Position numbers and translations under genes: made by a program
The notes under the pieces: generated by a model
What the model saw: only the letters and a program-made list of their open reading frames with translations
What the model was told of the DNA's origin: nothing
Database searches by the model: none
Assembly (NCBI GenBank): GCA_030950485.1
Contig: JAUZRK010000001.1
Coordinates: 39,998-103,997 of the forward strand
Source of the DNA: Candidatus Dojkabacteria bacterium
GTDB taxonomy: Bacteria; Patescibacteriota; Dojkabacteria; J137
Length of the DNA stretch: 64,000 nucleotides
Reading direction: 5' to 3'
Shown here: positions 1 through 64,000 of the stretch, piece after piece
Numbering within the stretch: position 1 is the stretch's first letter
Layout of the letters: each line of letters opens with the position of its first letter

Positions 1-1059
1 TCCTGTAATAAAGATCTGAAATTTACAGCTTATCAAATATTTCGCGAGGTTAATTCTATGTTCCTCATCAAGCTCAGACATAACATCGTCAATTAGAAAT
101 ATAGCATTAATATTCGTCTTACTCTCAAGATATTTATGTTGAGACATTTTAAAAATAAAACTACTTATTCTTTGTTGTCCTCTTGAACCTCTAAATCTTA
201 GTTCATTTTCCCCGAAATTAAATCTATAATCATCTTTATGAATACCATAGAGAGTTTTACCAACTATAATTTCTTTAGCTTTATTTTGCTCATATTTGTC
301 TAAATATGCTGACTTAAAGTTTGCTTCTGTAGTTTCTAAGTTAGGTAAATACTCTAGATTAAATTCAAGTGTACCTCGATAAATATCGCTACCTGTATCA
401 TTTATAAACTGGCTTATCTCATTAAAAAATAGAATACGATACTTGAATATTAGATAAGCTGTATCGACTAGTCCATTTGTCCAGAACTCAAGCTCGTTCT
501 GTGAGGACTTACCCTCACGAATATTCTTTATAAGAGCATTTCTATTTTTTAATAAAGTTTTGTATTTTTTTAGTGAACTTTTATATTCATTAAAACAAGT
601 AGAAAGAAAAATATCTAAATCTGTTCTTCTATCCGAAGGAGTTCCATTTGTTATATTGATTGAATACGGCGCGAAAAGAATTACCTTTATTAGCTCACTA
701 GATTTGCGTTGATTAGTATTTTTTGTATTTAACTTTAATTGAGATTTAAGAATATTAGAAACATTTGAAATTACTAATTCTAAATTATTCTCTTCAGTAG
801 CTATTGATATTTTGGCAAAACCGCTTTCTGAATCAATATTGATAAAATCTAGTTTTGAGTATAATTGCCTAAAAGTAGATCCATTAGACATTAAGAAAAT
901 TGATTCCAGAATATTTGTTTTCCCATATCCATTCTTCTCTACGATTAGATTTATGTGATCGCTGAATTGGAGATCAAGATTTTTAATATTTCTGTAATTT
1001 TTTAGCTTTAGATTTCGTATATACAAATTTGTTAGTATAATAGACAAACAATTATACAT
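1..1059 (-). CDS. recF: DNA replication/repair protein RecF (3' end of gene beyond window edge; start ATG at 1059 or TTG at 1026)
   Basis: Manual minus-strand translation gives an uninterrupted ORF: MYNCLSIILTNLYIRNLKLKNYRNI..EKNGYGKTNILESI (Walker A)..GSRGQQR (signature)..IFLIDDVMSELD (Walker B/D-loop). Missing from the supplied ORF track apparently because it runs off the window edge. Confidence 0.85.
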   Translation of the reverse strand, partial: MYNCLSIILTNLYIRNLKLKNYRNIKNLDLQFSDHINLIVEKNGYGKTNILESIFLMSNGSTFRQLYSKLDFINIDSESGFAKISIATEENNLELVISNVSNILKSQLKLNTKNTNQRKSSELIKVILFAPYSINITNGTPSDRRTDLDIFLSTCFNEYKSSLKKYKTLLKNRNALIKNIREGKSSQNELEFWTNGLVDTAYLIFKYRILFFNEISQFINDTGSDIYRGTLEFNLEYLPNLETTEANFKSAYLDKYEQNKAKEIIVGKTLYGIHKDDYRFNFGENELRFRGSRGQQRISSFIFKMSQHKYLESKTNINAIFLIDDVMSELDEEHRINLAKYLISCKFQIFITG

Positions 1060-1076
1060 TAATGTAAATATAGTTT

Positions 1077-2159
1077 ATGAAAATAGGTATTGATTTATCA
1101 ATGGTTGATGAGAATAAAGCAGGTATAGGTTACTATGCATCTGAGTCTACAAGACAATTAATATTATTAGATAAAGAATCAATTTTCTATCTCTATACAT
1201 ATAATAAAAATCTTGTAAGTTCTTTTTCTCAGTTAAATAATGTAAAAGTTGTTGAGATAAAATCTAATAGACCAAATTTAAAATGGATAATAAAAACTTA
1301 TATTGATTTTAAAAAGAAAAAAATTGATTACTTTATATCTCCATCAAATTTTATGTTTGGTGTATTGTTCTCTAGAACTATCCAAATAATACATGACCTT
1401 CTACCTATTAAAAGGTCGGAATTCTGGCCAAAGAAAGCAGGTATTTTCTATAAGTATCAATTGAAATTAGCTTCCAGAAGAGCATTTGGTTTCGCAGTTA
1501 ATAGCGAAGCTACAAAAAATGATTTAAATTACTACTTCCCAAAAACTAAAGATAAGGCTTTTTATATTGGAGGTGGCTTAAATGAATGGGCTAAAAAAAA
1601 TTATACTAATAAAGAATTAGAAGTATCTAAAGAAAAACTTCAATTACCTGAAAATTACTTTTTCTCTGCTGGAACGTTACAACCAAGAAAGAATTATGAA
1701 GGTATGATCAAAGCTTTTTATGAATTTAAAAAAGATCATTCTGAATTTAAATATTTAATTTCGGGAGGGAAAGGTTGGTATTATGACCATATTTTCAAAA
1801 TTGTAAAAGATTTAAAACTAGAAGACGATGTAATATTCCTAGGTTATACAGATGAAATAGATTTCCCAGCTCTGATAAAGTTTTCCAGTGGTTTCCTATG
1901 GGTAAGCCACGACGAAGGATTTGGTATGCCATGTTTAGAAGCATATGCTTTTGGAAAACCTATTCTAACTTCAGATATTCCTGTCTTAAGAGAAGTTATG
2001 GAAGAAAATGCTTTTTTTGTAGATCCTAACAATATATCTGCTATAGTTAAAGGTATGAGTAATATATTGAGTGTAGGTGATCAAAAGGTAAATAAAGAGT
2101 TTCTAAACAAACATTCTTGGAAAAATGTAGCAAAAAGATTAAAAAATATTTATATATAA
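1077..2159 (+). CDS. Glycosyltransferase, GT4/GT1-type (GT-B fold)
   Basis: C-terminal motif EGFGMPCLEAYAFGKPILTSDIPVLREV, typical of GT4 retaining glycosyltransferases. 360 aa. Confidence 0.7.
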   Translation: MKIGIDLSMVDENKAGIGYYASESTRQLILLDKESIFYLYTYNKNLVSSFSQLNNVKVVEIKSNRPNLKWIIKTYIDFKKKKIDYFISPSNFMFGVLFSRTIQIIHDLLPIKRSEFWPKKAGIFYKYQLKLASRRAFGFAVNSEATKNDLNYYFPKTKDKAFYIGGGLNEWAKKNYTNKELEVSKEKLQLPENYFFSAGTLQPRKNYEGMIKAFYEFKKDHSEFKYLISGGKGWYYDHIFKIVKDLKLEDDVIFLGYTDEIDFPALIKFSSGFLWVSHDEGFGMPCLEAYAFGKPILTSDIPVLREVMEENAFFVDPNNISAIVKGMSNILSVGDQKVNKEFLNKHSWKNVAKRLKNIYI

Positions 2160-2181
2160 TTAACAGACTAGATAAATCAGC

Positions 2182-2209
2182 TTGACAAATCGAGCATTCT
2201 GAGATAATT
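2182..2209 (+). promoter_or_regulatory. Sigma70-like promoter candidate (TTGACA ..16 nt.. ATAATT) upstream of the acidic-protein/tig genes
   Basis: ttgaca at 2182-2187, ataatt at 2204-2209, in the intergenic region after the glycosyltransferase stop. Confidence 0.35.
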
Positions 2210-2232
2210 TCTCATGTAGTTTAATCAAAAAT

Positions 2233-2526
2233 ATGAAAAAGACAAAGCTAAATACAGACTTAGACAATAAGGATATCGAAGAAAAGGATGAAGATGCATC
2301 TGATGACATCAACTTCACAATGGGAGATATAATCCATGATGGAGATGATGCTGATGAAGATAAGCAGATACTTTCTAGAGCAAAAGACATTTTAGGAGAT
2401 AATTCAGATCCAGATGAGTATGAAAACCAGACATTTGGAGCAGAAGATCTAGAACTAGATGATTCAGATGATTTTTTAGCTGGAGAAGATTTTGATCCAG
2501 ACTATTTTGATCCAGAAGATTACTAA
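2233..2526 (+). CDS. Small highly acidic hypothetical protein (D/E-rich, 97 aa)
   Basis: Complete ORF rich in D/E (DDSDDFLAGEDFDPDYFDPEDY). No recognisable domain. Confidence 0.4.
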   Translation: MKKTKLNTDLDNKDIEEKDEDASDDINFTMGDIIHDGDDADEDKQILSRAKDILGDNSDPDEYENQTFGAEDLELDDSDDFLAGEDFDPDYFDPEDY

Positions 2527-2552
2527 AATTTTAAATATAAAATCCCATTTAC

Positions 2553-3728
2553 ATGAAGTACGAATATAAAGTCTTAAAAAAAGATACTGAACAAACGGAA
2601 ATTGAAATTTCAGTTCCATTTATTGAATTTGATAAGTTTAAAGAGGATGCTTTTAAAGAATTAGCAGAACCTATTGTAATACCAGGGTTTAGACCTGGTA
2701 AAGGGCCAAGAGAGTCTATTGAAAAGAAACTAGGTGAGAAGTTGATAAATAGATCTATAGAGAAACTTTTTCCTGTTCCAGCTATGGAAATTCTAACTAA
2801 AGAAGATTTAAAACCTATTTCTAGAGTTAAATATGAACTAAGTAAATTCGATTTAAAAGAAGGAATAGCTTACAAAATTATCTTTACAGAATACCCTATT
2901 GTTACATTAGGGGATCTTTCAAAGCTAAACGTAAAAAAAGAAATAGAGAAATCTAAAACTGAAGATATCGATATGGTTATTAAAAATATCGTTAGATCAA
3001 GCTTAAAACCTGAAGTGTTGAAAAAATACGAGATAAAGCAAAAAGTACAAAGTACAAAGTCAAAGAAAAGTGATAGTGAACAAGAAGAAAAAGGAAAAAA
3101 TGATTCAAAATCAAAAAATGAAACTCCAAAAGCAGAGGCTATTGAGTTTGACCTAAGCGATGAGCTAATTAAAGAACTTGGGTACAAGAAGGAAAAGACT
3201 GTAGTTGAAATGAGAAAGCAGGTCGAAGAAAGATTAGCTGGTATTAAAGAAAAACAAGCGGAAGATAAATATATTGAAGAATTAATTACAAAAGCTGTCG
3301 AAGCTGCAAAAGTAGACCTTCCAAAGTCTCTTATTCAAAATGAAGCTAGACTTTATGAAGAAGACTTTAATAGTAGATTAAAAGAATTAAATCTTGATGC
3401 TGATACTTTCTTAAAGACTCAAGGGTCAAGCATAGAAGATAAAAAGAAAGAATGGACAAAGCAAGCAGAGGGTAAGATCAAGACTGAACTAGTACTATAT
3501 CAAATAGCAACTGATCATAAATTAGATGTAGAGGAAGAAGAGATTGAAACAGAGATTAATGCAATTACTGATGAAAAAGTAAGATCTAGTTATCAAAGGG
3601 GCGATGCAAAGAATTATATTAGATCTGTACTAATTAAAAGAAAGGCAGTTGAGAAATTAAAAGAGATTGTTGATGGAAAGAAATCAGTTACGAAGAATGT
3701 AGAGAAGAAGGTAGCTACTAAGAAATAG
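2553..3728 (+). CDS. tig: Trigger factor (ribosome-associated chaperone / PPIase)
   Basis: N-terminal ribosome-binding signature GFRPGKGPRE, 391 aa, trigger-factor-like domain order. Followed by a terminator. Confidence 0.75.
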   Translation: MKYEYKVLKKDTEQTEIEISVPFIEFDKFKEDAFKELAEPIVIPGFRPGKGPRESIEKKLGEKLINRSIEKLFPVPAMEILTKEDLKPISRVKYELSKFDLKEGIAYKIIFTEYPIVTLGDLSKLNVKKEIEKSKTEDIDMVIKNIVRSSLKPEVLKKYEIKQKVQSTKSKKSDSEQEEKGKNDSKSKNETPKAEAIEFDLSDELIKELGYKKEKTVVEMRKQVEERLAGIKEKQAEDKYIEELITKAVEAAKVDLPKSLIQNEARLYEEDFNSRLKELNLDADTFLKTQGSSIEDKKKEWTKQAEGKIKTELVLYQIATDHKLDVEEEEIETEINAITDEKVRSSYQRGDAKNYIRSVLIKRKAVEKLKEIVDGKKSVTKNVEKKVATKK

Positions 3729-3752
3729 AATAAAGACCGGACGCGAATCAAA

Positions 3753-3782
3753 AGGAGGCATTTAAATGCCTCCTTTTTTTTA
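3753..3782. terminator. Rho-independent terminator (AGGAGGCAT..ATGCCTCCT + T8), likely bidirectional between tig and the convergent minus-strand gene
   Basis: Perfect 9-bp stem followed by a T-run at 3775-3782. Confidence 0.7.
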
Positions 3783-3798
3783 ATTTAATCTTTAAGAA

Positions 3799-4272
3799 TT
3801 ATACTGGTGTTGAAGCATTCCAAGCTATATTAAACATTTGGTTTAATAATTTAACCATATTCTTATCTGATATTATTATCCCTATTAGATTATCAGAATC
3901 TTTATTAATTATACTTGCCTTATCTCCATACAGCGAAAGTGTTGACTCAAAATTTACGGATTCATCCATGAATCTACTTTCTTTTAAAGTTTGCACATTT
4001 GAAATTTCTAATTCATTTTCTCTATCTTTATAATGAATCAAATTCTTTAAAGCTATACCTTTTTCTACTCTTTTAGATATATAACCTTGTATAGTCTCTG
4101 GTATTTTAGGGTGAAATTTAGCTGCTACTTCTCCATTCACCATCTGTTTTATTTCTTTATCACCAGATGAAATTCTGTCTACTAAAAGTGCAAGATAAGT
4201 ACCATTACCCTTATATACTTCAATCTCGTTATTTTTTAACTCAGACATTTCTTTTATACTTTGGAATTCCAT
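3799..4272 (-). CDS. TrmB C-terminal-domain-like protein (no HTH), paralog of the neighbouring TrmB-family genes
   Basis: C-terminal ...MFNIAWNA resembles MYLMIWENAE (4289..4837) and MFELAWNAAM (50070..50858). No N-terminal HTH. Confidence 0.4.
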   Translation of the reverse strand: MEFQSIKEMSELKNNEIEVYKGNGTYLALLVDRISSGDKEIKQMVNGEVAAKFHPKIPETIQGYISKRVEKGIALKNLIHYKDRENELEISNVQTLKESRFMDESVNFESTLSLYGDKASIINKDSDNLIGIIISDKNMVKLLNQMFNIAWNASTPV

Positions 4273-4288
4273 ATTTCTTTTTTAAAAA

Positions 4289-5070
4289 TTAATATATGAT
4301 TTCAGCATTTTCCCAAATCATTAAATACATAGATTTAACCATATTAGTAATAAACTTATCTTCTATTACTACTCTTAATAATCTATTATCTAACTTAGTA
4401 TGAAAACTTACGTTCGAATCAAAAAAGGAAATTAACGTACTAAATTTATAATTACCCTTTAAGGCTCTTACTTCTTTTAGATTATTGCTAGAGGTAGTAT
4501 CAAATTTATCAATGGCTTCTGAGTTATCTGTCATGTACTTTAAACTAATACCTAATTTCACTCTTCTACTTATATAGTCAGCTATATAACTGTCATACTC
4601 TTTACCTTTTGGGACAAATTCCTGTACAAACTTTCTATTTCCAATTTCATACAAAACTTTATCTTTTACTTTCAATCTACTATCCATAAAAAGTTTATAT
4701 CCTTGTTTACCTTCATAAACTTTTATATTACTATTCTTATAATGATTTCTAGCATATTCATCTATGTCAGAAATAAAAGCCTCTATGCCGCTCTTAGCGC
4801 TCTCTAATTTACTCTTTTCATTCTGATAGATATCCATATTAGTGTTTTTGATTCCAGAGCTCCAAATAGCTGATTTCGCTTCTCTCCTGTTACAGTCACT
4901 AAACCTATATCTTGAAGTTTTTTCAAGGCTCTATATGTTGAAGATTTATCCATACTCAATGAAAGATAAATATCAGTTCCGCTAGAAACTTCATTTCTAA
5001 GTAAAAATCTATAAATATCTATTTCGTTTTCCGTTAAACCTAATTGTTCTAAAGATTGTATTTGATTCAT
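4289..5070 (-). pseudogene. TrmB-family transcriptional regulator, split by a frameshift at an A5 run (HTH part 4804..5070, effector-domain part 4289..4837)
   Basis: The 88-aa winged-HTH ORF (TrmB-like: ..LGLTENEIDIYRFLL..GTDIYLSLSMDKSSTYRALKKLQDIGLV) overlaps a 182-aa TrmB C-domain ORF in the +1 frame. One added A in the run at 4845-4849 would fuse them (..ALESKNTNMDIYQ..). An intact 262-aa paralog lies at 50070..50858. Confidence 0.6.
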
Positions 5071-5151
5071 ATGCTATTGCATCATATAGTTGCATTCAAT
5101 ACAACTATATTACAGTATTGCATTTTTATAGTATATATAGTCACAACTTGC

Positions 5152-5183
5152 AAAAAAAAAGACACCTATAAGGTGTCTTTTTA
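5152..5183. terminator. Rho-independent terminator (AGACACCT-ATA-AGGTGTCT flanked by A9 and T5) downstream of rpsI
   Basis: Perfect 8-bp stem with a flanking A-run (5152-5160) and T-run (5179-5183). Functions for the minus-strand ribosomal operon. Confidence 0.7.
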
Positions 5184-5201
5184 AATTTATTATTAGTATT
5201 T

Positions 5202-5600
5202 TTAACGTTTTGAGAATTGTTCTGCTTTTCTCGCTTTTCTTAAACCTGGTTTCTTTCTTTCTACCATTCTAGAATCTCTAGTTAGATATCCTGCCTTTTT
5301 AATAGCATCTTTAGTCTCAGGGCTAACTTTTACTATAGCTCTAGCTAGCGCGTGTCTAACAGCCTCTGCTTGAGCAGAATGACCACTGCCAGATACTCTA
5401 ACTGTATAATAAAAATCTTCTTTCTTTAAACCAGCAACTTCAAAAACATTATTAATTTTGTATTCATAGTTTGCCTTTGGGAAATATTCTGCAATAGATT
5501 TCTCATTTACAACATTTGCACCTTTCTCTTCGAACAACCTTAATGTAGCTGAAGCTGTTTTTCTTCTTCCAATTGTATATGTATACTTTTTATCAGCCAT
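5202..5600 (-). CDS. rpsI: 30S ribosomal protein S9
   Basis: Strong S9 similarity (..GGGHSAQAEAVRHALARAI.. C-terminal ..RKARKAEQFSKR). Confidence 0.9.
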   Translation of the reverse strand: MADKKYTYTIGRRKTASATLRLFEEKGANVVNEKSIAEYFPKANYEYKINNVFEVAGLKKEDFYYTVRVSGSGHSAQAEAVRHALARAIVKVSPETKDAIKKAGYLTRDSRMVERKKPGLRKARKAEQFSKR

Positions 5601-5615
5601 ATATTATATCTTGAA

Positions 5616-6059
5616 TTAAATTTTAAATTCTTTAGCATTTATTACTACTGGTTTATTGGCTTCATGATTATGAATAGCCTCAGTATAAACCTTTAGATTT
5701 GTAATCAACATTCTACCTTTCTTATTCTTAGGTAACATTCCTTTTACAGCATTTTCTATTACAAAATTAGGATCTTTTGCAAACTTCGTATCCAAGTCTT
5801 GAACAGATAATCCACTTGGGTATCCAGAATATTTTTTATAAAACTTAGAGAAACCTCTCTTTGCAGTAAAATCAATTTTAGAACTATTTATTACTACAAC
5901 TTTCTTCATAGGATTAAGATAATCTCTTACAAGAGGATCTGTTTTACCTAATAAAAGCTCTGCAGCTATAGTAGCTACTCTACCACTTCTCATTCCAGCA
6001 GCATCTATTAAAAACCACTCTTCTTTTATATCTTTTTGACTTATACTACTTGTTTTCAT
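5616..6059 (-). CDS. rplM: 50S ribosomal protein L13
   Basis: L13 hallmark N-terminus (..KEEWFLIDAAGMRSGRVATIAAELLLGK..). Confidence 0.9.
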   Translation of the reverse strand: MKTSSISQKDIKEEWFLIDAAGMRSGRVATIAAELLLGKTDPLVRDYLNPMKKVVVINSSKIDFTAKRGFSKFYKKYSGYPSGLSVQDLDTKFAKDPNFVIENAVKGMLPKNKKGRMLITNLKVYTEAIHNHEANKPVVINAKEFKI

Positions 6060-6558
6060 AATTTTTATTTATCTGTTTTTGTTGATTTCTTAGTTGTTTT
6101 CTTATCACTAGTTTTTTAGTACTAGATTTTTTCTTGCTAGCTTTAGTTTCTTGCTTTTCTAAAGCTTCAGAAACTTTAGATTTCTTAGCTTTTGCTTCTA
6201 CATTAACAAGCATAACATATACTTGTTCTGCATTATCTCCAGCTCTATTTGTAGTTCTTATAACTCTTGTATATCCTGAGTTTCTATCTCCTAATTTATT
6301 TTCAACTTGATAAAAGAATCTATTTATTGCTCTATCATTATTATTAAAAAATGATTCTACTTGTCTTCTACTATGTTGTGTTCCAACTTTAGCCTTAGTT
6401 ACAAGTCTGTCAAATATAGACTTTAGTGCTTTAGACTTTGCTGGTGTAGTTTTAATTTTCTCATTTCTCACTAGCTCGATTACTTGTGATTTAATCATAG
6501 CTTTTGTATGAGAAGCTGTTTTACCTTGAATTTTTATTTTATTTCTATTTGAGAACAT
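6046..6558 (-). CDS. rplQ: 50S ribosomal protein L17 (with Lys-rich C-terminal extension)
   Basis: L17 core (..SGYTRVIRTTNRAGDNAEQVYVMLV..) plus a roughly 50-aa K/A/E-rich tail. Confidence 0.85.
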   Translation of the reverse strand: MFSNRNKIKIQGKTASHTKAMIKSQVIELVRNEKIKTTPAKSKALKSIFDRLVTKAKVGTQHSRRQVESFFNNNDRAINRFFYQVENKLGDRNSGYTRVIRTTNRAGDNAEQVYVMLVNVEAKAKKSKVSEALEKQETKASKKKSSTKKLVIRKQLRNQQKQINKNYENK

Positions 6559-6578
6559 TTCTCTCTACTAAATTTAAA

Positions 6579-7544
6579 TTATATAACTTTAATTTCGTAT
6601 TTCTTTAATACTTCTATTAATTCATCTAGTGACTTTTTACCCATTCCTTTAATACTTGCCAATTCTTCTTCAGTATATCCTTCTAGTTTAGTTAACTCAT
6701 CAATTCCAGATCTTAGTAAAGCGTTTGTAAGTCTAGTTGAAAGATTTAGGTCTTCTACAACTAATTGCTTTTTAGTAGTCTCATCTTCAACAACAACTTC
6801 TTCTTCTTTTACAGTTGTTGATTTTAATATTTCAGCCTCTTTTCCGTCAAGTAAATCTTTAGTAATTTGACTTAAATGAGATGTCATTTCATTTAATAAT
6901 CTTACTGAAATGTTTACAGCTTCTAAACTATTAATAGATCCGTTAGTCTCTACAGATAGATTTAGCTGATCTAAATCAGTTTCTTGTCCAACTCTAGTTT
7001 CAGCTACATCGTAAGAAACTAAAACTACAGGTGAGAAAGTAGCATCTATTGGTAAAGTACCTAGTTCTTTTCTAACCTCTTGATCAGGAAAGATGTAACC
7101 AGTTCCATTATTAATAGTAAATTCTGCTTTGAAACTTGCTTTTCCGTCTAATTTTGTTATTACGTAATCACCATTTACAATATCTACATCTGAATTCTTT
7201 TCAATATCAGAAGCTTTAACTTCAACCTGAGCACCCGCTTTACCTTGAACATTAAGTGTTAATGTTACTGGCTCGTCTACTCTAGATCTTACAACTACGT
7301 TCTTAATTGAAAGTAAAACTTTTAATACATCATCTAAAACTCCATCTAGTGAAGCATACTCATGTAGAGCACCATCTAATTTTACAGCTGTAATAGCAGA
7401 TCCTGGAATAGAAGATAATAATATTCTTCTTAACATGTTTCCTAAAGTATGACCGTAACCTTTTGGTAATGGACCTACTTCAAAATTCATTGTATTCCCT
7501 TCTTCAGAAGTTTTTTTAATGTTGAAAGAATTTAAGGAAACCAT
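6579..7544 (-). CDS. rpoA: DNA-directed RNA polymerase alpha subunit
   Basis: N-terminal ..FEVGPLPKGYGHTLGNMLRRILLSSIPGSAITAVKLDG.. plus a C-terminal alphaCTD-like ..LSTRLTNALLRSGIDELTKL.. Confidence 0.9.
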   Translation of the reverse strand: MVSLNSFNIKKTSEEGNTMNFEVGPLPKGYGHTLGNMLRRILLSSIPGSAITAVKLDGALHEYASLDGVLDDVLKVLLSIKNVVVRSRVDEPVTLTLNVQGKAGAQVEVKASDIEKNSDVDIVNGDYVITKLDGKASFKAEFTINNGTGYIFPDQEVRKELGTLPIDATFSPVVLVSYDVAETRVGQETDLDQLNLSVETNGSINSLEAVNISVRLLNEMTSHLSQITKDLLDGKEAEILKSTTVKEEEVVVEDETTKKQLVVEDLNLSTRLTNALLRSGIDELTKLEGYTEEELASIKGMGKKSLDELIEVLKKYEIKVI

Positions 7545-7575
7545 ATTTGAGAATCTCTAATAACTAAATTAACTA

Positions 7576-8172
7576 CTACCTAGAATATAATTCTACTATC
7601 AATTTTTCTCTAATTGTAGAGTCTATTTCTTCTCTTGTAGGCTCTGCAACAACTTTTCCTCCACTTACTAATGCTGATAGCCACTTAGGTGCAGAATAGT
7701 TTTTCATTTCTGATTGAATAATTGCAAAAAATTGTCCCTTTGCAATTTTCTCTTTTAATTCAACTTCGTCTCCAACTTTAACAATTGTTGAAGGAATATC
7801 ATGTTTCTTACCATTTAACAACAGATGTCCATGAGTAATAAATTGTCTAGCCTGTGCTCTGGTTTCTGCTAAGCCAAGTTTAAAAACAACATTATCTAAT
7901 CTCATTTCAAGTAACTGTAATAATCTCACCCCTGTGTTTCCAGTTGATTTCAATGCTTCAGTATAGAATTTAACAAATTGCCTTTCTGTCATTCCATAAG
8001 TTCTCTTTACTTTCTGCTTTTCTCTAAATTGAATAGCATAATCTGAAGGTCTCTTTTTAAGTACAGCGAATTGTCCTGGTAAAGACATTCTTCTCTTCCA
8101 TTTATCAGACTTTCCAAGAACTGTAGCGTTCTCTCTTCTATTTATTCTCCATTTAGGACCTGTATATCTCAT
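7576..8172 (-). CDS. rpsD: 30S ribosomal protein S4
   Basis: S4 signature (MRYTGPKWRINRRE.., S4 RNA-binding domain). Confidence 0.9.
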   Translation of the reverse strand: MRYTGPKWRINRRENATVLGKSDKWKRRMSLPGQFAVLKKRPSDYAIQFREKQKVKRTYGMTERQFVKFYTEALKSTGNTGVRLLQLLEMRLDNVVFKLGLAETRAQARQFITHGHLLLNGKKHDIPSTIVKVGDEVELKEKIAKGQFFAIIQSEMKNYSAPKWLSALVSGGKVVAEPTREEIDSTIREKLIVELYSR

Positions 8173-8201
8173 ATAATTATTTATTCGTAATTATTTATTT
8201 A

Positions 8202-8618
8202 TTATTTTTTAGGCTTTCTTCTTGACTTGCAACCTCCGTGTGGAACTGGAGTCTTATCAGTCAATAAAGTTATTTTAAGTCCTGCCTGTCTAATTCCTTT
8301 AATTGCAGCTTGTCTTCCAATACCTACTCCTTTAACTACTACTTCAGCTTCTTTAGCACCTTGATCAATAGCTTTCATTGCTGCATCTTCTCCTGTTTTT
8401 GTTGAAGCGTATGCAGTTGATTTTCTACTTCCTTTAAAACCTATAGCTCCACAACTACTTGTAGCAATAATACTACCGTCATAAGTTGCTGCTGAAACTA
8501 TTGTATTATTATATGTAGCTTTTACATACATTAACACTTTAGGTGGAATTGATTTTTTAGTCTTTTTTTTACCTCCAGCTTTCTTAGCTGTTACTACTTT
8601 TTTATTAACTTTAGCCAT
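8202..8618 (-). CDS. rpsK: 30S ribosomal protein S11
   Basis: S11 core (..YVKATYNNTIVSAATYDG..CGAIGFKGSRKSTAYA..). Confidence 0.9.
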   Translation of the reverse strand: MAKVNKKVVTAKKAGGKKKTKKSIPPKVLMYVKATYNNTIVSAATYDGSIIATSSCGAIGFKGSRKSTAYASTKTGEDAAMKAIDQGAKEAEVVVKGVGIGRQAAIKGIRQAGLKITLLTDKTPVPHGGCKSRRKPKK

Positions 8619-8624
8619 TATTTA

Positions 8625-9008
8625 TTATTTGTGAGTTAATTTAACTTTTAATCCTCCGACAGCTTTATTCTTTCCTTTTCTAGTTCTTGAATTAGTTCGA
8701 GTATTCTGTCCTCTCACTGGAAGACCAGCTCTATGTCTCGTCCCTCTATATGTTCTAATATCTCTTAATCTTTTTATGTCTTGGAAAACTTTTTGTTTAA
8801 CTTGTCCTTCAGTTAGGATGTTTTTATCTATATAATCGTAGATTCTTTTAATCTCAACGTCTGTCAAATCCTTAACTCTTTTACTTGGATCAATATTAGT
8901 TGCTTGTAAAATAGATTTAGAAGATGTTAATCCTATACCATGTATATATGTTAGAGCTACCTCTACTCTTTTTTCATTTGGTACTTCTACTCCTACAATT
9001 CTTGCCAT
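8625..9008 (-). CDS. rpsM: 30S ribosomal protein S13
   Basis: MARIVGVEVPNEKRVEVALTYIHGIGLTSSKSIL.. typical S13. Confidence 0.9.
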   Translation of the reverse strand: MARIVGVEVPNEKRVEVALTYIHGIGLTSSKSILQATNIDPSKRVKDLTDVEIKRIYDYIDKNILTEGQVKQKVFQDIKRLRDIRTYRGTRHRAGLPVRGQNTRTNSRTRKGKNKAVGGLKVKLTHK

Positions 9009-9032
9009 ATTTTTATCTCTTTAAATATAATA

Positions 9033-9188
9033 TTATCCTTGTCTTTGTTTATGTCTTGGATTTGATTTGCAATAAACGTAATAAATTGGCTGTACTTTGA
9101 CAGCTCCTTTTTTACTTATTTGTTTTTTTCTTCTTTTTACAATGTAGCAACTACTACACATTTTTTTTACACTAGCTTGTACTTTCAT
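9033..9188 (-). CDS. rpmJ: 50S ribosomal protein L36 (51 aa, contains a roughly 13-aa insertion relative to the canonical 38-aa form)
   Basis: Manual translation: [51 protein letters not shown], with a C..C..C..H zinc ribbon and the canonical HKQRQG end. Absent from the ORF track because it is under 60 aa. Confidence 0.8.
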
Positions 9189-9431
9189 ATATTTTTTTAT
9201 TAGCGCCTGTATTTATAACAAAATTACCCAAAATAGTAAATAGTATTTATAGAGAAAAATTTATTTATTCCTATTTTAGGCTATATAACTATGATTAAGT
9301 TTTTATCGGTGCAGTTAATTCGTTTGGTAATTATAGAGCCAAACTGCGATTTAATCAAGAACTTCAAATATTTTGAACTAAATCAGCTGAATTTGCTAGA
9401 ATTTAATACTTATTTTTAAGCCAATAAATTT

Positions 9432-9590
9432 ATGTCAGAGCGTAACAGTGGGGAATTAAGTACACGAGATGAATTAGAACAAATTGATTTAGTAACAGGT
9501 CTAATTAATGAGACTGATGAGTTAGATTTTAAAGAAACTATGCTTTTATTTGAAAATATTGAAAAAAACTACAGATACTTTAGAAAATGA
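9432..9590 (+). CDS. Small hypothetical ORF (52 aa, acidic)
   Basis: ATG-initiated ORF MSERNSGELSTRDELEQIDLVTGLINETDELDFKETMLLFENIEKNYRYFRK in the long intergenic region upstream of rpmJ. No homology recognised. Confidence 0.2.
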   Translation: MSERNSGELSTRDELEQIDLVTGLINETDELDFKETMLLFENIEKNYRYFRK

Positions 9591-9616
9591 AGAGGAGGCT
9601 TAACTAAACCTCCTCT
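9591..9616. other. GC-rich hairpin (AGAGGAGG..CCTCCTCT) between the convergent small ORF and tyrS; lacks a U-tract
   Basis: 8-bp perfect stem and 10-nt loop. No T-run on either strand, so it may not be a classical intrinsic terminator. Confidence 0.4.
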
Positions 9617-9625
9617 ATAACTATA

Positions 9626-11452
9626 TTATCTAGTAACCTGATAGCTCTGCACTCTTTCCAATAACTCTTTTGCTTCATTATTATTAGTAAAATGAGCCCT
9701 TACTGGCGTTAGCAATTTATTTAAATACTTAATTACTGCAAGTTTTAGATCAAGTGGGAATAATACACCTTTCCTAAATGATTCCTCTAGTTCTTGATAA
9801 GTATTGTATGAGACATCTCCTCCAAATTTATCTTCTCTTTCTACTTTAAATACTCCATCCTCTAATAGTGATTCTTGTAATTTAAGATGGTGTGCTTCAA
9901 AAATAATTTGTTTACAGTATCCAAGAATTGGATTATCAGATATTTCTTCAGGCGGACAATAAGCTGCCATTATCTTTCTTTTTACATCTTCTTCTGAATC
10001 AGTCATAAAGATAGCAGTATCAGGCTTTGACTTAGACATTTTTTGAGAAATCTTAGCTGCCTCTGGGTCTTCATGGTACCTAACTTCTATCTCTGGTAAA
10101 TTATCCTCTTTATTTCTACCTACAAACTTAAAATCTACACCAAATTTAGTAACCGAATCATTCTCAATCAAACTAATAAGTTCTAATCTTCCTTTCCCAA
10201 TAGAAGAAACATTAAACTGAATTCCCTCTTCATTGCCTTGACCAAATTCAATATGATACTGAGATGAACCTAGTCTTAATTCTTGCCTCCCTTCTTTTAG
10301 CTTTATTAGCTTAATACTCTTTTGCATTGGCTTTTGCAACCCTTGAAGCATTCCATGACTAACAACAACAGGCTTCCAGTAGCCTACACTTGGACCAACT
10401 TCTCTTGCAAGCATGTTAACTTTTCTCTGATCCATTCCAAGCTCTGTAACTTGACACTTCATGACATGAAAAATATCAGTAGTCTGCATACAAGGATAGA
10501 TAATTTGAGCTCCCGAAAGATCATCATCTTCAGATCTACCCATTATCTCTGTTGTTCTTAGAATTCGTTTTAGTGTTGCAGATTTAGAAACCTTCATAAC
10601 TATTTCCCAATACTTAGGATCTTTAATTACATCACTAGTCCAAATAAATTCAGTATTATCTAAATCCATCCCTGATGCTTTCCAGATTTCAATAAAATAT
10701 TTACCGACATCTTTTATTTTTTCAAGATCTCCTCCCATCTTATTGTTTAAATATCCAAACCAATCTGCAACATACATCCTAAATGTAAAGCCAGCCTTAA
10801 TCATTTTATTCGTGTTTATAGCTCTAATGATTCCCTGAGCAATATGCATTTGTCCAGAAGGCTCAAATCCATCATAAGTATATAGATCTTCGCCAGAGGT
10901 CAAAATTCCAGCTAATTGATCTTCACCTATAACTTCTCCTCCAGTTTCTTCAGATCCTACAGACATAATTAAGTCTATTCTCTCTTGTAATTTAGGTGTA
11001 ATCTCAATCTCTTGGTACTGATTAAAAGCTCCAATATAGAAACTTTCTTTAGTTGCATCTAATATACTTTTACCTATTGCATCATCAATACTCATTTCTA
11101 ATTCACTTCCTTCAATCACTCTAATCCTAGTATGATCTTCACTTGTACCTATTTCATCTTCAGCTAATATCATTCCTTCAGAATCAACTCCCCTTAATGG
11201 TCTCTTTTCTAATTTAATTTCTTTCCCTTCTTTAAATAAGAATCCAGGAACTACCTCGCCAACACCTAAAAATGGTACTAGATCACCTGGTTTAAAATTA
11301 GAAGCACCTGTAACAATCTGAAATTCTTTATCTCCATCAGTTATTTGAACAACTAGCAATCTATCTGCATTTTCATGCTTCTCTACTGATAAAACTTTTG
11401 CGATTTTTATTTTTTCTAAGAGTTCTGTAATTCTTTCTTTTCTAAATTTCAT
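9626..11452 (-). CDS. tyrS: Tyrosine--tRNA ligase, archaeal/eukaryotic type, with an N-terminal Trbp111/EMAP-like tRNA-binding domain
   Basis: Class I motifs FEPSGQMHIAQG (HIGH-like) and KMSKS. Core resembles eukaryotic/archaeal TyrRS (MYVADWFGYLNNK.., ..SGAQIIYPCMQTTDIFHVMKCQVTELGMDQRKVNMLARE). The first roughly 110 aa (KIKIAKVLSVEKHENADRLLVVQITDGDKEFQIVTGASNF) match the Trbp111/CsaA/MetRS-C tRNA-binding fold. Confidence 0.8.
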   Translation of the reverse strand: MKFRKERITELLEKIKIAKVLSVEKHENADRLLVVQITDGDKEFQIVTGASNFKPGDLVPFLGVGEVVPGFLFKEGKEIKLEKRPLRGVDSEGMILAEDEIGTSEDHTRIRVIEGSELEMSIDDAIGKSILDATKESFYIGAFNQYQEIEITPKLQERIDLIMSVGSEETGGEVIGEDQLAGILTSGEDLYTYDGFEPSGQMHIAQGIIRAINTNKMIKAGFTFRMYVADWFGYLNNKMGGDLEKIKDVGKYFIEIWKASGMDLDNTEFIWTSDVIKDPKYWEIVMKVSKSATLKRILRTTEIMGRSEDDDLSGAQIIYPCMQTTDIFHVMKCQVTELGMDQRKVNMLAREVGPSVGYWKPVVVSHGMLQGLQKPMQKSIKLIKLKEGRQELRLGSSQYHIEFGQGNEEGIQFNVSSIGKGRLELISLIENDSVTKFGVDFKFVGRNKEDNLPEIEVRYHEDPEAAKISQKMSKSKPDTAIFMTDSEEDVKRKIMAAYCPPEEISDNPILGYCKQIIFEAHHLKLQESLLEDGVFKVEREDKFGGDVSYNTYQELEESFRKGVLFPLDLKLAVIKYLNKLLTPVRAHFTNNNEAKELLERVQSYQVTR

Positions 11453-11610
11453 TTTTAATGAGTTAATATAAATAATAAAAAAATCCCTACTGGGATTTCA
11501 AAAATTCGTAAGTATCCCGGACTTAATAAAGATAAGACATGTAATAATATGTATTTGAAAATGTTTTAATATTCAACATGACTTGATTATCGCATAATTT
11601 ACAGAAATTA

Positions 11611-12753
11611 TTAACTCTCTTTATTCATTAATAGAATAATTTTCTGACAGTTTCTCTTGCTAATATCCAGGTCTTTGTACTTTTCAATAATTTCTACTAC
11701 TTCATTTCTAATTTCTTCCGGAATTCTTTTTAGCATGCTAGCCATTTCTACTTCCATTTGCTGCCTAATTTGTTGAGCTATTATTCCTCCAGCCTCAGAA
11801 GCATTAGAATAATCATTTTCAGGTTCTTGAACCCAGCCGATAACTTCAGCCCTTCGAAATTTCCTTCGGATAGAATAATCTTGAATTAATCCGCTATATC
11901 TAAGCTGATGAGTAGCTATCTCTACACCTAACGACATGTTTTGCGCTATTAGATTTAAAATCTCAGCAACTGTAGCTTCAGATAAACCTCTCATCTGAGT
12001 TATATTAACCAATTCATCAATTAGAACTGGATGTTCATCTAATACACTTACTCGAGCTAAATCATCTAAAGTTCTTTTAGCCAATCTAGATTTTGTTGAC
12101 CGAATAGATATTTCTCTTGCTCTAATAAACATATCATCTTCTCCTTCTACTTTCCTAGAGATAAACTTATACAAGCTACTCTCTATAATCCCTAGCTTCT
12201 TAGCTACCATTTGTACAGACATATCTAAGAGTAAGAATTCTAATATTTGATCATTATATTCATCAAACTGACTTTTTCCTTTCCTTGCAGCAGCGCTTCT
12301 CTCCGCTGCTTTCCTCCTACTCTCAGGCTTTGCTAATGTCCGTTTTGTAATAACATCATTTCTATCATCTATTTGTACTTGAGTAGCAAAGTTATGAGTT
12401 TTAATAATAGAATTTTGAATCTCATACATAATCGTATAAACGGCAGCTGTGAATAAATTATCACTATATGCAGGATTCATAGTAGCGTTTAATTCATCTA
12501 TAACCTTCTGTATATAATCTGGAGCATCAGTTATCAATAGAATTTGTTCTAATTTTGCTGAACTATTAGAACCTTCAGGATCTATAAAATACAGTAAGAC
12601 ATTCTTGATTCTTTCAAAATTATCACTTTGATCATCTAGAATTATTGTATTCCAGACATCTTCTGAAATATCTCTATTAGATACAATCTCTTTTACAATT
12701 CCAACTGAGGACTCTCGTGCCCTATCCCAAGCAAATTTTTCATTTGACTGCAT
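11611..12753 (-). CDS. Hypothetical protein with a putative internal HTH (380 aa)
   Basis: Complete ORF with an HTH-like segment (MSVQMVAKKLGIIESSLYKFISRK). No confident family assignment. Confidence 0.4.
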   Translation of the reverse strand: MQSNEKFAWDRARESSVGIVKEIVSNRDISEDVWNTIILDDQSDNFERIKNVLLYFIDPEGSNSSAKLEQILLITDAPDYIQKVIDELNATMNPAYSDNLFTAAVYTIMYEIQNSIIKTHNFATQVQIDDRNDVITKRTLAKPESRRKAAERSAAARKGKSQFDEYNDQILEFLLLDMSVQMVAKKLGIIESSLYKFISRKVEGEDDMFIRAREISIRSTKSRLAKRTLDDLARVSVLDEHPVLIDELVNITQMRGLSEATVAEILNLIAQNMSLGVEIATHQLRYSGLIQDYSIRRKFRRAEVIGWVQEPENDYSNASEAGGIIAQQIRQQMEVEMASMLKRIPEEIRNEVVEIIEKYKDLDISKRNCQKIILLMNKES

Positions 12754-12865
12754 TCCCTTTTATCTTCATTAATTGTACTGCTATTACTCATAATGAAGGA
12801 TTATAGTATCCTCTTTAAAATGCCTTGATTTACTTCCGTTAACTAGTCTGCTATTATTAACCCCG

Positions 12866-13153
12866 ATGAAGAAAGAAGACAAAATCGAATCAGAAAAAAA
12901 GGTTGTAGCAGAAGGAGAAGTAAAAGAAATTTTACCTGGATTAAAATATCTAGTTGAGGTTGATTTTAAAGGTATCAAACATAAAGTTATCTGCTATGTA
13001 TCAGGAAAAATGAGAACTCATTATATCCAATTAGCATTAGGAGATTTAGTTAGAGTTGAAATTCCTCTATCAGATATAGATAAAGGAAGAATAGTTTACA
13101 GAATAACAAATAAAAACCCCCGAAGTGCCCCTCCAAGAAGACCTAAGAAATAA
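12866..13153 (+). CDS. infA: Translation initiation factor IF-1 (S1-like OB fold) with a short basic/Pro-rich C-terminal extension
   Basis: ..GEVKEILPGLKYLVEVDFKGIKHKVICYVSGKMRTHYIQLALGDLVRVEIPLSDIDKGRIVYRI.. matches IF-1. Extra tail NKNPRSAPPRRPKK. Confidence 0.8.
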   Translation: MKKEDKIESEKKVVAEGEVKEILPGLKYLVEVDFKGIKHKVICYVSGKMRTHYIQLALGDLVRVEIPLSDIDKGRIVYRITNKNPRSAPPRRPKK

Positions 13154-13254
13154 TTAGTAGCTTTACTAATATATTAAATTCAAACTTATACTCCCCCATT
13201 AAATTGCATAATACACGCTTTTAGCCATATAATGCATTCAGATTAATTATAAAC

Positions 13255-13914
13255 ATGGGACTACTTAGCTATAAAAACAAGACTAGTTTGAAGAATCGAA
13301 TACTAAACAACGCCAAATTTAATAAAGTCATATTCTATTTAACATTTTCAGATATTTTTAACTGGGGAGCTATTGATGTAATTAATAGTTTAGTTGGTAT
13401 ATTTATCGCAGAAAAGTTCGGAGATAGTGCTATTGAATATGTTGGTATTGGTTTTGCAATAATAAATATAACTAAAGCTTCACTTCAAATCCCTATTGGA
13501 TTATTGGTAGATAAAATAGCAGGAAATAAAGATGAAATAGTATTTTTAATATTTGGAAGTATTTTTATAGGTATCCCCTTCTTACTATATCCATTAATCA
13601 CAACAAAATATCAGTTTTTCATACTTCAAGCTTGTATTGGAGTCGGAATGTCACTTAATCTTATAAGTTGGCGTAAACTATTTGCCTTAAATCTCGATAA
13701 AGGAAATGAGGGGATAGAATATGGAGTCTACGATACAATTTATAGTATTTCAGTTGCCCTTTTAAGTTTTATTGCTGGAATGGTAGCTGGAATAAACAAT
13801 ACATTTTTCAATACAACTGTTGTGACATTTGGTATTATTGTAATATTAAGTTCCCTTTGGGCAATTCTAATTGCCAAGGAGTTAAAAAAACATAGCATAA
13901 ACCATAAACTATAA
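13255..13914 (+). CDS. Polytopic membrane protein (hypothetical; possibly a short MFS-like half-transporter)
   Basis: 219 aa with about 6 hydrophobic segments. Stop overlaps the next ORF start (TAATGA), implying an operon. Confidence 0.4.
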   Translation: MGLLSYKNKTSLKNRILNNAKFNKVIFYLTFSDIFNWGAIDVINSLVGIFIAEKFGDSAIEYVGIGFAIINITKASLQIPIGLLVDKIAGNKDEIVFLIFGSIFIGIPFLLYPLITTKYQFFILQACIGVGMSLNLISWRKLFALNLDKGNEGIEYGVYDTIYSISVALLSFIAGMVAGINNTFFNTTVVTFGIIVILSSLWAILIAKELKKHSINHKL

Positions 13915-14480
13915 TGAAAATCTATTATTCATCTTCAACAGCAAATTTTATCAGTAACGAGACTGAACTTAAGGAGATCCAAAAAAATATAGAGGGAAGA
14001 AATCATGAGGTAATGAATAGCTGGCTTATAAAAAAATTACATAAGGAGAAAAATAAGCTTAGTTCTAAAGAAAGATTGAAGGAGAATAAAAAAATGATAC
14101 TTAATTCAGATGCTATGGTTCTAGAAGTAACTACACCATCAATAGGTATCGGATATGTATTTGGATACGCACTTGCACATAGAAAGCCGATACTCTGTCT
14201 TTATAAAGATAAATTTAATGATGAAGAAATATCTGAAGTAATCAAAGGTGAATCTTCTTCATTAATTTTCTTAAAAAACTATAATAACGAGAGTATAGGA
14301 AACATATTAGATAAATTTTTCGAAAATTTGGAACTACATAAACTTCAAAAGTTTAATTTCGTAGCATCAAAAGAGATAGTAGACTTTATTAAACAAGGTG
14401 CAGAAAAAGAAAGAAAGTCAGCTTCTGAATTTCTAAGAGACCTTATAGCAGATAATTTCATAAGACAAATAAATTCTTGA
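13914..14480 (+). CDS. Nucleoside 2-deoxyribosyltransferase-like protein (hypothetical)
   Basis: Core ..DAMVLEVTTPSIGIGYVFGYALAHRKPILCLY.. resembles the nucleoside 2-deoxyribosyltransferase/LOG-like Rossmann family. Weak. Confidence 0.3.
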   Translation: MKIYYSSSTANFISNETELKEIQKNIEGRNHEVMNSWLIKKLHKEKNKLSSKERLKENKKMILNSDAMVLEVTTPSIGIGYVFGYALAHRKPILCLYKDKFNDEEISEVIKGESSSLIFLKNYNNESIGNILDKFFENLELHKLQKFNFVASKEIVDFIKQGAEKERKSASEFLRDLIADNFIRQINS

Positions 14481-14731
14481 TAATGCAAACAGCTATTTAT
14501 ATAATCTTTTTATAGATGGCGCAATGGCGTAATATGAAAATAGATTAAAATACATTCAACTTTGCATTAATAAGCTAGAGGAACAGTTACAAATATTTGA
14601 AATAAATCCTTCAGATCTTACACTTGACTGGAGTAAATACGTAATTCTTGAAGAAAAACTTGAAATGTTAAAGAAAGAAGAAAGAGAGTTAACAAGACAT
14701 AACCGTTATCTAAGTATTAATAGTATCTCCG

Positions 14732-14941
14732 ATGGCAAAAGCTGATGATCTTATGCAAATACTTCTTCAAGATACTACTTCTACTGAAGTAGAAACTTTT
14801 ATCAAAGAAATTCGAACTGAGGGTGAAGTAACTTATACTCCGGATATGCTTAGAATCTATATGGCTGTAACAGGTAGAGAATTCATCAGTGAGGAACATG
14901 CAGACCCAGAGGGTGAAATTCAGGCTATACTCGAAGCTTAG
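14732..14941 (+). CDS. Small hypothetical protein (69 aa)
   Basis: Complete ORF upstream of fni. No domain recognised. Confidence 0.25.
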   Translation: MAKADDLMQILLQDTTSTEVETFIKEIRTEGEVTYTPDMLRIYMAVTGREFISEEHADPEGEIQAILEA

Positions 14942-14973
14942 TTCAATTTATTTAACTATTAATTTTATACTTA

Positions 14974-15231
14974 ATGGCAACAGGAACAAGCTTAAATCTA
15001 CACGAAGAGATTGAGTCATATAAAATTCAATTATCTACTTATGATGAAAAAATCTTAGAGGAATGGCAAAGATTAGATAGTGCAAGGGATGCAGCTTGGA
15101 ATGCAAATGGCGAGTATATATTAGCAAGAATGGAGAAAATTAGACCAGAAGTAGAAAGAATACAAGCTGAAGTAAACTACGCTTTTAATAACAGTAATCC
15201 CGTAGATGACTCTCTAGAGTTAGAATCTTAA
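14974..15231 (+). CDS. Small hypothetical protein (85 aa)
   Basis: Complete ORF upstream of fni. No domain recognised. Confidence 0.25.
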   Translation: MATGTSLNLHEEIESYKIQLSTYDEKILEEWQRLDSARDAAWNANGEYILARMEKIRPEVERIQAEVNYAFNNSNPVDDSLELES

Positions 15232-15270
15232 AAGTACTGCATAAAGTCTATATTCATAGTAAAATCTACT

Positions 15271-16272
15271 ATGTCTCAAATACAAGATAGAAAAAAAGAT
15301 CACATAAACATTGTCTTAAACAAAGATGTAGAACCAAACGACTCAAGTTTTACAAAATATAGACTTCCGTATAAATCATTTCCAGAAATAGACTTTGAAA
15401 AGATAGATACGACTGTTGATCTATTTGATAAAAAACTTTCTTTTCCATTCATAATTTCTTCAATGACTGGTGGAGAAAAACTAGGAACGGTAATAAATAA
15501 AAATATTGCAATTGCAGCTGAAAAGGCAGGAGTAGCTTTTGGGCTAGGTTCAATGAGGGTGATACTAAGAAAACCAGAATCTTTAAAGACATTTAATGTT
15601 CGTAAAGACTGCCCTACTATCCCAATGTATGCAAATTTTGGTGTAGTTCAATTAAATTATGGCTATGGGGCTGATGATATAAATAAAATTATAGATTTAG
15701 TTGAAGCAGATGGAATTTTTTTACATGTAAATCCAATACAAGAAATTATCCAACCTGAAGGAGATAAAAACTGGGAAGGTTTATTATTAAAACTTTCTAA
15801 AATCATACCTAAAATCAAAGGAAATGTAATTTTAAAAGAAACTGGTCATGGAATTGATTTTGCCTCAGCAAAAAAATTAGCAGAAATGGGAGTTAAATGG
15901 ATTGATGTATCAGGTAGTGGTGGAACATCTTGGGCAAATGTAGAAGCTTATCGAAGAATTGATGACATCGGCCATCTTTTCAAAGCTGAAGGAATTCCAA
16001 CCGATGAACTGCTTAAATCGCATTCTAAGATAAAAGGCTTAAATTTAATCGCAGGAGGAGGAATTAGAAACGGTAAAGATGTAGCAAAATCTATAGCACT
16101 TGGTGCAAAAATAGCTACAGCAGCAAAGCCTCTTCTAGCAGACGCACTTAAAAGTGATGAAAAAGTTTTTGAGACATTACAAAAACTAAAAACAGAGCTT
16201 AAAATTGCTATGTTCATAACAGGAGCAAAAAATTTAAATGAGCTAAGTAAAATCAAACTAACAGAAGCATAA
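15271..16272 (+). CDS. fni: Isopentenyl-diphosphate delta-isomerase, type 2 (FMN-dependent)
   Basis: ..KKDHINIVL.., ..FPFIISSMTGGEKLGTVINKNIAIAAEKAGVAFGLGSMRV.., TIM-barrel IDI-2 pattern. 333 aa. Confidence 0.8.
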   Translation: MSQIQDRKKDHINIVLNKDVEPNDSSFTKYRLPYKSFPEIDFEKIDTTVDLFDKKLSFPFIISSMTGGEKLGTVINKNIAIAAEKAGVAFGLGSMRVILRKPESLKTFNVRKDCPTIPMYANFGVVQLNYGYGADDINKIIDLVEADGIFLHVNPIQEIIQPEGDKNWEGLLLKLSKIIPKIKGNVILKETGHGIDFASAKKLAEMGVKWIDVSGSGGTSWANVEAYRRIDDIGHLFKAEGIPTDELLKSHSKIKGLNLIAGGGIRNGKDVAKSIALGAKIATAAKPLLADALKSDEKVFETLQKLKTELKIAMFITGAKNLNELSKIKLTEA

Positions 16273-16373
16273 ACCATTTAAAACTAAAAGTATTGTCTAG
16301 ATATTGATTCATTTTAAAATTTTTCAGCTTTAAGCTTTCTATTCATACACCCCGCTATGTTAAAATATTCATC

Positions 16374-17432
16374 ATGAAAATTATTAAGTCTGATAGTAGT
16401 CAAACAATTAAAGAAGCTGTTAAAACCTTAAAAGCTGGTGGCATTTTAATATATCCTACCGAAACCTGTTATGGTGTTGGCGTAGATGCAACTAATATTG
16501 AAGCTGTAACAAATGTCTTAGAATATAAGAAACGTCCTGCTGGAAAACCAATATCAGTTGGTATATCTTCTCTAGAAATGGCAAAAGAATATGTTGAAAT
16601 AAATAAAAATGCGGAGAACATTTATAATGAGTTGCTACCCGGACCAATAACAGTTGTATCTAAATCACTAAAAAAAGTCGATGTTAGACTTGAGTCTGAA
16701 AATGGAAACTTAGGTATAAGATATTCTAGTAATAAATTGCTCCAGAAAATAATCAATGAGTTTGGAAAGCCAATAACAACAACATCTGCTAATACAAACG
16801 GTAAGAAAACACCCTACTCTGTTGATGATATTCTTAATAATATTAATGAAAAACAAAAAGAATTAATTGGTTTAATAATTGATTTTGGTGAATTACCAAA
16901 AAATAAGCCTTCAACGGTAATTGATACTACAACTGATAAACTTAAGACCTATAGGGGTGGTGACGTAAATATTAAAGAAGACTCTAGAAAAGTAACAACT
17001 AATAGCTACGAAGAAACAATTAAGCTTGGATCGGAGCTGATGTCAGAAAACATAAATTCACTTAAAGACACTGCTCTTCTATTTAAACTTAGCGGTGACT
17101 TAGGTGCTGGGAAAACCCACTTTGTTAAAGGTATAGCCAGAGCATTGGAAGTTGAGAAAAACATTAAGTCTCCTACTTATACCTATGTTTCAGAATATAA
17201 GCTTGAAAATAAAAATAAGTTATACCATCTAGATGCTTGGAGGCTTAAAAGTGCACTCGATGTAGAAGCATTAGAAATCGGATCCTGGTTTAAAAAAGGT
17301 AATGTTATTGCAATTGAGTGGCCTGGTGTATTGAAGCAATTAGAATTTGATTTCAAATCAAACAGTAAGATTATAGAAATTTTTATAACTGCGCCAACTA
17401 AAGAGAAAAGGAATTTCATAATCAATGACTAA
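16374..17432 (+). CDS. TsaC/YrdC (threonylcarbamoyl-AMP synthase) fused to TsaE/YjeE (t6A ATPase) - bifunctional t6A biosynthesis protein
   Basis: N-terminal YrdC fold (..GGILIYPTETCYGVGVDATN..KRPAGKPISV..). C-terminal TsaE (..LSGDLGAGKTHFVKGIARAL..SPTYTYVSEY..LYHLDAWRL..VIAIEWP). Confidence 0.75.
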   Translation: MKIIKSDSSQTIKEAVKTLKAGGILIYPTETCYGVGVDATNIEAVTNVLEYKKRPAGKPISVGISSLEMAKEYVEINKNAENIYNELLPGPITVVSKSLKKVDVRLESENGNLGIRYSSNKLLQKIINEFGKPITTTSANTNGKKTPYSVDDILNNINEKQKELIGLIIDFGELPKNKPSTVIDTTTDKLKTYRGGDVNIKEDSRKVTTNSYEETIKLGSELMSENINSLKDTALLFKLSGDLGAGKTHFVKGIARALEVEKNIKSPTYTYVSEYKLENKNKLYHLDAWRLKSALDVEALEIGSWFKKGNVIAIEWPGVLKQLEFDFKSNSKIIEIFITAPTKEKRNFIIND

Positions 17433-17491
17433 GCTTTTTGGTAGGCAGTATTCAATCTAATATGCTATAATATTATAGAATATTAAGTTCT

Positions 17492-18523
17492 ATGAGCTTA
17501 AAAAATAAACTACAAAATACAGCGCACGAAGTCTACTCCGAAGCCGAACTTAGGTTTTTCGGATTTTTCGACAAGAAAAAAAATGATTTCGACCAATTCA
17601 GAATACACCCTGAAAATTTCCTTGAACAAATAGGATCTGCAAGAGTAGAAATGTTAAGAAGTATACTTAAGAAGATTGGATTCAAGTTCAACGAAAACTT
17701 TGTAGTAGACCTAACAATGCCTGGTAATGTTGGTGGTTATTTTGCTCCTAGCGCTAACTTACTTGCAATAAATCCTTGGTTACTTTTAGAAGGTACGGAG
17801 AGGCAAATCGCACATGTGCTTTTTCACGAAGGTCTTCACGCAGGAATATATGGAGATCCAATAATGGAGGAAACCATTGTTGAAACTCTGACTATTAGTA
17901 AAATTGAAGATATTTACGGGAAAGATGGCTTCCCATCAGGCTATATGACATTAGTAAAGTCATTTGAAGAGAATTTTGGTAAAACTAGCTTTGAAGAGTT
18001 AAAAGAAAAAATCGAGGGTGGAGATGAAAAAACTTTAGATAATCTTTTACAAATGTTGGTAATAGATAGAGAGCTTAGTAATAACGAAATAGATAGATTA
18101 AGCTGGGATAGTATTAGTAAGAGGTTAAAAAACAAATGGTCACTTATAGAAAAATTATTTCCAAGAATTGTAAACTCTATTGCTGGAAATGGAAAAGATC
18201 TACACGAGTCAGGAGATCTTAGTTTCTCTGATTACAAATTAGAAGGTTTACTTAACAATGCAGCGGATGAAATACTAAGTGGAGGTAGAGGGATGTTATT
18301 GGATCTTTTACTTAAGGTAACAAACTTTGGGAAAGCAAATTTAAATAAGCTTGATATTATCGCAGGTCTTAAAGATGAAGGTTATGCATATCTGTATGAC
18401 TATGATGCAGCGTTAGTTGAGAGAATTATAAACATGTATATAACTCAGGTTATGGTTGTAATTTTCAATAATCCAGAGGTCGAAGTAACTACTAATAATA
18501 TAATTTTAAAAGGTATTGCTTAG
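17492..18523 (+). CDS. Hypothetical protein with HExxH zinc-metallopeptidase-like motif
   Basis: HEGLH motif (..VLFHEGLHAG..). 343 aa. Overlaps the next ORF by 8 nt. Confidence 0.35.
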   Translation: MSLKNKLQNTAHEVYSEAELRFFGFFDKKKNDFDQFRIHPENFLEQIGSARVEMLRSILKKIGFKFNENFVVDLTMPGNVGGYFAPSANLLAINPWLLLEGTERQIAHVLFHEGLHAGIYGDPIMEETIVETLTISKIEDIYGKDGFPSGYMTLVKSFEENFGKTSFEELKEKIEGGDEKTLDNLLQMLVIDRELSNNEIDRLSWDSISKRLKNKWSLIEKLFPRIVNSIAGNGKDLHESGDLSFSDYKLEGLLNNAADEILSGGRGMLLDLLLKVTNFGKANLNKLDIIAGLKDEGYAYLYDYDAALVERIINMYITQVMVVIFNNPEVEVTTNNIILKGIA

Positions 18524-19277
18524 GATGAAAGATGATCTTTGGGTTAAAAGTAAATACTACCAATACTCTAAAAGTGCTCCTCTGCTAATTTATCTATCAG
18601 GCTGGGATATTAAAATGTGGTACCAAAGACCTCTATTTCGACATGTCAGCAAAAAAGGCTTTAATGTTTTAGCTTTTTCATATTCTAGAGATATTCTTAA
18701 ACCTAATCCAGATCCAAAGAAGCATTTCGAAAGATTTAAAACTATTTATGATCAGATTAAGAAAATTAGTGATCAATATATTGCAGATTCAACAGATCTA
18801 AATATAATAGGATCAAGCGTAGGCTCGACTCTAGGATTTATTCTAGGTAGCGAGTATTCTGATAAAACCAAAAATGTTGTTTTAAACTTGTATACCTCAG
18901 ATTTCGTTGAGTCTTTGTGGAAATGGAAAAAGGATATGTATAAGTTATTATCGAAAGACTTTGCCAAGCATGTTGAGAATAAGGATATCTATCTTAGCAC
19001 TGGTAAAAGTATTGATGACGCAAGAAAAGATTGGATATTTATGAGGCTACAAACTCATGTTAATAAGTATAATCCGAACAAAACAAAATTCTTACTGTAC
19101 TCATCTTTAAAAGATAAAATTATTCCATTCGAGAAAAATGATCAATTGGAGGAATCTTTAAAATCTGGTAACTTTAACTACAAAAGAATTATTAACAAAC
19201 AATCTAGAGGACATTTAACTGCTGGGTTTATTAACTTAATTAAAACTAATCAGTGGATTGAATTTTTAAAATCCTAG
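18516..19277 (+). CDS. Alpha/beta-hydrolase-like protein (GxSxG nucleophile elbow)
   Basis: ..IIGSSVGSTLGF.. GxSxG motif. 253 aa. Confidence 0.35.
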   Translation: MLRMKDDLWVKSKYYQYSKSAPLLIYLSGWDIKMWYQRPLFRHVSKKGFNVLAFSYSRDILKPNPDPKKHFERFKTIYDQIKKISDQYIADSTDLNIIGSSVGSTLGFILGSEYSDKTKNVVLNLYTSDFVESLWKWKKDMYKLLSKDFAKHVENKDIYLSTGKSIDDARKDWIFMRLQTHVNKYNPNKTKFLLYSSLKDKIIPFEKNDQLEESLKSGNFNYKRIINKQSRGHLTAGFINLIKTNQWIEFLKS

Positions 19278-19281
19278 ATTT

Positions 19282-20040
19282 TTATTGAATCTCTCTGACT
19301 ATTAATACTGGAGTTCTAACTCCTTCATCCTCCTGAGACTGAGGATTACCTCTTAAAACTTGCATAAGATCTGACTCACTAAATTTTTTCTTTAACGAAT
19401 CACTCATTCCTAATATATTATTATCAATATTATTACCATCAATTATTGCTACTTTTACTCCCATTTTCTTCTCATATTCATTACATATTTTATCTCCATC
19501 TTTAGGAGGGAGTATTGCATATTGACCACTAATAGGTCCGTCTGTAAAACCATCAATTGCATTAATCTGATTGCCTGCTATTTTATAAAAATAACCTTTA
19601 ATCCCAAATAGCTTTAAAAAAGTACCTACTCCTAGTGCTAATATTATTCTTAAATAACCAGCTTCATTAATAGCTACTTGCATTTTCCTTGGATTAGCAT
19701 ACCCTGGATCATTTGGCCACTTCTTAACAAATTTAACAATTAGCTTAGCAAGCCAAGAAGCTTCTACTTTAGACTCATGAACAACAAAATTATTAGCAAT
19801 ACTTATAGCTTTTGCTGAAATACATAAGATGTCTTCTTTTTCTAAATCCTCTTTTACATTTTTTTCAATCACTGCAACTAAATCATCTCCAATATTTATA
19901 AATGGCATTTCAACAGGATATCTTGAATATCTTTTGCTATTGAACTCTACCGTTAGTTCTCTGTTTGGATTTGCTTCTTTTTGAATTCCTAATTTTCTTT
20001 CCATAGAATAATAATACCAAGTTACATGTAAAAAGTACAA
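19282..20040 (-). CDS. CofE-like / F420-0:gamma-glutamyl ligase-family protein (hypothetical)
   Basis: ..DILCISAKAISIANNFVV.., ..NEAGYLRI.., ..KVAIIDGNNIDNNILG.. loosely match the CofE/FbiB N-domain pattern. Confidence 0.35.
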   Translation of the reverse strand: MYFLHVTWYYYSMERKLGIQKEANPNRELTVEFNSKRYSRYPVEMPFINIGDDLVAVIEKNVKEDLEKEDILCISAKAISIANNFVVHESKVEASWLAKLIVKFVKKWPNDPGYANPRKMQVAINEAGYLRIILALGVGTFLKLFGIKGYFYKIAGNQINAIDGFTDGPISGQYAILPPKDGDKICNEYEKKMGVKVAIIDGNNIDNNILGMSDSLKKKFSESDLMQVLRGNPQSQEDEGVRTPVLIVREIQ

Positions 20041-20152
20041 AGCAAAAATGGTTGTTTATCGTTTATACTTTTAACTTTTGACTTTTGACTTAGTACTATT
20101 TAATGTAGAATACTAATTAGCTAATTTGTACATTTTTTAAACTCATAAATAC

Positions 20153-20833
20153 ATGAGGCGATTGCTTACATATACATTAATATTGTTGTTTGGAACACTA
20201 CTAGCCCTATGGTCACCATGGTTAAGGTGGAATATTTCAATAGCAGATCTTTTAGGTGCTGAGAAACCAGAAAGTATTGCAGGACTTCAGGTCTTCTCAT
20301 TAGCAGGTGAGCTTAATATTTATGTTGATGATGAATTCCAAGGTACAGTTACCACAGATAATTCACCGTATTTTATAAATAATATAACGCCTGGAGAACG
20401 AAGAATTAGAGTAGAAAGAAAATCAGATACTAATGGTGCTTATTGGAATTTCAATAGATTAATTAGTTTTGAAGAAGGAAATGATGTTGTTATCTCATAT
20501 AATATAGGTCCGAGTGAAGAATTCTCAACTGGAAATTTTATATATACTACGAAATCTTCAGAAGATGAAAAAAATAGAGCTAAACTAAATTTCAAACTAA
20601 ATGTAGAAGATTCAATAATTAGCATTGATAACATTACAAAAGTTGTTGATGGCTATACAGTTAGCGAATATGTAAATCTGGATAAACAGTATTCTGTAAA
20701 AGTAAGTAAGTCCGGATATGAAGATCTAGAATTTACCTTACTACCAAGTGAAAGTGAACTTAGATCAGAACTCGAAGGCCATGATCTAAATGTAGAAGTA
20801 AATTTAATGTTGCAACCAGTATTAGTCGAATAA
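20153..20833 (+). CDS. Secreted/membrane-anchored hypothetical protein (N-terminal TM), translationally coupled to the downstream 1043-aa gene
   Basis: N-terminal hydrophobic helix (LLTYTLILLFGTLLALW). Stop TAA overlaps the ATG of the next gene (TAATGA). Confidence 0.4.
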   Translation: MRRLLTYTLILLFGTLLALWSPWLRWNISIADLLGAEKPESIAGLQVFSLAGELNIYVDDEFQGTVTTDNSPYFINNITPGERRIRVERKSDTNGAYWNFNRLISFEEGNDVVISYNIGPSEEFSTGNFIYTTKSSEDEKNRAKLNFKLNVEDSIISIDNITKVVDGYTVSEYVNLDKQYSVKVSKSGYEDLEFTLLPSESELRSELEGHDLNVEVNLMLQPVLVE

Positions 20834-23800
20834 TGAGAGTACCAGACCAATTTAAACTAAAAAACACTATTAAATATCCAACCTCAATTATAGTCGGTGG
20901 TATTTCTAAATTAGGGCTTGAAGTAGCTGAATCTCTAGTTGAACAAGGTGGATATGTAATCATAATTGATACAGTAAACGAAGAAAGTATCGCTAGATTA
21001 GGGACTTTCAGTAGAAATGATCTAGTAAGTCTTTTAGATTACTCTTCAATTCCGCACTTAGAGGAAGATATAAGGAGATTAGATTATGTATTCTACTTCA
21101 ATCACGAAATAGTAGACTTTAAAAATAAAATATCTACTCAAGAATTTCTAACTTTTTCGAACTATCTTGATGCAGTTTTAACACTAGCTACTAAATTTGA
21201 AGCTAAGTTTCTTTTAACTTCTTCTATAAAAGTAAATCAAGTAATACTATCGGAAGCTGAATTAAGTTTAGGACTTGGTTCATCTGATAAAGTTACCCAT
21301 ATTTATACTGAAATGGAAACACAGAAGTATGCAGAAGGATTAGTAATGGAATATGGAGAGAAAGCTGAGTTAGATGTAAGAATAATAAGATTGGGTGAGA
21401 TAATTGGAGATGAGATGAATTTCAGAAATCTTACATCCTTTACTGAATTCATTTTAAATGCAGTTAGAGGTAAGGCACTTGAATTAAAAAAAGATGGGTT
21501 AGAAAATGAATGGTACATACATCTTTTAGATGCAGCATACGCTTTAATTAAGGCACAATTTGGATCTAAAACCTCTGCTAGAATATTTTCAGCTAGCTAT
21601 GATACGTCATTCTCTCATTTAGCTATAGCTTATAAGATACAAGAATATTCAGATGGGAAAACAGAAATAAGATTTATAAGAGAAAATGACAATCTACCAT
21701 CACTAAAACTTTATAAACCTGCTAAAAGCTTATCAGATATAGGTTGGGTTCCTAAAATCTCTTTTGATAAAGCGATAAGAGAATCGGTTGCTTCAGCAAA
21801 GATTTTTTTAGCGGAAAAGAATATTGAAAAAATAAAGAGAAACTCTAACGCTTCTTTAAGTTCTAAACTAATGAGTTTTCTTAGCCTAGCTAATGATGAT
21901 TCAGAAAATAGACTAAATGAAGATATTTTAGATACTATGGCTAGGGAGCATGATAATGATAAGAAAGTGAAAAAAAATCGATTAGTATTAGGACATAGAG
22001 ACTTAAAAAAGAGAAGGAGAAGACCAAAAACTAGAAAAGAGAAATTTCAAGATATTTTCTGGGCGGGATTTACACGATTTGCAAATATTTTTACTTTCTT
22101 TAGGAATAAATCGCCACTAGAAATAGGTGCGTTATTTGTATCAGTAACACTTTTAATATTTGTATATTTCTTTGCATTTGCTCCATTTATATATTTAACA
22201 AAGAACTATACTACTGCAATTCAAGATACAGAAGAACTGTTAGATTTTGCTAATGAAAAGAATTATGAACAACTAACTTCAAAAACTGAAAAAATAAAGA
22301 TAGCATTAGAAGACAATATTGATCTTTTGTCTATGTATGAATTCAGCTCAAAATTTATTACACTTGAGGATGAATTAGCTGATATTCAAGAAATAAATGA
22401 TATATATGCTCTTGCAATTAGTGGAATAATTGATGTTTCAGAAAATATAGACCCATTAAATGTATATCTTAATGAATTCTATAATAATACAGTTTTAAGA
22501 TCAGGTAATGAAAGCTATCTTTCAATTAATGATAACGGGGTGGATTTCTCAGCTGAACTATCCAAAGTAGAAGGCAATAGAATTTATTTAGTATCAGGAT
22601 TAGAAAAGCTGGATAAAGCAATTGAGAGATTAAATAAGAGAGACTATACTCATCTTCCAGAATATATAGCTACAAGGATAGTTGATATGAACTTAAAACT
22701 TTCAGAACTTAAGTCATCTTTAGAATCTAGTTATTATGAAAGTTATTTAGCAGAGCTTTTAGGGGCAACGAATCAGAAGACTCATTTAATCTTAGTTCTT
22801 GATAATACTCGTCTTTCACCTATCGGTGGAGATATATCCGCATTCGCCTTAGTTACATTTAAAGGAGGTAGCGTTGTAGATATTGTAGTTAGACCTGTAA
22901 CTGATAGTTTAGAAATACCTACTTTTAGCAATGAGGAAATAGCTTACTTAAATACTAATAGATTTAGCTTAATAAATGCTACAGATATTGAATTGAATGA
23001 TTTTTCAAGCCTTACAGATTTTAGAGAATTTGCTTTTGAAATGCGTTCTGTTTTTGAGAATGAATATGAAAGAGATATTGATGGAGTAATTACTTTAAAT
23101 TTAAATTCTTTATCTGAGTTATTATCAGTCAATCAAATTGGTCCTGTAAATGTATCGGGATTAGACTTTAATGAATCAAATTTCTTAAACTCTTTAAATA
23201 ACGCTCAAGTTCAAAATGAAAATGTTGAGGTTAGAAGAGATTTAATTGCACAAGTATTAGCTACATTCCTTTACAATGAGTTTAATTCCTACTCTAATAC
23301 GTATTCAGACTTGGTAAATAAAATTACAAGTCAGTTATTATTAGACAACATATACTTAGACTTTGATACATCAAATATACAAGATGAATTAGATAAAAAT
23401 TATATTAGCTTCGCTGAAGATACTGATAGTTATATAAAGGTAACTACTTTAATGAATGATCCTAATAATGTAAATATTTCAAAGTTTTCTGATATTAATA
23501 TTGCTCTTGAGACAAGTATTTCAAATGAATTATCACTAAGTCATAAAGCAACTGTTAACTTTACGAATCTAGGAAATGGTCAAGAACTGGCTGTATGTTT
23601 ATCAAGAAATACAGATCCAGATTCTGTAGTTGTTAGCGGACTGACTTCAGATTCGCTTAGATATGTTATTAATGAAGGTGAAGATGATGTTTGTATAGTG
23701 ATGAGAATACTCTCTGAGAATTCAGTTACTATTACATGGAAAGAGTTCTCTAAATTTGAAGTTAATGGAGGAGAGACTATAATACAGCTTGGAGTAGCTA

Positions 23801-23964
23801 GAGTAAAAGGGGCTAGAACTACTCTAGATCATACAATTAAGTTGGGAAACAACTTACAAATAAGTAATATTGAGTCTGATATATCTTTCGTTCCGGGATC
23901 AACTGAGGTTGGCTATAATAAGCAAATACTGTCTGATCAAATCACTACTCTCAGCATACGTTAA
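20833..23964 (+). CDS. Large multi-domain protein (1043 aa): N-terminal NAD(P)-binding Rossmann (epimerase/SDR-like) domain, central TM segment, large C-terminal domain of unknown function
   Basis: N-terminal IIVGGISKLGLEVAESLVEQGGYVIIID (Gx2Gx2G-like). Hydrophobic stretch PLEIGALFVSVTLLIFVYFFAFAPFIYL near residue 430. About 600-aa C-terminal region with no recognisable domain. Confidence 0.45.
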   Translation: MRVPDQFKLKNTIKYPTSIIVGGISKLGLEVAESLVEQGGYVIIIDTVNEESIARLGTFSRNDLVSLLDYSSIPHLEEDIRRLDYVFYFNHEIVDFKNKISTQEFLTFSNYLDAVLTLATKFEAKFLLTSSIKVNQVILSEAELSLGLGSSDKVTHIYTEMETQKYAEGLVMEYGEKAELDVRIIRLGEIIGDEMNFRNLTSFTEFILNAVRGKALELKKDGLENEWYIHLLDAAYALIKAQFGSKTSARIFSASYDTSFSHLAIAYKIQEYSDGKTEIRFIRENDNLPSLKLYKPAKSLSDIGWVPKISFDKAIRESVASAKIFLAEKNIEKIKRNSNASLSSKLMSFLSLANDDSENRLNEDILDTMAREHDNDKKVKKNRLVLGHRDLKKRRRRPKTRKEKFQDIFWAGFTRFANIFTFFRNKSPLEIGALFVSVTLLIFVYFFAFAPFIYLTKNYTTAIQDTEELLDFANEKNYEQLTSKTEKIKIALEDNIDLLSMYEFSSKFITLEDELADIQEINDIYALAISGIIDVSENIDPLNVYLNEFYNNTVLRSGNESYLSINDNGVDFSAELSKVEGNRIYLVSGLEKLDKAIERLNKRDYTHLPEYIATRIVDMNLKLSELKSSLESSYYESYLAELLGATNQKTHLILVLDNTRLSPIGGDISAFALVTFKGGSVVDIVVRPVTDSLEIPTFSNEEIAYLNTNRFSLINATDIELNDFSSLTDFREFAFEMRSVFENEYERDIDGVITLNLNSLSELLSVNQIGPVNVSGLDFNESNFLNSLNNAQVQNENVEVRRDLIAQVLATFLYNEFNSYSNTYSDLVNKITSQLLLDNIYLDFDTSNIQDELDKNYISFAEDTDSYIKVTTLMNDPNNVNISKFSDINIALETSISNELSLSHKATVNFTNLGNGQELAVCLSRNTDPDSVVVSGLTSDSLRYVINEGEDDVCIVMRILSENSVTITWKEFSKFEVNGGETIIQLGVARVKGARTTLDHTIKLGNNLQISNIESDISFVPGSTEVGYNKQILSDQITTLSIR

Positions 23965-24058
23965 ATTTAATTTTGCTAATGCTAACTTTCGTGGTAATAT
24001 GGAAGTAATGGGTTCCTTTCGGGGATCTATTTTTACTGTTAATTTTTAAGAAAATATT

Positions 24059-24559
24059 GTGGCTAAAGAAATGCAAAGTGATAACGAAACAATCGAATTA
24101 ACTCAAGAAGCTCATGATGAATTGTCAGCTGAGTTAGAAGAACGTAAAACTGTTACACGACCAAAAATCGCAGAAGAAATTAAAGAAGCAAGAGAGTTAG
24201 GTGATTTAAGCGAGAATCATGCCTATACAACAGCAATGGAAAGAAAGGATTTAAATGAAGACAGAATAACTGATCTTGAGAGAATGCTTAAAAATACAAA
24301 AGTTGTTACAACTTCAGCTTCAACTAAAGTAGTAATGATAGGACATAGTATTGAAATTGAAAATACTGCTAATAATAGAAAGAAGGTTGTAAGACTTGTC
24401 GGAGGAGAAGAAACACTATCAGCGGATTCAAGAGAAGGTAAAATTTCTACAGACTCCCCTATTGGTAGAGCTATTTTCAAATCTAAGATTGGAGATGTTG
24501 TCAAAGTTGATCTTGGTGAAAGAGAAATTGAGTATAAAATTGTAAAATTTGTAAAGTAA
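24059..24559 (+). CDS. greA: Transcription elongation factor GreA
   Basis: ..KIAEEIKEARELGDLSENHAYTTAMERKDLNEDRITDLERML.. coiled-coil plus a C-terminal FKBP-like domain. 166 aa. Confidence 0.85.
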   Translation: MAKEMQSDNETIELTQEAHDELSAELEERKTVTRPKIAEEIKEARELGDLSENHAYTTAMERKDLNEDRITDLERMLKNTKVVTTSASTKVVMIGHSIEIENTANNRKKVVRLVGGEETLSADSREGKISTDSPIGRAIFKSKIGDVVKVDLGEREIEYKIVKFVK

Positions 24560-24577
24560 TTTCAAATGGGTTTAAAA

Positions 24578-24607
24578 AGAGGGCATCTTAAGCTGCCCTC
24601 TTTTTTT
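24578..24607 (+). terminator. Rho-independent terminator after greA (AGAGGGCA..TGCCCTCT + T7)
   Basis: Perfect 8-bp stem followed by T-run 24602-24608. Confidence 0.75.
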
Positions 24608-24619
24608 ACTTATATAACT

Positions 24620-25261
24620 TTATTTTTTACTTTCCTCTTTCTTTACCATTTTATAAGATTTCATAATGTACATTCCCCAGAAAATTAAGCTTGAAAATAA
24701 TACTGCTAAGCTATCTGCACTTAGGAAATCTGCTTTTTCATACATATTATCCAAAATATTTCCTGCTACTATAAATATTGAAATGAATGACAGAACTGAG
24801 AAGATTACTACACCTAAGTTTATAAAAACCTTGTTTGCAACTGTTCCTTCTTTTACATCTTCTGCTTTTATAATAGTATTGTAATAATAATGGAATGCCA
24901 TTATCATAAGTCCTATCAAAAGATAAACTAAACCTCTTACAAAAGTCTCAGATTCGATTTCTAGGTATGCATTCTCATCTGGAAGTATCACCTCAAAAAG
25001 ATATGATAAAACCATTTGAAGTCCAACAAAGGCTGAAATAGAACCTATAAGTAACCAAGCACAGTTATTGATTCTTGTACCTACCTTCATTAATCTAGGC
25101 ATGAATTCTTCTGCGTGCTTTTTGTTGCCTGAAAAGTAGTATAAAACTAGTCCAAACATTGCTAATGCAATTGGAAATAACATTACAGAGAGTAATGAGT
25201 TTATAACGGCAAGTCCTGCTGAAAATGCCATATCTAATCCTGTAGTTGGTCCACCTAACAT
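24620..25261 (-). CDS. Polytopic membrane protein, possibly CPBP (CAAX protease/Abi)-family intramembrane metalloprotease
   Basis: About 6 TM segments. EEFMPR matches CPBP motif 1 (EExxxR). FHYYYN matches HxxxN. Motif 2 is unclear. Confidence 0.3.
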   Translation of the reverse strand: MLGGPTTGLDMAFSAGLAVINSLLSVMLFPIALAMFGLVLYYFSGNKKHAEEFMPRLMKVGTRINNCAWLLIGSISAFVGLQMVLSYLFEVILPDENAYLEIESETFVRGLVYLLIGLMIMAFHYYYNTIIKAEDVKEGTVANKVFINLGVVIFSVLSFISIFIVAGNILDNMYEKADFLSADSLAVLFSSLIFWGMYIMKSYKMVKKEESKK

Positions 25262-25311
25262 AAATGAAAATTTAAATATATAATGTTTATTATATATTTA
25301 GAGTATAGAGG

Positions 25312-26760
25312 TTACAAATCTAGTTTTTCTTTTAAAAGCTCTTCAGTAGTATTAGGGTTTGCTTTACCTCTACTTTCTCTCATAACTAAGCCAACGAGGA
25401 ATTTTACAGCGTTCGGATTTTTCTTAATATCTTTTACGACTTTTTCATTATCGGATATTACTTTATCGACAAATTTTTCTAGTTCAGATTCATCAGTTAT
25501 CTGTAAAAGATTTCTTTCTTTTATAATTTCTTCTGCTCCAGCTTTTCCTGTAGTAAATATTATCTCAATGACCTTCTTAACTACAGTACCAGTTATTTTA
25601 TTTTCTAAAAGAAGATTAAGTAAATATAGAAAGTCTTTTGTAGTTAAAGGCATTTTTTCAAAGCTTGTTTTTCGTTTTTCAACAAATCCAGCAATGTCAG
25701 AGTTAATCCATTTAGATAGTTCTTTTGCTATCTTAGTATCGTTACTCCCTTCTTCTTGGCAAACGAGATCAAACCAATCACCTCTATCAGTATCCTCAAT
25801 AAATATATCAGCTTGTTCTAATTCAAGTCCTAATTCTAAATATCTAGTTTTTCTTTCTAATGGTAGCTCTTTAATACTTTCTTTTATTTCGTTAATCCAT
25901 GTATCATCTAATTTTATTGGAGGAATATCTGGTTCTGGAAAATATCTATAATCGTCAGCACTCTCCTTTGTTCTTTGTAATAAAGTCTCACCGGACATAT
26001 TTTTAAGTCCCCTAGTCTGACTAATCATCTTCTTGCCGTTATCAATTTCTATTGATTGTCTTTCATATTCAAAATCTATTACTTTCTCTAATACAGAGAT
26101 AGAACCGATATTCTTAACTTCGATTCTATAATCTGGAAGCTCATGCGCTGCTAGATCTGGAGTTTTTAGACTCATATTAAGCTCAAATCTCATCTGTCCT
26201 TTTTGCATTTCTGCGTCACTTACTTCTGCATATCTTATAATCTGTCTTAATCTTTTAGCAAATGCTGCTATCTCCTCTACTGTTTGAAAGTCCGGTTCAG
26301 TAACGATTTCAATTAATGGTGTTCCAGATTTATTGTAATCTACTAGTGTATCTTCGCCTTCATGAATTGATTTTGCTGTATCTTCCTCCATATGTACTCT
26401 CTTTATTCTAATTCTTCTAGAGTCATCCCCTATTTCAATTTCAACGTAACCATCTTCCCCAAATGGGATGTCTGATTGTGTTATCTGATAGCCTTTCGGT
26501 AAATCGGGATAATAATAGTTCTTTCTGTCAAATTTAGAATTGTTATTTATTTTACAATTTAGTGCAAGTGATAGTTTTATGCACTTTCTTATTGCCTCTT
26601 CATTTGGAACAGGAAGAGCGCCAGGTAAGCCGAAGCAAACAGGACATATATTTATATTTGCCTCTTTACCAAAATAATCTGAGCTACAGCTACAGAACAT
26701 TTTTGAATTTGTTTTTGCTTGTAAGTGGACCTCGAGTCCAATAACTGTTTGATATTTCAT
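25312..26760 (-). CDS. gatB: Aspartyl/glutamyl-tRNA(Asn/Gln) amidotransferase subunit B
   Basis: MKYQTVIGLEVHLQAKTNSKMFCSCS.. canonical GatB N-terminus. 482 aa with a C-terminal GatB/YqeY domain. Confidence 0.9.
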   Translation of the reverse strand: MKYQTVIGLEVHLQAKTNSKMFCSCSSDYFGKEANINICPVCFGLPGALPVPNEEAIRKCIKLSLALNCKINNNSKFDRKNYYYPDLPKGYQITQSDIPFGEDGYVEIEIGDDSRRIRIKRVHMEEDTAKSIHEGEDTLVDYNKSGTPLIEIVTEPDFQTVEEIAAFAKRLRQIIRYAEVSDAEMQKGQMRFELNMSLKTPDLAAHELPDYRIEVKNIGSISVLEKVIDFEYERQSIEIDNGKKMISQTRGLKNMSGETLLQRTKESADDYRYFPEPDIPPIKLDDTWINEIKESIKELPLERKTRYLELGLELEQADIFIEDTDRGDWFDLVCQEEGSNDTKIAKELSKWINSDIAGFVEKRKTSFEKMPLTTKDFLYLLNLLLENKITGTVVKKVIEIIFTTGKAGAEEIIKERNLLQITDESELEKFVDKVISDNEKVVKDIKKNPNAVKFLVGLVMRESRGKANPNTTEELLKEKLDL

Positions 26761-26791
26761 CAGAGTAATTCTAGCTTAAGAGAGCTTAATT

Positions 26792-27274
26792 TTAAAGCTC
26801 AACTACTTCATCTAGTTCAATTGCCATTTCTTCTTCAGTTCTATAGACAAATTCCCCTGGAGGTTGATGAGTTATGTACATTATTCCAGTATAGTCTCTA
26901 AATATATCTGGAAGATAATTACTTATGATCGCTCCTGGTGGTCTTTGTGACATACTGATACAATTTTCTGTTCTAAATATAGCGAAGTGCCCTAATTTTT
27001 CAGGGTCAATTTTTCCACCTTCTATATAAATATAAGAAACGCTTTATGGTTGGAGCGTTGGTGAAGCTTGCGAAGAATCAGCATGATAAATCTCTTGGGT
27101 TTCCAGCCATTTTATAGAGTTAGCTTGAGCCTTAGCTAGGCTACTTCCTTCTAGATGCTCAACAAGACCTGGTTCATACCCAGTCCCGGTTTCTCGAGCC
27201 CTTTCTTCAGAATAGTTTTGGTAAGTAAATTCTTCAGCCACCAGAGATTTTAGCGCGAATAATGTAATAAGCAA
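26792..27274 (-). pseudogene. Hypothetical gene interrupted by a single in-frame TAA (27044-27046); GC content above local background
   Basis: The 76-aa ORF (27044..27274) and the following 80 codons are in the same frame (..SPTLQP*SVSYIYIEGGKIDPEKLGHFAIFRTENCISMSQRPPGAIIS..EVVEL*). Family not recognised. Confidence 0.3.
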
Positions 27275-27401
27275 AGTTAAATTGCTATTGTATTACAACT
27301 CTGATATTGATATTTTCAAGAGGGTCGTGACATTATTAATGATGCATATATATCATTTAATCAATTTACTAACCACTTGCCCCTCATCACTAATCTCTAG
27401 C

Positions 27402-28910
27402 CTAAAACTCTATCTTCATTGCTTCCTTCATCTCATCCGCTATGCCTCTTGCTATCTTGCTTACTTTCTTACTGCCCTCTACAGCTTTTTCTACTAACTC
27501 AGCTTTCTTTCCTTCTGCCTCTCTTCTCTTTTCCCTAATCGGAGTTAAAACCTCGTTCATAGCAGCAAATAGTTTTTCTTTAACTTCAACGTCTCCAACT
27601 TTCCCAGCTTCGTATCTAGCTTTTAAGTCTGCTACTTCCTCTTTATTTGAATTAAACAAATCATGATAAGTAAATGCTACATTTCCTTCTACAGTGCCTT
27701 TATCAGTTGCATGAATTCTATTTGGATCTGTATAAACACTCATAATCTTTTTCTTCAGTTCTTCTTCTGAATCAGATAGATAAATTCCATTATTTAAGCT
27801 CTTTCCCATCTTTGCATTTCCATCAATACCTGGAACATTTTTAGGCACACCAAAATGTGCTTTTGGTTGTCCAAAAACCTCTTTTTTATACGTATTGTTG
27901 AATTTTCTAGCTATCTCCCTACAATCTTCTACCATTGGCGCCTGATCTTTACCAACAGGCACTAAATCTGCATTAACACAAAGAATGTCTGCAGCTTGAT
28001 GAGTTGGATAAATAAAGAAACCTAACGGAGTAGAATCTTCCATATTATTTTGTTTAATCTCAGTTTTCAATGTTGGGTTATGCATTAGTTGTTGAACTGA
28101 AACAAAATTCGAAAGATACATAAATATTTCATGTGTCTCTGGAACCTCACTTTGGATATAAACAGTTGATTTATCAAAATCTAATCCAGATGCATAGTAA
28201 TCACATAAAAGTTCTCCAATGCTTTGTTTTACTTTCTCAGGATTGTCTCGATTATCTGAAAGAGCATGAATATTTGCTATCAGAATAAAAGTCTCATATT
28301 CTTCCTGAAACTTCACTCGATTCATTAATGATCCGAATAAATGACCGATGTGTAATTTACCAGTTGGTCTATCTCCAGTAAGTATTCTTTTTTTTCTTGT
28401 ATCATTTAACACATTCTGTCTTCTTTCATTTGGAACCATTATGTCTACTCTCTCAAATATTGGAATTAGTTTTTCTAGATCAGTCCTTTTAATTTCTAAA
28501 GCTAATTCTGAGCTTGTGCTTCCACAAATGACTTTATTCATTTCAAAGAATGATTCATCGATAAGAATTTTATTAATTTTATTTTCTCCTTGTAGAAGAT
28601 CTAGAACCAAAGGTGATGCAAGTCCAGGTTCAAATCCTATAGATTTTAGCTCCTCATCAGATGCAAACGATACCCTGCTTGTTCCCAAATATTTTTTTAA
28701 TTTCTTAGAATCAATATTTTTATCATCTCTTCTTAGAATTCCAACATATTTATCTCCGCCATATCTAAATATTAAAGTTGATAAACCTTCTGAATATTTT
28801 ATCCCTAAAGATTTAACAATCTCGTCTATACTTAATGAACTAACCTTATGAAAGCTATGTTTAATATTTCTTTTTTCTAATAAATCTTTTATAAATTCAA
28901 AATGTTTCAT
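27402..28910 (-). CDS. trpS: Tryptophan--tRNA ligase with N-terminal YbaK/ProX-like aminoacyl-tRNA deacylase domain
   Basis: C-terminal TrpRS: ..TGDRPTGKLHIGHLFGSL.. (HIGH), ..VPVGKDQAPMVEDCREIARKFN.., ..KMGKS... N-terminal roughly 160 aa: ..STLIFRYGGDKYVGILRRDDKNIDSKKLKKYLGTSRVSFASDEELKSIGFEPGLASPLV.., a YbaK-like pattern. Confidence 0.8.
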   Translation of the reverse strand: MKHFEFIKDLLEKRNIKHSFHKVSSLSIDEIVKSLGIKYSEGLSTLIFRYGGDKYVGILRRDDKNIDSKKLKKYLGTSRVSFASDEELKSIGFEPGLASPLVLDLLQGENKINKILIDESFFEMNKVICGSTSSELALEIKRTDLEKLIPIFERVDIMVPNERRQNVLNDTRKKRILTGDRPTGKLHIGHLFGSLMNRVKFQEEYETFILIANIHALSDNRDNPEKVKQSIGELLCDYYASGLDFDKSTVYIQSEVPETHEIFMYLSNFVSVQQLMHNPTLKTEIKQNNMEDSTPLGFFIYPTHQAADILCVNADLVPVGKDQAPMVEDCREIARKFNNTYKKEVFGQPKAHFGVPKNVPGIDGNAKMGKSLNNGIYLSDSEEELKKKIMSVYTDPNRIHATDKGTVEGNVAFTYHDLFNSNKEEVADLKARYEAGKVGDVEVKEKLFAAMNEVLTPIREKRREAEGKKAELVEKAVEGSKKVSKIARGIADEMKEAMKIEF

Positions 28911-28989
28911 TGTTTATATTTTCGTAATTATTTTAATTATACACTTTTTAAGTAGTTACTCATTTCCAGATATAAAACTACCTAAAATA

Positions 28990-29014
28990 ACAAAAATCCC
29001 GCATTTGCGGGATT
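28990..29014 (-). terminator. Rho-independent terminator for the minus-strand gene ending at 29106 (AATCCCGCA..TGCGGGATT, U-tract on minus strand)
   Basis: 9-bp stem with an A-run at 28992-28996 on the plus strand (T-run on the minus strand). Confidence 0.6.
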
Positions 29015-29105
29015 GGTAAGTCGTTAAGTTTTAAAAGCTTTACCAAGCCCATCTGTCTGAATAGTTTTGCCAATATATTGAATATATCATAGAGTAATTA
29101 TATCA

Positions 29106-30157
29106 TTAAATGTGTTGATTTTGCTTAGCTGATAAAAGTAATTTAATTGTGTAGATCAAACCAATTAGTATTAGCGTGACTATACCAAGATATATAGTTA
29201 CATCTAATGCCCCAAATTCATCGATAAGACTACCTAATGGGATAGCGAGAATGACATATGGCATTCCTTTTATAATTGAAAAAGTAGACAATGCAGTGGC
29301 TCTATATTTTGATTCAATACTATCGTTTATATCTTTTGAATTTATAGCATTAATTGATGGTTCAAGCATAAATCTTATAGTTAGCAATACAATTGTTAAT
29401 ATAACTGAGTTGATATTTGTAAATAGTAAGCTCAATACGTATATAATTGAAAGAATACTGAAAAGTTTATTTGGTTCCATCTTAATTGTGGCTTTTGAAT
29501 ATATCCATGCGCCAAATGCGCTCGCAAATGTCATAGCTGAGAATAAAATTCCAAGCATTTCTTCAGGTATTCCTAATGCCATTGGATAAGCTGCATTCAA
29601 AACATTATCTAGTACATTCAGAACTCAAAATATGATTAAAAAATATACAAGCTTAATAAGTGGAATATTATGTTTAATTTGTTTTATACCTTCTCTGTTT
29701 TGTTTTATATAATTTCTTAGAGAAAATTTTTCAGAATCAATTGGAGGCTCAGTTATTAAAATTAGTATTAAAATTCCTCCTACTATAATAAATGTACCTG
29801 TAAAAAAATACGGTAATCCCTCATCAATTTTATATAGAAACCCACCAATTATTCCTGATACTCCTAGTAATAAGAGCTTATTTCTCTCTACTAGTGCCAA
29901 ATACTTATCATAAACATTTTCAATACCAAGAGATTTATGAGAATCATAGATTAACGCCTCAGCTGTTCCAGAATATAATGCAGCTCCTATTACTATTAGT
30001 AGTAAGGAGATAAAAGGTGATAGTATTCCGTACTAAATCCCATCAGAATATTTCCTAAACCAAATAGAAAAAAAGCAACGATTAAAGTACTCTTCTTTCC
30101 AAACAGATCGGAAAATGCCCCAGTGGGGATCTCAATTAATAATCCAAATTAAAACAT
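29106..30157 (-). pseudogene. MFS transporter, fragmented by multiple stops/frameshifts
   Basis: Pieces 29106..29600, 29625..29900 and 29900..30157 each read as MFS TM segments. The N-terminal piece carries MFS motif A (GAFSDLFGKKSTL) but starts MF* with an immediate stop. Confidence 0.6.
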
Positions 30158-30874
30158 AGAACTTTCTAAAAAGCCTATTCCTTCATAGTCTGGAATTGTC
30201 AGGTAAAATATTAACCAGACGCCTAGCCAGAACCAAGCCCTGTATAAAGCTAAGATATATTTTAAAACTTTTAGATTTTTCTCCATATTTCTATTTATAT
30301 ATCTTTTTTTTGCTCTCAATGAATAAACTACCTTAACCATACTAGTTAACATGCCTTTTGCGTCTGCGTAAGATACATCTAACTTTGAGTACTGCGTTGT
30401 ATTATTTCTAACATTTATTAACTGATAGACCATTATAACGGTCTCATTATATAGATCCTCTTTAAAATCATCAGCTAATAACACTACTCTTCTAGCAATT
30501 TCACATTGAAATGCAAATTTATTCCCCTTATCTAAAACATCATAAAGATCAGTAATTACATTGTAGCTATTTATGCTTTTTATATCCGGCTGATGACTAT
30601 GACAGTGAAATACAATTGAGTGTAGAGCCATTATATCGTCAACTACGTTACGGTTTAAAGCAGTAATCCCTGGATGATTTAATAAGTAATCGCCTACTTT
30701 ATAGCCATCCTCAAGCTCAATATCATAAAAACTTGGTTGGTCATATTTTTCAAATTTCTTACTAAGTTTTGAGCTGGATCTATCTTCATCTAACGGAAGT
30801 GCAGCATACAGTTCGTCTTGCCTTTTTTCTGAAAATAAGTCTATATCATCTCTACCTAAATTCACTGTCAGCAC
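30149..30874 (-). CDS. Hypothetical protein (241 aa; C-terminal TM)
   Basis: Complete ORF. No domain recognised. Confidence 0.3.
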   Translation of the reverse strand: MLTVNLGRDDIDLFSEKRQDELYAALPLDEDRSSSKLSKKFEKYDQPSFYDIELEDGYKVGDYLLNHPGITALNRNVVDDIMALHSIVFHCHSHQPDIKSINSYNVITDLYDVLDKGNKFAFQCEIARRVVLLADDFKEDLYNETVIMVYQLINVRNNTTQYSKLDVSYADAKGMLTSMVKVVYSLRAKKRYINRNMEKNLKVLKYILALYRAWFWLGVWLIFYLTIPDYEGIGFLESSMF

Positions 30875-30915
30875 TAATTAATGAAGTTAAAAAGCTTTTT
30901 ACCTCAGCAATTTTA

Positions 30916-31617
30916 TCATATAAACTCCCTTTTTTTACTATTATATGTATTAACTACAGCACTTCCAACAACTGCAATATCAGCATGTTGTGATAACGCT
31001 TTAATATGTTCAGATTTGGAAATTCCATAACCTACAGCAATTTCAGTTTTAATATATTTTTTTACTCTATTAATATGACTAGATAATTCTGGGTCTAATT
31101 CACTTTTTTCACCAGTCGTTCCTTTTCTACTTGATAAATAAATTAAATCTTTTGCGTACTTTGCATTTTTCTTTATCCTCTCATCAGTACTTGTCGGAGC
31201 AAGAAGCCTAATTGGGTTAATATTATATTTCTGGCGTAATTCAATAAAATGTTCTTTATCTTCCATTTCAATTGAAATATCTGGAATTATTAATCCATAC
31301 GCACCAGCCTCAGACGAATCCTTAATAAATTTCTCGAGACTATAGGCGTTTAAAATATTGAAGTAAGTCATAAATATTAGCTTTGCTTTTACTTTAGAGC
31401 TCATTTCTTTCATTAGTTTAAAAGCATCTTCTACTCTTGTACCATTTTCAGGTGCAATTCTATTAGCTTCCATTATTGTCGGTTCGTCTCCTAATGGGTC
31501 AGAAAAAGGGATCTGAAGTTCGATATAGCTAACTCCAACTTCGTCCATAGCCTCAATTAATTTCCTTGATTCTTCTAAAGTTGGGTATCCAACTACAATG
31601 TGTGTCATTAGTTTCAT
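30916..31617 (-). CDS. trpA: Tryptophan synthase alpha subunit (N-terminally short; possibly decaying)
   Basis: ..YIELQIPFSDPLGDEPTIMEANRIA.. (TrpA active-site region) and C-terminal ..IAVGYGISKSEHIKAL..VVGSAVV... 233 aa, about 20 aa shorter at the N-terminus than typical TrpA. Its partner trpB is a pseudogene. Confidence 0.7.
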   Translation of the reverse strand: MKLMTHIVVGYPTLEESRKLIEAMDEVGVSYIELQIPFSDPLGDEPTIMEANRIAPENGTRVEDAFKLMKEMSSKVKAKLIFMTYFNILNAYSLEKFIKDSSEAGAYGLIIPDISIEMEDKEHFIELRQKYNINPIRLLAPTSTDERIKKNAKYAKDLIYLSSRKGTTGEKSELDPELSSHINRVKKYIKTEIAVGYGISKSEHIKALSQHADIAVVGSAVVNTYNSKKREFI

Positions 31618-31776
31618 AAATTTGTTGTAATTTAAAATATAATTTTATATCTAATCCTTGTCGCATCCTCCCCGGCCCTCCTCCGAGCTCTAAGGAGAGA
31701 GAATGAGTTTGTGCCTTGAGCTGTACTTGCTTCCTCTATATGTAATGCCTTCTCTTTACAAATGAGAGGGAATTTT
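31605..31776 (+). repeat. Direct repeat copy 1 (about 170 bp) containing GC-rich palindromes; includes the trpA start region
   Basis: About 90% identical to 32315..32484 (..tcattagtttcataaatttgttgtaatttaaa..gtcgcatcctccccggccctcctccgagctctaaggagag..gagctgtacttgcttcctctatatgtaatgccttctctttacaaatgagagggaatt). Confidence 0.8.
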
Positions 31777-31830
31777 GATCGCTACTACCTCCTTCCATGC
31801 CTCGGCCGCTATTAATTATGAAGGAATTAC

Positions 31831-32238
31831 TCACTCATTCTCTCCGTCAGCTATGCGGTCCTCCCTTCCGCGAAAGGAGGGTTGGGAGGGATGCTGCAAC
31901 AACCACAGCTTAATTCTCTCCACAACTCCCCCAACATTACTCATAATTTCATAATTCCAAAATCTTACAACTCGATATCCCATCCCATTTAACACTCTAG
32001 TTCTTTCAACATCATATTCTCTTCTACTCAAATGAACCTCTCCATCTACTTCGATAACTAACTTATACTTTGCAATATAGAAATCAACTATATATCTACC
32101 AATTACTTTCTGTCTTAGAACTCTAACACCTAATTTATCTCGTCTGATTTCTTGCCATAATATGTTTTCAGACTTTGCCATATTAGTTCTATTCTCCCTA
32201 GCAAATTTCTTTATCCTTCTCATAAAAAAAATTAGCAT
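31831..32238 (-). CDS. DUF559 / Vsr-like (restriction-endonuclease-fold) domain protein, inserted between trpB and trpA
   Basis: ..ILWQEIRRDKLGVRVLRQKVIGRYIVDFYIAKYKLVIEVDGEVHLSRREYDVERTRVLNGMGYRVVRFWNYEI.. matches the DUF559 consensus. Its C-terminal 20 codons are encoded by an inverted partial copy of the flanking repeat (31831..31900). Confidence 0.65.
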   Translation of the reverse strand: MLIFFMRRIKKFARENRTNMAKSENILWQEIRRDKLGVRVLRQKVIGRYIVDFYIAKYKLVIEVDGEVHLSRREYDVERTRVLNGMGYRVVRFWNYEIMSNVGGVVERIKLWLLQHPSQPSFRGREDRIADGENE

Positions 32239-32314
32239 AGGTTTCGATTATTCAATCATCCAAAATCTTATCTTTGTAAGCTTCTTGAAAGCTTTCTGAC
32301 ACTCTTTCAATTGT

Positions 32315-32484
32315 TCATTAATTTCATAAATTTGCTGTAATTTAAACTTTATTTTATATTTAGTCTTTGTCGCATCCTCCCCGGGCCTCCTTCGAGCTCG
32401 AAGGAGGGAGAATTAGTTTGGGCCTCGAGCTGTACTTGCTTCCTCTATATGTAATGCCTTCTCTTCACAAATGAGAGGGAATTC
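32315..32484 (+). repeat. Direct repeat copy 2 (about 170 bp), with perfect 20-bp palindrome CTCCTTCGAGCTCGAAGGAG; carries a decayed duplicate of the trpA start (MKLMNN*)
   Basis: Aligns with 31605..31776. Weaker similarity continues about 60 bp upstream, into a degraded trpA 5' coding fragment. Confidence 0.8.
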
Positions 32485-32526
32485 TCAATTCAACTTGTCT
32501 TAAACTACATGAATTCCTTAGAATAA

Positions 32527-33841
32527 TTAGAAAAATTCACTTTTACTTTTTACTTTTGCCTTCAAATAATCCCTAAACCCCTCATCCCCAAACTCCTCAG
32601 TCAGAATAAATAAGTCTTTATCTCCACGTCCAGATAAATTAATCACAATTACATCTTCCTTCTTAGTCTTAGGAACAAATTTAATTGCGTATGCGACAGC
32701 GTGCAATGATTCTAAAGTACCTATTATTCCTTCAGTTGCTGCTAATGTTTTAAAAGCTTCTTTTACTTTATTATCAGTAGCGTGTTCATACTTCACTCTA
32801 CCCTGCTCGTATAGCATTGCATGTTGAGGGCCGATACCTGCGTAATCTAGGCCTGCAGAAATACTGTGAGTAGGTTGAACTTGGCCGTCAGTATCCTGTA
32901 GAAAATATGATTTATAAACCTTCTACAACACCAATTTTTGGATCATTATTAAGTCTAGATGCATGATCACCTATTTCTTTAACTCCTTTCCCCCCTGCCT
33001 CAACTGCTATTAAATTAACTTCTTTATCATCTAGAAAAGTATTAAATATTCCGATTGAGTTACTTCCACCTCCAACACAAGCAATAATATAACTTGGTTT
33101 AGTTTCTCCATACTTTGTTATTTGCTCCTTAACTTCTAACCCTATAATAGATTGAAAACCTCTAACCATTGATGGATAGGGATGCGGTCCTAATGCAGAT
33201 CCTAGTAGATAATAGCTATCGTCGACATTTGCAATCCAATCTTGAATTGCAGCTGTAACCGCGTCTTTTAATCGTCTTGTTCCATGCTTTATCGGAACTA
33301 CTGTCGCTCCAAGGCTTTCCATCCAAAAAACATTCGGCCTTTGTCTTTTATAATCAACTTCTCCCATATAGACAATACATTCCATTCCAAATTTTGCCGC
33401 AACTGTTGCAGTTGCAAGTCCATGTTGACCAGCTCGGGTTTCGGCAATCAATCTTTTCTTCCCCATTCTTTTCGCCAGAAGGGCTTGACCTAAGCAGTGA
33501 TTAATTTTATGTGCTCCAGTATGGTTCAATCCTTCATTTTTTATATAAACTTTTCCTCCTCCTAATTTCTCAGTTAAGTTTTTAGCATAATATAAGGGTG
33601 TAGGTCTTCCTCAGTAATTTTTATATAAATCATTTAAAAATTCTGGATCATTTTTAGCAGCTATATAAGCATTTTCTAATTCTTCTAAAGCTGGTATTAA
33701 CATCTCAGGAACATACGCGCCACCATAATTACCAAAGAAGCCTTTATTATCTGAATCATATTGTGTCTTAATGAATACTTGCTTTACCATGTAGTTCGTC
33801 ATAATAAGTAAATTCTGGAGATAAAAGTTCATTAATCTCAT
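32527..33841 (-). pseudogene. trpB: Tryptophan synthase beta subunit, disrupted (in-frame TGA near 33593, frameshift near 32905-32915)
   Basis: Three fragments: 33611..33841 (..[14 protein letters not shown]..), 32912..33529 (..[41 protein letters not shown]..) and 32527..32817 (..NLSGRGDKD..). Reading through, ..[16 protein letters not shown].. shows a stop inside conserved sequence, and ..VVEGL*/..VYKSYFLQD.. needs a 1-nt shift. Confidence 0.8.
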
Positions 33842-34112
33842 TTATAAAATCATTAGGGTTCTCAATGTCTGATACATCTGCTATTTTAGAGCTATCTAAA
33901 CATTGAATAATTTGTTGAACTTCGCTAGTGTCATTCCTTCTTAAAATAACTTGCCTTGCTGCAATAATAGAACCTTATAAGTTATTAGATTGGACTATCG
34001 TACCTATTATTAAATCAAGATTAAAATCAAACTGAGGATTAAATTCAATAGTCCTTCCCGTACTAATTATTTGTCTAACTAAATTACTAAACTGTATCAT
34101 TTTAAAATTTCT

Positions 34113-34141
34113 AAAAAATAAAAAAACACCCTTTCGGGTGC
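34113..34141 (-). terminator. Rho-independent terminator downstream of the minus-strand yerC-like gene (CACCC-TTTC-GGGTG with U-tract on minus strand)
   Basis: Hairpin 34127-34140 preceded on the plus strand by A14 (T-run on the minus strand). Confidence 0.6.
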
Positions 34142-34254
34142 TTCATAAAATTTATTCGTTCAGCTACACCCAATAAAAATTGAGCTGCCACCAAGTTTTA
34201 GAAATTAGTTTAGAAAAGTTCATAGAAGAATGATACTATACTAGTCTGCTAGTA

Positions 34255-34515
34255 TCAACTACTTTTTATTATTTTTAATTCACCATTTTTTAAAGCCTTT
34301 GATCCCCTTGTTACAGTAGCAACACCTACTCCTAATTTCTTTGCAATATCGTGGTGCTTTTCTCCTTTTAAAATTAATTCAACTATATCTATTCTTTTAG
34401 GAATTTCTTTCATTTCTTTTGCTGTAAGGATTCTTTTTAAGAATTTTGATATTTCTTTTGGATCATTTATCTCTGCTAGGATATCTACTAATTTGTTGAA
34501 ACTTGATTTTTTCAT
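34255..34515 (-). CDS. TrpR-like YerC/YecD-family small DNA-binding protein
   Basis: ..ILTAKEMKEIPKRIDIVELILKGEKHHDIAKKLGVGVATVTRGSKALKNG.. matches the YerC/YecD (Trp-repressor-like) family. 86 aa. Confidence 0.6.
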   Translation of the reverse strand: MKKSSFNKLVDILAEINDPKEISKFLKRILTAKEMKEIPKRIDIVELILKGEKHHDIAKKLGVGVATVTRGSKALKNGELKIIKSS

Positions 34516-34604
34516 TATCTAAATTTAATAGATTAATATATTAAATATTGTGTTGAAGTGATTTAATTGATAATCTTATCTAGTATATAGAGTTTTTACA
34601 GAAA

Positions 34605-36329
34605 ATGAAGAAAAGAAAATTTTTAATAGGAATACTTTTAATTTTAACGATAGGGTTAGTAGGTGCATCACTATATGTAGGATTAAATCTACAAAATAGT
34701 GAAGGTCCTGAAGATAGTAGTGCAAGTACTTCTTGTACAGATACTTCTCCTGCATGTGTAGGGAAATCTAATGGTGATGACGCGGGATGTCAGGGTGGAG
34801 GGAGTGCTTTTAGATGTAAATGTGTAGCCGTTGCTTCTAGTGACCCTAACTGTAGTTCAGGAACTCTAAAAGTTAACTGTAGTTATGCTGATTCGAGCTG
34901 CGGTACTCCAACTAATAAATGTCCAAATGGTTCAAATTATTCAGGAGGTTGCGGTCAAGATGGATGCGCTTCTAATCAAAAGCCTCTTTTTGCTTGTGAT
35001 GCTAGTACAGAAAATACCTCTAAGACTGGTTGTCAAAGATCTCAAGATTGTGAAAATACAGTAGATCCTTGTAATGCTAATAGCGGTAGAGCTAATGCGT
35101 GTCAATGTTCTAGTAGCGGACAGTGTAGTTCAGGTTTTTGTAATTCAAGTAATAAGTGTGCAACAAAAACTAGTATAGGTGGCTTCACTTGCCCTAATCC
35201 TCCAAATGCCAGTGCAGTAATTTGTGCAGTATATGACTGCCCTAATGGAGATACTAATGGAGATGGCGAGTGTTTAGCTAGTGATGAAGGATCTAGCGAA
35301 GCTTTTTATACTTCAAACTGTCCAAGTAGCCCTCCTTCTGGTTGTGGTCAAATTGATTATTATACAGCTGCTAGCGGAAGTAGACCTGATTTTGGCTCTT
35401 ATTGTGGTTATTCATTCTTAAGCTTTAGCGCATGTAGTGGTGGAGTATCAGATCCTGTTTGCGGTAATGGTAAAAAGGAAGCTGGTGAAGAATGCGATGA
35501 TGGTAACAATAACAATAATGATTCATGTAATAATAATTGTAAGACAGTTGTACAACCTGTTTGCGGTGATGGGAAAATGGATGCAGGAGAAACTTGTGAT
35601 GATGGGAATAAAATAGATGGTGACGGCTGCGATTCTAATTGTCAAATCTCACCAAAATGCGGCGATGGCAATATGGATACTGGAGAGACTTGTGATGATG
35701 GGAATAATATTGATGGTGATGGGTGCGATAGTACTTGTCAAATTGAAGTAGATCCAACTTGCGGAGATGGGAATATGGATGCTGGTGAAACTTGTGATGA
35801 CGGTAACAATATAAATGGTGATGGGTGTGACTCAACTTGTCAGCTTGAAGAAAACCAATGTGGTGATTCTTGTACTACAAATTCTGAATGCCCTAATAAT
35901 CATTCTTGTATTTCAGGAACTTGTACTTTAAATGGTTGTACAGATAGTAACTGTGTTAATGGCTGTGCTCCAGTTTGTGGCGGACCTTGTACTTCTAATC
36001 TTGATTGTCCAAATGATCATAGCTGTGATTTAAATACTAATAAATGTATCTTAAGTGAATGTGCTAATGATCCTACTTGTATTAATAATGGCTGTCTTCC
36101 AAAGACTGCTCTTTTCTCTTCTGATAGCGGAATTCTAGCTGAAGAAAACAGACTTTTACTAAATGGTGTAGTTTTAATTATTAGCGCACTTTTAATTTAT
36201 AGATTAAAAGCTTTTAGTAAAACAGCAAAGTTTATTTCTGATGCAAATATTAGATTTACGTTTACAGGGAATGAAGATAGAAAAAGAAAAGAGTTTGAGA
36301 AAAAAATGAGTAGAAAAACTAGTAAATAA
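34605..36329 (+). CDS. Cysteine-rich repeat surface protein (574 aa): N-terminal signal/anchor, tandem Cys-rich repeats, conserved C-terminal module with CLPKTA + TM + basic tail
   Basis: N-terminal MKKRKFLIGILLILTIGLVGASLYVGLNLQNSEGPEDS. Four repeats of CG(N/D)G..(E/D)xGE.CDDGN..(N/D)GD(G/S)C(N/D)..C (Myxococcus-type cysteine-rich repeat pattern). C-terminal ..ECANDPTCINNGCLPKTALFSSD.., a 20-aa hydrophobic helix, then RLKAFSK. Confidence 0.6.
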   Translation: MKKRKFLIGILLILTIGLVGASLYVGLNLQNSEGPEDSSASTSCTDTSPACVGKSNGDDAGCQGGGSAFRCKCVAVASSDPNCSSGTLKVNCSYADSSCGTPTNKCPNGSNYSGGCGQDGCASNQKPLFACDASTENTSKTGCQRSQDCENTVDPCNANSGRANACQCSSSGQCSSGFCNSSNKCATKTSIGGFTCPNPPNASAVICAVYDCPNGDTNGDGECLASDEGSSEAFYTSNCPSSPPSGCGQIDYYTAASGSRPDFGSYCGYSFLSFSACSGGVSDPVCGNGKKEAGEECDDGNNNNNDSCNNNCKTVVQPVCGDGKMDAGETCDDGNKIDGDGCDSNCQISPKCGDGNMDTGETCDDGNNIDGDGCDSTCQIEVDPTCGDGNMDAGETCDDGNNINGDGCDSTCQLEENQCGDSCTTNSECPNNHSCISGTCTLNGCTDSNCVNGCAPVCGGPCTSNLDCPNDHSCDLNTNKCILSECANDPTCINNGCLPKTALFSSDSGILAEENRLLLNGVVLIISALLIYRLKAFSKTAKFISDANIRFTFTGNEDRKRKEFEKKMSRKTSK

Positions 36330-36406
36330 ATACTATTTAAATTGTAAATTAATTGTAATCATTCTCCTAAATTGATAGTCTGTATTGAGACGTTCACTAA
36401 CGACAT

Positions 36407-38734
36407 ATGAAGAAAAAAAGTAGAAAAATTGTAATTGCAATATTATTAATATTAACTCTTGGTTTAACAGGAGTTTCTGTTTATGTAGGACTTAATCTAC
36501 AAACTAGCGAAGCCCCAGAAGATTCAGCAGCAGGATGTTGGTGTACGGGATCAAATGAATGCCCTAGTGGTTACAGCTGGCAAGGCTCTGGCTCTGGCTG
36601 GTGTAGTGCTCCATTAGGCTGCTGTAATGCTGGAGGTGGCGGTTCGGCTGGAGGTGGAAGTACTGGAGGAGGGACACCTTCTACAGGAAGTTCTGACGGT
36701 TCTGCTTGTACATTCGGTAATAACTCTACTTGCGGTAACGTTTGTTGTTCATGTGGTAAGTGTGGGGGTGTTACAAAGACTTGTAATCAGATATGTGGAT
36801 CTTCAAGTGCAGGTGGAAGTAATCAATGTGAGACAGATACAGGAAGACCTGTAAATTGTGCTTGTAATAATGGTTCGCAGTGTTCATCTGGGAATTGTTC
36901 TGGTGGTACTTGTAAAAATGCTATTGACCCTTGTTCTGAGACTTCTGGAAGACCAAATGGTTGCTCTTGCAGTTCAGGATCTCAATGTTCAACGGATAAT
37001 TGCTCTGGAGGATCTTGTAAAACAACAGACAATACTGGAGGTGGTTCAACAGGTGGAGGACTAGGAGTTGGTGATGCTTGTACATTAGGAGGAGCTAGCT
37101 GTCCAACAGGATCGGCTTGTACACCGAATCAAAATGGAAACAATGTATGTAATGCTATTGATGGTTCAGGATTAGTAGATGGAACAAACCTAACTTACAA
37201 CCAGTGCGTTGCAAGTGGTTCTACTTGCGGTGGTAATTATATTGCATTTAACTGTCCTAATGGATTTGGAGACCAATGTTTTGAAAATGAATTAAGAACT
37301 ACTTCTTTATCTGCTGCTACTTCGCATATGAATGGTTGCGGGCAAGTTGACACAGTATTCCAAGGTGGTTCTTGTAATGATCGTTTATGCGGTGGATTTG
37401 TTATTTCAAAAACAAACTGTGGAGGAGGCGGTGGTGGTGGAACTGTAGACCCTGCTGGACCAGTTTGTGGTAATGGAGTAAAAGAAAGTGGTGAGCAATG
37501 TGATGATGGTAATACAAATAATAACGATAGCTGTAATAATAGTTGTAAAACTGTAGTTCAGCCAGTATGTGGTAATGGTCTTATGGAAAGCGGTGAAGCT
37601 TGTGATGACGGTAACAATAATAATGCTGATAGTTGTAATAATAATTGTCAGATTGTAGACGCAATTAGCTGTGGAGATGGCGTTATGGAAGGTGATGAGC
37701 AATGCGATGACGGTAATAACGTAAACAATGATGGGTGTAGTGCAACTTGTACTTTAGAGCAGTTTCAATGCGGGGAGCCATGTTCAGTAGATGCTCAGTG
37801 TCCAAATGGCCATTCTTGTCTAGATGGAATATGTACATTAGATACTTGTACAGCACAAACATGTACAAATGGTTGCCCTAACTCTTGTGGTAATGGTGTT
37901 TTAGAAACAGGAGAACAGTGTGATGATGGGAATAATACAAATGGAGATGGATGTAGCGCTACTTGTACACTAGAGGCAATAGATCCTCTTTGTGGTGACG
38001 GTAATCTTGACCCTGGAGAAGAATGCGATAATGGTACAGGCAATGGAGCTGTTTGTACTCCAACATATGGAAATAATTGTCAGTTCTGTTCTCTTAACTG
38101 TTCTCAGTTAGAAATTGAAGGACCTAGCTGTGGTAATGGAACAGTTGAAAGTATGGAGCAATGTGATCCCTTAGCAACACCTAATGGCTGCGCAGCATCT
38201 TCAACATGTACTAGCTCTTGTATTTGTGAACCTGTGACTGGTCCACAATGTGGTGATACCTGTGGATCAAATCTAGATTGTCCAAATAATCATTCATGTA
38301 TTTCTGGTAAATGTACACTTAATGGATGTACCGATGGAAACTGTGTTAATGGTTGTTTCCCACTATGTGGAGGACCATGTACCTCAAATAAAGACTGTCC
38401 AAATGATCACACTTGTAATTTAATAACTAATCGTTGTGTATTAAGTGAATGTGCAAATGATCCAACATGTATTAATAATGGATGCTTGCCAAAGACTGCA
38501 ATATTCTCATCTGATGATGGAGTATTCTCTGAAAGTAATAGAAATTTAACTTTTGGGTTAATGATTATGGCTACTGCTCTATTGCTTTATAAGTTTAATT
38601 TCTTTACAAAGATAGGTTTAAATCTTACTGGAAGTAAATATAGATTTGTATTCTCTCCTTTAGATAATGATCTAAAACAAAAAGGATTTGAATATAAAGT
38701 AGAAAAAGACTTAGAAGATAAAGCTAAAGATTAA
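36407..38734 (+). CDS. Cysteine-rich repeat surface protein paralog (775 aa) with the same N-terminal anchor and C-terminal CLPKTA + TM module
   Basis: MKKKSRKIVIAILLILTLGLTGVSVYVGLNLQTSEAPEDS. Gly/Cys-rich N-region. Six or more CG(N/D)G..GE.CD(D/N)GN..(N/D)GDGC repeats. C-terminal ..ECANDPTCINNGCLPKTAIFSSDDG.. + TM + ..KFNFFTK... Confidence 0.6.
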   Translation: MKKKSRKIVIAILLILTLGLTGVSVYVGLNLQTSEAPEDSAAGCWCTGSNECPSGYSWQGSGSGWCSAPLGCCNAGGGGSAGGGSTGGGTPSTGSSDGSACTFGNNSTCGNVCCSCGKCGGVTKTCNQICGSSSAGGSNQCETDTGRPVNCACNNGSQCSSGNCSGGTCKNAIDPCSETSGRPNGCSCSSGSQCSTDNCSGGSCKTTDNTGGGSTGGGLGVGDACTLGGASCPTGSACTPNQNGNNVCNAIDGSGLVDGTNLTYNQCVASGSTCGGNYIAFNCPNGFGDQCFENELRTTSLSAATSHMNGCGQVDTVFQGGSCNDRLCGGFVISKTNCGGGGGGGTVDPAGPVCGNGVKESGEQCDDGNTNNNDSCNNSCKTVVQPVCGNGLMESGEACDDGNNNNADSCNNNCQIVDAISCGDGVMEGDEQCDDGNNVNNDGCSATCTLEQFQCGEPCSVDAQCPNGHSCLDGICTLDTCTAQTCTNGCPNSCGNGVLETGEQCDDGNNTNGDGCSATCTLEAIDPLCGDGNLDPGEECDNGTGNGAVCTPTYGNNCQFCSLNCSQLEIEGPSCGNGTVESMEQCDPLATPNGCAASSTCTSSCICEPVTGPQCGDTCGSNLDCPNNHSCISGKCTLNGCTDGNCVNGCFPLCGGPCTSNKDCPNDHTCNLITNRCVLSECANDPTCINNGCLPKTAIFSSDDGVFSESNRNLTFGLMIMATALLLYKFNFFTKIGLNLTGSKYRFVFSPLDNDLKQKGFEYKVEKDLEDKAKD

Positions 38735-38739
38735 CAACT

Positions 38740-38976
38740 TTAAGGTAGTTCTATTCTAGGTTCTTCTAGATCCATCATTTGCATTAGCAACTTGTATCTT
38801 ATAAGAAAATCTTCTATATCGATAGATTCCCATTCTTCGGGTGCCTGACCCCTAAATAGAGCTGAACTAATATAATTTGAATCTCTTAACCTTAATGGGT
38901 TCATTATTTTTCTATATTTAACCCTTGCATCTTTCATACTAGTTCCTTCTTTTTTTGCTGCTACAATATTGTTCAT
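38740..38976 (-). CDS. Small hypothetical protein (78 aa)
   Basis: Complete ORF; unknown. Confidence 0.25.
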   Translation of the reverse strand: MNNIVAAKKEGTSMKDARVKYRKIMNPLRLRDSNYISSALFRGQAPEEWESIDIEDFLIRYKLLMQMMDLEEPRIELP

Positions 38977-39161
38977 ACTTCTATTATTAGCATCCCCATA
39001 TTCCTTAGAATTATCTATTAGATAATTACTTACCTATGATAGTCTTTGAAGCAAATCCGATCTAGTACCTTCTTCTAGCTTACTTAGAGAATCATTAATA
39101 TAAGTTTCAATAATTCTATAACTATTAAGATTATTAATAAGAGTCTTAGTGCCCTCTTTAT

Positions 39162-39587
39162 CTATAAAAAAACTTGATTATCTATTAGAGTAATATGTGC
39201 AGAATAGCTTAAGACCGATCTTAGTGTATCTTCTTGATTCATCGTTATAAGATCAGGTAGTTTTAACAGTGTATTTATAGCAGCATAAGCGAGAAAGAAT
39301 TCGTTTTTGAAAACTTCAACAGAACTTAATAAAGAAATTCCTAAAGGCATATGCCTCTTCTCCATTGCCTTGAAATAGTAACCATCATTTTTTGATTCCT
39401 CATCTATCTGTTGTAAGTGACCAATTATATCTGCAGTTATGTCCCCGTTAGCATCAATATTAAGCATCTCTACAACTTTTAGTATTACTACTTGTGAACT
39501 TCCTTGTGCATATTTTTCTGTCGTAATAACCTTCAGATCTAGGCCTTCAGGGTTTAGATAATCATCTCCCAATTCATCTATTAACAT
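39162..39587 (-). CDS. Hypothetical protein (141 aa)
   Basis: Complete ORF; unknown. Confidence 0.3.
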   Translation of the reverse strand: MLIDELGDDYLNPEGLDLKVITTEKYAQGSSQVVILKVVEMLNIDANGDITADIIGHLQQIDEESKNDGYYFKAMEKRHMPLGISLLSSVEVFKNEFFLAYAAINTLLKLPDLITMNQEDTLRSVLSYSAHITLIDNQVFL

Positions 39588-39769
39588 ACTTACATAATAT
39601 TAATATTATTTTGTCTAGATATTTAGACTGGGGATTTTATCACAACCAATAACGTTATCCGATACTGGCGACGTAATTAAGCTATCTACTTATATGTCTT
39701 ATTCTTTGTGTTAAGTGATTAAAGATAGGGCTTTTGCCTAGGCACAGTAAAAGCTAATATACTACTTCT

Positions 39770-40375
39770 CTACCCTACTATTTGTTTTAAATATTTAATC
39801 TGACTGATTAGAATCAACAAAGAGTTTCTTGGGCCTAATATTAAGTAGTTTTGACCAGAAGCATTGTGTATTCGTTCTAATTCTAACTTAGTTGGATCTA
39901 AAAGTTCTTTAAATTTCGAATTTACTTTTTCGCTCGCTCTAGATTTTAATTCGTAGTTCCCATCCTCATCAATTGTAAATAGACAAAAAACATCATCGCC
40001 TTTAGTATAATTAAGATATTGAACCTTCATACTGCTGACTACTATTTCTAATTTTTCATGTCTATTTGTAATATTTACGAGAGGTAGTTTTATAGTAGAT
40101 CTATCTATCTCTGCAACTGACATTATTGATATAGTAATAAGTGGATGCGGCAGCGATTGGTCTTTAGTTATAACAAGCTCGTACTGCTGTTTGAAAAGTA
40201 TGTCTTCAAACATAATAACTATGTTTGTATCGCTTTTAATATCAACATTAAATTGAATATCTCTACCCACGATTGCTTCGTCCCAAATATCTAATATATC
40301 TTCTGCAAATGCTGGATATAAGTTTAACTCTTTATCGTAGAAAGGTCCTTTTTCTGTTTACTCTTCGATATTGTT
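39770..40375 (-). CDS. Hypothetical protein; N-terminus apparently split by a frameshift at an A5 run (MADNKTISKSKQ.. in another frame upstream of 40270)
   Basis: ORF 39770..40270 continues upstream without a stop to about 40340 in one frame. An ATG ORF (MADNKTISKSKQKKDLSTIKS*) in the adjacent frame overlaps it at acagaaaaagg. Confidence 0.3.
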
Positions 40376-40432
40376 TTATTATCAGCCATAAATCAGTTTT
40401 GAATATATTTAGACATTATTTAAGTAATAAAA

Positions 40433-40786
40433 TTACTTGTTAGATTTATCCAATTGCTCTCTCAACTCTTCATTCTCTTTCTGTAAAGCTTCGATAGCCT
40501 TAAAAGTTAGTTCATTAAATTTCTGTTGCCTCATACTCTGTTTCTCAACAATATTAAAAGTAATATTTCTTATCCTTGTAAGAAATAATCTCTTAGCTTT
40601 GCTGATTAAACCTGCTCTTTTAGGTGGTTCATAAGAATACAAAGAAGACAAAGTATCTTTCGAGTTTTCAAGAGCTGGGATGATAAGTTCAGAAAGTATT
40701 TCTGAATTAGTTTTTTTTGCAGCTACAGAAGTACCTTCATCTTCTAAAACTTTGTTAACTCTTTCTAATAATCCATTATCACTCAT
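40433..40786 (-). CDS. Coiled-coil hypothetical protein (117 aa)
   Basis: Heptad-like charged sequence; unknown function. Confidence 0.3.
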   Translation of the reverse strand: MSDNGLLERVNKVLEDEGTSVAAKKTNSEILSELIIPALENSKDTLSSLYSYEPPKRAGLISKAKRLFLTRIRNITFNIVEKQSMRQQKFNELTFKAIEALQKENEELREQLDKSNK

Positions 40787-40788
40787 GT

Positions 40789-41979
40789 TTAATTTCTATA
40801 AATTGGATTAATTATCATCTCTTCAGCTCCTAGTGCAAAATCTAATTCTAAAAATGAATTATCTTTATACTGATACCATTTTGAGTCATTATCAAAATCT
40901 ATTTTTATTAAAAGTTCATATTGCCCCAAACTAGTACATTCAATAGTTTCTTCATCGAGTTCTAGTGGTATTTCACTAGCAAATATCTTCTGTTCAATAA
41001 TATTGCCTGCAATATTGAAATAAACAAACTTAAGCTCATTTACTTCATTATTTAAAGTATATCCGATGAAATCATCATTTGAGATTGAGCAAGCAGTCTT
41101 AAAATTGTTCTCTATAAAATTGTCTATCGCTAAATCGCTACCTATATAAGTTTTAAACATTGAACTTATAAATGGGTTTATCTTAGATTCAAAAATCACT
41201 CTTTCAGAATCCTTACTGAAGACTAAATTTGTAGGTACTAAGTTTATATCACCTTCACTTTTAATTCCCCCTAAATCCCAAGCCACATTCCCTTTTGTAG
41301 TCAACACCCTTATTACATAACTTATTGTATCTTTTACAACAAGGTACTGACCATTTTCAGTTATTTTAATAATATCAGCATTTATAATTTGTTCTTTTAA
41401 TATTTGATTATCAGCTTCTAGATCAAGACTTTGTAACCATATTTCATTTTCTTCTTCACCTTGTGTAAAAAGTATATTTTTATCTCCACTCCACTCATAG
41501 CTTTGAATTCCTCTTCCAACTTCGTTAAAATTTGAAACTTGTTCCCATGACTCATTTTTAAATGAATATATCCATAGATCGTATTGTTCTATAGTCTGAG
41601 TCTCTCCCTCAGCATCTTCATAACTAAAATCATATGGCTTAAGTGCGGATAGATATAATCCATCATTAGAAAATTGTAGATTTTTCCAATCATCTCTTTC
41701 TAAATTAATATCTATTTCCTTACTATTTTTATCAATAGTCATGATTGTCTTGTCAGCAGTAATTACAGCATACTTTATATCTTCTGTCGTAAATTGATCC
41801 AACGGATCCTCAACTTGATTATTACCATCATCTGGATTACTAGTGGGTTTAATATCAGTTATTTGACCTGAATCTGAAGATTCTGAGTTAGGAGTAGAAG
41901 AATTTAGCGCAACAAAAGCTACTCCAAATATGAGCATTAAAATAACTAGGACTATAAATATAAATTTCTTAGATAACAT
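40789..41979 (-). CDS. Secreted/membrane-anchored hypothetical protein (396 aa, N-terminal TM/signal)
   Basis: MLSKKFIFIVLVILMLIFGVAFVALNSS.. followed by a Ser/Asp-rich linker and a large beta-rich region. Overlaps the upstream methyltransferase gene by 11 nt. Confidence 0.4.
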   Translation of the reverse strand: MLSKKFIFIVLVILMLIFGVAFVALNSSTPNSESSDSGQITDIKPTSNPDDGNNQVEDPLDQFTTEDIKYAVITADKTIMTIDKNSKEIDINLERDDWKNLQFSNDGLYLSALKPYDFSYEDAEGETQTIEQYDLWIYSFKNESWEQVSNFNEVGRGIQSYEWSGDKNILFTQGEEENEIWLQSLDLEADNQILKEQIINADIIKITENGQYLVVKDTISYVIRVLTTKGNVAWDLGGIKSEGDINLVPTNLVFSKDSERVIFESKINPFISSMFKTYIGSDLAIDNFIENNFKTACSISNDDFIGYTLNNEVNELKFVYFNIAGNIIEQKIFASEIPLELDEETIECTSLGQYELLIKIDFDNDSKWYQYKDNSFLELDFALGAEEMIINPIYRN

Positions 41980-42667
41980 CTTTTTTATAAATCTTATATA
42001 AGTTCATTCTATCTTCTTTCCCATCAGAAAAAAAGCTGTCTACTAGTAATAAGTTACTTTCCGACTCTATTAATCTTATTTCATCTTCATTCGAAAAGTG
42101 ACAAAATCTGTAAGTTGAGTTATCTTTTCCAAAAGTTAACAAGTAATCATTTTCTCCAAGACTAACCTCATTGTAAGCGATATTAGATTCCTCTAGTTTA
42201 TGGGATTCTACATACCCTTCAATAGCAGCAAATTGCCAGAATGTATTTATAAATATTCCCATACTATGCAATAAAATATTTACTGAATTATATACGTTCT
42301 CTCTTGCTTTGTTATTTTCCAGGTGATGCATAACTCCAAAACAAACAATCAGATCATACTCATCATTTAGTTTTCTAGACCATTCTGAATCATTTAAATC
42401 TATTTCTATAAATTTTTTACTAGCATTTGTATTTTTAGTATTATCAATTGCAATTTCTAAAAGTTCCTTTGAGTTATCAATACCTGTATAACTTTTAACA
42501 TCAATATGTTTTTCTTCTAGAAAATCCAAGAATCTTCCATTCCCACAACCTATATCAAGGATCGATAAAGGTTTATTATCTATATATTCAGTTAGTCTAC
42601 CCCACCCTTTCCAAGGATATGCTCTGGAATTAGAGAATTTTTTTGCGTGTGTAGTATAAAGATTCAT
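41969..42667 (-). CDS. Class I SAM-dependent methyltransferase
   Basis: Motif I ..ILDIGCGNGRFLDFL.. and an acidic motif II (..DLIVCFGVMHHL..). Confidence 0.65.
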   Translation of the reverse strand: MNLYTTHAKKFSNSRAYPWKGWGRLTEYIDNKPLSILDIGCGNGRFLDFLEEKHIDVKSYTGIDNSKELLEIAIDNTKNTNASKKFIEIDLNDSEWSRKLNDEYDLIVCFGVMHHLENNKARENVYNSVNILLHSMGIFINTFWQFAAIEGYVESHKLEESNIAYNEVSLGENDYLLTFGKDNSTYRFCHFSNEDEIRLIESESNLLLVDSFFSDGKEDRMNLYKIYKKDVI

Positions 42668-42726
42668 TAGATGATATAAATATTTTATTCAATTATAATG
42701 CATTAGCTTTTTAAATAATAAAAGAT

Positions 42727-44118
42727 TTGACCAAACCATATTCTAAAATTTTTGAACTTAAGTTTTTTTCTCACCTTATATTAATCTTACTTAGTTTTGG
42801 GATTTTAACTATACCCCTTGTTACTGGTTTTAATAATTATACTCTAGGAAGAGGTTGGGATTTGCCAAAGGTTAATTTATTAATGCAATTATTAGTATTA
42901 CTTAGTTTTTTAATACTAGTGCAAAAAACTTACTTAATCTCTATTAATAGACTGAACTTTAGTAGGGCTAAGAAGATTCTTCTGCCTATAGTTCTTTTAA
43001 CCTACCTATTTATAGTAACAATTAATTCTAGTTGGACTAGAAATTTAGATCCAGATACTGAATTAAATAGTATTTATAAGTTCCTCTTTCATAATATTCT
43101 TGGCAAGACTGAACTAATCGAAGTAAATCAATCTTTAGTCGGAAATGCATTTAGAGAGACTGGATTTGTGTTTTATTTTATCTTATTGGTATCTCTATTT
43201 CTAATCTCATCTTATATAAACAAAGATACTATTAAATATATATTTTTAGCTTTTATAACCTCTTCAATTTTACAGTCATTTATTGGGCTAAATCAGTTTT
43301 ATAGACTCTACCAAAATGACCCAGAAAATATTTTTCTTGGAGAAAGAGTTTATGGAAGCTTTGGGCAGGCAAATTTTTTTGCAGGACATATTTTTATTGG
43401 CTTCTTTATTTCGGCATTCTTATTAACTAATTATAAGCAAAGGTCAAAGCTTAAAAATATAATTCTTTCAATTTCAACTAGCTTAATACTTTTAACACTA
43501 ATACTGTCTTTTTCAATTTGGATTTATGTAATCATGGTTCTATCCTTACTATTTATTCTAATTTATAAATACTTTGATAAAAAATACTATAGGAAAGTAT
43601 TGGCATTATTTTTTATTTTATTAGCAATCCTAGCAGTTCCATTAGGTTCCTTATTTGTTAAATATAATAGTGAGTATGAACATAGAGTAACTATTTGGGA
43701 GGATGTTATTAGAGTTTATATTCAAAACCCAATTGATGGTAAAGATGATATTAAACTAATGTTATTTGGTTCAGGTTTTGATACTATGGGCGAAGAATTT
43801 AGAGAATGGAATAAAATTCCTGGGAACTACACAGATAGGTCGCATAATATAATTTTTGATACAATTGCTTTTACTGGAATTTTTGGATTAGTAGTACTAG
43901 CTTCCGGACTGATATACATTTTTCTTAGAAGAAGTAGTTTTAATAGTGAACATCAGTATTTGCTTTTTACACTTTTCTTCTTACTATTAGCTAGAAACTT
44001 AGTTCATACTTACTCTGCTGTAAACTTATTTGAGTTATTCTTGTTTGGTATAATTTTACTGAATAGTGGTTTATACACTACGAAAGATCTGCAATCTGAT
44101 AAAGAGATTGCAGCTTAA
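42727..44118 (+). CDS. Polytopic integral membrane protein (10+ TM; possibly O-antigen ligase/polymerase-like)
   Basis: 463 aa, almost entirely hydrophobic helices with one larger loop. Family not confirmed. Confidence 0.35.
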   Translation: MTKPYSKIFELKFFSHLILILLSFGILTIPLVTGFNNYTLGRGWDLPKVNLLMQLLVLLSFLILVQKTYLISINRLNFSRAKKILLPIVLLTYLFIVTINSSWTRNLDPDTELNSIYKFLFHNILGKTELIEVNQSLVGNAFRETGFVFYFILLVSLFLISSYINKDTIKYIFLAFITSSILQSFIGLNQFYRLYQNDPENIFLGERVYGSFGQANFFAGHIFIGFFISAFLLTNYKQRSKLKNIILSISTSLILLTLILSFSIWIYVIMVLSLLFILIYKYFDKKYYRKVLALFFILLAILAVPLGSLFVKYNSEYEHRVTIWEDVIRVYIQNPIDGKDDIKLMLFGSGFDTMGEEFREWNKIPGNYTDRSHNIIFDTIAFTGIFGLVVLASGLIYIFLRRSSFNSEHQYLLFTLFFLLLARNLVHTYSAVNLFELFLFGIILLNSGLYTTKDLQSDKEIAA

Positions 44119-45973
44119 ATCCTCTTTTATCATAATACTCTCTTGTCCCAATAGCTGAGATTACAGCCAGTTTACTAAATCCATTCTCTTTCGCAATCTC
44201 TTTAGATTTCTCGATTAATTTTGAACCTAAGCCTAAATGTTGAGCTTCACCTTTTGAACCTTTTGACAGTTCTAGACTTGGACCGTAAACATGTACCTCA
44301 CGAATAATTGCAGAATCTTTTAACTCATAAGATACACTTCTCATGCTTTGTCCCTCCCCTTGAGGGGAGGTTAGGTGGGGTGAATCACCCCGGTCTTTAC
44401 GTGGAACTGATAATCTCAAAAAACCAGCAATCTCTCTCTCCTTCGTTATGTATTGTAAAAAGTACTCAGTACTTACAGTTGTAGAGAATTTAATAATGTC
44501 TAATTCAAGATCATCAAAAGTAACCTTTTTTCCTTTAATTTCTCGAGCTCTGATATTTGGATTAGCTCTACTCTCTTTCTTTAATTTATATTCAACTACT
44601 TGTCTTAAATTTGTAGTTTTATTTCCAGCCTCAATTTCCGTTGAAGGTATATCTCTAATTACTCTAGTTATTCTAGTATACTCGGGTGCAGTCTCCATCA
44701 TCTCTGATATTAGTTTAATCAAGGTTTCATTATCATATGGTTCGTATTTGCCTTCTTCATATAAATCACTAAGCTCAGTGTTTTTGATAATTGATGTTGG
44801 ATAAATTTTCACTTCGTCAGGTTTATAATTTTCAGACTCATATAACTCATGCCAAGATTTCAAATCTATTTCTGGTCTTGCACCGTAAAGATTTGGCATC
44901 ATATGCGCATGGATTTTAAACCCAGCTTTACGAAGCAATGCAAATGCGTTCGCTGTGTGAACCTTATGTTCTCCTCTTTTATTTAAATCGCTTATATTGT
45001 CGTCTAAAACTTGGATTCCAAGTTGTACCTTAGTAGCTCCGAGTCTTCTCATTCTATAAACCTCTTTTTCAGTTATTAAATCGGGTCTAGTTTCTAAAAC
45101 TAAACCAACACATCTTATTTTCCTAATAGCATTAGTTTTATGTAAATCTTCTAATTCTTTCCATAAATCATCAACTGAAGTTTTACGATCGTATGTTTCT
45201 AAAGCTACATATTTATTTTCAAAACCTTCCTTAAACTCTTTAGTTCTTACAAGCTTATTATATGAATCATCTCCAATCTCATCTCTTAATTTTTCATTAT
45301 AATCCTTTGATAAATATTCTTTCATCTCAAGAGCACTTAGAGTATCTTGTTTATCGTCAACATCGCTACTTATTTCAAATTCCTGCATAGCTCTAAAACA
45401 TTCTTTAATAAACCAAACTTGATACTTTTCTGGATAAGATGACCAAGATCCACCAAGAATTAGTAGTTCAATCTTTTCAGTTGGATGACCAATATTTTTT
45501 AATGCTTTTAGTCTATTGAAAGTCTGTAGATATGGGCTAAATTTATTAGCTAAAGCCCTCTGCGCTCCTGGCTCTGTCGCTATATAACTCTTTGGCATTC
45601 TTACATCATTTGGACAGAAGACACACTTCCCAGGACACATCCAAGGTTTTGTGAAAACAGTTACAGTAGTTACTCCTGAAATAGTTCTAGTTGGTTTCAT
45701 TTTAATAAAACCTTTTAGCTTTTGAAAACTGGTATTATCTTTTACTTCTTTCTCTAACATCTCTATTCCTTGAATAAGTTGGTCTCTAGAAAAGAGTTCT
45801 GATTTATCTTTCGGATTATTTTTTAATATTCGTTCAATTTTTTGATTAAACTTTATTCTATTTTTTTGTGTTATTTTTCTAAATTCGTCAGTGTCTATCA
45901 AATCTAGGATTTGATTTAATATTATAGTTAGCTCAGTTTTATATACCTCAGGACTGAATTGATATTTTTTCAT
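44078..45973 (-). CDS. elp3: Elp3-like radical-SAM/GNAT tRNA modification enzyme (elongator protein 3 homolog)
   Basis: Radical SAM Cx3Cx2C (..TKPWMCPGKCVFCPNDV..), central Elp3 core, C-terminal GNAT (..REVHVYGPSL..HLGLGSKLIEKSKEIAKENGFSKLAVISAIGTREYYDKRGF). 631 aa. Carries an in-frame GC-rich palindromic insertion (44343..44402). Confidence 0.8.
   Translation of the reverse strand: MKKYQFSPEVYKTELTIILNQILDLIDTDEFRKITQKNRIKFNQKIERILKNNPKDKSELFSRDQLIQGIEMLEKEVKDNTSFQKLKGFIKMKPTRTISGVTTVTVFTKPWMCPGKCVFCPNDVRMPKSYIATEPGAQRALANKFSPYLQTFNRLKALKNIGHPTEKIELLILGGSWSSYPEKYQVWFIKECFRAMQEFEISSDVDDKQDTLSALEMKEYLSKDYNEKLRDEIGDDSYNKLVRTKEFKEGFENKYVALETYDRKTSVDDLWKELEDLHKTNAIRKIRCVGLVLETRPDLITEKEVYRMRRLGATKVQLGIQVLDDNISDLNKRGEHKVHTANAFALLRKAGFKIHAHMMPNLYGARPEIDLKSWHELYESENYKPDEVKIYPTSIIKNTELSDLYEEGKYEPYDNETLIKLISEMMETAPEYTRITRVIRDIPSTEIEAGNKTTNLRQVVEYKLKKESRANPNIRAREIKGKKVTFDDLELDIIKFSTTVSTEYFLQYITKEREIAGFLRLSVPRKDRGDSPHLTSPQGEGQSMRSVSYELKDSAIIREVHVYGPSLELSKGSKGEAQHLGLGSKLIEKSKEIAKENGFSKLAVISAIGTREYYDKRGFKLQSLYQIADLS
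44350..44393 (+). repeat. GC-rich palindromic element (CCTCCCCTTGAGGGGAGG + GGGGTGAATCACCCC) inserted in-frame within elp3
   Basis: Two adjacent palindromes in an otherwise AT-rich gene, encoding ..DRGDSPHLTSPQGEGQSMRS... Related to copies at 56454..56492 and 59749..59796. Confidence 0.7.
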
Positions 45974-46034
45974 CCAGTAATTATACCACTTGTAAGACTA
46001 CTTAAAGAAACCGTAGAAATTTAACTTCAAATGA

Positions 46035-46697
46035 TTAGTAAATGAAATCAGTCCAATCAATGTGATTAATAGAACTATACTTGTAGTCTGTTGGATAATC
46101 GTATCCCCATTTTTCAGCGTGTTTCAAATGATTATTTATTGTATATAAGTATTTAACATTAAATTCTTTCTCATTACGAATTACTCTATAGTAAAAAGAC
46201 TTTTGCCATTTGAATTTTGGATCATTTGATTTTGGTATATCTTTTCGATGTCTTGATATGTAATCGTGTATTTGTTCTAGGAGATTTGGTAGAGAGGCAT
46301 TTGTATGATATTGCCGTGAACGTAGGGGAAGAAACGTTTCTTCCCCTACGTTGCCTCTGGCGTTACTCCCTGCCATAGGCCCATTCGAATCAAACATCAA
46401 TTTATTAAACCCCATAATCGTATTACAGCTATGCGAAAACTGTTTCTTAATAGAAAACATAATTTTTGAAATATCAGACTTTTCTGATGGCTTAATAATT
46501 AGATGTAGATGATCATACAATATATTAAATGCATACAACTCGAATCCATGAATCTTTTTTGATAATTTCAATTGCATAATTAATAAGTCAGCGAACACGT
46601 TGTTTTTAAAATATGGATAATTATTTTGTGTTTTTGTTGTTATAAAATATATGGCATGATCTACATAAAACCTTTCTGTTGTTTTGTATTTGTTCAT
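46035..46697 (-). mobile_element. REP-associated tyrosine transposase (RAYT; IS200/IS605 TnpA-like HUH Y1 transposase) with an internal REP insertion
   Basis: HUH motif ..YDHLHLIIKP.. and RAYT C-terminal motif ..KWQKSFYYRVIRNEKEF... A perfect 30-bp palindrome CGTAGGGGAAGAAACGTTTCTTCCCCTACG (46321..46350) lies in-frame inside the gene (..GSNARGNVGEETFLPLRSRQYH..). Confidence 0.7.
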
Positions 46698-46784
46698 ACA
46701 TAATGATATACAATATAACGGGTTTTATAGATCGCAAAGAAATCAATATGAAAAGTTTTAGCAAGGAATTAAATCAAAAATTAA

Positions 46785-46818
46785 AGAGTAGGTGAAGAAA
46801 CATTTCTTCACCTACTCT
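46785..46818. repeat. REP-like palindrome AGAGTAGGTGAAGAAA-CA-TTTCTTCACCTACTCT, sister of the RAYT-internal REP; probably also the terminator of the helicase gene
   Basis: 16-bp perfect arms, same GAAGAAAC core as the 46321..46350 palindrome. T-rich on the minus strand downstream of the 46840..48468 stop. Confidence 0.7.
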
Positions 46819-46839
46819 TTTTAAATTTACCTTCTATTC

Positions 46840-48468
46840 CTATGAGTTCAAAATAATTAATTCACTCTTTGCCCTTGTTGCTGCTACGAATAATAGTTGT
46901 CTATCAACCTTTGTAAATTCTTCTTTAGATATATCACATTCTAATTCAAAAAACTGGTTCTTATCTAAAAAGCTATTTTTATTTGCAATAAATACAGTAT
47001 CAAACTCCATTCCTTGAGAATCTTCTGAAGTTAAGAAATGATAATTATCTGGCCAGTTTTGATTTTTAGAAAAGTCTAATTCTTCTATATATTTTGAAAG
47101 AACTCCTACCTGTCCTTTATAACCTGTATCTACAAGCTTGTTTAATTCAGCTGTAATATGTTCATGTTTTAATTTATCATTTACAAAATTCATTTCAATA
47201 ACCGCTTTTCCAATTTCTGTTACCATATCAACGTTTACATCATAGTCCTCTTTTTCTAACCAACTTAATATAGACTTTGTATTCCTATATGCTTTAGTTA
47301 GAGTCACCTCATTATCAACAGGATATCCTTCTTCTAATTCATTCCAACTTCTTATTGTAAATGGTTTTGTTCTTTGGTTAATATCTCCAACATAGGTTAC
47401 AGAGTCGAATTTGACATCCGTAATAATCTTAATTATATCAAGCTGCATTGGCAACCAGTTCTGAACCTCGTCTACAACGATATGACTATATACTCTCTTA
47501 TGAACTTCTGTATTCTTGCATAGAAGTGCAGTATCAATATCATCTAACCAATAATCTTCTTGCTGATTATTTATAAATGATTTAAATATTTTTAAAAATG
47601 GGGATTTAGATTGAAATGAGTTATATATATTAAAAAGCCTATCTAAACCAACATTTTCTTTACCTATGTTTTTTAATGCTTCAAGTTTATATTTTCTAAT
47701 TTCATTGAAAATGATTTCAGGGTTTAGATTTGTACCTACTTCCATTTCATAATTAAGAATAGATAATGCCTGATCTTTTGTTAAAGCTTTATATCTTTTA
47801 TTAAAGTTTTGATTTACTACTGCCAAAGACCATTCCAAGAAGGTTAAGACTTTTGCAGTTTTTATTCCTAAATCAAGTAGTAATGTACTAAAGTATTTAA
47901 TTGCTGAATTATCACTTACAAATACAATTATATCTTCAGCTTTAAAGTACTCGGTAAACTCTGGTGATTGAATTAAATAAGCCAATCTATGTAGAGCAAG
48001 AGTTGTTTTTCCAGAACCTGCTGGACCGGATATTAAAAAGCCTCCTTTTGGATCTAATCTAATTATTGTATCTTGAGCTGCTTCAAGTTGAGCTATTATC
48101 TCTGGAAGTGCGAAATCTTTTTTCTCTGATAAATGTTTATGAAAAATAAGTTCTCTTTCATTATCTTCCCTATCTAAAGTAAGATATGTGATATCACTAT
48201 TTGTAATGATATAACTATATTTTTCATTTATAAAAACTTCTTTACGCTGACCGTTTGGAATTTCGTACGAAGCTTTACCGTTTTTTTTTAATCGTAATCT
48301 TGCTATTGGAGATATCCAAGAGACAATATTTTCATCTCTATCAAAATGTTTACCAATAAACAGATTATAGTTCTGGCCATGTCTTTCTGAGTCAAAATCT
48401 ATTTTTGCAAAGTAAGTAGAATCTACTAGCTTTTCTAAACTATCTGCATCCTCGATAAACAGAGTCAT
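46840..48468 (-). CDS. UvrD/HelD-like superfamily-1 DNA helicase
   Basis: Walker A GPAGSGKTTLALHRLAYL, DExx ..IVVDEVQN.., ..TKAYRNT.., ..SQGMEFD.., motif VI ..LFVAATRAK... The reading frame stays open upstream of the annotated ATG, so a longer N-terminus with a non-ATG start is possible. Confidence 0.65.
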   Translation of the reverse strand: MTLFIEDADSLEKLVDSTYFAKIDFDSERHGQNYNLFIGKHFDRDENIVSWISPIARLRLKKNGKASYEIPNGQRKEVFINEKYSYIITNSDITYLTLDREDNERELIFHKHLSEKKDFALPEIIAQLEAAQDTIIRLDPKGGFLISGPAGSGKTTLALHRLAYLIQSPEFTEYFKAEDIIVFVSDNSAIKYFSTLLLDLGIKTAKVLTFLEWSLAVVNQNFNKRYKALTKDQALSILNYEMEVGTNLNPEIIFNEIRKYKLEALKNIGKENVGLDRLFNIYNSFQSKSPFLKIFKSFINNQQEDYWLDDIDTALLCKNTEVHKRVYSHIVVDEVQNWLPMQLDIIKIITDVKFDSVTYVGDINQRTKPFTIRSWNELEEGYPVDNEVTLTKAYRNTKSILSWLEKEDYDVNVDMVTEIGKAVIEMNFVNDKLKHEHITAELNKLVDTGYKGQVGVLSKYIEELDFSKNQNWPDNYHFLTSEDSQGMEFDTVFIANKNSFLDKNQFFELECDISKEEFTKVDRQLLFVAATRAKSELIILNS

Positions 48469-49040
48469 TTTGGCTAATGTTGCTGCCTTTGCTTCATTTG
48501 CAGGATCTGCTGGATTCTCGATTATGTGCGCCAGGTCAGGTGCTGCATTCTTGATCTCATCTATTCTTTCTTTATAAACTGAAATTCTTTCTTTTATACT
48601 TGAGATTTTATTTTCTAAAGTTTTTTTCTCTTTATCGAGAATGTTCTTTTTTTCTTTTTATCCATTTAAAGAGAGTAAAAACTAAAGTGGGTGTGCAAAG
48701 ATCAAGATGAAATCTCATCTTAATTTAATAAGTATAAAGTGCAATTACTTTCTTGCGTGGGATCAGGTTTCCAAAGTCGTGAATTTATTGTACCATTTTT
48801 AATAAATCCGCTCAAATCAATAACCATTAAAGCAATGTAATGACATATTAAATCAATGATAATAAATGAAAGAATTTATAGAGTTAAAGATACCTTTATC
48901 ATTAAGTCATTTCAAACCAGTTTACAAATCAGCGAGCGATGGATTATTCATACATGCTATTCTATTGACAGCCACAAGTGACAATTCTGTACATATTATG
49001 TATAATCCATTCGTAATTTTAACCTTTTATAATAAGCTAT

Positions 49041-49604
49041 ATGGCAGATAATCCAGATGATAATCAATATATTCAGTCTGATGATTCCGATAAAATAGAC
49101 ACTAAACAAAATACAATAGAATTATCTTTTTCAAGACCAGAGGAATATTCTTGTAATGTATTGATGGCTAAACTTCAGGGAAATGCTCTAAGCTATGAAG
49201 AAGTTAAAAGAATAAACAATGAAATCTCATCTGAACTGGATAGGTCTGAGCCTGGAACCATAGTAGTTCTAGATCTAACAGAGTATACAATACCTGCAGG
49301 TAATGTATTCGGAGTAATAATAGATATTTTTAGGAATTCACAAGAAGGTCATAGTGTTTATAATCATAAGAATTGTATTAGTCCATGGCTAGCAGTCCTT
49401 AGTGATAAAGCAGGTAGTCGTTTTATAGATACTCTTAGATTAGCATTAAGTAATGGTGTAAGGATGCTGTCTAGAGTGACAACTGTTGATGTCAACTTTG
49501 TAAATGGGATGAATCAACTAACTTATAGAATCGAACAGTTAGTTAGTAATAAGGGGATAGAAGAAGACAATGATAGACAAATAATTGATTCAGATGAATC
49601 TTAA
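49041..49604 (+). CDS. Hypothetical protein (187 aa)
   Basis: Complete ORF; acidic termini; no domain recognised. Confidence 0.3.
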   Translation: MADNPDDNQYIQSDDSDKIDTKQNTIELSFSRPEEYSCNVLMAKLQGNALSYEEVKRINNEISSELDRSEPGTIVVLDLTEYTIPAGNVFGVIIDIFRNSQEGHSVYNHKNCISPWLAVLSDKAGSRFIDTLRLALSNGVRMLSRVTTVDVNFVNGMNQLTYRIEQLVSNKGIEEDNDRQIIDSDES

Positions 49605-49693
49605 ATAATAAACTGTTAAACAAAATCATCCATTTTTATTTATGCCTATACAATTCAATACAATTTATAGACACTCTTAGTATCTATCTAATA

Positions 49694-50077
49694 ATGTTGT
49701 ATACTAAATATATGAAAAATAGTGACAATCAATCTGAAATTGAAAAAATTCTTGAACCTGATGAAGCAAGCCCAACTGAATTGGATGCTAGAATTAATGA
49801 TCTAGAAGAGAAGATAGAGAAATTAGGATTATTAAGCAGGTACTCTACTCTACAAAGACAATGGGACAAAAGTCTTGTTAAACTTTTAACAATGATTGTA
49901 ACTACTTATATATTTGTAGCAGTCGTTATGTATTTCTCTGATGTTTCAGATTTTCTTTTTGCAGCCTTAATTCCAGCTTTAACATTTGTAGCTTCAACTG
50001 CAGCATTACCTTTCGTTAAAAGATTCTGGGTAAAAAGATATGTAAAAGCTGAGAAAGAGTCAGCGAAAATTACATAG
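49694..50077 (+). CDS. Small membrane protein (127 aa, 2 TM)
   Basis: N-terminal coiled segment then two hydrophobic helices. Confidence 0.3.
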   Translation: MLYTKYMKNSDNQSEIEKILEPDEASPTELDARINDLEEKIEKLGLLSRYSTLQRQWDKSLVKLLTMIVTTYIFVAVVMYFSDVSDFLFAALIPALTFVASTAALPFVKRFWVKRYVKAEKESAKIT

Positions 50078-50858
50078 CGGCATTCCATGCAAGTTCAAAC
50101 ATTTGCCTTTGGAACTTTGCTATTTTAGAATTATAAATCTCAAGACCAAATACTTCGTCATCATGCCAAGTATAGTAACTAACTATATCATTATAAATAT
50201 CAACTTGATGAGATATTTTTAAAACGTTGCTGGTAATAGTTTTAGTTTTAAATGCTTTTTCGTTCCCCGAAGCTAATACTGGTTCATCAGTATAATCTTC
50301 ATTAACTAAATCTCTAAACTTTAGTTTTTTTAAAATAAACTCCATTTTCCATTTTCTATAGAAATCTAAACCAATAAGTTCAGAAAGATCTCTAAAAGTA
50401 TATCCAACTATTTCTTCTTTAGCTTGTAATATATTCCAAACCATTTGCTTTATTCTCTCTGTCCCTTTATACATAATTACTTTAGTTCCCGGTTGTGAAA
50501 GAGAAATATCAGACGCTATAAAGTTACTTAATTCAGGTAGTAACTTTTTTAAAGTTTCAGTTTTTGATTCATGCTCTTTTACTAACAATTCCAGTTTATG
50601 TAATCCTACAGGCATTAGTATTTTCTTATTGTCTTTCTCTACTTGCTCTATTAATCCAAACGCTATTAGTTCTTCTACAAATCGATAGGTAGAAGTTCTG
50701 CTTATTCCAGTAGTTCTTGAAAGCTGAAGTACAGTCTGTCCTCCTTTTTGCATTAACGCTAGGTAAAGTTTAGATTTCTCTACATCTAAACCAAGAGTTG
50801 ATAGAAATTTTAGTATTATTGTTAGGTCTTTCATAGAGAATGTCCGGTTATAGGACAA
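50070..50858 (-). CDS. TrmB-family transcriptional regulator (intact, 262 aa)
   Basis: N-terminal winged HTH (..LYLALMQKGGQTVLQLSRTTGISRTSTYRFVEELIAFGLI..) plus a TrmB C-domain ending ..MFELAWNAAM. Confidence 0.6.
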   Translation of the reverse strand: MSYNRTFSMKDLTIILKFLSTLGLDVEKSKLYLALMQKGGQTVLQLSRTTGISRTSTYRFVEELIAFGLIEQVEKDNKKILMPVGLHKLELLVKEHESKTETLKKLLPELSNFIASDISLSQPGTKVIMYKGTERIKQMVWNILQAKEEIVGYTFRDLSELIGLDFYRKWKMEFILKKLKFRDLVNEDYTDEPVLASGNEKAFKTKTITSNVLKISHQVDIYNDIVSYYTWHDDEVFGLEIYNSKIAKFQRQMFELAWNAAM

Positions 50859-50926
50859 CAGTTATACTCTATTCTATTTCTAGACTATAATATTGTCAAG
50901 GATGTTTAATTTTATAACAGAATATT

Positions 50927-51661
50927 ATGAGAAAGGATAGCTTTGAAGAGATATTTAAAGATATCAATAAAGTGTTAGTTGTAATTGCTCACCCAGATGA
51001 TTGTGAGGTTATTTGTGGAGGAACTATAGCTAGATTAATAGATAGTGGGAAAGAAGTTCGTTTAGTTACAACTACAAATGGAGAAAAGGGAATGCAAGAT
51101 AAAAGAGACATTGATAAAACCGACTTTGTAAATTCGAGGATAAAAGAGCAGACACTTGGAGCAGTAGAACTTGGTATTAAAGAATCAGAATCATTTAACT
51201 TGAATATTGCAGATGGAGAATTAGAGGCATCCGTTGAAAATATAGGCAAAATCGTTTTTCATATAAGGCAGTTCAAACCTGATTTAGTGATTACACATAA
51301 TCCCAATGATGCAGTAATAAAATTTGGTGGTTCAAAGTGGGTTAACCATAGAGATCATAGAAATACAGGATGGATAACTTTCGATGCTATATATCCTTAT
51401 TCTAGAGATCGGGGATTTTTTGAGGAGCATTTTACAGAACACGGTCTAGAAGGTCATTCTGTTAACAAAATCTTAGTTGCAGACACATATGAGTATGACG
51501 ATGTTAGTTATTTTGAGATATCTGATTTTATAGATAAGAAGAAGAATGCTTTTAAAAAACATATTAGTGCTTTTAATCCAGGAGATGAGGAGATGTTTGT
51601 CAAAGAAAATAAATTCGGCGATAAGTATTTTGAGCCATTAAGACTATTAAAGGTTTATTAG
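50927..51661 (+). CDS. PIG-L/LmbE-family N-acetylglucosaminyl deacetylase
   Basis: ..VLVVIAHPDDCEVICGGTIARL.. (HPDDE-type zinc motif), ..ITHNPNDAV.. H-x-D region. 244 aa. Confidence 0.7.
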   Translation: MRKDSFEEIFKDINKVLVVIAHPDDCEVICGGTIARLIDSGKEVRLVTTTNGEKGMQDKRDIDKTDFVNSRIKEQTLGAVELGIKESESFNLNIADGELEASVENIGKIVFHIRQFKPDLVITHNPNDAVIKFGGSKWVNHRDHRNTGWITFDAIYPYSRDRGFFEEHFTEHGLEGHSVNKILVADTYEYDDVSYFEISDFIDKKKNAFKKHISAFNPGDEEMFVKENKFGDKYFEPLRLLKVY

Positions 51662-51680
51662 AAATATTCTCAATAACATA

Positions 51681-51711
51681 AAGGAGTAAGCTAATAACTT
51701 ACTCCTTTTTT
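51681..51711. terminator. Rho-independent terminator (GGAGTAAG..CTTACTCC + T7) between convergent genes
   Basis: Perfect 8-bp stem with T-run 51705-51711. Confidence 0.7.
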
Positions 51712-51723
51712 CCTGTCTCAGTC

Positions 51724-52920
51724 TTAAGCTAGCATTTTTAAAAGAAATTCAGGGATATCTACTAGATCATTACCTATCTTTTCCCATACAACTATTTGTT
51801 CTTCTTCACTCAGTGGTTCTATTAACCTATTTACAAAACTTCGCCAATACTTAACTGTAAATGAAAGATTTGTATTAACTAAAGATACAAACTTTTCTGA
51901 ATCTATTACTTCATCCCCAAATGGTTTTACAAACTGATCCATATCTTTAAATCCTTCTGGATGTAAGTTTTCTTCAGAATTATTTCCTATTTTATATCCT
52001 GCAAGTGATAGCTGCTGGACATCAACTACAATTTTTTCAAGGAACTGATAAGCCAGCAATGGAATAAAATCAATTGGATCAATGTCATTTGTTAAGTTGA
52101 ATTTATAATGTGGATGATCCGCTAGGCTGTCTCTAAAATGATACAAAATCTTCATTACATTATTTCGCTCTCTATCTAATATCCATTCACTCCTACTCGA
52201 AGCTTTTATTACATGATCTAGGTCTTGCACAGAATAAATAGTGCACTGACTAAATATTGTAACTGAAAGCCTATTCTCTCCGGTTGAGCTAGGAAACTCA
52301 GCACTTCTTTTTTCTAATTCATCCAAATCAATCGCTATTTCACCTGAAGATAAAGTCTTTGTAGGAAACGCAGCAAGAACTCTTCTAGCTCCAACAAATT
52401 CTTGCTCAACAACCTTACCCTTTAGATTGCACACGGGTATAGATTCAGATAGTTCAATTACAGCTAAATTTATATCTTCTTCAATCTTATCAAACTTACC
52501 AAACCCCCATATACTATCTTCAGCTAGGTTTGTCGCTTTTATGTGCTTTCGATTTCCCGGACTATTGTATTTGTAATATCCATTAGATTTTACAGCAACT
52601 ATATTTCTAATATAATTATCTCTTAGATATTTAGCTAGCTCGACTAGCCCCATTCCTTCTAGTGCTTCAGCAGTGTAATAGCCTTTTCTATTCGTCGTTG
52701 CAGTTATTAATGCTTTACCTACAATATTATTTTGATTTTCGTCTATCTCTTCTCCAGTATTTGGATCTACTAATTTGAGGCTTGGCGCTGATTCAGCTAA
52801 CGCTTTGGTATCATTTAAAACAAGTGGATCTTCTACTGTCGTATAACTGGGCTGATCAGCAACGGTTATAACACCTTTATGAACTTCGTATTCTTTTACT
52901 CCTGGTAGATCCTCAGCCAT
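51724..52920 (-). CDS. Hypothetical protein (398 aa), downstream of hisS
   Basis: Complete ORF; no family recognised. Confidence 0.35.
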   Translation of the reverse strand: MAEDLPGVKEYEVHKGVITVADQPSYTTVEDPLVLNDTKALAESAPSLKLVDPNTGEEIDENQNNIVGKALITATTNRKGYYTAEALEGMGLVELAKYLRDNYIRNIVAVKSNGYYKYNSPGNRKHIKATNLAEDSIWGFGKFDKIEEDINLAVIELSESIPVCNLKGKVVEQEFVGARRVLAAFPTKTLSSGEIAIDLDELEKRSAEFPSSTGENRLSVTIFSQCTIYSVQDLDHVIKASSRSEWILDRERNNVMKILYHFRDSLADHPHYKFNLTNDIDPIDFIPLLAYQFLEKIVVDVQQLSLAGYKIGNNSEENLHPEGFKDMDQFVKPFGDEVIDSEKFVSLVNTNLSFTVKYWRSFVNRLIEPLSEEEQIVVWEKIGNDLVDIPEFLLKMLA

Positions 52921-53012
52921 AGAAAAACCTTATAAATAAATTTCTCTTTAAATCTGAAACTTTAAGCTATAGCAGGGTCGTACCCTGGTCAGAGACATCT
53001 CAATGATGAGTA

Positions 53013-54299
53013 TTAATCTAAATTAATATCCTCTTCCACCCCGCTCTTCATATCCTTAATCTTATAGACCCCTCTACTCTTCTCTTCTTCACCTAAAATA
53101 ACGACATAATCAATTTCTTTCTTATCCGTCCATTCTAAAGCCTTACCTAATCTTTGTTCTTCTAAACCATCAATTGCAATATTTCCATCTTTTCTAAGAG
53201 TAGTTGAGATTGAATCTCTTATATCAACAAATGATTCATCTAGTAATGGAAGATAATAAGATTTAGGCTTATTTTCTTTTGCCTGATCTAAAAGATTCCA
53301 ACCCTCTAAGAACAACCTAGTAGTCTCATCCCCAGGTGCACACCCGGTAGCTGGAAAGCTTTGTGAACCGAACAGTGCTGCAAGCCCATTGTATCTTCCT
53401 CCTCCAAACATAGATCTACTATTTTCAGGATTTTTATCAAAAACTTCAAAGACCATTCCATCGTAATAATCAAAGCCTCTAATAACTGATGGGTTAAATG
53501 ATATCCACTCTGAATACCCCATTTCATTTAATGCCTCCATAGTTTCATTAATTTCCTTTAAGCCTTCAGAACCTTCAATTTCAGGTAGATTTTTAACCAA
53601 ATCTTCTCCATTCTGACTTTGCATAAATTTTTTCAAACTTTCTATTTGATCATCATTTAACGCAGCATCCTCTTTTAATCTTTTAGCAAATTCTTCTTCA
53701 TTTAATTTTTCCCATTTATCTAATATCCTTACGGTTTGAGTTCGTTGCTCTTCAGTAACACTAACTACTTCATTTAATACATAATCAATTAACCTCCTAT
53801 TATTTATATACATTACAAAACTACCCTTTGGAGGATTAAATCCAAGCATAATTTCAAGTGCAACCTGTAAAACCTCGATGTCAGCATTTACAGAATCAAC
53901 TCCAAAAATGTCAAAGTTCAGTTGCCAAAATTCTCTATTTCTACCTCTTTGAGGCTTTTCATTTCGCATAAAATTAGCAATAGAAAAAAGCCTGATAGGT
54001 TTAGGTGTGTCTTGATAAATTCTAGTTACCATTCTAGTTACAGAAGGTGTCATCTCTGGTCTAATCGCAAATTCTCTACCTTTCAAATCGGTTAAAGTCC
54101 ATAGTTCTTTTCCTCCTAAATCTTCTCCGGATTTAGCTCGATATACATCAGCAAGTTCAATTTGTGGAGTTAGATATTCTTCATAACCAAAGCTTGTACA
54201 TACCTTTCGCCAAGTATCGAAAATATACTTTCTAATTTGAAACTCTCCAGGCAACCAATCACTGGTTCCTTTAGGAGGTTGATTTGATAATTTATTCAT
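53013..54299 (-). CDS. hisS: Histidine--tRNA ligase
   Basis: ..PKGTSDWLPGEFQIRKYIFDTWRKVCTSFGYEEYLTPQIE.. (class II motif 1 region), ..FAIRPEMTPSVTRM.., ..RYNGLAALFG.. and a C-terminal anticodon-binding domain. 428 aa. Confidence 0.85.
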   Translation of the reverse strand: MNKLSNQPPKGTSDWLPGEFQIRKYIFDTWRKVCTSFGYEEYLTPQIELADVYRAKSGEDLGGKELWTLTDLKGREFAIRPEMTPSVTRMVTRIYQDTPKPIRLFSIANFMRNEKPQRGRNREFWQLNFDIFGVDSVNADIEVLQVALEIMLGFNPPKGSFVMYINNRRLIDYVLNEVVSVTEEQRTQTVRILDKWEKLNEEEFAKRLKEDAALNDDQIESLKKFMQSQNGEDLVKNLPEIEGSEGLKEINETMEALNEMGYSEWISFNPSVIRGFDYYDGMVFEVFDKNPENSRSMFGGGRYNGLAALFGSQSFPATGCAPGDETTRLFLEGWNLLDQAKENKPKSYYLPLLDESFVDIRDSISTTLRKDGNIAIDGLEEQRLGKALEWTDKKEIDYVVILGEEEKSRGVYKIKDMKSGVEEDINLD

Positions 54300-54370
54300 T
54301 TTAAATTCATTAATATTTTAATTATAACTGATTTTAACTTTTAGCTTTGTAAAAACTGCACTATTTGATC

Positions 54371-54844
54371 TTAAAATCTTCTCATAGCTAAAGCCTTCAT
54401 TGAAATATCTCTTATTTCACTATAACTGATTTCATAGCCTTCTGGATTGTAATAGACTTTGCGTCTTTCAATTTCATTTAAAAGTAGTTCATTACTAATC
54501 TCCATCTTACTTATTACTTTTCGTAGAATTTTACCCAATCTTTCATCACTAACATTCTCGAATAGGTCAGATTCAAAAATCACTTCAACATCTTTTCGAA
54601 CAAAGATTTTATATCTACGTTCTAAAAATGCTTTTTGATCCAGACTAAGTTTAGGAGCGTTTTAAACATAACTCATAAAAGTATCTACTACTAGAAATAT
54701 AATGTTTTTGCTATCTGCTATTTCTATTTTCGTTTTACTAGCCCAACCTTCTATTAATTCAGGTTCAACAATAAATTCTCCATTTTGCTTCCTCTCAACT
54801 TTATAAGTCGCAAATTTAATTAGTTTTTTATCATTTTTATTCAT
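54371..54844 (-). pseudogene. Small gene interrupted by an in-frame TAA (54662-54664); two ORFs of 60 and 70 aa in the same frame
   Basis: ..VVDTFMSYV*NAPKLSLDQKAFLERRYKIFVRKDVEVIFESDLF.. reads continuously apart from the single stop. Function unknown. Confidence 0.3.
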
Positions 54845-55939
54845 AGCTCGCAGGGAAAATAACTGGTAATTTATCTGGATCTATTAATTTTGTAGTTCTG
54901 CTTACATAGCTTTCTGAACTTGGCTCTACAACCAATAGACAATCTACTCTTTCTGCTAACCAAATCCCCTCCATTGCATACTCAGTACCTTGTAATGCAA
55001 CTGTTCTTTTTGTACGTTCATATGCCAACTCTGATTCCATACCAGCTTCAATAAGTTGATTAGCTTTTCGTTCTACTCGATCGTTCACTTCAGGACCGGT
55101 AACCAGATATTCAGTCTCTGTTTCAGCAAGTCTCTTTTCTAATTGCTCATTAAAATTTTGAGAGTAAATCTCACCATCAATAGGTAATTCTCTAGATCTT
55201 GGTGAGATTTTTACTGTGCTTCTATTGATCTTATTAGTAAGTCTATTAATAACTTTTTCAGTAACTTCAGCAACTGCAGACTCGCCTCCAAACATTAAAT
55301 CATCAGTCTGAATAATCCCCTCCGTATCTGCAACCCAGATATCTAACTTCTAATTAACACCAACTTCATCAAGCCTATCGCACAAAGCATTAATTTGTTC
55401 AGCATTATAATCAAGAGGAGATTTAAGCCTCGCTGGCTTATACCTATATCGAATTTCTCCATTATCTTGCATTATTTCAACCTCTAACTTATGCATACAA
55501 GTAATAAGACCTAACCTAATTTGCTCACCGCTTTCAATAGCTCTTAATATGTTTCTCTTAGAACTTCAACATTGAAAGCAGGAATTGTTGATGATGAAAC
55601 CAAAGTTTCTAAAACTCTATTTGCGTAGAATTCAGCATTCTCAAAAATTTCTATTTTCTTTTCAAATGCTTTTTGATAACTACTTAGTTTATTCCTTTCT
55701 GACTTTGTATTTCTATCCATAGCATTATTTATCTCACCACTTTCATTTAATGGAGCTGAGTACCTAATTGTTCCAGATTCATCAATGAAAGTTTCTTCAA
55801 CATACTCGCTACTTCGAATCATATAATCTAAATCCTGCTTATATATTACAGCCTGGTATAAAGCTTGATCTGAAACTTCTACATCCATACCTAATACTTC
55901 TCTTACTTGATCATTATAATTTTCCATTTTTAAACTCAT
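54837..55939 (-). pseudogene. Hypothetical gene of about 370 aa broken by one frameshift (near 55540) and one in-frame TAG (55349-55351)
   Basis: ORFs 55544..55939 and 54837..55295 plus an intervening 68-codon segment read as one protein (..NVEVLRETY* / SSKRNILRAIESGEQIRLGLITCMHKLEVEIMQDNGEIRYRYKPARLKSPLDYNAEQINALCDRLDEVGVN*KLDIWVADTEGIIQTDDLMFGG..). Confidence 0.35.
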
Positions 55940-56041
55940 TAAAAATAAAATACCCCCAAACTAAAATTAAGTTTGAGGGTGTAAAAAAGTACCACTTTCG
56001 TGATACTTATAAATTAAAAAAAATTGCAAAAGTATCACCCT

Positions 56042-56341
56042 CTAATGAGAGTGATGATGTGAATTCAATCTATCTAAAATTAATCTATATCCGTCCATTC
56101 CATTTTTCAAGAATCTATTAACTCTTGTAACAGTAGCAATACTAACGCCAGCCTCTGTTGCAACCTGTCTCTGTGGCTTACCTTTATCTAACTCCTTTGC
56201 GACTTCAAATCTTGATGAAAATTCTTCAATTTCTTTCTCAGTCAAAAGATCTCGCATAAAGTTAGCAGCCTCATCAACTGTCTTTAGTTTCAAGATTGCT
56301 TCAAATAAGTCCTCTGATTTTTTATTTTTCCATTTTATCAT
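56042..56341 (-). CDS. TrpR-like YerC/YecD-family small DNA-binding protein (second copy; His-rich C-terminus)
   Basis: ..LLTEKEIEEFSSRFEVAKELDKGKPQRQVATEAGVSIATVTRVNRFLKNG.. ending NSHHHSH. Confidence 0.55.
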   Translation of the reverse strand: MIKWKNKKSEDLFEAILKLKTVDEAANFMRDLLTEKEIEEFSSRFEVAKELDKGKPQRQVATEAGVSIATVTRVNRFLKNGMDGYRLILDRLNSHHHSH

Positions 56342-56453
56342 AGCGTAATATTACACTAATACATGTGATTTTGTCAATGACAACTTGAGTTTCTTACTCA
56401 AGAGCCATACCTGCAAAAAGTCAGGCGACATAATACAATGAAATGCACACTGC

Positions 56454-56492
56454 CTTTCTCCCCCTTGAGGGGGATTTAAGGGGGTGACCCTG
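56454..56492 (+). repeat. GC-rich palindromic element (CTTTCTCCCCCTTGAGGGGGATTTAAGGGGGTGACCCTG)
   Basis: Core perfect palindrome TCCCCCTTGAGGGGGA at 56459-56474. Near-identical copy at 59749..59796; degenerate copy inside elp3. Confidence 0.75.
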
Positions 56493-56751
56493 TGAGTGAT
56501 GATATGAAGATCTTCCCATAAAGGAATACACTGCATCACATTAAAAACTTATTTTCTTTTGTTAAGTTTTGCAGTAATAACGACGGGCAATGATGTATCA
56601 GCTTCGGCAGGACTAACTCCGCCAAAGAGAGGGTAATTCAATTTGAAACCAAGTTAGTTACTACAAGTTACAACAAGAGTAAATCAGATTTAACTCTTCC
56701 AGTATAAAGAATTTAAAAAATTAGCAATCTAATACACCTAACATACTCGTT

Positions 56752-57471
56752 TTAATCCCTCCTATTATTTGAACTAACAAGCATTACAAAATAAGCTAAC
56801 TGACCTAGTGATTGAACAAGACCAGCAAAGTAAGTAAGCGCTGCAGCTCTTAGTACAACCTTCGCTCCGCCATAGTGACTAGGGGCTATAAGACCGTGCT
56901 TTTCAATTAACTTCATAGCTCTTCTACTAGCATCTAGTTCAACTGGTAATGTTACTAATGAAAATACAGTGACAGTAGAAAAAAGAATTATCCCAACCCA
57001 AGCAAGTCCGCTTGAAGCAATCATTAATCCAATCATTATTAATACATACCCTACTCCTGAACCGAAGCTTACAACTGGTACTATTGTCGATCTTAATTTA
57101 AATAAACTTTGACCAACTTGCTTTTGCTGAACGTGACCAAATTCGTGTGCGACAACTGCAATATTTGCAACTGAGTCATTTACTGCGTTATCAGAAGATA
57201 AATTTACTAAATTATTTTTTGGGTCAAAGTAATCATTGAGTTGCCCTTCTGTTGTTTGAAAACTAACGCCAAAATTTCCTGAATCATTTATAAGTTTTGC
57301 AGCCTGCATTCCAGTCATAGACGTACCTGCAGAAATTTTTGAAAATTTCCCATAACTTCTTTTAAGTAAGAACTGTGCATATAGCCCTATTATCAATCCT
57401 GGTAATACGAATAGTAAATATAGAAACATTATTTTAATTTTAATAAATACATTACTTAAATATTTTATCAT
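56752..57471 (-). CDS. YugP-family membrane zinc metallopeptidase
   Basis: N-terminal TM, ..VVAHEFGHVQQ.. HExxH, C-terminal TM helices. Typical Zn_peptidase_2 (YugP) layout. Confidence 0.65.
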   Translation of the reverse strand: MIKYLSNVFIKIKIMFLYLLFVLPGLIIGLYAQFLLKRSYGKFSKISAGTSMTGMQAAKLINDSGNFGVSFQTTEGQLNDYFDPKNNLVNLSSDNAVNDSVANIAVVAHEFGHVQQKQVGQSLFKLRSTIVPVVSFGSGVGYVLIMIGLMIASSGLAWVGIILFSTVTVFSLVTLPVELDASRRAMKLIEKHGLIAPSHYGGAKVVLRAAALTYFAGLVQSLGQLAYFVMLVSSNNRRD

Positions 57472-57569
57472 GATCTAAAAAAATACATAGCAAGACAATT
57501 ACAAACACTAAATATTAAAATGGCTTTAGTTTTACCTTAGACTTTTAGCTTTTGACTTAACCTTGATTC

Positions 57570-59671
57570 ATGTACAATTTTAGTAAATATACTCATATAA
57601 TGTCTATTCTTTCATCAAAATCAAAAGTAAAAGAATATATTCTTCAAAAAGTAGTAATTAAGATTGCTGTTCCTAAAGACAATGAGAAACAGTCTGAGTC
57701 TGCAGTTCAACTTTTCCAAGCTATTCATGGAACTTTACGTAATAAAATGATTTTGGAAGATCATTTTAGTTTAGAACTTATTGGAAATGGTGACGGAGTA
57801 TTTTTTATTGTTGTATGCGAAGAGCGATACTATAAATTCGTTGAAAGCCAAATATACGCTGCTTATCCCGATTCTGAAATTACTAGGATTAATGATTATG
57901 TAAATTTAGATATTTTGAAAAGTTTTTCAATAGAATCAAGTAAACTTACTCTAAAGAAGCCTAGTTATTTGCCAATAAAAACATATGATCGATTTAATAC
58001 TGATCCTATTGCTCCTTTAATATCAGTTATTTCAAAACTACCCGCTACTCAAAGCGCTTGGATACAGATTTTAATTCGTCCTGTAAGTAATTCAATTAGT
58101 GAATTAGGTAAAAGATATATTAAAAGGATTTCAAAAACTGTAAATGAACAAGGGAAAGAAGTTAGTTTAAGCTTAGATAATGATCAAAGAGAAGAAATTA
58201 GACAAATAGAAAATAGAAGTAATTCTGATGGATTTCAATTCTTAATTAGAATTCTTACAATTGCTGGTACTACTTCAGATGCTAATTATGCACTTGAAGA
58301 TATTGAAGCAAGTTTCAATCAATTCGATAGTTCGAAATTAAATGGGTTTAAAGAAAAAATAGATAAGAAAGGCTTTCTAGGTGAACTTATAGGAAACGAA
58401 GATTTAACTATCGAAAGTCGTTATTTAAATAGATTTTTAGATGACAATGAAAAAGGAATCTTAAATACTCAAGAAACTGCATCTGTATTTCATTTACCAA
58501 ATAAATCAGTAAAAATTACGCAACTAAACTGGTCTAGTAGTACAAAGCTTCAAGTTCCAAATGACCTACCAGTAATAAATACTCAGATCGACTTAAACCA
58601 TAATAATTTTGATATTAAATATTCTTCCGAATTTTTACATACTGGAGTTAGATACTTTGGTCTTACTGATTACAGAAATAACCACTTCCCTTTTGGAATA
58701 AAAAGAGAAGATCGAAGAAGACATATGTATCTTCTTGGAAAAACAGGAACTGGAAAGTCATTGTTCATTAAAAACATGGTTTTTGATGATTTATATGATG
58801 GTGAAGGATTTGCAGTAATAGATCCTCATGGCGATTTAGTAGAAGAGATTTTAGAGCTAATTCCTGAGCATAGAAAAAATGATGTTGTCTATCTTGACCC
58901 TTCAGATATCGATAATCCTATTGGTTTAAATATGCTTGATATTAAAGAAGGAGAATCAAAAGAGCTTTTAGCAGATGGTATTGTTTCTGTTTTTATTAAA
59001 TTATTTGGTCATTCTTGGGGACCGAGATTACAACATATTCTTCATAATACTGTACTAACACTACTCCACTGCCAAAATGTTTCATTATTGGCGGTTCAAC
59101 GGATATTACTAGATGGGAATTATAGAAAATTCTTATTAAATCATTACTATCTTACTTAGTTCAGACATTGTTATATCTTCCTCTTGATCAACAACGTGAT
59201 TTCTATCTTTATGTCGATGAATTCCAGAATTTTGCTACTACTACTTTTATTAAAATACTCTCTGAAGCGTGTAAATATGCCCTTAATTTGCTTGTAACTC
59301 ATCAATATATAGATCAGATAGAACCTAGTATTCAAGACGCAATTCTTGGTAATGTAGGGACTTTAGTCAACTATGTTGTTGGTCCTAAGGATGCCAGTAG
59401 ATTAGAGAGAGAATATACTCCGCATCTCTCTTCTGAAGATCTAGTAAATCAAGAGAAATTCAACTTTGTTATTAAAGAAACAATTGATGGCGCTCAGTCC
59501 TATCCTTTTACCGGGGAGCTAATGTTAATGGATCTTCATAAGTCTAATTTAAAGGAAGAGGTTAAACATCTTTCTAGAGCTAACTACTCTACTAAAAGAG
59601 ATATTGTAGAGGAAAAACTTCATAAATGGGCTACTAATAAATATAACGATAAGGGGAATCTTATTTCCTAA
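57570..59671 (+). pseudogene. VirD4/TraG/TraD-like (type IV coupling protein family) AAA ATPase, split by a frameshift near 59140-59165
   Basis: Walker A ..MYLLGKTGTGKSLF.., ..FAVIDPHGDL... Second ORF (TTG start at 59168) carries Walker B ..FYLYVDEFQNFA.. and a TraD/TraG C-terminal-like ..LNLLVTHQYIDQI..AILGNVGTLVNYVVGPKDASRL... The frames differ by one nucleotide. Confidence 0.55.
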
Positions 59672-59748
59672 TTTTGGCGACATACTAGATATATCCGTTA
59701 GCTGCGTGGTTAATGAGTCATAGCAACAATGAAGGCTAAAAAAGACTG

Positions 59749-59796
59749 TCTTTCTCCCCCTAGAGGGGGATTTAAGGGGGTGATCCTGTTCGGGGG
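59749..59796 (+). repeat. GC-rich palindromic element (CTTTCTCCCCCTAGAGGGGGATTTAAGGGGGTGATCCTGTTCGGGGGG)
   Basis: Core TCCCCCTAGAGGGGGA at 59755-59770. About 90% identical to 56454..56492. Confidence 0.75.
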
Positions 59797-59843
59797 GAAG
59801 TAAAAACTAAGTTAATAATAGAGGAAAAAGTGCAAATAGTCGT

Positions 59844-59877
59844 AAAAAAAGAGCAGATTTTACTCTGCTCTTTTTTA
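59844..59877. terminator. Bidirectional rho-independent terminator (A7-AGAGCAG..CTGCTCT-T6)
   Basis: Stem flanked by an A-run and a T-run, between convergent genes. Confidence 0.65.
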
Positions 59878-59893
59878 ATATCTTAACTTTATA

Positions 59894-60535
59894 TTACGCT
59901 GCTATTGCAATAGGGTCATCACTGAATCTTAATTTTTCTTGTTCAGCCTTAATTCTATCATTTAATTGAGGAACTACAGCAGAGTTTATCTTACCCCTTA
60001 AGGCTTGTAATTCATTAAGTCCATTTGCCTCGGTAACAAAAATTGTATCTCTTCTAATTTCTAGAGTATTTATTGCTGTCTTAACAGATACAGTTTGTTC
60101 TTCTAAAGCTTCTAATTCTGCAATTAAATCATTAATCTTAATTGGATCATATATACTCTGTGCCACTTTTAATATTTCACTTGCTTTTTCATTTGCCGAA
60201 TTCTGTGCCTCTGAAATTACTGAATCAGTAATATCTCCTCTTACTCCGTCTATGTATCCGATTCCACTTTCAATTCTTTCAATTTCACTTTCATCGCCTG
60301 CTTTTACTGCTGCCAAAGTTACTTCATCAACATTAAATCTTGTTCTAGCAGTCTTTTCAATAGTTTCACCAGTTTTGCTATCAATATAAGAGCTAACTAC
60401 TTTAGTCTCTTCTGCCTCAGGAATGGGTGCAACACTTTTTTCTGAAGCAATTGCTCCAAATAAGTTAAAAATTTGTATCTTTTCTTCTGAAGTATACTTA
60501 TTGAATAGCGCAGGAGTATTAATTGTATCTCTCAA
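59894..60535 (-). CDS. Hypothetical protein (213 aa)
   Basis: Complete ORF; no domain recognised. Confidence 0.3.
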   Translation of the reverse strand: MRDTINTPALFNKYTSEEKIQIFNLFGAIASEKSVAPIPEAEETKVVSSYIDSKTGETIEKTARTRFNVDEVTLAAVKAGDESEIERIESGIGYIDGVRGDITDSVISEAQNSANEKASEILKVAQSIYDPIKINDLIAELEALEEQTVSVKTAINTLEIRRDTIFVTEANGLNELQALRGKINSAVVPQLNDRIKAEQEKLRFSDDPIAIAA

Positions 60536-60610
60536 CTCATTAAAATCCGGATTTTCTAAAAGCTTATCAAAAGGTACAAAAGCTGCTTCTAACGAGGCAT
60601 CTGTAGTACT

Positions 60611-61897
60611 CTAATTTCTAAAGACTGCAGTTATCCACTTGTGACTTCTCTTTATATGTCCAATTTTAACTACTTTAAGATCAGCTTTTATAGCTCGATC
60701 TCTCAGTTCATCTTCGCTAAACAAATGATAAAATCTTTCAACATCTCCATATTCTTTATTGTCATTTTTCATTTCTTCACCCTCTCCTTCTCTAACAATC
60801 AGATAAAAAATTCCATCCTCAACCAGAGCTTTTGCAATGTTTGCAAAAACCTTATCAAGCTTGTCGCCTTCAATGTGGTGAAGCGCTCCTCTACTCCAAA
60901 TTCCTTTATATATATTCTCACCTAAATCTCTTTCAACAACATCACAATACTCTACATCAACTCCTGGATTCTCATATTGAGCAATTTCTACCATTCTCTT
61001 AGAGATATCTAATGCTTTCATTGAATATTTTTCTGAAAGATATTTTGTATCAAACCCTGGACCGCAACCAATATCTAGAACTCTAGCTGGTGGATTAACC
61101 ATTGTAATAAACTCATCTAATTGTTCTTGAGCTACTAATTTACCAGCATATGTTTTGTGATAACTAGATGTATGTGCCTCATATGTTTCAGTTGTTCTTT
61201 TCATCCTAGGAGACAGTATAAATGCAGTTTCGTCACCTGTTATGTTCTCAAGCTTACAATGTTGAATCTTTTGCTCATGGTCAGTTAAATGAGCTAGTAC
61301 TTCTTCAGGTGTAGTTGCTTTATAAAGAACTCCAAGTTCCGTCTCGTCTATATATAAAGCCTTTTGAAAAGCTTCTATCAAGTCTTCCCAGAAATCTCCA
61401 AATAATATTACAGGCTTGTGACATCCATAATACAGCTTAGACAAAGCCCAAACTAATCCAAATTCTGATACGGTACCTGTTCCACCCTTACAAACTATAT
61501 ATGCATCTCCTCTTTCGATTAGTCCAAAAGTTCGATTTACATAATTAGAAGAGGCTGATGATTTATCAGTAACATTTGCTAAATTCTTCCCTTCAAAGAA
61601 AGAAGCAAGTTTAGGTTCCCAGTAAACTGCCTGTGTTTCTCCACCAACGCTCTCAGCCCCATCAGTTGCTGCTTTCATTAGCCCTGGACCTCCACCATCA
61701 ACTACTGTGTAACCTCTCTCAGCTAATGCTTTAGAAAGCTCCCACACTGATTTATAAATCGGGTCTCCTTCAGGTATTGCGGAGTCTCCAAAAAAGGTGA
61801 TGTTTTGAATTATTCTATCTCTATCTTTATGTTTAATTGTACTATCATCAGCAGAATCAGCACTATCTTTTCTAGGTAATTTTATATTAGTTGGCAC
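60611..61897 (-). CDS. LOG-family (TIGR00730 Rossmann nucleotide-binding) domain fused to a class I SAM-dependent methyltransferase
   Basis: N-terminal ..VVDGGGPGLMKAATDGA.. and ..CKGGTGTVSEFGLVW.. (PGGxGTxxE LOG motif). C-terminal ..RVLDIGCGPGFDTKYL.. motif I. 428 aa. Confidence 0.65.
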   Translation of the reverse strand: MPTNIKLPRKDSADSADDSTIKHKDRDRIIQNITFFGDSAIPEGDPIYKSVWELSKALAERGYTVVDGGGPGLMKAATDGAESVGGETQAVYWEPKLASFFEGKNLANVTDKSSASSNYVNRTFGLIERGDAYIVCKGGTGTVSEFGLVWALSKLYYGCHKPVILFGDFWEDLIEAFQKALYIDETELGVLYKATTPEEVLAHLTDHEQKIQHCKLENITGDETAFILSPRMKRTTETYEAHTSSYHKTYAGKLVAQEQLDEFITMVNPPARVLDIGCGPGFDTKYLSEKYSMKALDISKRMVEIAQYENPGVDVEYCDVVERDLGENIYKGIWSRGALHHIEGDKLDKVFANIAKALVEDGIFYLIVREGEGEEMKNDNKEYGDVERFYHLFSEDELRDRAIKADLKVVKIGHIKRSHKWITAVFRN

Positions 61898-62000
61898 GGC
61901 TATATACTTAAAATTTTAATTGTTTCTAAGGCATTATGTATGAAGGGGAAGAAAATGTCTAGGTTAATCGGCAATTCTCAATAGTCAATTGCCGATTAAA

Positions 62001-62669
62001 TTACATATTTAGTGCTAAATCTAATTTCATCCAATCTAACTCAAGATTTTCCGATTTTGAAAAATAAGAACCAACACTAACTCTATCTAGGGCATGTTCT
62101 CTTATTAGTTCTGCAGTTTTTAAATTAACTCCCCCATCTATACTAATTTTCCCCTTGTATCCATTTTCTTTTAAGTACTCTACTCTATCCAAAACTTCAG
62201 GAATAAATTTACCACCCTGAAAGCCTATTTGCACAGTCATCAATTGAATTTCATCAAATTCATTATAAAATTCCAATCCTTTAAATGGAGTTTCAGCCTT
62301 TATACTTAGGGCCAAGCTCAATCTATCACGCTCTTTATAGTCAAGAACTTCTCCTATTTTGGTTTCTTGTTGTAAATAAAAAACGCACTTTTCTAAAAGT
62401 CCTAATTCCTTAAATTTAACAATCTCTTTCAATGGTTCTGAAACCATAAGGTGTATACCAAATTTCAAATCCTCAGGTGTTTTCTTTAAAATTTGTACTA
62501 CTTGATCAGACGCAGTTGTAACATTACCTTCAAATAAGTCATTGGCTATATTAATATCAACATCAACTTGCTTAGCAAAGTTAACATAAAGATTTAACTC
62601 TCCTTCAAAAGTATTTAGATCACTTTCTAATATAGCAGGACTTATAATGATTTTTTTATTATGTTTCAT
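62001..62669 (-). CDS. rpe: Ribulose-phosphate 3-epimerase
   Basis: ..ISPAILESDL.., ..GIHLMVSEP.., ..MTVQIGFQGGKFIPEVLDRV.., ..SIDGGVN... TIM-barrel Rpe pattern. Confidence 0.7.
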   Translation of the reverse strand: MKHNKKIIISPAILESDLNTFEGELNLYVNFAKQVDVDINIANDLFEGNVTTASDQVVQILKKTPEDLKFGIHLMVSEPLKEIVKFKELGLLEKCVFYLQQETKIGEVLDYKERDRLSLALSIKAETPFKGLEFYNEFDEIQLMTVQIGFQGGKFIPEVLDRVEYLKENGYKGKISIDGGVNLKTAELIREHALDRVSVGSYFSKSENLELDWMKLDLALNM

Positions 62670-62770
62670 ATGAAAATTGTTTATAGGTAATCTTTCACGT
62701 AAAATCTTTCAACAATCTTACATTTATTCAATAATATACTTGGCAGGGAATAGAATCAAGAGCATTTGAT

Positions 62771-63331
62771 TTAAACAATTGGCGGATACTGTCTATTTTC
62801 TTTTAAATACTTATCAAACTCATCTTCTTTCCATATATTCGCTGGGTTCTCAACATGAGAAAGGAAAAGAATACCGTTTAAATGATCAAGCTCATGCTGT
62901 ATTAAATGGGAGAAAAAACCATCAGCATCTAAAGATCTTTTATTTCCTTTTTGGTCATAGTACTCTATTCTAACCTTTTTCGGTCTATACACTGGACCAT
63001 AAAGTCTATTTTCTCCAGTATTTATAGATAAACAGCCCTCCCATATTAATGACTCCTTTTTATCTAAAATTTTAATATTTGGGTTTATCATGACTTCCCA
63101 CTGATCTCTATATTCATCCTCTAGGTCCGTTCTTTTAACAACAAAAACTCTCTTTAGTACTCCGATCTGTACTGCTGATAATCCAGCGGCATCTTCGAAA
63201 TTAGCCTTACATGTATCGAGTAGATCTTTAATTAGGCTCCTAGTTTCTTTAGAATCTATATCTGCTCTTTCAACTTTTACTGATTCTTTAAGCAGTCTTT
63301 TGTCTCCTATTTGTATTATTTCTTTAATCAT
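62771..63331 (-). CDS. def: Peptide deformylase
   Basis: Motifs GLSAVQIGV (motif 1), EGCLS (motif 2), QHELDHLNG (motif 3). Confidence 0.9.
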   Translation of the reverse strand: MIKEIIQIGDKRLLKESVKVERADIDSKETRSLIKDLLDTCKANFEDAAGLSAVQIGVLKRVFVVKRTDLEDEYRDQWEVMINPNIKILDKKESLIWEGCLSINTGENRLYGPVYRPKKVRIEYYDQKGNKRSLDADGFFSHLIQHELDHLNGILFLSHVENPANIWKEDEFDKYLKENRQYPPIV

Positions 63332-63625
63332 TTTTTTAAATAATATAGCTAATTATAACCTATAAACTTAGTAAATCATGATAAAAAGTACTTTTTACAG
63401 AGAAAAACATCCTATGTTAAATGTATGTGGGTGATATTCTAAGTAGAGCCCTCATATTTAGAGTCTATATACTTGCTTGAGCTACTATAAACGCCAGATA
63501 CTCAGTACATATAGTGCTTTTAGCAGAGCTGGACATAATGCCCACCCTATAAGCTTTTAGTTACCTGCAGCTTATATAAATTTCAACAGTTACATTAATT
63601 TCAAAACCCATCCAGCCCTCTAGTA

Positions 63626-63654
63626 TTGACAATTACCTGATTTATTCATAAACT
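63626..63654 (+). promoter_or_regulatory. Sigma70-like promoter candidate for hup (TTGACA-17 nt-TAAACT)
   Basis: ttgaca at 63626-63631 and taaact at 63649-63654, about 55 nt upstream of the hup ATG. Confidence 0.4.
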
Positions 63655-63709
63655 TGAGTATAAGTTGAAGTTTTCAATTTAGATTTATTTTATTTATTAC
63701 TAATTTAAG

Positions 63710-63985
63710 ATGAACAAATCAGATTTAGTAGAATACATTTCTAACAAAACAGGTTTAACAAAAAAAGATGCTAATGCAGCATTAGATGCATTCATGGAAG
63801 CTGTAGTTTCTACAGTATCTTCAGGAAACAGCGTTACAACTACAGGTTTCGGAACATTCACTTTTGTTGACAAAAAAGCAACAACTAAGAGAAATCCAAA
63901 AACTGGAGCGCCAGTAAAGGTTCCTGCTAAGAGAGTTCCAAAGTTCAGACCAGGAAAGGCTTTCAAAGAGTCTGTAAACAAATAA
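63710..63985 (+). CDS. hup: HU-family DNA-binding protein
   Basis: MNKSDLVEYISNKTGLTKKDANAALDAF..GFGTFTFVDKKATTKRNPKTGAPVKVPAKRVPKFRPGKAFK matches HU/IHF. 91 aa. Confidence 0.85.
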   Translation: MNKSDLVEYISNKTGLTKKDANAALDAFMEAVVSTVSSGNSVTTTGFGTFTFVDKKATTKRNPKTGAPVKVPAKRVPKFRPGKAFKESVNK

Positions 63986-64000
63986 TCTTAATCGATTAAT

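Follow-up and report, generated by a model that had tools for sequence, protein, structure and literature searches.

A probable tryptophan operon relic in a Dojkabacteria genome, interrupted by a DUF559 nuclease gene between hairpin-bearing direct repeats

What has become of the tryptophan operon in this Candidatus Dojkabacteria genome, and how did a nuclease gene come to stand between trpB and trpA? In the window, that is, the whole 64-kb stretch of DNA analyzed here, the minus strand of the contig carries, in this order, trpR, a terminator-like hairpin, a dead open reading frame (ORF) of 110 codons, trpB, a 909-nt insert and trpA. The original prediction described a decaying trp locus with a trpB broken by an in-frame TGA and a frameshift, and with an insertion of about 900 bp between trpB and trpA that carries a DUF559 gene and is flanked by direct repeats of about 170 nt, one of which ends in a nonfunctional duplicate of the start of trpA. 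All these features lie where it placed them, on the minus strand.

Composition of the trp locus

34255..34515, minus: trpR-like repressor gene, 86 aa, apparently intact (Pfam Trp_repressor, E=7.7e-17)
34230..34258, minus: promoter-like TTGATA-17-TATCAT (10/12 match) around a CTAG-rich palindrome, ACTAGCAGACTAGTA
34123..34144, minus: terminator-like hairpin with a T run behind it, located 3' of trpR
33768..34100, minus: dead ORF, a 110-codon frame with a single TAA (33977..33975), overlapping the trpB start
32527..33790, minus: trpB pseudogene, with TGA at 33613..33611, an extra T at ~32918..32916 and a Gly-to-Arg codon within 33442..33420
32315..32483, minus: direct repeat copy A, with hairpin motifs TM1 (32479..32439) and TM2 (32410..32373), then the dead trpA 5' end (MKLMNN*)
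31831..32238, minus: gene for a YcjD-like DUF559 endonuclease of the Vsr fold, 135 aa (130 aa if translation starts at the second ATG)
31860..31893, minus: G/C-rich hairpin of the C-C-G type inside the DUF559 3' end (CATCCCTCCCAACCCTCCTTTCGCGGAAGGGAGG), encoding a Pro/Arg/Gly-rich tail
31605..31774, minus: direct repeat copy B, with TM1 (31770..31730) and TM2 (31701..31664), followed by the live start of trpA
30916..31617, minus: trpA, 233 codons, open (Pfam Trp_syntA, E=9.7e-60)
30852..30936, minus: A7 run (30936..30930), then the lost TrpA C-terminal helix one frame over (KKGSLYDKIAEVKSFLTSLIS..)

In tblastn searches of the 64-kb window, the TrpB, TrpA and TrpR queries were all matched and none of TrpE, TrpG, TrpD, TrpC and TrpF was detected; the latter are also absent from the 23-kb contig. 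Among the relatives, one genome (L004) carries the operon trpR-orf-trpEGDCFBA, another has trpDCFBA-trpS, and in two more trpB and trpA overlap. Overall, in the CPR relatives, the two genes either overlap or are separated by at most 77 nt, a comparison that had been proposed as a check on the insertion, and the 909-nt segment does not occur in these genomes. Because relatives carry the full operon and the window lacks trpE, G, D, C and F, the reading of the locus as one in decay is strengthened. The search for a close relative with an empty trpB-trpA junction found none, the best relatives having at most 57% identity in TrpA and 79% in TrpB, so that distant relatives are the basis for inferring the insertion. 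Near the locus, the genome keeps a TrpRS-type synthetase gene.

The trpR product scores 60.2 bits against the NCBIfam TrpR model (TIGR01321), slightly below the cutoff of 67.25, and shares 57% identity with TrpR of L004, the first gene product of the complete trp operon in that genome, where hairpins and a terminator-like element likewise lie between trpR and the next ORF. The palindrome ACTAGCAGACTAGTA is possibly a TrpR operator; the promoter-like sequence around it is weak evidence because this region contains such sites no more often than chance predicts. Upstream of trpB, ORF fragments had been predicted, possibly with a trpF-like remnant among them. Such a fragment exists, in the form of the single 110-codon frame with its TAA, but its kinship to trpF did not hold up: there was no tblastn match to TrpF, C, D, G or E in 33766..34255 at E<=10, a Pfam search of the dead ORF returned no family at E<=10, and tblastn detected no similarity to the 119-aa ORF of L004.

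The DUF559 gene and the repeats around it

The insert contains no ORF besides the DUF559 gene (Pfam DUF559, E=1.6e-33) and no terminal inverted repeats. The encoded protein scores 115 bits against the DUF559 profile (PF04480, cutoff 20.6), matches the NCBIfam YcjD model over its full length (E=8.4e-19) and the DUF559 structure PDB 3HRL (E=1.6e-18), and is 100% identical to a protein from a Dojkabacteria MAG. With the invariant D..E-x-D..H..D columns kept (D47, E58, D60, H64 and D71), the gene is apparently intact and is predicted to encode a nuclease.

The two repeat copies share a 143-nt ungapped core with 90% identity and a further 41 nt with 88% identity, at a spacing of 709-710 nt; a 24-mer from the repeat had 0 matches in 100 shuffles. 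Each copy fuses G/C-rich hairpin motifs of the cassette type to the first ~13 to 58 nt of trpA, and copy A ends in ATGAAATTAATGAACAATTGA, which reads MKLMNN* compared with MKLMTH in the live gene. The TM2 motif is of the CCCTCCTT stem type, which recurs in the 3' hairpin of the DUF559 ORF itself and also in a Dojkabacteria homologue located in a different context, between rnhB and rplS, with 38-nt flanking repeats. BoxC/PIT/TMECO motifs are defined as a C-block, a loop, a G-block, a short loop (TTA or CCG) and a mirror G-block (PMC4666352), and the same architecture, CTCCCTCC..GAAGGAGG-CCCGG-GGAGGATG, is found at 32410..32373 and 31701..31664. Solo motifs resembling BoxC/PIT are present in the window at 56459-56484, 59755-59780 and 44353-44395, the last with the TTA loop. 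The exact repeat unit occurs twice in the 64 kb and a different C5/G5 variant twice more; a metagenome scan for the unit returned chance matches only.

Hairpin-bearing repeats around DUF559 genes are common across phyla and not peculiar to the trp locus, and this prevalence of bracketing hairpin repeats in the family is what is new here. Of the 105 intergenic gaps adjoining DUF559, 89 contain a C/G hairpin, and of the 128 gaps that do not adjoin it, 9 do (Fisher p=3e-36); flanking direct repeats scoring at least 13 were detected at 32 of 74 DUF559 loci as opposed to 3 of ~130 control comparisons. These flanking repeats are mostly spaced by 470-620 nt and range in length from 17 to 170 nt across loci; in many phyla, the ORF is bracketed by direct repeats of up to 155-170 nt with 90-97% identity. 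Depending on the lineage, DUF559 sits within unrelated operons, namely, trpB/trpA, rnhB/rplS, leuA/leuC (as in Paraprevotella), ABC transporter/psd and sapF/fabI.

The last of these contexts is that of ycjD in Escherichia coli K-12, which, like the window gene, is a small intergenic ORF with a 3' end that runs into G/C-rich motifs of C-G-G blocks; downstream, part of this 3' end is present a second time, and the gene abuts BoxC. The ycjD-associated motif belongs to a dispersed family that occupies a median of 17 sites in an E. coli genome, to be compared with the solo motifs at 44353, 56459 and 59755 in the window. Unlike in the case of the window gene, the ycjD motifs are located downstream only, not on both sides, and the ycjD locus alternates with the eefRABCD operon (PMC12817139). 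The literature found does not connect ycjD with BoxC, and Holder et al. 2015 report no mobile-element association (PMC4666352).

A tentative proposal, to which we give somewhat worse than even odds, is that the DUF559/YcjD nucleases are the cognate enzymes of the BoxC/PIT G/C-rich hairpin (intrastrand-triplex) repeats, in a partnership like that of RAYT with REP, from E. coli to cyanobacteria and CPR. If so, the nuclease would cut or process the motif, repair would copy the ORF between two copies of the motif, and solo motifs would be leftovers of this process. The 170-nt repeats around the window gene would then represent one such footprint and might add to the instability behind the disappearance of trp genes; a possible parallel is found in E. 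coli, where ycjD and BoxC stand in the place where eefRABCD was lost.

Among the known systems, REP/REPIN elements are paired with RAYT transposases, which are HUH (Y1) enzymes. The DUF559 loci share with them a single-copy gene flanked by short, hairpin-forming, dispersed intergenic repeats, but differ in that DUF559 has the PD-(D/E)XK Vsr fold, the flanking copies are direct repeats, and the action on the repeats is hypothetical. DUF559, Vsr and I-Bth0305I have been grouped in one clade (PMC3424549), and the window gene resembles the free-standing and EDxHD (I-Bth0305I) homing endonucleases in its Vsr-related domain and as a small nuclease gene wedged between conserved operon genes. Its assignment to this class fails because the 135-aa protein consists of the nuclease domain only, with no NUMOD/HTH or other DNA-binding extension, and with no intron or intein; the match to the PADLOC 'HEase' is weak (E=3e-4), and a search at E<=1 did not recover PDB 3R3P.

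Alternatively, DUF559 could be a housekeeping mismatch-repair nuclease similar to Vsr, with the hairpin repeats incidental and nothing ever mobile. Such a role would be compatible with the conserved catalytic residues, with the finding that identical DUF559 proteins are each seen in a single, conserved genomic context, and with the proposal that the Caulobacter DUF559 protein VsrA functions in very-short-patch repair (PMC12907096). VsrA contains the same domain as the window protein and is likewise genetically solitary; it is itself an active, DNA-damaging nuclease in vivo, causing damage when a solitary cytosine methyltransferase is missing (PMC12907096), and is the one indirect pointer to endonuclease activity. 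The role of VsrA is tied to a cytosine methyltransferase motif, and flanking repeats are not reported for it. We consider the housekeeping role unlikely in view of the presence of the gene inside operons at unrelated places across lineages, the long, highly similar direct repeats that bracket the ORF in many phyla, the duplication of the trpA start by the repeat in the window, and the alternation of ycjD with the eef operon at one locus.

Lesions in trpB and trpA

As the sequence stands, three lesions are shown to disable trpB: a nonsense codon, a +1 frameshift and the replacement of a Gly by Arg. The in-frame TGA (..KNY*GRPTPLY..) falls on a residue that is variable in homologues, and the frameshift is caused by one surplus T, GGT(T)TAT (..GVVEG|YKSYFLQD..), at a site where homologues read GVVEG-YKSYFLQ without the extra base. 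The substitution, G119R, converts the ETGAGQHG of homologues, in the substrate-carboxylate loop, to ETRAGQHG and is one of the 3 changes found at 108 columns that are invariant in 40 homologues. The PLP-lysine motif NHTGAHKIN of this PLP-dependent family (PF00291) is kept, and the pieces of the gene align nearly end to end with TrpB of L004 (residues 9-286, 65% identity, and 287-409, 59%); identity to CPR TrpB proteins is 65-69% over residues 6-286 and 283-409, and the best database matches reach 75-79%. Thus, the sequence has the full-length similarity expected of the family but neither an uninterrupted frame nor an intact ETGAGQHG loop.

The trpA gene is open for 233 codons and therefore may retain some function. 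Its product scores 202 bits against Pfam PF00290 (cutoff 27) and 186 bits against TIGR00262 (cutoff 102), and retains the catalytic Glu and Asp (IELQ..PLGD). With 233 aa compared with 242-295 aa in homologues, it is shortened as predicted, at the 3' end and not at the 5' end, the N-terminus MKLMTH being as in several homologues. A +1 frameshift in the A7 run removes the C-terminal helix, which is still readable in the next frame, and in silico deletion of one A extends the alignment with the TrpA profile from 246 to 261 of 263 with a gain of 4 bits. Two conserved motifs are altered (DGP to DEP and GFGIS to GYGIS), and overall, the protein differs at 9 of the 56 columns where 16 homologues are invariant; at the same columns, 15 homologues have 0-3 changes and one has 6. 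Hence a TrpA by profile and catalytic residues, with an incomplete barrel that lacks the C-terminal helix, and with conserved motifs changed.

Could these lesions be errors of sequencing or assembly, at least the frameshifts and possibly the TGA as well, so that intact trpB and trpA genes would form an indole-salvage module split by DUF559? Both frameshifts occur in homopolymer-like runs (GGTTTAT and A7), which are typical sites of error, and trpB is otherwise little damaged. Another public assembly from this organism (GCA_030949735.1), which may not be independent of that of the window, contains both trpB lesions and the repeats; over 23832..33595, it is identical to the window except for one extra C at 31318, inside trpA, and this difference, together with a noisy, indel-rich contig end, points to error-prone data for this organism. 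Nevertheless, the same bases are present in the two assemblies, the TGA is a substitution rather than an indel, G119R strikes the ETGAGQHG loop, and TrpA is altered at many invariant positions. Furthermore, the assembly is not generally ridden with frameshifts because the rest of the window consists of long uninterrupted ORFs of 500-1043 aa. Artifact as the explanation of the lesions is, in our judgment, quite improbable.

Origin of the insert and order of decay

It is very improbable that the 170-nt repeats arose as a transposon target-site duplication or represent integron attC sites or a pair of structured regulatory RNA leaders, although direct repeats that contain hairpins and flank a single small ORF could suggest any of these. 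The insert carries neither a transposase or integrase ORF nor terminal inverted repeats, and the repeat length, which varies between 17 and 170 nt from locus to locus, is unlike the product of a fixed staggered cut; with DUF559 as the sole ORF, assignment to an insertion sequence or transposon fails. On inspection, the repeat contains no RYYYAAC/GTTRRRY core sites, which together with the single ORF speaks against an integron gene cassette. As for structured RNA, an Rfam search found no match even at E<=10, and the repeat RNA folds no more stably than shuffled sequence (z-scores of -0.4 to -0.1).

Hardly credible is the reading of TGA as a sense codon (a code of the 4 or 25 type, or local readthrough), which would make the trpB TGA no lesion: among the 39 open frames with 200 codons or more, just one has TGA as its stop, and a nearby MFS-like gene also contains an in-frame TGA (29627..29625), but real coding frames of the 64 kb are interrupted by TGA only twice where a reassigned codon is expected throughout most genes, at least two ORFs (DUF559 and 13914..14480) terminate in TGA, and the +1 frameshift and G119R are unaffected. 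To our knowledge, codon reassignment is found in Gracilibacteria and Absconditabacteria, not in Dojkabacteria.

The reading we favor, with a probability of roughly three in four, is that a CPR-type trp operon, far advanced in its loss, survives here as a relic that is split by a cassette with a YcjD-like DUF559 nuclease gene. The genes from trpE to trpF would have been deleted at the outset, leaving a trpR-trpBA module capable, at most, of indole salvage; the cassette would then have landed between trpB and trpA and ended their coupling, followed by relaxed selection on TrpA and, recently, by inactivation of trpB. The cell would now depend on tryptophan import. The DUF559 ORF with its hairpin motifs may be a small selfish unit that enters short intergenic spacers through break and repair, or through recombination, at a hairpin-forming motif, which would leave hairpin-bearing direct repeats of variable length instead of a fixed transposase footprint. 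The original prediction of an operon being lost is borne out in that only trpR, trpB and trpA are left in the window; a causal role of the insertion in the decay would be conjecture. The insertion itself seems to predate the inactivation of trpB, as suggested by the 10% divergence of the repeats and the small number of trpB lesions.

Chlamydia trachomatis has a trpR-trpB-trpA indole-salvage operon, with inactivated alleles in ocular strains. The Dojkabacteria locus resembles it in that a reduced, host-dependent genome keeps trpR beside trpBA but lacks trpEGDCF, TrpA has degenerated more than TrpB, and the loss of salvage shows in frameshift or nonsense alleles. In contrast to Chlamydia, this is a CPR phylum, known here from sequence data, trpB itself is broken, and a foreign nuclease gene lies between trpB and trpA. 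The relic would, then, be a snapshot of the stepwise loss of a biosynthetic pathway in a CPR bacterium. The order of loss appears to be the early genes, then TrpA, then TrpB, which parallels the chlamydial trpRBA and helps to judge the metabolic dependence of Dojkabacteria.

DUF559 is among the most widespread uncharacterized nuclease families, and the BoxC/PIT elements of E. coli and cyanobacteria, which have been linked to genome instability, have stood as orphan repeats since the 1990s; we know of no enzyme tied to these motifs. The strong physical association between DUF559 and BoxC/PIT repeats, which spans phyla, yields a specific hypothesis that is open to bench experiments on E. coli ycjD.

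Gene content and lesions of the trp locus

The view of this locus as a trp operon in decay, with a DUF559 gene inserted into it, is right in outline, and every element listed in the original prediction was found where it had been placed in the AT-rich window (G+C ~ 30%).

Layout of the trp locus and its insert (window coordinates)
34515..34255, minus strand: trpR-like gene (Pfam Trp_repressor, E=7.7e-17)
34258..34230, minus strand: promoter-like element and CTAG-rich palindrome
34144..34123, minus strand: terminator-like hairpin
34100..33768, minus strand: 110-codon frame with one internal TAA
33790..32527, minus strand: trpB
Between trpB and trpA: inserted DNA, 909 nt, comprising the next four lines
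First 43 nt of the insert: spacer
32483..32315: repeat A, then 76 nt to the DUF559 ORF
32238..31831: DUF559 ORF, then 55 nt to repeat B
31774..31605: repeat B, the last 13 nt being the trpA start
31617..30916, minus strand: trpA

A second public assembly of the same organism (L001, GCA_030949735.1) is identical to the window over 23832-33595, with the sole difference of one extra C at 31318, and past 33595 becomes a noisy contig end. This last ~2.7 kb (L001 1..2680, window 36178..33595) differs by ~10%, with ~100 extra bases and many substitutions, the remaining 9.8 kb being identical; this suggests either an unpolished end of the contig or the presence of a second strain, and it breaks trpR in L001 to a 51-aa fragment. 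The DUF559 protein of the window is 100% identical to one annotated in a Candidatus Dojkabacteria MAG. Exact look-up of the window TrpA and of the 135-aa DUF559 form returned no record of either; look-up of the 130-aa form led to L001.

In conceptual translation, trpB can be aligned with CPR TrpB proteins over nearly their whole length, and the best database matches of its middle fragment are 75-79% identical. Judged against 40 full-length homologues, the TGA at 33613..33611 occupies a position whose residue varies (D, V, A, S or C), the frameshift consists of one extra T (GGT T TAT in the window vs GVVEG-YKSYFLQ in the homologues), and changes at otherwise invariant columns are confined to 3 of 108, one of them being Gly to Arg in ETGAGQHG. 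With so few invariant columns affected beside these lesions, trpB looks recently disabled.

For trpA, the frame stays open over 233 codons and clears the family cutoffs by a wide margin, yet its product is altered at 9 of the 56 columns shared without variation by 16 CPR homologues (including DGP to DEP and GFGIS to GYGIS), compared with 0-3 changes in fifteen homologues and 6 in one. The description of trpA as shortened holds for the 3' end, where the frame ends early after an A7 run; the 5' end is complete, given that the N-terminus, MKLMTH, is that of several homologues. The frame next to the 3' end reads KKGSLYDKIAEVKSFLTSLIS, matching the C-terminal helix of the family, and with one A taken out of the A7 run the TrpA profile aligns up to position 261 of 263 instead of stopping at 246. 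Both frameshifts, in trpB and trpA, fall in homopolymer-type runs, where assembly errors may arise. On these grounds, TrpA seems to have been under relaxed constraint longer than TrpB, which would fit a stage, analogous to that of the chlamydial trpRBA operon, where indole salvage by TrpB alone mattered.

The nearest sequences to TrpA and TrpB are, without exception, from CPR lineages. Among the trp loci of relatives, L004 runs from trpR through a 119-aa ORF and trpEGDCFBA into aro genes, L010 runs from trpDCFBA into trpS, and L007 has trpCBA. Comparison with relatives, as suggested in the original prediction, revealed a trpB-trpA junction free of any insert: trpB and trpA overlap by 4 nt in L004, L126 and L127, so that the two genes are probably translationally coupled there, and the largest gap seen is 77 nt. 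No empty-site allele of the DUF559 insertion was found. In tblastn searches against the window, TrpR, TrpB, TrpA and TrpS were found and TrpE, G, D, C and F had no match; by gene content, the locus thus corresponds to the two ends of a CPR-type trp operon, with trpR from its head and trpBA from its tail. The dead 110-codon ORF between trpR and trpB has no detectable relative, and the suggested trpF remnant upstream of trpB is accordingly without tblastn or Pfam support.

The spacer between trpR and the first gene in L004 (118..255) contains two hairpins and a terminator-like GACCTCCTGAAAAGGAGGTTTTTT, which suggests an attenuator-type leader; the corresponding part of the window matched no Rfam family. 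The entire window had no Rfam match at gathering thresholds, matches at E<=10 within 30800..34700 were at chance level, and a search for TrpR operator patterns did not rise above chance.

Several neighboring features were also noted. Directly downstream of trpA, a 241-aa ORF (30149..30874, minus strand), with no match in Pfam or NCBIfam, starts within the out-of-frame trpA C-terminal coding region. Just beyond, an MFS-like gene (29106..30032, minus strand), probably another pseudogene, contains an in-frame TGA (29627..29625) separating open frames of 135 and 172 codons, and in-frame TAA stops at 27046 and 54664 (minus strand), each flanked by open frame, may be signs of other broken genes. Recoding of TGA in this organism is unlikely. 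Across the whole window, open frames of at least 200 codons end in TAA (28), TAG (10) or TGA (1), making TGA rare. The ORF at 27402..28910 (minus strand, 502 aa) encodes a Trp/Tyr-type class I tRNA synthetase with an N-terminal aminoacyl-tRNA editing domain (tRNA_edit, YbaK-like), of which the L001 gene call covers the synthetase part only (345 aa). On the plus strand, 34605..36329 and 36407..38734 encode adjacent large Cys-rich proteins (574 and 775 aa), probably surface proteins, which contain CGDG..GE.CDDGN..DGC modules in repeated copies, a hydrophobic segment at the N-terminus and C-terminal anchors that resemble each other.

The insert and its composite repeats

The inserted gene encodes a YcjD-like DUF559 domain that is full-length and retains the conserved catalytic residues. 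Repeats A and B are ~90% identical and composite. Repeat A closes, on its 3' side, with a dead duplicate of the trpA start (MKLMNN*), which marks the right-hand part of the repeat unit as native trpA DNA; just upstream of this part, a frame-shifted 'KL..KLQQI' resembles, by inspection, the long-form TrpA N-terminus of homologues. The left-hand ~110 nt are G/C-rich and hold two BoxC/PIT-like hairpin motifs, TM1 and TM2, each with the form C-block, loop, G-block, short loop, mirror G-block, TM2 being CTCCCTCC..GAAGGAGG-CCCGG-GGAGGATG. The same CCCTCCTT stem recurs in a third motif, which is located within the 3' end of the DUF559 ORF and encodes its Pro/Arg/Gly-rich tail. Because relatives are without any trpB-trpA spacer, the G/C-rich part of the unit is best read as derived from a cassette.

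With respect to structured RNA, minimum free energies of the repeats were no better than those of shuffles. A metagenome scan with the repeat core CCGGGGAGGATGCGACAA yielded 15 matches, all short and chance-level, in contigs of 42-73% G+C, and the window holds no tRNA or tmRNA that could be an integration target.

Solo motifs of the same type occur at 56459-56484, 59755-59780 and 44353-44395 of this 30% G+C window, and no second DUF559 gene was found near them. The two intergenic copies have ~45 nt in common (..TCCCCCTTGAGGGGGATTTAAGGGGGTGA..); the third lies within a 631-aa ORF (44078..45973) and has a TTA second loop, as in E. coli TMECO type A. One solo motif is 120 nt from a second TrpR-family gene (56042..56341, minus strand, 99 aa), far from the trp relic and with a stronger Pfam Trp_repressor match (E=5.5e-24).

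Hairpin repeats across the DUF559 family

The closest DUF559 homologue outside this organism, in a Dojkabacteria-like locus (L002, 54% identity), sits between rnhB and rplS, bracketed by 38-nt direct repeats that each hold C5-loop-G5-ATATA-G5, and the 3' end of its ORF contains a CCCCTCCTT hairpin. We surveyed 80 DUF559 loci from many phyla, 74 of them testable for flanking direct repeats. Such repeats, up to 155 nt long, scored at least 13 in 32 of the 74 loci, compared with 3 of ~130 control comparisons; their spacing is mostly 470-620 nt, that is, one ORF plus one repeat, and in about half of the repeat-bearing loci the downstream copy starts inside the 3' end of the ORF. Of 105 intergenic gaps adjoining a DUF559 ORF, 89 contain a perfect C/G-rich hairpin, compared with 9 of 128 gaps elsewhere in these loci (odds ratio 74, p=3e-36), and in many family members the P/S/R/G-rich tail at the C-terminus is a translated hairpin motif. 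The hairpin repeats are common in the family rather than a local oddity.

Two further ideas were considered and rejected. A 'circular permutation' model, which places a G block after the upstream hairpin and a complementary C block before the downstream one, fits L018, L031, L055, L064 and L074 but does not hold throughout the family, as the third block shows no consistent bias in orientation. Recent transposition was not borne out, as the identical proteins looked up for two DUF559 family members (P0049 and P0003) were each seen in one context only. DUF559 genes also sit within housekeeping operons. In Paraprevotella (L116-L124, L012), the gene lies between leuA and leuC in the same orientation, overlapping leuC by 11 nt, a close parallel to trpB-DUF559-trpA; in Afipia-like loci (L106-L115), the order is ABC transporter-DUF559-psd-pssA, again in the orientation of the neighbors.

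In E. coli K-12, ycjD is located between sapF and fabI and is followed by a duplicate of its own 3' end and then a motif, ..CCCCTCGCCCCTCTGGGGAGAGGGTTAGGGTGAGGGG.., whose dispersed family occupies a median of 17 places in an E. coli genome. This family, named BoxC, PIT or TMECO, has 23 intergenic copies in MG1655 and is associated with rearrangements, with no mobile element or enzyme tied to it (PMC4666352). Of 5426 complete E. coli genomes, 3346 have ycjD arranged in this way; the remainder, for example UPEC 536, carry the eefRABCD operon at that spot, so that ycjD with BoxC and eefRABCD are alternative occupants of the sapF-fabI spacer. The eef genes have been concluded to have been lost at least twice, with ycjD found in their place (PMC12817139). 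BoxC-like places are often far fewer in E. coli strains without the ycjD-linked copy (1-15) than in those with it (13-29), a difference confounded by phylogroup. In a literature search, we found no paper linking DUF559 or ycjD with BoxC/PIT/TMECO repeats.

A possible history of the locus

We propose that the trp operon lost trpE to trpF, leaving a trpR-trpBA salvage module that would now be non-functional. The DUF559 ORF and its hairpin motifs would together make up a small selfish cassette, which would invade short spacers through break repair or recombination at the motif, duplicating flanks of variable length, which here include the trpA start. Its entry would have split trpB from trpA, genes that overlap in relatives. 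The ~10% divergence of the repeats, together with the few lesions in trpB, indicates that the insertion probably predates the inactivation of trpB, and it is possible that the insertion caused the decay of the trp genes. For the function of the predicted nuclease, a live alternative is that it is a housekeeping Vsr-like repair enzyme, such a role having been proposed for Caulobacter VsrA.

Taken alone, the decaying operon is neat but ordinary. It gains interest from the inserted cassette, which points to an apparently undescribed partnership of DUF559 nucleases with BoxC/PIT-type repeats.

Follow-up and report, generated by a model that had tools for sequence, protein, structure and literature searches.

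A nuclease gene of the DUF559 family lies between trpB and trpA in a Candidatus Dojkabacteria genome, with GC-rich palindromes on both sides of it and a further one running into its 3' end. What are these palindromes, and did they come with the gene or strike it afterwards? We addressed this question on a 64-kb stretch of the genome (the window), and on DUF559 loci from other bacteria.

The insert at the trpB/trpA junction

The junction is made up of the following features:

30916..31617, minus strand: trpA (Pfam Trp_syntA, E 1e-59; start supported by homologue N-termini), with the short-form N-terminus MKLMTH.
31605..31774, minus strand: direct repeat copy 1 ('D', downstream of DUF559), whose final 13 nt are the real trpA start.
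31831..32238, minus strand: DUF559 ORF (Vsr-like PD-(D/E)xK endonuclease) of 135 codons; Pfam PF04480 covers residues 8-110.
32315..32484, minus strand: direct repeat copy 2 ('U', upstream of DUF559 in gene sense), with two clustered pyrimidine-first hairpins and a pseudo-start of trpA.
32315..32327, minus strand: duplicated trpA start (ATGAAATTAATGA), matching the real trpA start ATGAAACTAATGA at 31617..31605.
31718..31756 and 32427-32465, no strand assigned: 39-nt block identical in both copies, overlapping the second pyrimidine-first hairpin (31748-31772, 32457-32481).
32527..33841, minus strand: trpB (PALP matches, three ORF pieces), with its stop codon at 32527-32529, the lowest three bases of the span.

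Along the gene strand, the trpB stop is followed by 42 nt, copy 2, 76 nt, the DUF559 ORF ending in an inverted motif ('T', described below), 56 nt, copy 1 and trpA. The trpB C-terminus aligns within 3 residues of its homologues, and the MKLMTH N-terminus is common to many TrpA homologues. The three-piece reading of trpB probably reflects assembly indel errors. The loci of the nearest TrpA homologues have trpB and trpA overlapping by 1-4 nt, whereas here 909 bp separate the two genes, and the whole 909 bp is therefore an insert. Note that the insertion is deduced from distant synteny, since the closest TrpA homologue is only 57% identical; no empty site or close relative was among those found.

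The two direct copies of about 170 bp that the original prediction had described are borne out: the alignment of 31605-31774 with 32315-32484 spans 170 nt and shows 90.6% identity and a single gap (E 1e-63), and the identity breaks off sharply at each repeat end. No further copy was found by blastn elsewhere in the 64-kb window, and a metagenome scan with the most conserved 20-mer of the repeat (CTTCCTCTATATGTAATGCC) returned zero matches. The assemblies are indel-rich (80 gap openings in 14.4 kb between the window and L001, an independent further assembly that covers this locus), which could suggest that a collapsed or chimeric long-read assembly produced the duplication. This is hardly credible, as both copies are base-for-base identical in the two assemblies and yet differ from one another at 15 positions, differences that are therefore real.

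The direct repeat runs 13 nt into trpA, to codon 4-5, so that what was duplicated is 157 nt plus the trpA start. The duplication dates from the gene segment coming to lie between the copies, and it left the trpA start intact; its counterpart in copy 2 now opens a dead-end ORF of 6 codons. The trpA-derived sequence in the repeat is limited to the 13-nt ATGAAAYTAATGA. We considered whether the trpA-proximal 65 nt might be a decayed long-form TrpA N-terminus, given a 'KLQQI' resemblance, and rejected this because a profile built from 56 homologue N-terminal extensions failed to single out the repeat among the six-frame peptides of the window. A duplication that formerly reached deeper into trpA or trpB was likewise discarded, there being no similarity past either repeat end.

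We found no sign of an expression signal in the repeat. A regulatory RNA (T-box, attenuator or riboswitch) was rejected on the strength of Rfam, which gave no match at gathering scores and only noise at E>0.7 over the 1.3-kb region, together with RNA folds of both copies that are not better than shuffles (z about -0.5). A promoter or terminator role was also rejected: consensus scans counted 7 promoter-like sites, where shuffles gave a mean of 4.0 (sd 1.7), and 1 terminator-like site against 0.8, neither of them a significant excess, and no T-run follows the hairpins.

Three-armed palindromes and the DUF559 tail

The GC-rich parts of the insert follow a common scheme of pyrimidine arm, loop, purine arm, short loop and mirror purine arm:

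32373..32407, minus strand: class II (C-G-G) intrastrand-triplex motif of copy 2, CCTCCTTCG-AGCT-CGAAGGAGG-CCCGG-GGAGGATG, detected by a strict three-arm finder.
31664..31698, minus strand: triplex motif of copy 1, decayed, two substitutions breaking stem pairs 6-15 and 7-14.
31860..31894, plus strand: 'T', a degenerate triplex motif in inverted orientation, CCTCCCTT-CCGCGA-AAGGAGGG-TT-GGGAGGGATGC, with a TT 'type A-like' second loop.
31833..31844, plus strand: 12-nt block ACTCATTCTCTC at the last ORF codons, the exact reverse complement of 31697-31708 in copy 1.

The perfect palindrome noticed earlier in copy 2 (CTCCTTCGAGCTCGAAGGAG, 32387-32406) is present and lies within the first of these motifs. 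With a stem of 8, a first loop of 6, a second loop of 5 and one third-arm mismatch, this motif falls within the ITxF limits (stems of 6-15 nt, with no more than one mismatch where they are longer than 7 nt, and loops of 1-6 nt), and its second loop is similar to the CCG 'type B' loop of the E. coli TMECO. In copy 1 two substitutions weaken the palindrome, and the motif fails the strict finder; this motif and T fit the three-arm scheme only with a bulge or mismatches. Four strict triplex motifs occur in the 64-kb window, against 0 in 20 shuffles, and they comprise three sequence subtypes, solo motifs included.

By structure, the GC palindromes belong to the BoxC/PIT/TM class of class II intrastrand-triplex motifs (Bachellier et al., 1990s; Hoyne and Maher 2000; Holder et al. 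2015, PMC4666352), the triplex fold itself being predicted. These motifs have been known since the 1990s and occur in hundreds of bacterial genomes. According to in vivo studies that Holder et al. cite (PMC4666352), PIT elements have neither promoter nor terminator activity and no in vivo effect. The published and the present motifs share a pyrimidine arm, a complementary purine arm and a mirror purine arm, are GC-rich and C-first with short loops, and form inverted pairs in which one member has a TT(A) loop and the other a CC(C)G loop; both are intergenic and tied to local rearrangement, and the present motifs may, like the published ones, be dispersed. The arms here (CCTCCTT / AAGGAGG / GGAGGA) differ throughout from the TMECO consensus of E. 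coli (CCCTCTCCC / GGGAGAGGG / GGGTGAGGG), with which they share no sequence, and membership therefore means the structural class, not the enterobacterial sequence family. Unlike the published cases, the host is a candidate-phyla-radiation (CPR) bacterium with a 31% GC genome, one of the copies is read as the tail of a protein, and the motifs bracket a nuclease gene, whereas no associated gene has been reported for BoxC/PIT/TM.

The protein between the copies looks, from its sequence, like an intact nuclease. It matches PF04480 with E 1.6e-33 (115 bits against a cutoff of 20.6) and PDB 3HRL with E 1.6e-18, and it keeps all 15 invariant alignment columns. The NCBIfam model PRK09767 (YcjD) matches with E 8e-19, its 67.8 bits lying below the curated equivalog cutoff of 218. 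The public annotation of the ORF begins at the second ATG (130 aa), and a 100% identical protein (P0001) is annotated as Candidatus Dojkabacteria.

An inverted partial copy of the repeat had been proposed to encode the C-terminal tail of this protein. Such a copy exists and supplies the last ~20 codons; it is short and gapped, covering ~50 of the 170 nt, and corresponds to the core only. Its detection depends on scoring. At E<=10, the sole inverted similarity reported by blastn is the 12-nt exact word 31833-31844 against 31697-31708, and under strict scoring the match is reached in 8/1000 shuffles for copy 1 and 254/1000 for copy 2. Lenient gap scoring yields two collinear blocks, TTG..GCATCC..CCC..CCCTCCT and GAGAGAATGAGT, the second being the 12-nt block, with 40/72 columns identical, or ~77% identity once an indel of 16 nt (16-21 nt in one or the other copy) is set aside; tested against shuffles, copy 1 gives p = 0.0005 and copy 2 gives 0.0015. 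The GC core (31860-31894) forms codons 115-127 (QHPSQPSFRGRED) of the 135-codon ORF (32238..31831); since the Pfam domain ends at residue 110, the element encodes the tail.

The tail was further thought to result from an insertion that remodelled the C-terminus of the protein. This part finds no support, as a hairpin at the 3' end is family-wide in DUF559 genes. In about 40/80 homologues from metagenomes, a C-first GC hairpin is located between -75 and +60 nt relative to the stop codon, and roughly half of these homologues read into it. The closest homologue (P0002, 54% identity) ends in ..STPSPP* within its own hairpin, at the same alignment position. Homologues in other taxa carrying the same tail without repeat DNA had been named as evidence against the remodelling. 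In a modified form this evidence exists: P..P..G(E/R)G tails are found in homologues from other phyla; each of them is encoded by the homologue's own motif copy, and the element is therefore part of the gene cassette, not a later hit. The tail itself could be a by-product of an ORF running into the motif, with no selected role in the protein.

These results also bear on the view that a new, 'third' type of palindromic element, MITE-like, inserted beside and into DUF559 and replaced its C-terminus, with copy 1 and the inverted copy forming one mobile unit as a long hairpin. The inverted similarity does beat chance (p about 0.001), inverted motif pairs occur as units in E. coli, and a DNA fold of 31640-31910 pairs both cores with z = -2.16, a predicted hairpin that is modestly better than shuffles, of which 3/200 fold equally well. 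Like a MITE, the 170-bp unit is small, non-coding, structured and repeated. Unlike MITEs, it has neither terminal inverted repeats between its ends nor a short target duplication; its full copies in 64 kb number two, both flanking the gene, and one repeat end is host trpA sequence. As the motif class was already known, and the hairpin of the closest homologue sits at the same position with a tail type found throughout the family, we regard a new MITE-like family as improbable.

Motif-bracketed DUF559 genes from a CPR bacterium to E. coli

We took a census of 83 DUF559 loci with GC contents of 32-68%, using 83 neighbouring genes on the same contigs as controls. At least one strict triplex motif was found at the gene ends in 69/83 DUF559 loci (83%), against 6/83 control genes (7%; 0.33/kb), and the strict motif was absent from the 14 other DUF559 loci. 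Motif density over the 83 loci is 3.6/kb upstream and 4.4/kb at the stop, against 0.17/kb elsewhere, and the hairpins near DUF559 genes are C-first in 116 cases against 1 G-first. Upstream and downstream motifs match within a locus, directly in 22/77 and inverted in 30/77, compared with about 1% between loci. Motif-bracketed DUF559 genes are thus the rule across phyla, from a CPR bacterium to E. coli K-12.

The layout and the duplications recur as well. The two closest homologue loci (L002 and L004) share the U-gene-T-D arrangement, the first with a 38-nt direct repeat and a hairpin at the stop, the second with a 54-nt element present three times; long direct repeats taking in host gene ends are found again elsewhere, e.g. 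in L081 (249 nt, 99.6%). In L002, no triplex motifs were seen bracketing the neighbouring 23S-rRNA-IVP (four-helix-bundle) gene.

E. coli offers a comparable case, in which a hairpin at the 3' end and a triplex motif close by are found again: ycjD ends in SPSP* within a hairpin; behind it come a partial repetition of the 3' end of ycjD and, 150 nt downstream of the gene, a canonical TMECO type A. This TMECO lies in a ycjD-specific indel segment, and it is absent from the same junction in an E. coli genome with eef in place of ycjD. The gene is single-copy in 3378/5426 genomes, and a 47-nt query across the adjacent TMECO hits a median of 19 places per genome. TMECO loci, of which E. coli has 23, are also unusually rearranged, in line with a motif that takes part in insertion and duplication. 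We found no literature tying DUF559 or ycjD to BoxC or triplex motifs.

Could the motifs be passive hot-spots? They would stall replication and provoke illegitimate recombination, with the 170-bp duplication and the gene capture as by-products and DUF559 as a repair or defence nuclease that survives there without acting on the motifs. TMECO loci show more rearrangement than controls, and Holder et al. (2015, PMC4666352) noted no mobility function near BoxC/PIT/TM motifs, which fits this view. So does the orientation of the upstream motif relative to the gene, which is variable (36 C-G-G, 38 C-C-G) and hence untidy for a strict terminal-repeat model, and so do solo motifs without DUF559 nearby. 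The outer part of T on the gene strand (GCAGCATCCCTCCCAACCCTCCTT) matches a motif in the Lysobacterales genome L008 at 22/24 bases, and a genome contig scan with GCATCCTCCCCGGNCCTCCT gave 7 loci, all in high-GC genomes and none in Dojkabacteria, of which 3 are triplex motifs of the same subfamily (Gammaproteobacteria); none of these 3 has a DUF559 gene within 4 kb. Against passivity, the association is specific to the gene when compared with neighbours on the same contigs, it spans 32% to 68% GC from a CPR bacterium to E. coli, the position at which motif and ORF end overlap is conserved, and the E. coli motif lies within the ycjD-specific segment. On this evidence we consider mere hot-spots unlikely, though deserving some weight.

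A free-standing homing endonuclease would make a different use of the junction: DUF559 would cut an intact trpB/trpA junction and be copied in by break repair, the hairpins serving as expression or insulation signals. The gene does sit exactly between two conserved, normally overlapping genes, in the same orientation; Vsr-fold homing endonucleases exist (e.g. I-Bth0305I), and PADLOC gives a weak 'homing endonuclease' match (E 3e-4). Flanking duplications of 170 bp are, however, not a product of homing, and the constant neighbour of the gene is the motif, not a host gene. DUF559 homologues lie in unrelated contexts (rnhB/rplS, the hsdS 3' end, sapF/fabI), which speaks against a fixed target gene. 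Homing at this junction therefore seems doubtful to us.

A candidate nuclease for an orphan repeat

The locus is probably best explained as a DUF559 and triplex-motif cassette that was inserted or rearranged at a normally overlapping trpB/trpA junction, with the motifs as its putative functional ends, on which the nuclease would act. The nuclease may recognise or nick a non-B structure of the motif, be it the hairpin, the triplex or a mismatched alternative pairing. Breaks or stalled forks arising in this way could then lead to insertion, to long flanking duplications and to the spread of solo motifs, in a scheme analogous to that of a RAYT gene and its REP elements.

The REP/REPIN-RAYT likeness has two sides. 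In both systems a single-copy nuclease-type gene lies between copies, often inverted, of a short hairpin repeat (here in the window, at the 69/83 loci and at E. coli ycjD), and the same repeat, long an orphan, is also scattered as solo or paired copies. Unlike REP, the present repeat has a third arm and its orientation around the gene is less regular. RAYT belongs to the HUH/Y1 transposase family, whereas DUF559 is a PD-(D/E)xK, Vsr-like nuclease and not a HUH/Y1 relative; the resemblance is therefore analogy, not membership. By this analogy, we infer that DUF559 may act on the motifs as RAYT does on REP.

YcjD and DUF559 are of the same family and fold (PF04480, PDB 3HRL), with Vsr as a remote relative; unlike for Vsr, neither a methyltransferase partner nor a mismatch context is evident at the window locus. 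To our knowledge, no function has been assigned to YcjD or to DUF559, a very common nuclease family, and we know of no biochemical activity of any DUF559 protein on triplex motifs. BoxC/PIT/TM motifs mark unstable loci, and neither a protein partner nor a spreading mechanism has been found for them so far; the DUF559 nuclease may be the partner of this 30-year-old orphan repeat. That the two are so strongly linked physically offers a testable hypothesis for both orphans.

More generally, and tentatively, it is possible that the BoxC/PIT/TM repeats have their cognate nucleases in the DUF559 proteins, YcjD of E. coli among them. Gene and motifs would then form a minimal nuclease-driven mobile or self-propagating module ranging from CPR to enterobacteria, with the solo motifs as non-autonomous offspring, and the nuclease would cause the instability of TM sites. 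If true, this would be a second REP-RAYT-like system, built from a PD-(D/E)xK nickase and a non-B DNA structure. The present locus shows that the cassette can occupy an essential operon without destroying the downstream gene, and the link accounts for an oddity often met in annotations, where proteins labelled 'endonuclease domain-containing' carry P..P..GEG-type tails.

Palindromes read in frame within proteins are also familiar from the Rickettsia palindromic elements (RPE), palindromic repeats of 100-150 bp in an AT-rich reduced genome. Their sequence and architecture are unrelated to the window motifs. The DUF559 tail lies at the end of the ORF, at a position conserved among homologues, and is therefore not a secondary internal insertion as in RPE. 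A true case of an in-frame palindrome does occur elsewhere in the window, in an ELP3-like ORF at 44353-44380.

The direct repeats and the insertion between trpB and trpA

The two direct copies announced in the original prediction are real: 31605-31774 (copy 1, at the trpA start) and 32315-32484 (copy 2, upstream of the DUF559 gene) align over 170 nt with 90.6% identity (E 1e-63), similarity drops abruptly beyond either repeat end, and their sequences are the same in a second assembly of the locus. No further copy of the 170-nt repeat was matched in the 64-kb window. Each unit carries two pyrimidine-first hairpins at a spacing of ~60 nt, as well as a 39-nt block without differences between the copies, and the perfect palindrome expected in copy 2 is present (20 nt, 32387-32406). 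The window has a GC content of ~31%, and the DUF559 product matches a protein annotated as Candidatus Dojkabacteria (CPR) at 100% identity. The genes concerned are:

33841..32527, minus strand: trpB, in three ORF pieces
32238..31831, minus strand: DUF559 ORF, 135 codons
31617..30916, minus strand: trpA

The second assembly is 98.6% identical to the window, yet with 80 gap openings in 14.4 kb, and the split gene differs by assembly, being trpB (32527-33841) in the window and trpA in the other; these splits probably reflect indel errors from long-read assembly rather than pseudogenes. For the repeats themselves, recovered in both assemblies, an assembly artefact is a negligible prospect. Beside the trp genes, a small ORF (34255..34515, minus strand) is Trp repressor-like (Pfam PF01371, E 8e-17), and a second one (56042..56341, minus strand) resembles a Trp repressor as judged by eye from its sequence. 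Two large ORFs at 35450-38170 contain ~102-nt tandem units that encode Cys-rich CG(D/N)G..CDDGN repeats, with GC up to 0.39.

Where the nearest TrpA homologues are encoded, trpB and trpA share 1-4 nt and the ribosome-binding site falls within the final trpB codons, whereas 909 bp separate the trpB stop from the trpA start in the window; the whole 909 bp is therefore inserted material, and the DUF559 gene sits inserted in an operon junction. The true trpA start, ATGAAACTAATGA, forms the trpA-proximal repeat end, its MKLMTH N-terminus being common to dozens of TrpA homologues, while the equivalent in copy 2, ATGAAATTAATGA, meets a stop after six codons. As the trpA start lies within the repeat, the duplicated segment combines the first 13 nt of trpA with 157 nt of motif-bearing insert, and the flanking duplication keeps the start of the downstream gene intact.

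Triplex motifs and the C-terminal tail of the DUF559 protein

On the gene strand, copy 2 reads CCTCCTTCG-AGCT-CGAAGGAGG-CCCGG-GGAGGATG, i.e. a pyrimidine arm, the complementary purine arm and a third purine arm mirroring the second, which is a class II 'C-G-G' intrastrand-triplex motif. Rather than the new palindromic element type initially proposed, the GC palindromes fit the BoxC/PIT/TM class, with the three-arm architecture of Holder et al (2015); the C-G-G motif was named BoxC first, later PIT elements, and later TM/TMECO (Holder et al, 2015; PMC4666352). A home-made strict three-arm finder, with criteria close to those of that study, returned four motifs in the window and none in 20 shuffles:

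32373-32407, minus strand: strict triplex motif, in copy 2
44353-44380, plus strand: strict triplex motif
56459-56485, plus strand: strict triplex motif
59755-59781, plus strand: strict triplex motif

Degenerate versions occur in copy 1 and in the tail element at the end of the DUF559 ORF. The second loop is CC(C)G(G) in the flanking copies versus TT in the tail element, which matches the inverted pairing of TTA-loop 'type A' with CCG-loop 'type B' motifs at five E. coli sites (PMC4666352). The window motif shares the defining architecture of the E. coli TMECO family but no sequence homology with it.

The inverted partial copy from which this tail was said to derive stands above chance against shuffles (lenient alignment, p = 0.0005 and 0.0015 for copies 1 and 2; with stricter scoring, 8 of 1000 shuffles equal the match to copy 1 and 254 of 1000 that to copy 2), but it is weaker than claimed, BLAST giving only a 12-nt exact word; gap-tolerant local alignment recovers two collinear blocks, TTG..GCATCC..CCC..CCCTCCT and GAGAGAATGAGT. 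As an explanation of the locus, the MITE-like unit first suggested is improbable. That the inverted copy encodes the protein tail holds: its GC core (31860-31894), of the reverse complement type (C-C-G on the gene strand), covers codons 115-127 of 135, and the Pfam DUF559 match ends at residue 110. C-terminal tails are alike in homologues of other phyla (..P.P..G[ER][GR]..), a pattern that is the translation of the C-arm/G-arm hairpin, and where the stop codon falls with respect to the hairpin shifts from one homologue to the next. This account of the odd tails in the family appears to be new. Triplex motifs lie on both sides of an intact Vsr-like nuclease gene: copy 2 and the tail element enclose the ORF as an inverted pair, and the direct copy 1 follows beyond.

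Motif-bracketed DUF559 genes across phyla

The loci of the closest homologues share the layout of the window, one with a 38-nt motif-bearing direct repeat on each side and a hairpin of its own spanning the stop (..STPSPP*), the other with a single 54-nt element type upstream, in the tail and downstream. We added 80 DUF559 loci from metagenomes (GC 0.32-0.68), the resulting 83 being chosen by similarity to the window's protein (37-54% identity) and covering part of the DUF559 clades. In about half of the 80, a C-first GC hairpin lies at -75..+60 nt of the stop, split roughly evenly between the last codons and just past the stop. Perfect pyrimidine-first hairpins reach 3.5/kb at gene ends versus 0.22/kb elsewhere on the same contigs, and C-first hairpins near DUF559 genes number 116 against a single G-first one. 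At least one full three-arm motif is found in 69 of the 83 loci, with densities of 3.6/kb upstream, 4.4/kb at the stop and 1.3/kb downstream, compared with 0.17/kb elsewhere and 0 in the gene body; the control, the ends of 83 neighbouring genes on the same contigs, gives 0.33/kb (motif in 6/83).

Upstream and downstream copies match within a locus in direct (22/77) or inverted (30/77) orientation, far above the ~1% of cross-locus pairs, and are thus copies of one local element, not mere generic motif matches; orientation rules around the genes are loose. Long direct repeats made of two- or three-motif clusters recur at other loci (87, 104, 106, 152 and 249 nt), so that the window structure is typical of a repeated pattern and not a one-off. 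The 249-nt repeat (99.6% identity, locus L081) takes in the upstream hsdS 3' end and motifs and reaches 30 nt into the DUF559 gene. Overall, the motif-bracketed layout is conserved across phyla; this tight cross-phylum coupling and its cassette-like geometry are apparently new. At L081 (116-2226), the C-terminus of the type I restriction S subunit runs through three triplex motifs (..PLPASPLAGGGEKKDFF.. twice), followed by the DUF559 gene.

A core pattern search of genome contigs gave seven matches, three of them clear same-sequence-type motifs in Gammaproteobacteria, and the motif subfamily is therefore not limited to the Dojkabacteria host. One Lysobacterales copy, GCAGCATCCTCCCCAACCCTCCTT, shares 22 of 24 positions with the tail element. 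Triplex-motif types alternate in clusters at this locus (L008, 1600-1905) and at a second Gammaproteobacteria MAG locus (L011, 130-420), with the outer GCATCC/GGATGC signature and CCCTCCTTCG arms of the Dojkabacteria motif despite a genome GC of 68% versus 31%; no DUF559 gene lies within 4 kb of these clusters.

The NCBIfam reference for DUF559 is ycjD of E. coli K-12. The end of this gene (..RRSPSP*) lies in a hairpin, followed by a partial duplicate of its 3' end, and CCCTCGCCCCTCTGGGGAGAGGGTTAGGGTGAGGGG, ~150 nt downstream, matches TMECO type A entries of Holder et al (Table 1) at every position. The degenerate duplicate (~70 nt, METVLENIRQGLNRP..; within 1351200-1351420), between stop hairpin and TMECO, is the ghost of a second ycjD copy or a partial tandem duplication. 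Of 5426 E. coli genomes, 3378 carry the gene, as a single copy; across all 5426, the median number of places matched by a 47-nt query (this TMECO plus flanks) is 19 per genome. In lineages that lost the eefRABCD operon, ycjD stands in its place (PMC12817139). In genomes without ycjD, fabI-side homology restarts 42 nt past the TMECO, and the corresponding junction of one eef-carrying genome has no motif, which assigns the TMECO to the ycjD segment. According to Holder et al, no mobility functions ever turned up near TMECO sites; DUF559, endonucleases and ycjD go unmentioned in that paper (PMC4666352). Our literature searches found no published link between DUF559/ycjD/Vsr-like nucleases and BoxC/intrastrand-triplex repeats.

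Putative action of the nuclease on the motifs

The triplex motifs may be the functional ends of a DUF559 module, whose predicted nuclease would recognise the structure they adopt. Vsr is a mismatch-directed nickase, and mismatches would arise if the C-arm paired instead with the second G-arm. Insertion, the spread of solo motifs and variable long duplications could then follow from nicking or fork stalling at the motifs, the duplications being expected from staggered, distant nicks; the tail peptide would be a by-product. We hold with high confidence the description of an inserted, motif-bracketed DUF559 gene with a recurring layout, while action of the putative nuclease on the motifs, read from sequence, is a tentative proposal with somewhat less than even chances; description and mechanism combined are, on the strength of these two parts, moderately probable. 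Motifs serving as passive hot spots would be an unlikely explanation of the same layout, and a classical homing endonuclease a still less likely one. The closest functional analogy to nuclease plus motifs is REP-RAYT, whose defining HUH transposase is absent here, so that the likeness is one of analogy only. The structural class of the motif (BoxC/PIT/TM) is already known, and the protein is an ordinary DUF559.

As for the other strict motifs of the window, that at 44353-44380 (plus strand, CCTCCCCTTGAGGGGAGGTTAGGTGGGG) lies within an ELP3-like radical-SAM/acetyltransferase ORF (44078..45973, minus strand), reads in frame as ..RGDSPHLTSPQGEGQSM.. and is an RPE-like in-frame insertion in a housekeeping protein. 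A 45-nt direct repeat with a triplex motif (56449-56493 and 59745-59789; 93% identity, 3.3 kb apart) encloses three ORFs (56752..57471, minus strand; 57570..59159 and 59168..59671, plus strand), and this may be another motif-bounded segment.

Follow-up and report, generated by a model that had tools for sequence, protein, structure and literature searches.

A Candidate Extended, LPXTA-Type Sorting Signal on Modular Cysteine-Rich Surface Proteins of Candidatus Dojkabacteria

Introduction

To our knowledge, almost nothing is known about how proteins are displayed on the surface of CPR/Patescibacteria, even though attachment to a host defines the lifestyle of these organisms. Sortases are encoded in more than half of the CPR genomes, and their distribution is patchy outside the Microgenomates (PMC6744442). 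The motifs LPXTA, LPDTA and LPDTS belong to the class D sortases, the substrates of which include the LPXTA carbohydrases of Bacillus cellulosilyticus, BasH and BasI of B. anthracis (LPNTA), and YfkN (LPDTA) and YhcR (LPDTS) of B. subtilis (PMC3617157, PMC8225981). Two other observations come from the CPR themselves. In Peribacteria, a sortase A occurs together with cysteine-rich extracellular proteins that carry Myxococcus-type repeats (PMC4736985), and in another CPR system, C-terminal transmembrane (TM) helices are the permanent anchors of secreted-type proteins (bioRxiv 10.64898/2026.03.03.709456).

Here, we analyze a 64,000-nucleotide stretch of DNA (GCA_030950485.1 JAUZRK010000001.1:39998-103997, hereafter the window) that encodes a tandem pair of large cysteine-rich proteins with a sortase-like C-terminus. 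The original prediction held that such a pair would suit an episymbiotic CPR lifestyle, and the CPR origin is correct, the organism being a Candidatus Dojkabacteria. We describe the architecture of the two proteins, the family to which they belong, and the explanations that might account for their conserved C-terminal region.

Results

Both of the predicted open reading frames are present on the plus strand, one of 574 aa (34605–36329; MDQ6984745.1, annotated by NCBI as a "DUF4215 domain-containing protein") and the other of 775 aa (36407–38734; MDQ6984746.1, the 775-aa cluster member). A scan for promoters and terminators gave nothing above the shuffled background, and no terminator was found separating the two genes.

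On the minus strand beside the pair lies a gene for a small helix-turn-helix protein of 86 aa (34255–34515). It had been described as a TrpR/YerC-like regulator, and its membership of the Trp_repressor family was confirmed (PF01371, 61.6 bits against a Pfam cutoff of 27), whereas its scores were below the equivalog cutoffs for both TrpR (TIGR01321, 60.2 < 67.25) and YerC (TIGR02531, 35.3 < 42.2). The gene is at the head of a minus-strand trpR-trpB(broken)-DUF559-trpA cluster, and no copy of it was found beside the family members at five other loci (L001, L003–L006). A tie between this gene and the surface-protein pair is therefore not supported, and we regard it as a neighbor only. An alternative genetic code as the cause of the broken trpB was rejected because the fragments lie in different frames, which indicates frameshifts and not in-frame TGA codons.

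The two large proteins are clearly paralogous (BLASTP E = 1e-87), and the Myxococcus-type cysteine-rich repeats recognized in them are real. Each protein carries 4–5 repeats and scores above the curated thresholds for both TIGR02232 myxo_disulf_rpt (89.8 bits for the 574-aa and 114.5 bits for the 775-aa protein; cutoff 20.8) and PF13948 DUF4215 (44.1 and 51.6 bits; cutoff 27). The similarity between the paralogs is uneven along their length. It is highest in the block formed by the stalk repeats and LPKTA (82% identity across 85 aa, dN/dS 0.11), followed by the N-terminal leaders (71%, dN/dS 0.26), which are thus less alike than the near-identical anchors first described, and it falls to 36% in the spacer, TM helix and tail. 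The C-terminal block quoted in the original prediction is present in both proteins.

Are the two genes a recently copied, diversifying pair? In no region did the dN/dS ratio reach 1, and synonymous sites were saturated between the paralogs (dS 0.9–2.5), which together indicate an old duplication under purifying selection. Furthermore, the head domains differ, being of type B in the 574-aa and type A in the 775-aa protein, which makes the two proteins relatives that share a chassis rather than simple copies. The idea of a diversifying pair was thus not borne out, and the conservation of the signal region is, judging from these substitution rates, the outcome of selection and not of recent copying.

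The 574-aa protein starts with a leader (aa 1–42; 34605–34730, plus strand, as are all of the following features) composed of a basic N-terminus, a hydrophobic segment of ~25 aa within aa 3–30, and the family-wide motif LQxS(E/Q)(G/A)PxDSSA. It is a putative secretion leader or signal anchor. An iterated local HMM search delineated the cysteine-rich type B head, CPNGDTNGDG...CGQID (aa 192–274; 35178–35426), which is carried by 7 family members and has no match in Pfam. It is followed by four DUF4215/TIGR02232 cysteine-rich acidic repeats (aa ~281–417; 35445–35855), with four stretches found per model, and by two aligned stalk repeats of the form CGxxC...CPNxHxC...C (aa 418–497; 35856–36095; dN/dS 0.11). 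Next come the LPKTA motif (aa 498–502; 36096–36110), where a sortase-type cut is proposed to fall between the T and the A, a doubled acidic spacer, LFSSDSG+ILAEEN (aa 503–515; 36111–36149), the C-terminal TM helix (aa 516–532; 36150–36200), and a cytoplasmic tail of 42 aa (aa 533–574; 36201–36326) that contains an R-K-E-F-E-K-K-M box (aa 561–568; 36285–36308).

The 775-aa protein has a leader of the same type (aa 1–44; 36407–36538), a cysteine-rich type A head, ...IAFxC...CGQVD...CGxF (aa 247–338; 37145–37420), and a region in which the DUF4215/TIGR02232 repeats are interleaved with one stalk-type repeat (aa ~350–612; 37454–38242). Two stalk repeats (aa 614–693; 38246–38485) lead to LPKTA (aa 694–698; 38486–38500), the doubled acidic spacer IFSSDDG+VFSESNRN (aa 699–713; 38501–38545), and the TM helix (aa 714–730; 38546–38596). 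The tail of 45 aa (aa 731–775; 38597–38731) consists of a juxtamembrane helix and a terminal helix (aa 751–774) with a K-G-F-E-Y-K-V box (aa 757–765; 38675–38701). Neither tail is the short basic one originally described, since they are 42 and 45 aa long and their net charges, counted from the sequence, are about +9 for the 574-aa protein and about +1, nearly neutral, for the 775-aa protein.

An AlphaFold model of the 775-aa C-terminal module predicts the stalk repeats as beta-hairpin knots and places LPKTA in an exposed linker without regular structure, itself of low confidence, immediately external to a confidently predicted TM helix (module residues 99–116, pLDDT about 90). The terminal helix of the tail is also predicted with confidence (pLDDT up to 95). 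When its sequence was searched against the PDB, the 775-aa protein matched no entry.

When 1.84 billion proteins were searched exhaustively with HMMER and a stalk-containing query, 74 relatives emerged, so that the use of the signal is counted on stalk-bearing proteins. The family ranges from 350 to 1,070 aa and, as judged from the sequences retrieved, appears to be restricted to CPR (Dojkabacteria, Saccharibacteria and metagenomic relatives). Its leaders contain basic residues, a long hydrophobic segment and LQxSQAPxDSSA, and the leader type co-varies with the type of C-terminus. The hydrophobic segment, at ~25 aa, is long enough for an uncleaved anchor. The DUF4215/TIGR02232 repeats are one optional passenger module, missing from many members. 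Nor is the C-terminal module confined to the tandem pair within its own genome, as a third paralog carries it elsewhere, unlinked to the window; the concern that no other protein of the genome would share the module is thereby removed. Tandem pairs of family members also occur at L001 and L006, and at L001, a stalk-less protein of 402 aa ends in LPNTA and a TM helix. An exact-match look-up of the 775-aa protein returned no record, and one close copy of it (P0001) is a frameshifted version in a sister assembly.

The predicted sortase-like C-terminus was found throughout this family. About 60 of the 74 divergent relatives combine [LI]PxT[AGS] with an acidic spacer, a TM helix and a tail of 31–64 aa, and near the C-terminus of the tail, a box of the form R-x-K-[FY]-E-K-[KR]-hydrophobic (the F-E box) is kept in 56/59 members. 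We refer to the long-tailed relatives as class A and to those with a plain LPxTG/LPxAG and TM helix, without the tail, as class B. Of the 64 relatives with a long tail, 53 have the strict pattern [LIV]PxT[AGS] no more than 30 aa from the TM helix, and the remaining 11 mostly show close variants of it (e.g., LPKTN, LPESA, TPITA, VDTA). Its density is 101-fold higher in the 30 aa preceding the TM helix than elsewhere in the proteins. Positions that the pattern does not specify are biased too, with L/I at +5 (48/59), F/I at +6 (42/59) and acidic residues at +7/+8. The residue after LPxT is A more often than G and G more often than S, A replacing G in about two thirds of the members. Identity across the region is ~25% among the relatives, yet the P and the T are almost invariant, and an invariant cysteine sits shortly before the motif in the alignment. 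These results rule out a chance occurrence of the architecture, as it recurs in ~60 of the 74 relatives with a 101-fold enrichment of the motif. The motif is separated from the TM helix by 13–15 aa in the window proteins and by 5–9 aa in most relatives. The "atypically long spacer" noted at first is a lineage-specific doubling of the acidic segment.

Nine relatives with the same stalk belong to class B, and two of them (P0030 and P0052) also share the type A head. Since these homologs carry a canonical LPxTG and TM helix on the same stalk, the LPxTA of class A occupies the canonical place of a sortase signal. With the LPXTG_anchor model (TIGR01167, cutoff 15.9 bits), two class B LPxTG tails scored 13.7 and 14.8 bits and one LPQTG tail of class A scored 12.5 bits, and neither window tail matched at E ≤ 10. 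Similarly, the window tails matched none of the curated sorting-signal HMMs of NCBIfam at E ≤ 10. The extended, long-tailed variant falls outside every curated model.

Four wider searches added no members. The 162-aa module, run against a word index of 5.8 billion proteins, returned nothing, and the index appears to miss the family; the same search with a signal-only alignment of 58 sequences also returned nothing, a 75-aa signal being unable to reach significance in a database of that size. In metagenomes, the pattern CTNNGCTL gave 30 stretches, none of which was confirmed, and a pattern applied directly to the DNA picked out two loci, neither of which has a reading frame that bears the signal.

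Is a processing enzyme encoded nearby? In the 64-kb window and at L001, there was neither a TLxTC signature nor a phmmer match to an S. aureus SrtA query, and the TLxTC scan of all of the loci examined yielded nothing credible. Pfam gave no sortase among 33 window ORFs, and precomputed annotation listed no PF04203 either near four further family members or in ~45 kb of additional contigs from this genome. Extension of the sequence past the window gained 2.7 kb on the upstream side and none downstream. No sortase gene adjoins the family genes in six loci, and these six loci share no conserved neighboring gene of any kind. Rhomboid, CPBP, exosortase and archaeosortase were likewise absent from the scanned window ORFs. 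No sortase was thus found in ~110 kb of the same genome, a minor part of the whole, and the cleavage discussed below is one that we infer.

Discussion

What is the function of the conserved C-terminus? We give about an even chance to its being a sortase signal of an extended kind (LPXTA, class D-like), mounted on a modular surface-protein chassis. The chassis, common to all members, comprises the N-terminal leader, one or more Cys-knot CPNxHxC stalk repeats and the C-terminal signal, with interchangeable heads, namely the cysteine-rich CGQ[VI]D domains and the DUF4215/TIGR02232 repeats, inserted between leader and stalk. The leader would direct export through Sec, after which the C-terminal helix and the cytoplasmic tail would keep the protein membrane-bound, its LPxTA linker exposed. 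A sortase would then cut between T and A and join the ectodomain, possibly an adhesin, to the wall, leaving a remnant of ~70 aa (spacer, TM helix and tail) in the membrane. The conserved cytoplasmic helix of the remnant may have a further function, helping either to retain or target the protein ahead of cleavage or to signal once cleavage has occurred. In favor of this explanation are the position and conservation of the motif, the acidic spacer, the canonical ends of the class B relatives, the selection on the stalk and LPKTA, the repeated use of the signal, the modeled linker, and the occurrence of sortases in CPR, including Peribacteria with similar cysteine-rich proteins. Against it are the lack of a sortase in the sequence examined, the patchiness of sortases in CPR outside the Microgenomates, the failure of the window tails to match a curated sorting-signal HMM, and the tails themselves, which are long, in the 775-aa protein nearly neutral, and end in a conserved and confidently modeled helix that one would not expect in a merely disposable segment.

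On the other hand, the C-terminal helix might be a permanent stop-transfer segment of an uncleaved membrane receptor or anchor, the F-E box helix of which docks a cytoplasmic partner for localization, signaling or coupling; the LPxTA and acidic residues would then be a juxtamembrane element or an ancestral relic. This explanation is possible but doubtful. The long tail, the F-E box in 56 of 59 members and a tail helix modeled at a pLDDT of up to 95 are consistent with it, as are the lack of a sortase in the sequence examined, the patchy occurrence of sortases outside the Microgenomates (PMC6744442) and the permanent C-terminal TM anchors of the other CPR system (bioRxiv 10.64898/2026.03.03.709456). 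A relic, however, would not retain a near-invariant P and T and a 101-fold enrichment at ~25% identity, sortase signals have exactly this motif, acidic spacer and spacing, and canonical LPxTG and TM ends are found on the same stalk in relatives. Another suggestion is that a dedicated non-sortase system, such as an unrecognized membrane protease or transpeptidase, reads the extended signal, which would make it a new C-terminal sorting system of some CPR lineages. The failure of the window tails to fit any curated sorting-signal model, the co-variation of leader and C-terminal types, and a conserved tail helix without a counterpart in known sortase signals (PMC3617157) would agree with such a system. 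It is nevertheless quite unlikely, given that there is no candidate enzyme in the window and no shared neighbor gene across the six loci, and a pentapeptide so typical of sortase substrates can be explained without a new enzyme.

Two further explanations can be largely set aside. The original prediction had likened the C-terminus to MYXO-CTERM/exosortase-type signals, and processing of a MYXO-CTERM, PEP-CTERM or GlyGly-CTERM signal by an exosortase, archaeosortase or rhombosortase would echo the Myxococcus-type repeats, a loose analogy, and the invariant cysteine shortly before the motif. In signals of this type, however, the motif abuts the TM helix and the tail is short and Arg-rich, unlike the layout seen here. 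The window tails matched no NCBIfam model of such a signal at E ≤ 10, the PGF-CTERM class included, and no multi-pass enzyme of this kind is encoded among the scanned window ORFs. At the level of the signal, this comparison is effectively refuted, and we consider it very improbable as an explanation. The other explanation, that the C-terminal similarity is a by-product, without signal function, of tandem duplication or gene conversion in the recent past, is refuted and has a negligible probability. The genes do lie side by side and resemble each other at both ends, but dS is saturated at 0.9–2.5, dN/dS in the stalk and LPKTA is 0.11, and the same architecture is found in the unlinked third paralog and in ~60 proteins of other organisms.

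A more speculative and rather unlikely proposal is that the region is a two-function "sort-and-signal" module of some CPR lineages, or that the whole signal is read by an unrecognized non-sortase enzyme. In the two-function case, the outer half (LPxTA and the acidic patch) may serve ectodomain release or wall attachment, and the F-E box helix of the ~70-aa stub may recruit a cytoplasmic partner that places the protein at the host contact or reports its processing.

The combined signature of leader, Cys-knot stalk, LPxTA-acidic-TM and F-E box tail would provide a sequence handle for the candidate surface proteins and adhesins of Dojkabacteria, Saccharibacteria and their relatives, most of which are otherwise "dark" and have no Pfam domain. 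If the C-terminus is an extended sortase signal, the concept of such signals would gain a long, structured cytoplasmic tail; if no sortase accompanies it, a new anchoring or processing system would be implied. Cultivable Saccharibacteria could serve as an experimental system, provided that their genomes carry the signal.

How does this C-terminus compare with the known systems? It matches the classical sorting signals in its spacer, which is 5–9 aa in most relatives, and in its acidic character, acidic residues after the motif being common in staphylococcal signals. As in the canonical LPXTG signal (TIGR01167, S. aureus protein A type), the order is motif, hydrophobic helix and charged tail. 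The canonical tail, however, is positive and short (about 5–10 aa), whereas the one described here is 4–6 times longer and structured. With the class D LPXTA substrates, it shares an A (or S) after LPxT, a spacer of a few residues, one hydrophobic helix with a positive residue right after it, and the use of the signal by several different secreted proteins in one genome. Class D signals, on the other hand, continue as LPXTAT[NST] and are frequently adjacent to a sortase D gene (PMC3617157), whereas the family continues as [LI][FI][SD][DE]..D, has no such neighbor in six loci and belongs to CPR bacteria. The basic tail of 8–10 aa in class D is replaced here by 31–64 aa that include the conserved F-E box helix. 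The family thus falls outside the definition of class D (T followed by N/S/T, with a sortase D neighbor).

A membrane remnant that is functional after sortase cleavage has a parallel in the two-component "C-peptide" sensing of SGO_1180 in Streptococcus gordonii, as summarized in PMC11326707. There, the remnant is an ordinary short LPXTG tail that is sensed within the membrane and lacks a conserved cytoplasmic helix; none of the present results points to sensing. The TIGR02232/PF13948 repeat proteins have in common with both window proteins the repeats themselves, which in this family are an optional module only. Finally, the Peribacteria proteins (Anantharaman et al. 2016; PMC4736985) resemble the present ones in their CPR origin, high cysteine content, weak or clear similarity to Myxococcus repeats and presumed role in attachment. 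They average 1,655 aa with no shared C-terminal signal described, whereas the proteins of this family, at 350–1,070 aa, have a defined leader, stalk and signal.

The Two Surface-Protein Genes

The three predicted ORFs were recovered at the positions, strands and lengths claimed for them: two large genes encoding proteins of 574 aa (34605–36329, + strand) and 775 aa (36407–38734, +) and an 86-aa gene (34255–34515, −). The large proteins are indeed paralogs (alignment E=1e-87), and the expected Cys-rich repeats of the Myxococcus type were found in both, which pass the curated cutoffs of TIGR02232 (cysteine-rich acidic repeat, 4–5 copies) and PF13948 (DUF4215). An exact-sequence look-up gave MDQ6984745.1 as the NCBI record of the 574-aa protein, and the cluster of the second protein includes the 775-aa MDQ6984746.1. 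The two records share a 179.6-kb contig, and each is annotated as "DUF4215 domain-containing protein" [Candidatus Dojkabacteria bacterium]. Since Dojkabacteria (WS6) belong to the CPR, the predicted CPR origin of the window holds.

The two proteins are not simple copies of each other. The head of the 775-aa protein is a ~90-aa "type A" Cys-rich domain (aa 247–338) present in 16 family members, and that of the 574-aa protein is a different, ~84-aa "type B" domain (aa 192–274) present in 7; neither type matched Pfam, and a PDB sequence search with the 775-aa protein returned no relative. The N-terminal anchors, originally called near-identical, share 71% identity. The C-terminal block is present as quoted, but its strong conservation is limited to the stalk and LPKTA (82% identity), the spacer, TM helix and tail being 36% identical. 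G+C rises locally to 0.39 at 36001–38000 (window mean 0.32), with a strongly positive GC skew, because of the Gly/Cys-rich coding of the two genes rather than foreign origin.

Are the two genes a diversifying pair, as the original prediction had it? Nei–Gojobori estimates were made by region for the 574-aa versus the 775-aa protein and for each versus P0002, a third paralog. Synonymous divergence was saturated in every region of all three comparisons (dS 0.9–2.5). Between the 574-aa and 775-aa proteins, dN/dS was 0.11 in the stalk plus LPKTA, 0.17 in the DUF4215 repeats, 0.26 in the leader, 0.45 in the spacer, TM helix and tail, and 0.64 in the poorly alignable N-terminal region; positive selection was therefore not seen in any region, and the idea of diversification finds no support. 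The duplication is old, and the conserved block has been kept by purifying selection; gene conversion as the reason for the block is ruled out by the saturated dS and low dN/dS. The differences between the paralogs reflect domain swapping.

The locus recurs in the sister assembly GCA_030949735.1 (99.87% identity), where 7 indels within 9.8 kb (loci L002 and L009 of that assembly against window 33534–43306) break the 775-aa gene into 714 + 55 aa. The rplM gene is likewise split in this MAG, whose indels look like homopolymer-type assembly error; the truncated database entry MDQ7021727.1 is a misleading product of them. P0002 (471 aa) lies on another contig of this assembly, with the same leader and stalk and a GCLPKTN-spacer-TM-tail end, and appears under two NCBI accessions, each falling in the number range of a different one of the two assemblies. 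The search for further proteins with the C-terminal module in the genome was thus successful, and since P0002 is on a separate contig, the module is not limited to the tandem pair.

The Neighboring trp Genes

Is the adjacent TrpR/YerC-like gene functionally tied to the surface genes? The 86-aa product is a Trp_repressor-family protein, as proposed, but falls below both equivalog cutoffs. Downstream of it on the − strand lie a frameshifted trpB, in three ORFs in different frames (32527–32817, 32912–33529 and 33611–33841), a DUF559 endonuclease-like gene (31831–32238) and an intact trpA (30916–31617). The genes at 30916–33841 may represent a trp salvage cluster in decay, or they may carry leftover assembly indels. 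An alternative genetic code was ruled out as the reason for the broken trpB; its pieces are separated by frameshifts, not in-frame TGA, and table 11 therefore applies. No TrpR-family neighbor was found at the family loci L001 and L003–L006, and the trp cluster itself is the best explanation for the adjacency. A functional tie is thus not supported; an 89-bp divergent control region common to the TrpR-family and surface genes is conceivable but has no support. A second Trp_repressor-family gene (56042–56341, −; 99 aa; PF01371, 84.5 bits) brings the TrpR/YerC-like proteins in the window to two, and an IS200/Y1-transposase-like ORF (46035–46697, −; PF01797, 32 bits) adjoins a UvrD-like helicase (46840–48468).

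A Small Family with a Putative Extended C-Terminal Signal

An exhaustive HMMER search of 1.84 billion representative proteins with the two aligned modules (E<=1e-3) yielded only 74 matches, nearly all at the extreme C-terminus. We placed 64 proteins, with tails of at least 20 aa, in class A and 9 in class B. In class A, the motif [LI]-P-x-T-[A 39, G 13, S 7] is followed by [LI]-[FI]-[SD]-[DE]-x-x-D-[RK] in an acidic spacer of 5–9 aa, a TM helix of 17–20 aa ending in [KR][FLY], and a tail of 31–64 aa. An F-E box, R-x-K-[FY]-E-K-[KR]-hydrophobic, occurs in 56 of 59 class A members, its median distance from the C-terminus being 9 residues. Over the 30 residues ahead of the TM helix, the strict motif has 101 times the density that it has in the remainder of the same proteins, and the columns past the motif and around the box are strongly biased, though not imposed by the selection of members. 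Class B proteins have the same stalk repeats and end in LPxTG or LPxAG plus a TM helix, with nothing beyond; 2 of the 9 also have the type A head.

The "atypically long spacer" of the original prediction is confined to the three Dojkabacteria paralogs, because their acidic spacer is doubled after LPKT[A/N] (IFSSDDG+VFSESNRN and similar; 13–15 aa versus 5–9 aa in other lineages; window 36111–36149 and 38501–38545, and about 11170–11210 of the P0002 locus). The tails of the 574-aa and 775-aa proteins, taken to be short and basic, measure 42 and 45 aa, with net charges of about +9 and +1.

The class A leader comprises basic residues, a ~25-aa hydrophobic segment and LQxSQAPxDSSA, and the class B leader differs (TM + [DE][VI]RQQA). 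Leader type co-varies with C-terminal type: LPxTA proteins with long tails pair with the former, and the latter, with a long N-terminal extension, goes with LPxAG/LPxTG + TM (P0030, P0040, P0052, P0057 and others). This co-variation may be lineage-specific or functionally coupled. Of ten further members scanned, nearly all lacked Pfam domains; one has DUF4215, and another an internalin-type Ig domain that scores slightly below cutoff. The family is therefore a common chassis of leader, stalk and signal for varied, mostly uncharacterized heads. Tandem pairs of signal-bearing genes also occur in a Saccharibacteria MAG (L001, 6959–10567), where the upstream 402-aa protein has neither Cys stalk nor F-E box and ends in LPNTA + TM + a 21-aa tail, and in another MAG (L006, 1–2882). 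On two unrelated contigs (L004, L005), PNPase and MurJ genes follow the family gene in partial synteny, with no obvious functional link.

In an AlphaFold model of the module (29-sequence alignment), the stalk repeats form small beta-hairpin knots, and LPKTA and the spacer form a non-regular, low-confidence stretch (pLDDT 53–59) beside the TM helix (module residues 99–116, pLDDT about 90); the model thus predicts an exposed motif immediately outside the membrane. It also predicts a structured tail, with a short juxtamembrane helix (residues 119–129) and a terminal helix carrying the F-E box (residues 138–161, pLDDT up to 95).

A Proposed Sortase-Type Signal and Its Rivals

The C-terminus is most likely an extended variant of a sortase sorting signal, a reading drawn from the motif, spacing and order shared with known signals, the LPxTG ends of class B and the sortases of CPR. 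The proposed sortase-type (LPxTA) signal stands in these respects, but the window tails matched no curated signal model and lack a short basic tail; two class B LPxTG tails scored 13.7 and 14.8 bits against TIGR01167 (cutoff 15.9 bits). Sortases occur in over half of CPR genomes, near-universally in Microgenomates and patchily elsewhere (PMC6744442), and in Peribacteria a sortase A has been reported alongside Cys-rich extracellular proteins with Myxococcus-type repeats (PMC4736985). Signature, phmmer and Pfam searches found no sortase in the 64-kb window, in ~45 kb from the organism's other contigs or in the flanks of four other members; as a CPR genome is typically about ten times as long, the absence there is not decisive. 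The window also encodes a 1043-aa DUF4012-domain protein with a weak N-terminal epimerase-like region (20833–23964, +), and DUF4012 is among the envelope-associated families that PMC6744442 highlights as common to CPR and Gram-positives.

Because the F-E box is conserved and confidently helical, the tail is unlikely to be merely cut off and degraded. The tail helix might act before cleavage, in retention or targeting; alternatively, the remnant might act after it. In the main rival reading, cleavage never takes place and the protein serves as a receptor anchored in the membrane, with its tail as the docking site of a cytoplasmic partner; we consider this a serious but rather unlikely alternative. 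Processing by a non-sortase system is clearly improbable. The MYXO-CTERM/exosortase-type signal that had been suggested is effectively excluded, since no curated C-terminal signal model matched and no such enzyme was present in the window ORFs scanned. "Mere duplication" as the source of the C-terminal similarity is likewise effectively excluded by the saturated dS with purifying selection on the block. It is unlikely that the tail points to a new mechanism, whether of a sort-and-signal or of a non-sortase kind.

Comparison with Known Systems

Sortase signals of the LPXTA type, the presence of sortases in CPR bacteria and CPR surface proteins rich in Cys are already known themes. No description was found in Pfam, NCBIfam or the searchable literature of this particular chassis, of the extended signal (an acidic patch and a long tail with the F-E box) or of its confinement to a few CPR lineages, with 74 of the 1.84 billion representative proteins. 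Together, signal and chassis offer a useful and testable way into the surface proteome of CPR bacteria.

Class D sortases recognize LPXTA, LPDTA and LPDTS, and their known LPXTA signals have a spacer of about 5 residues, a TM helix and a basic tail of 8–10 aa (PMC3617157, PMC8225981). The class A signal is like these in motif, spacing and order, whereas its tail is 31–64 aa. The canonical LPXTG signal has its counterpart in class B, which has LPxTG/LPxAG + TM in the equivalent position on the stalk common to both classes. Furthermore, as summarized in PMC11326707, a two-component system of Streptococcus gordonii senses the membrane remnant of LPXTG adhesins, a precedent for a possible post-cleavage role of the class A remnant.
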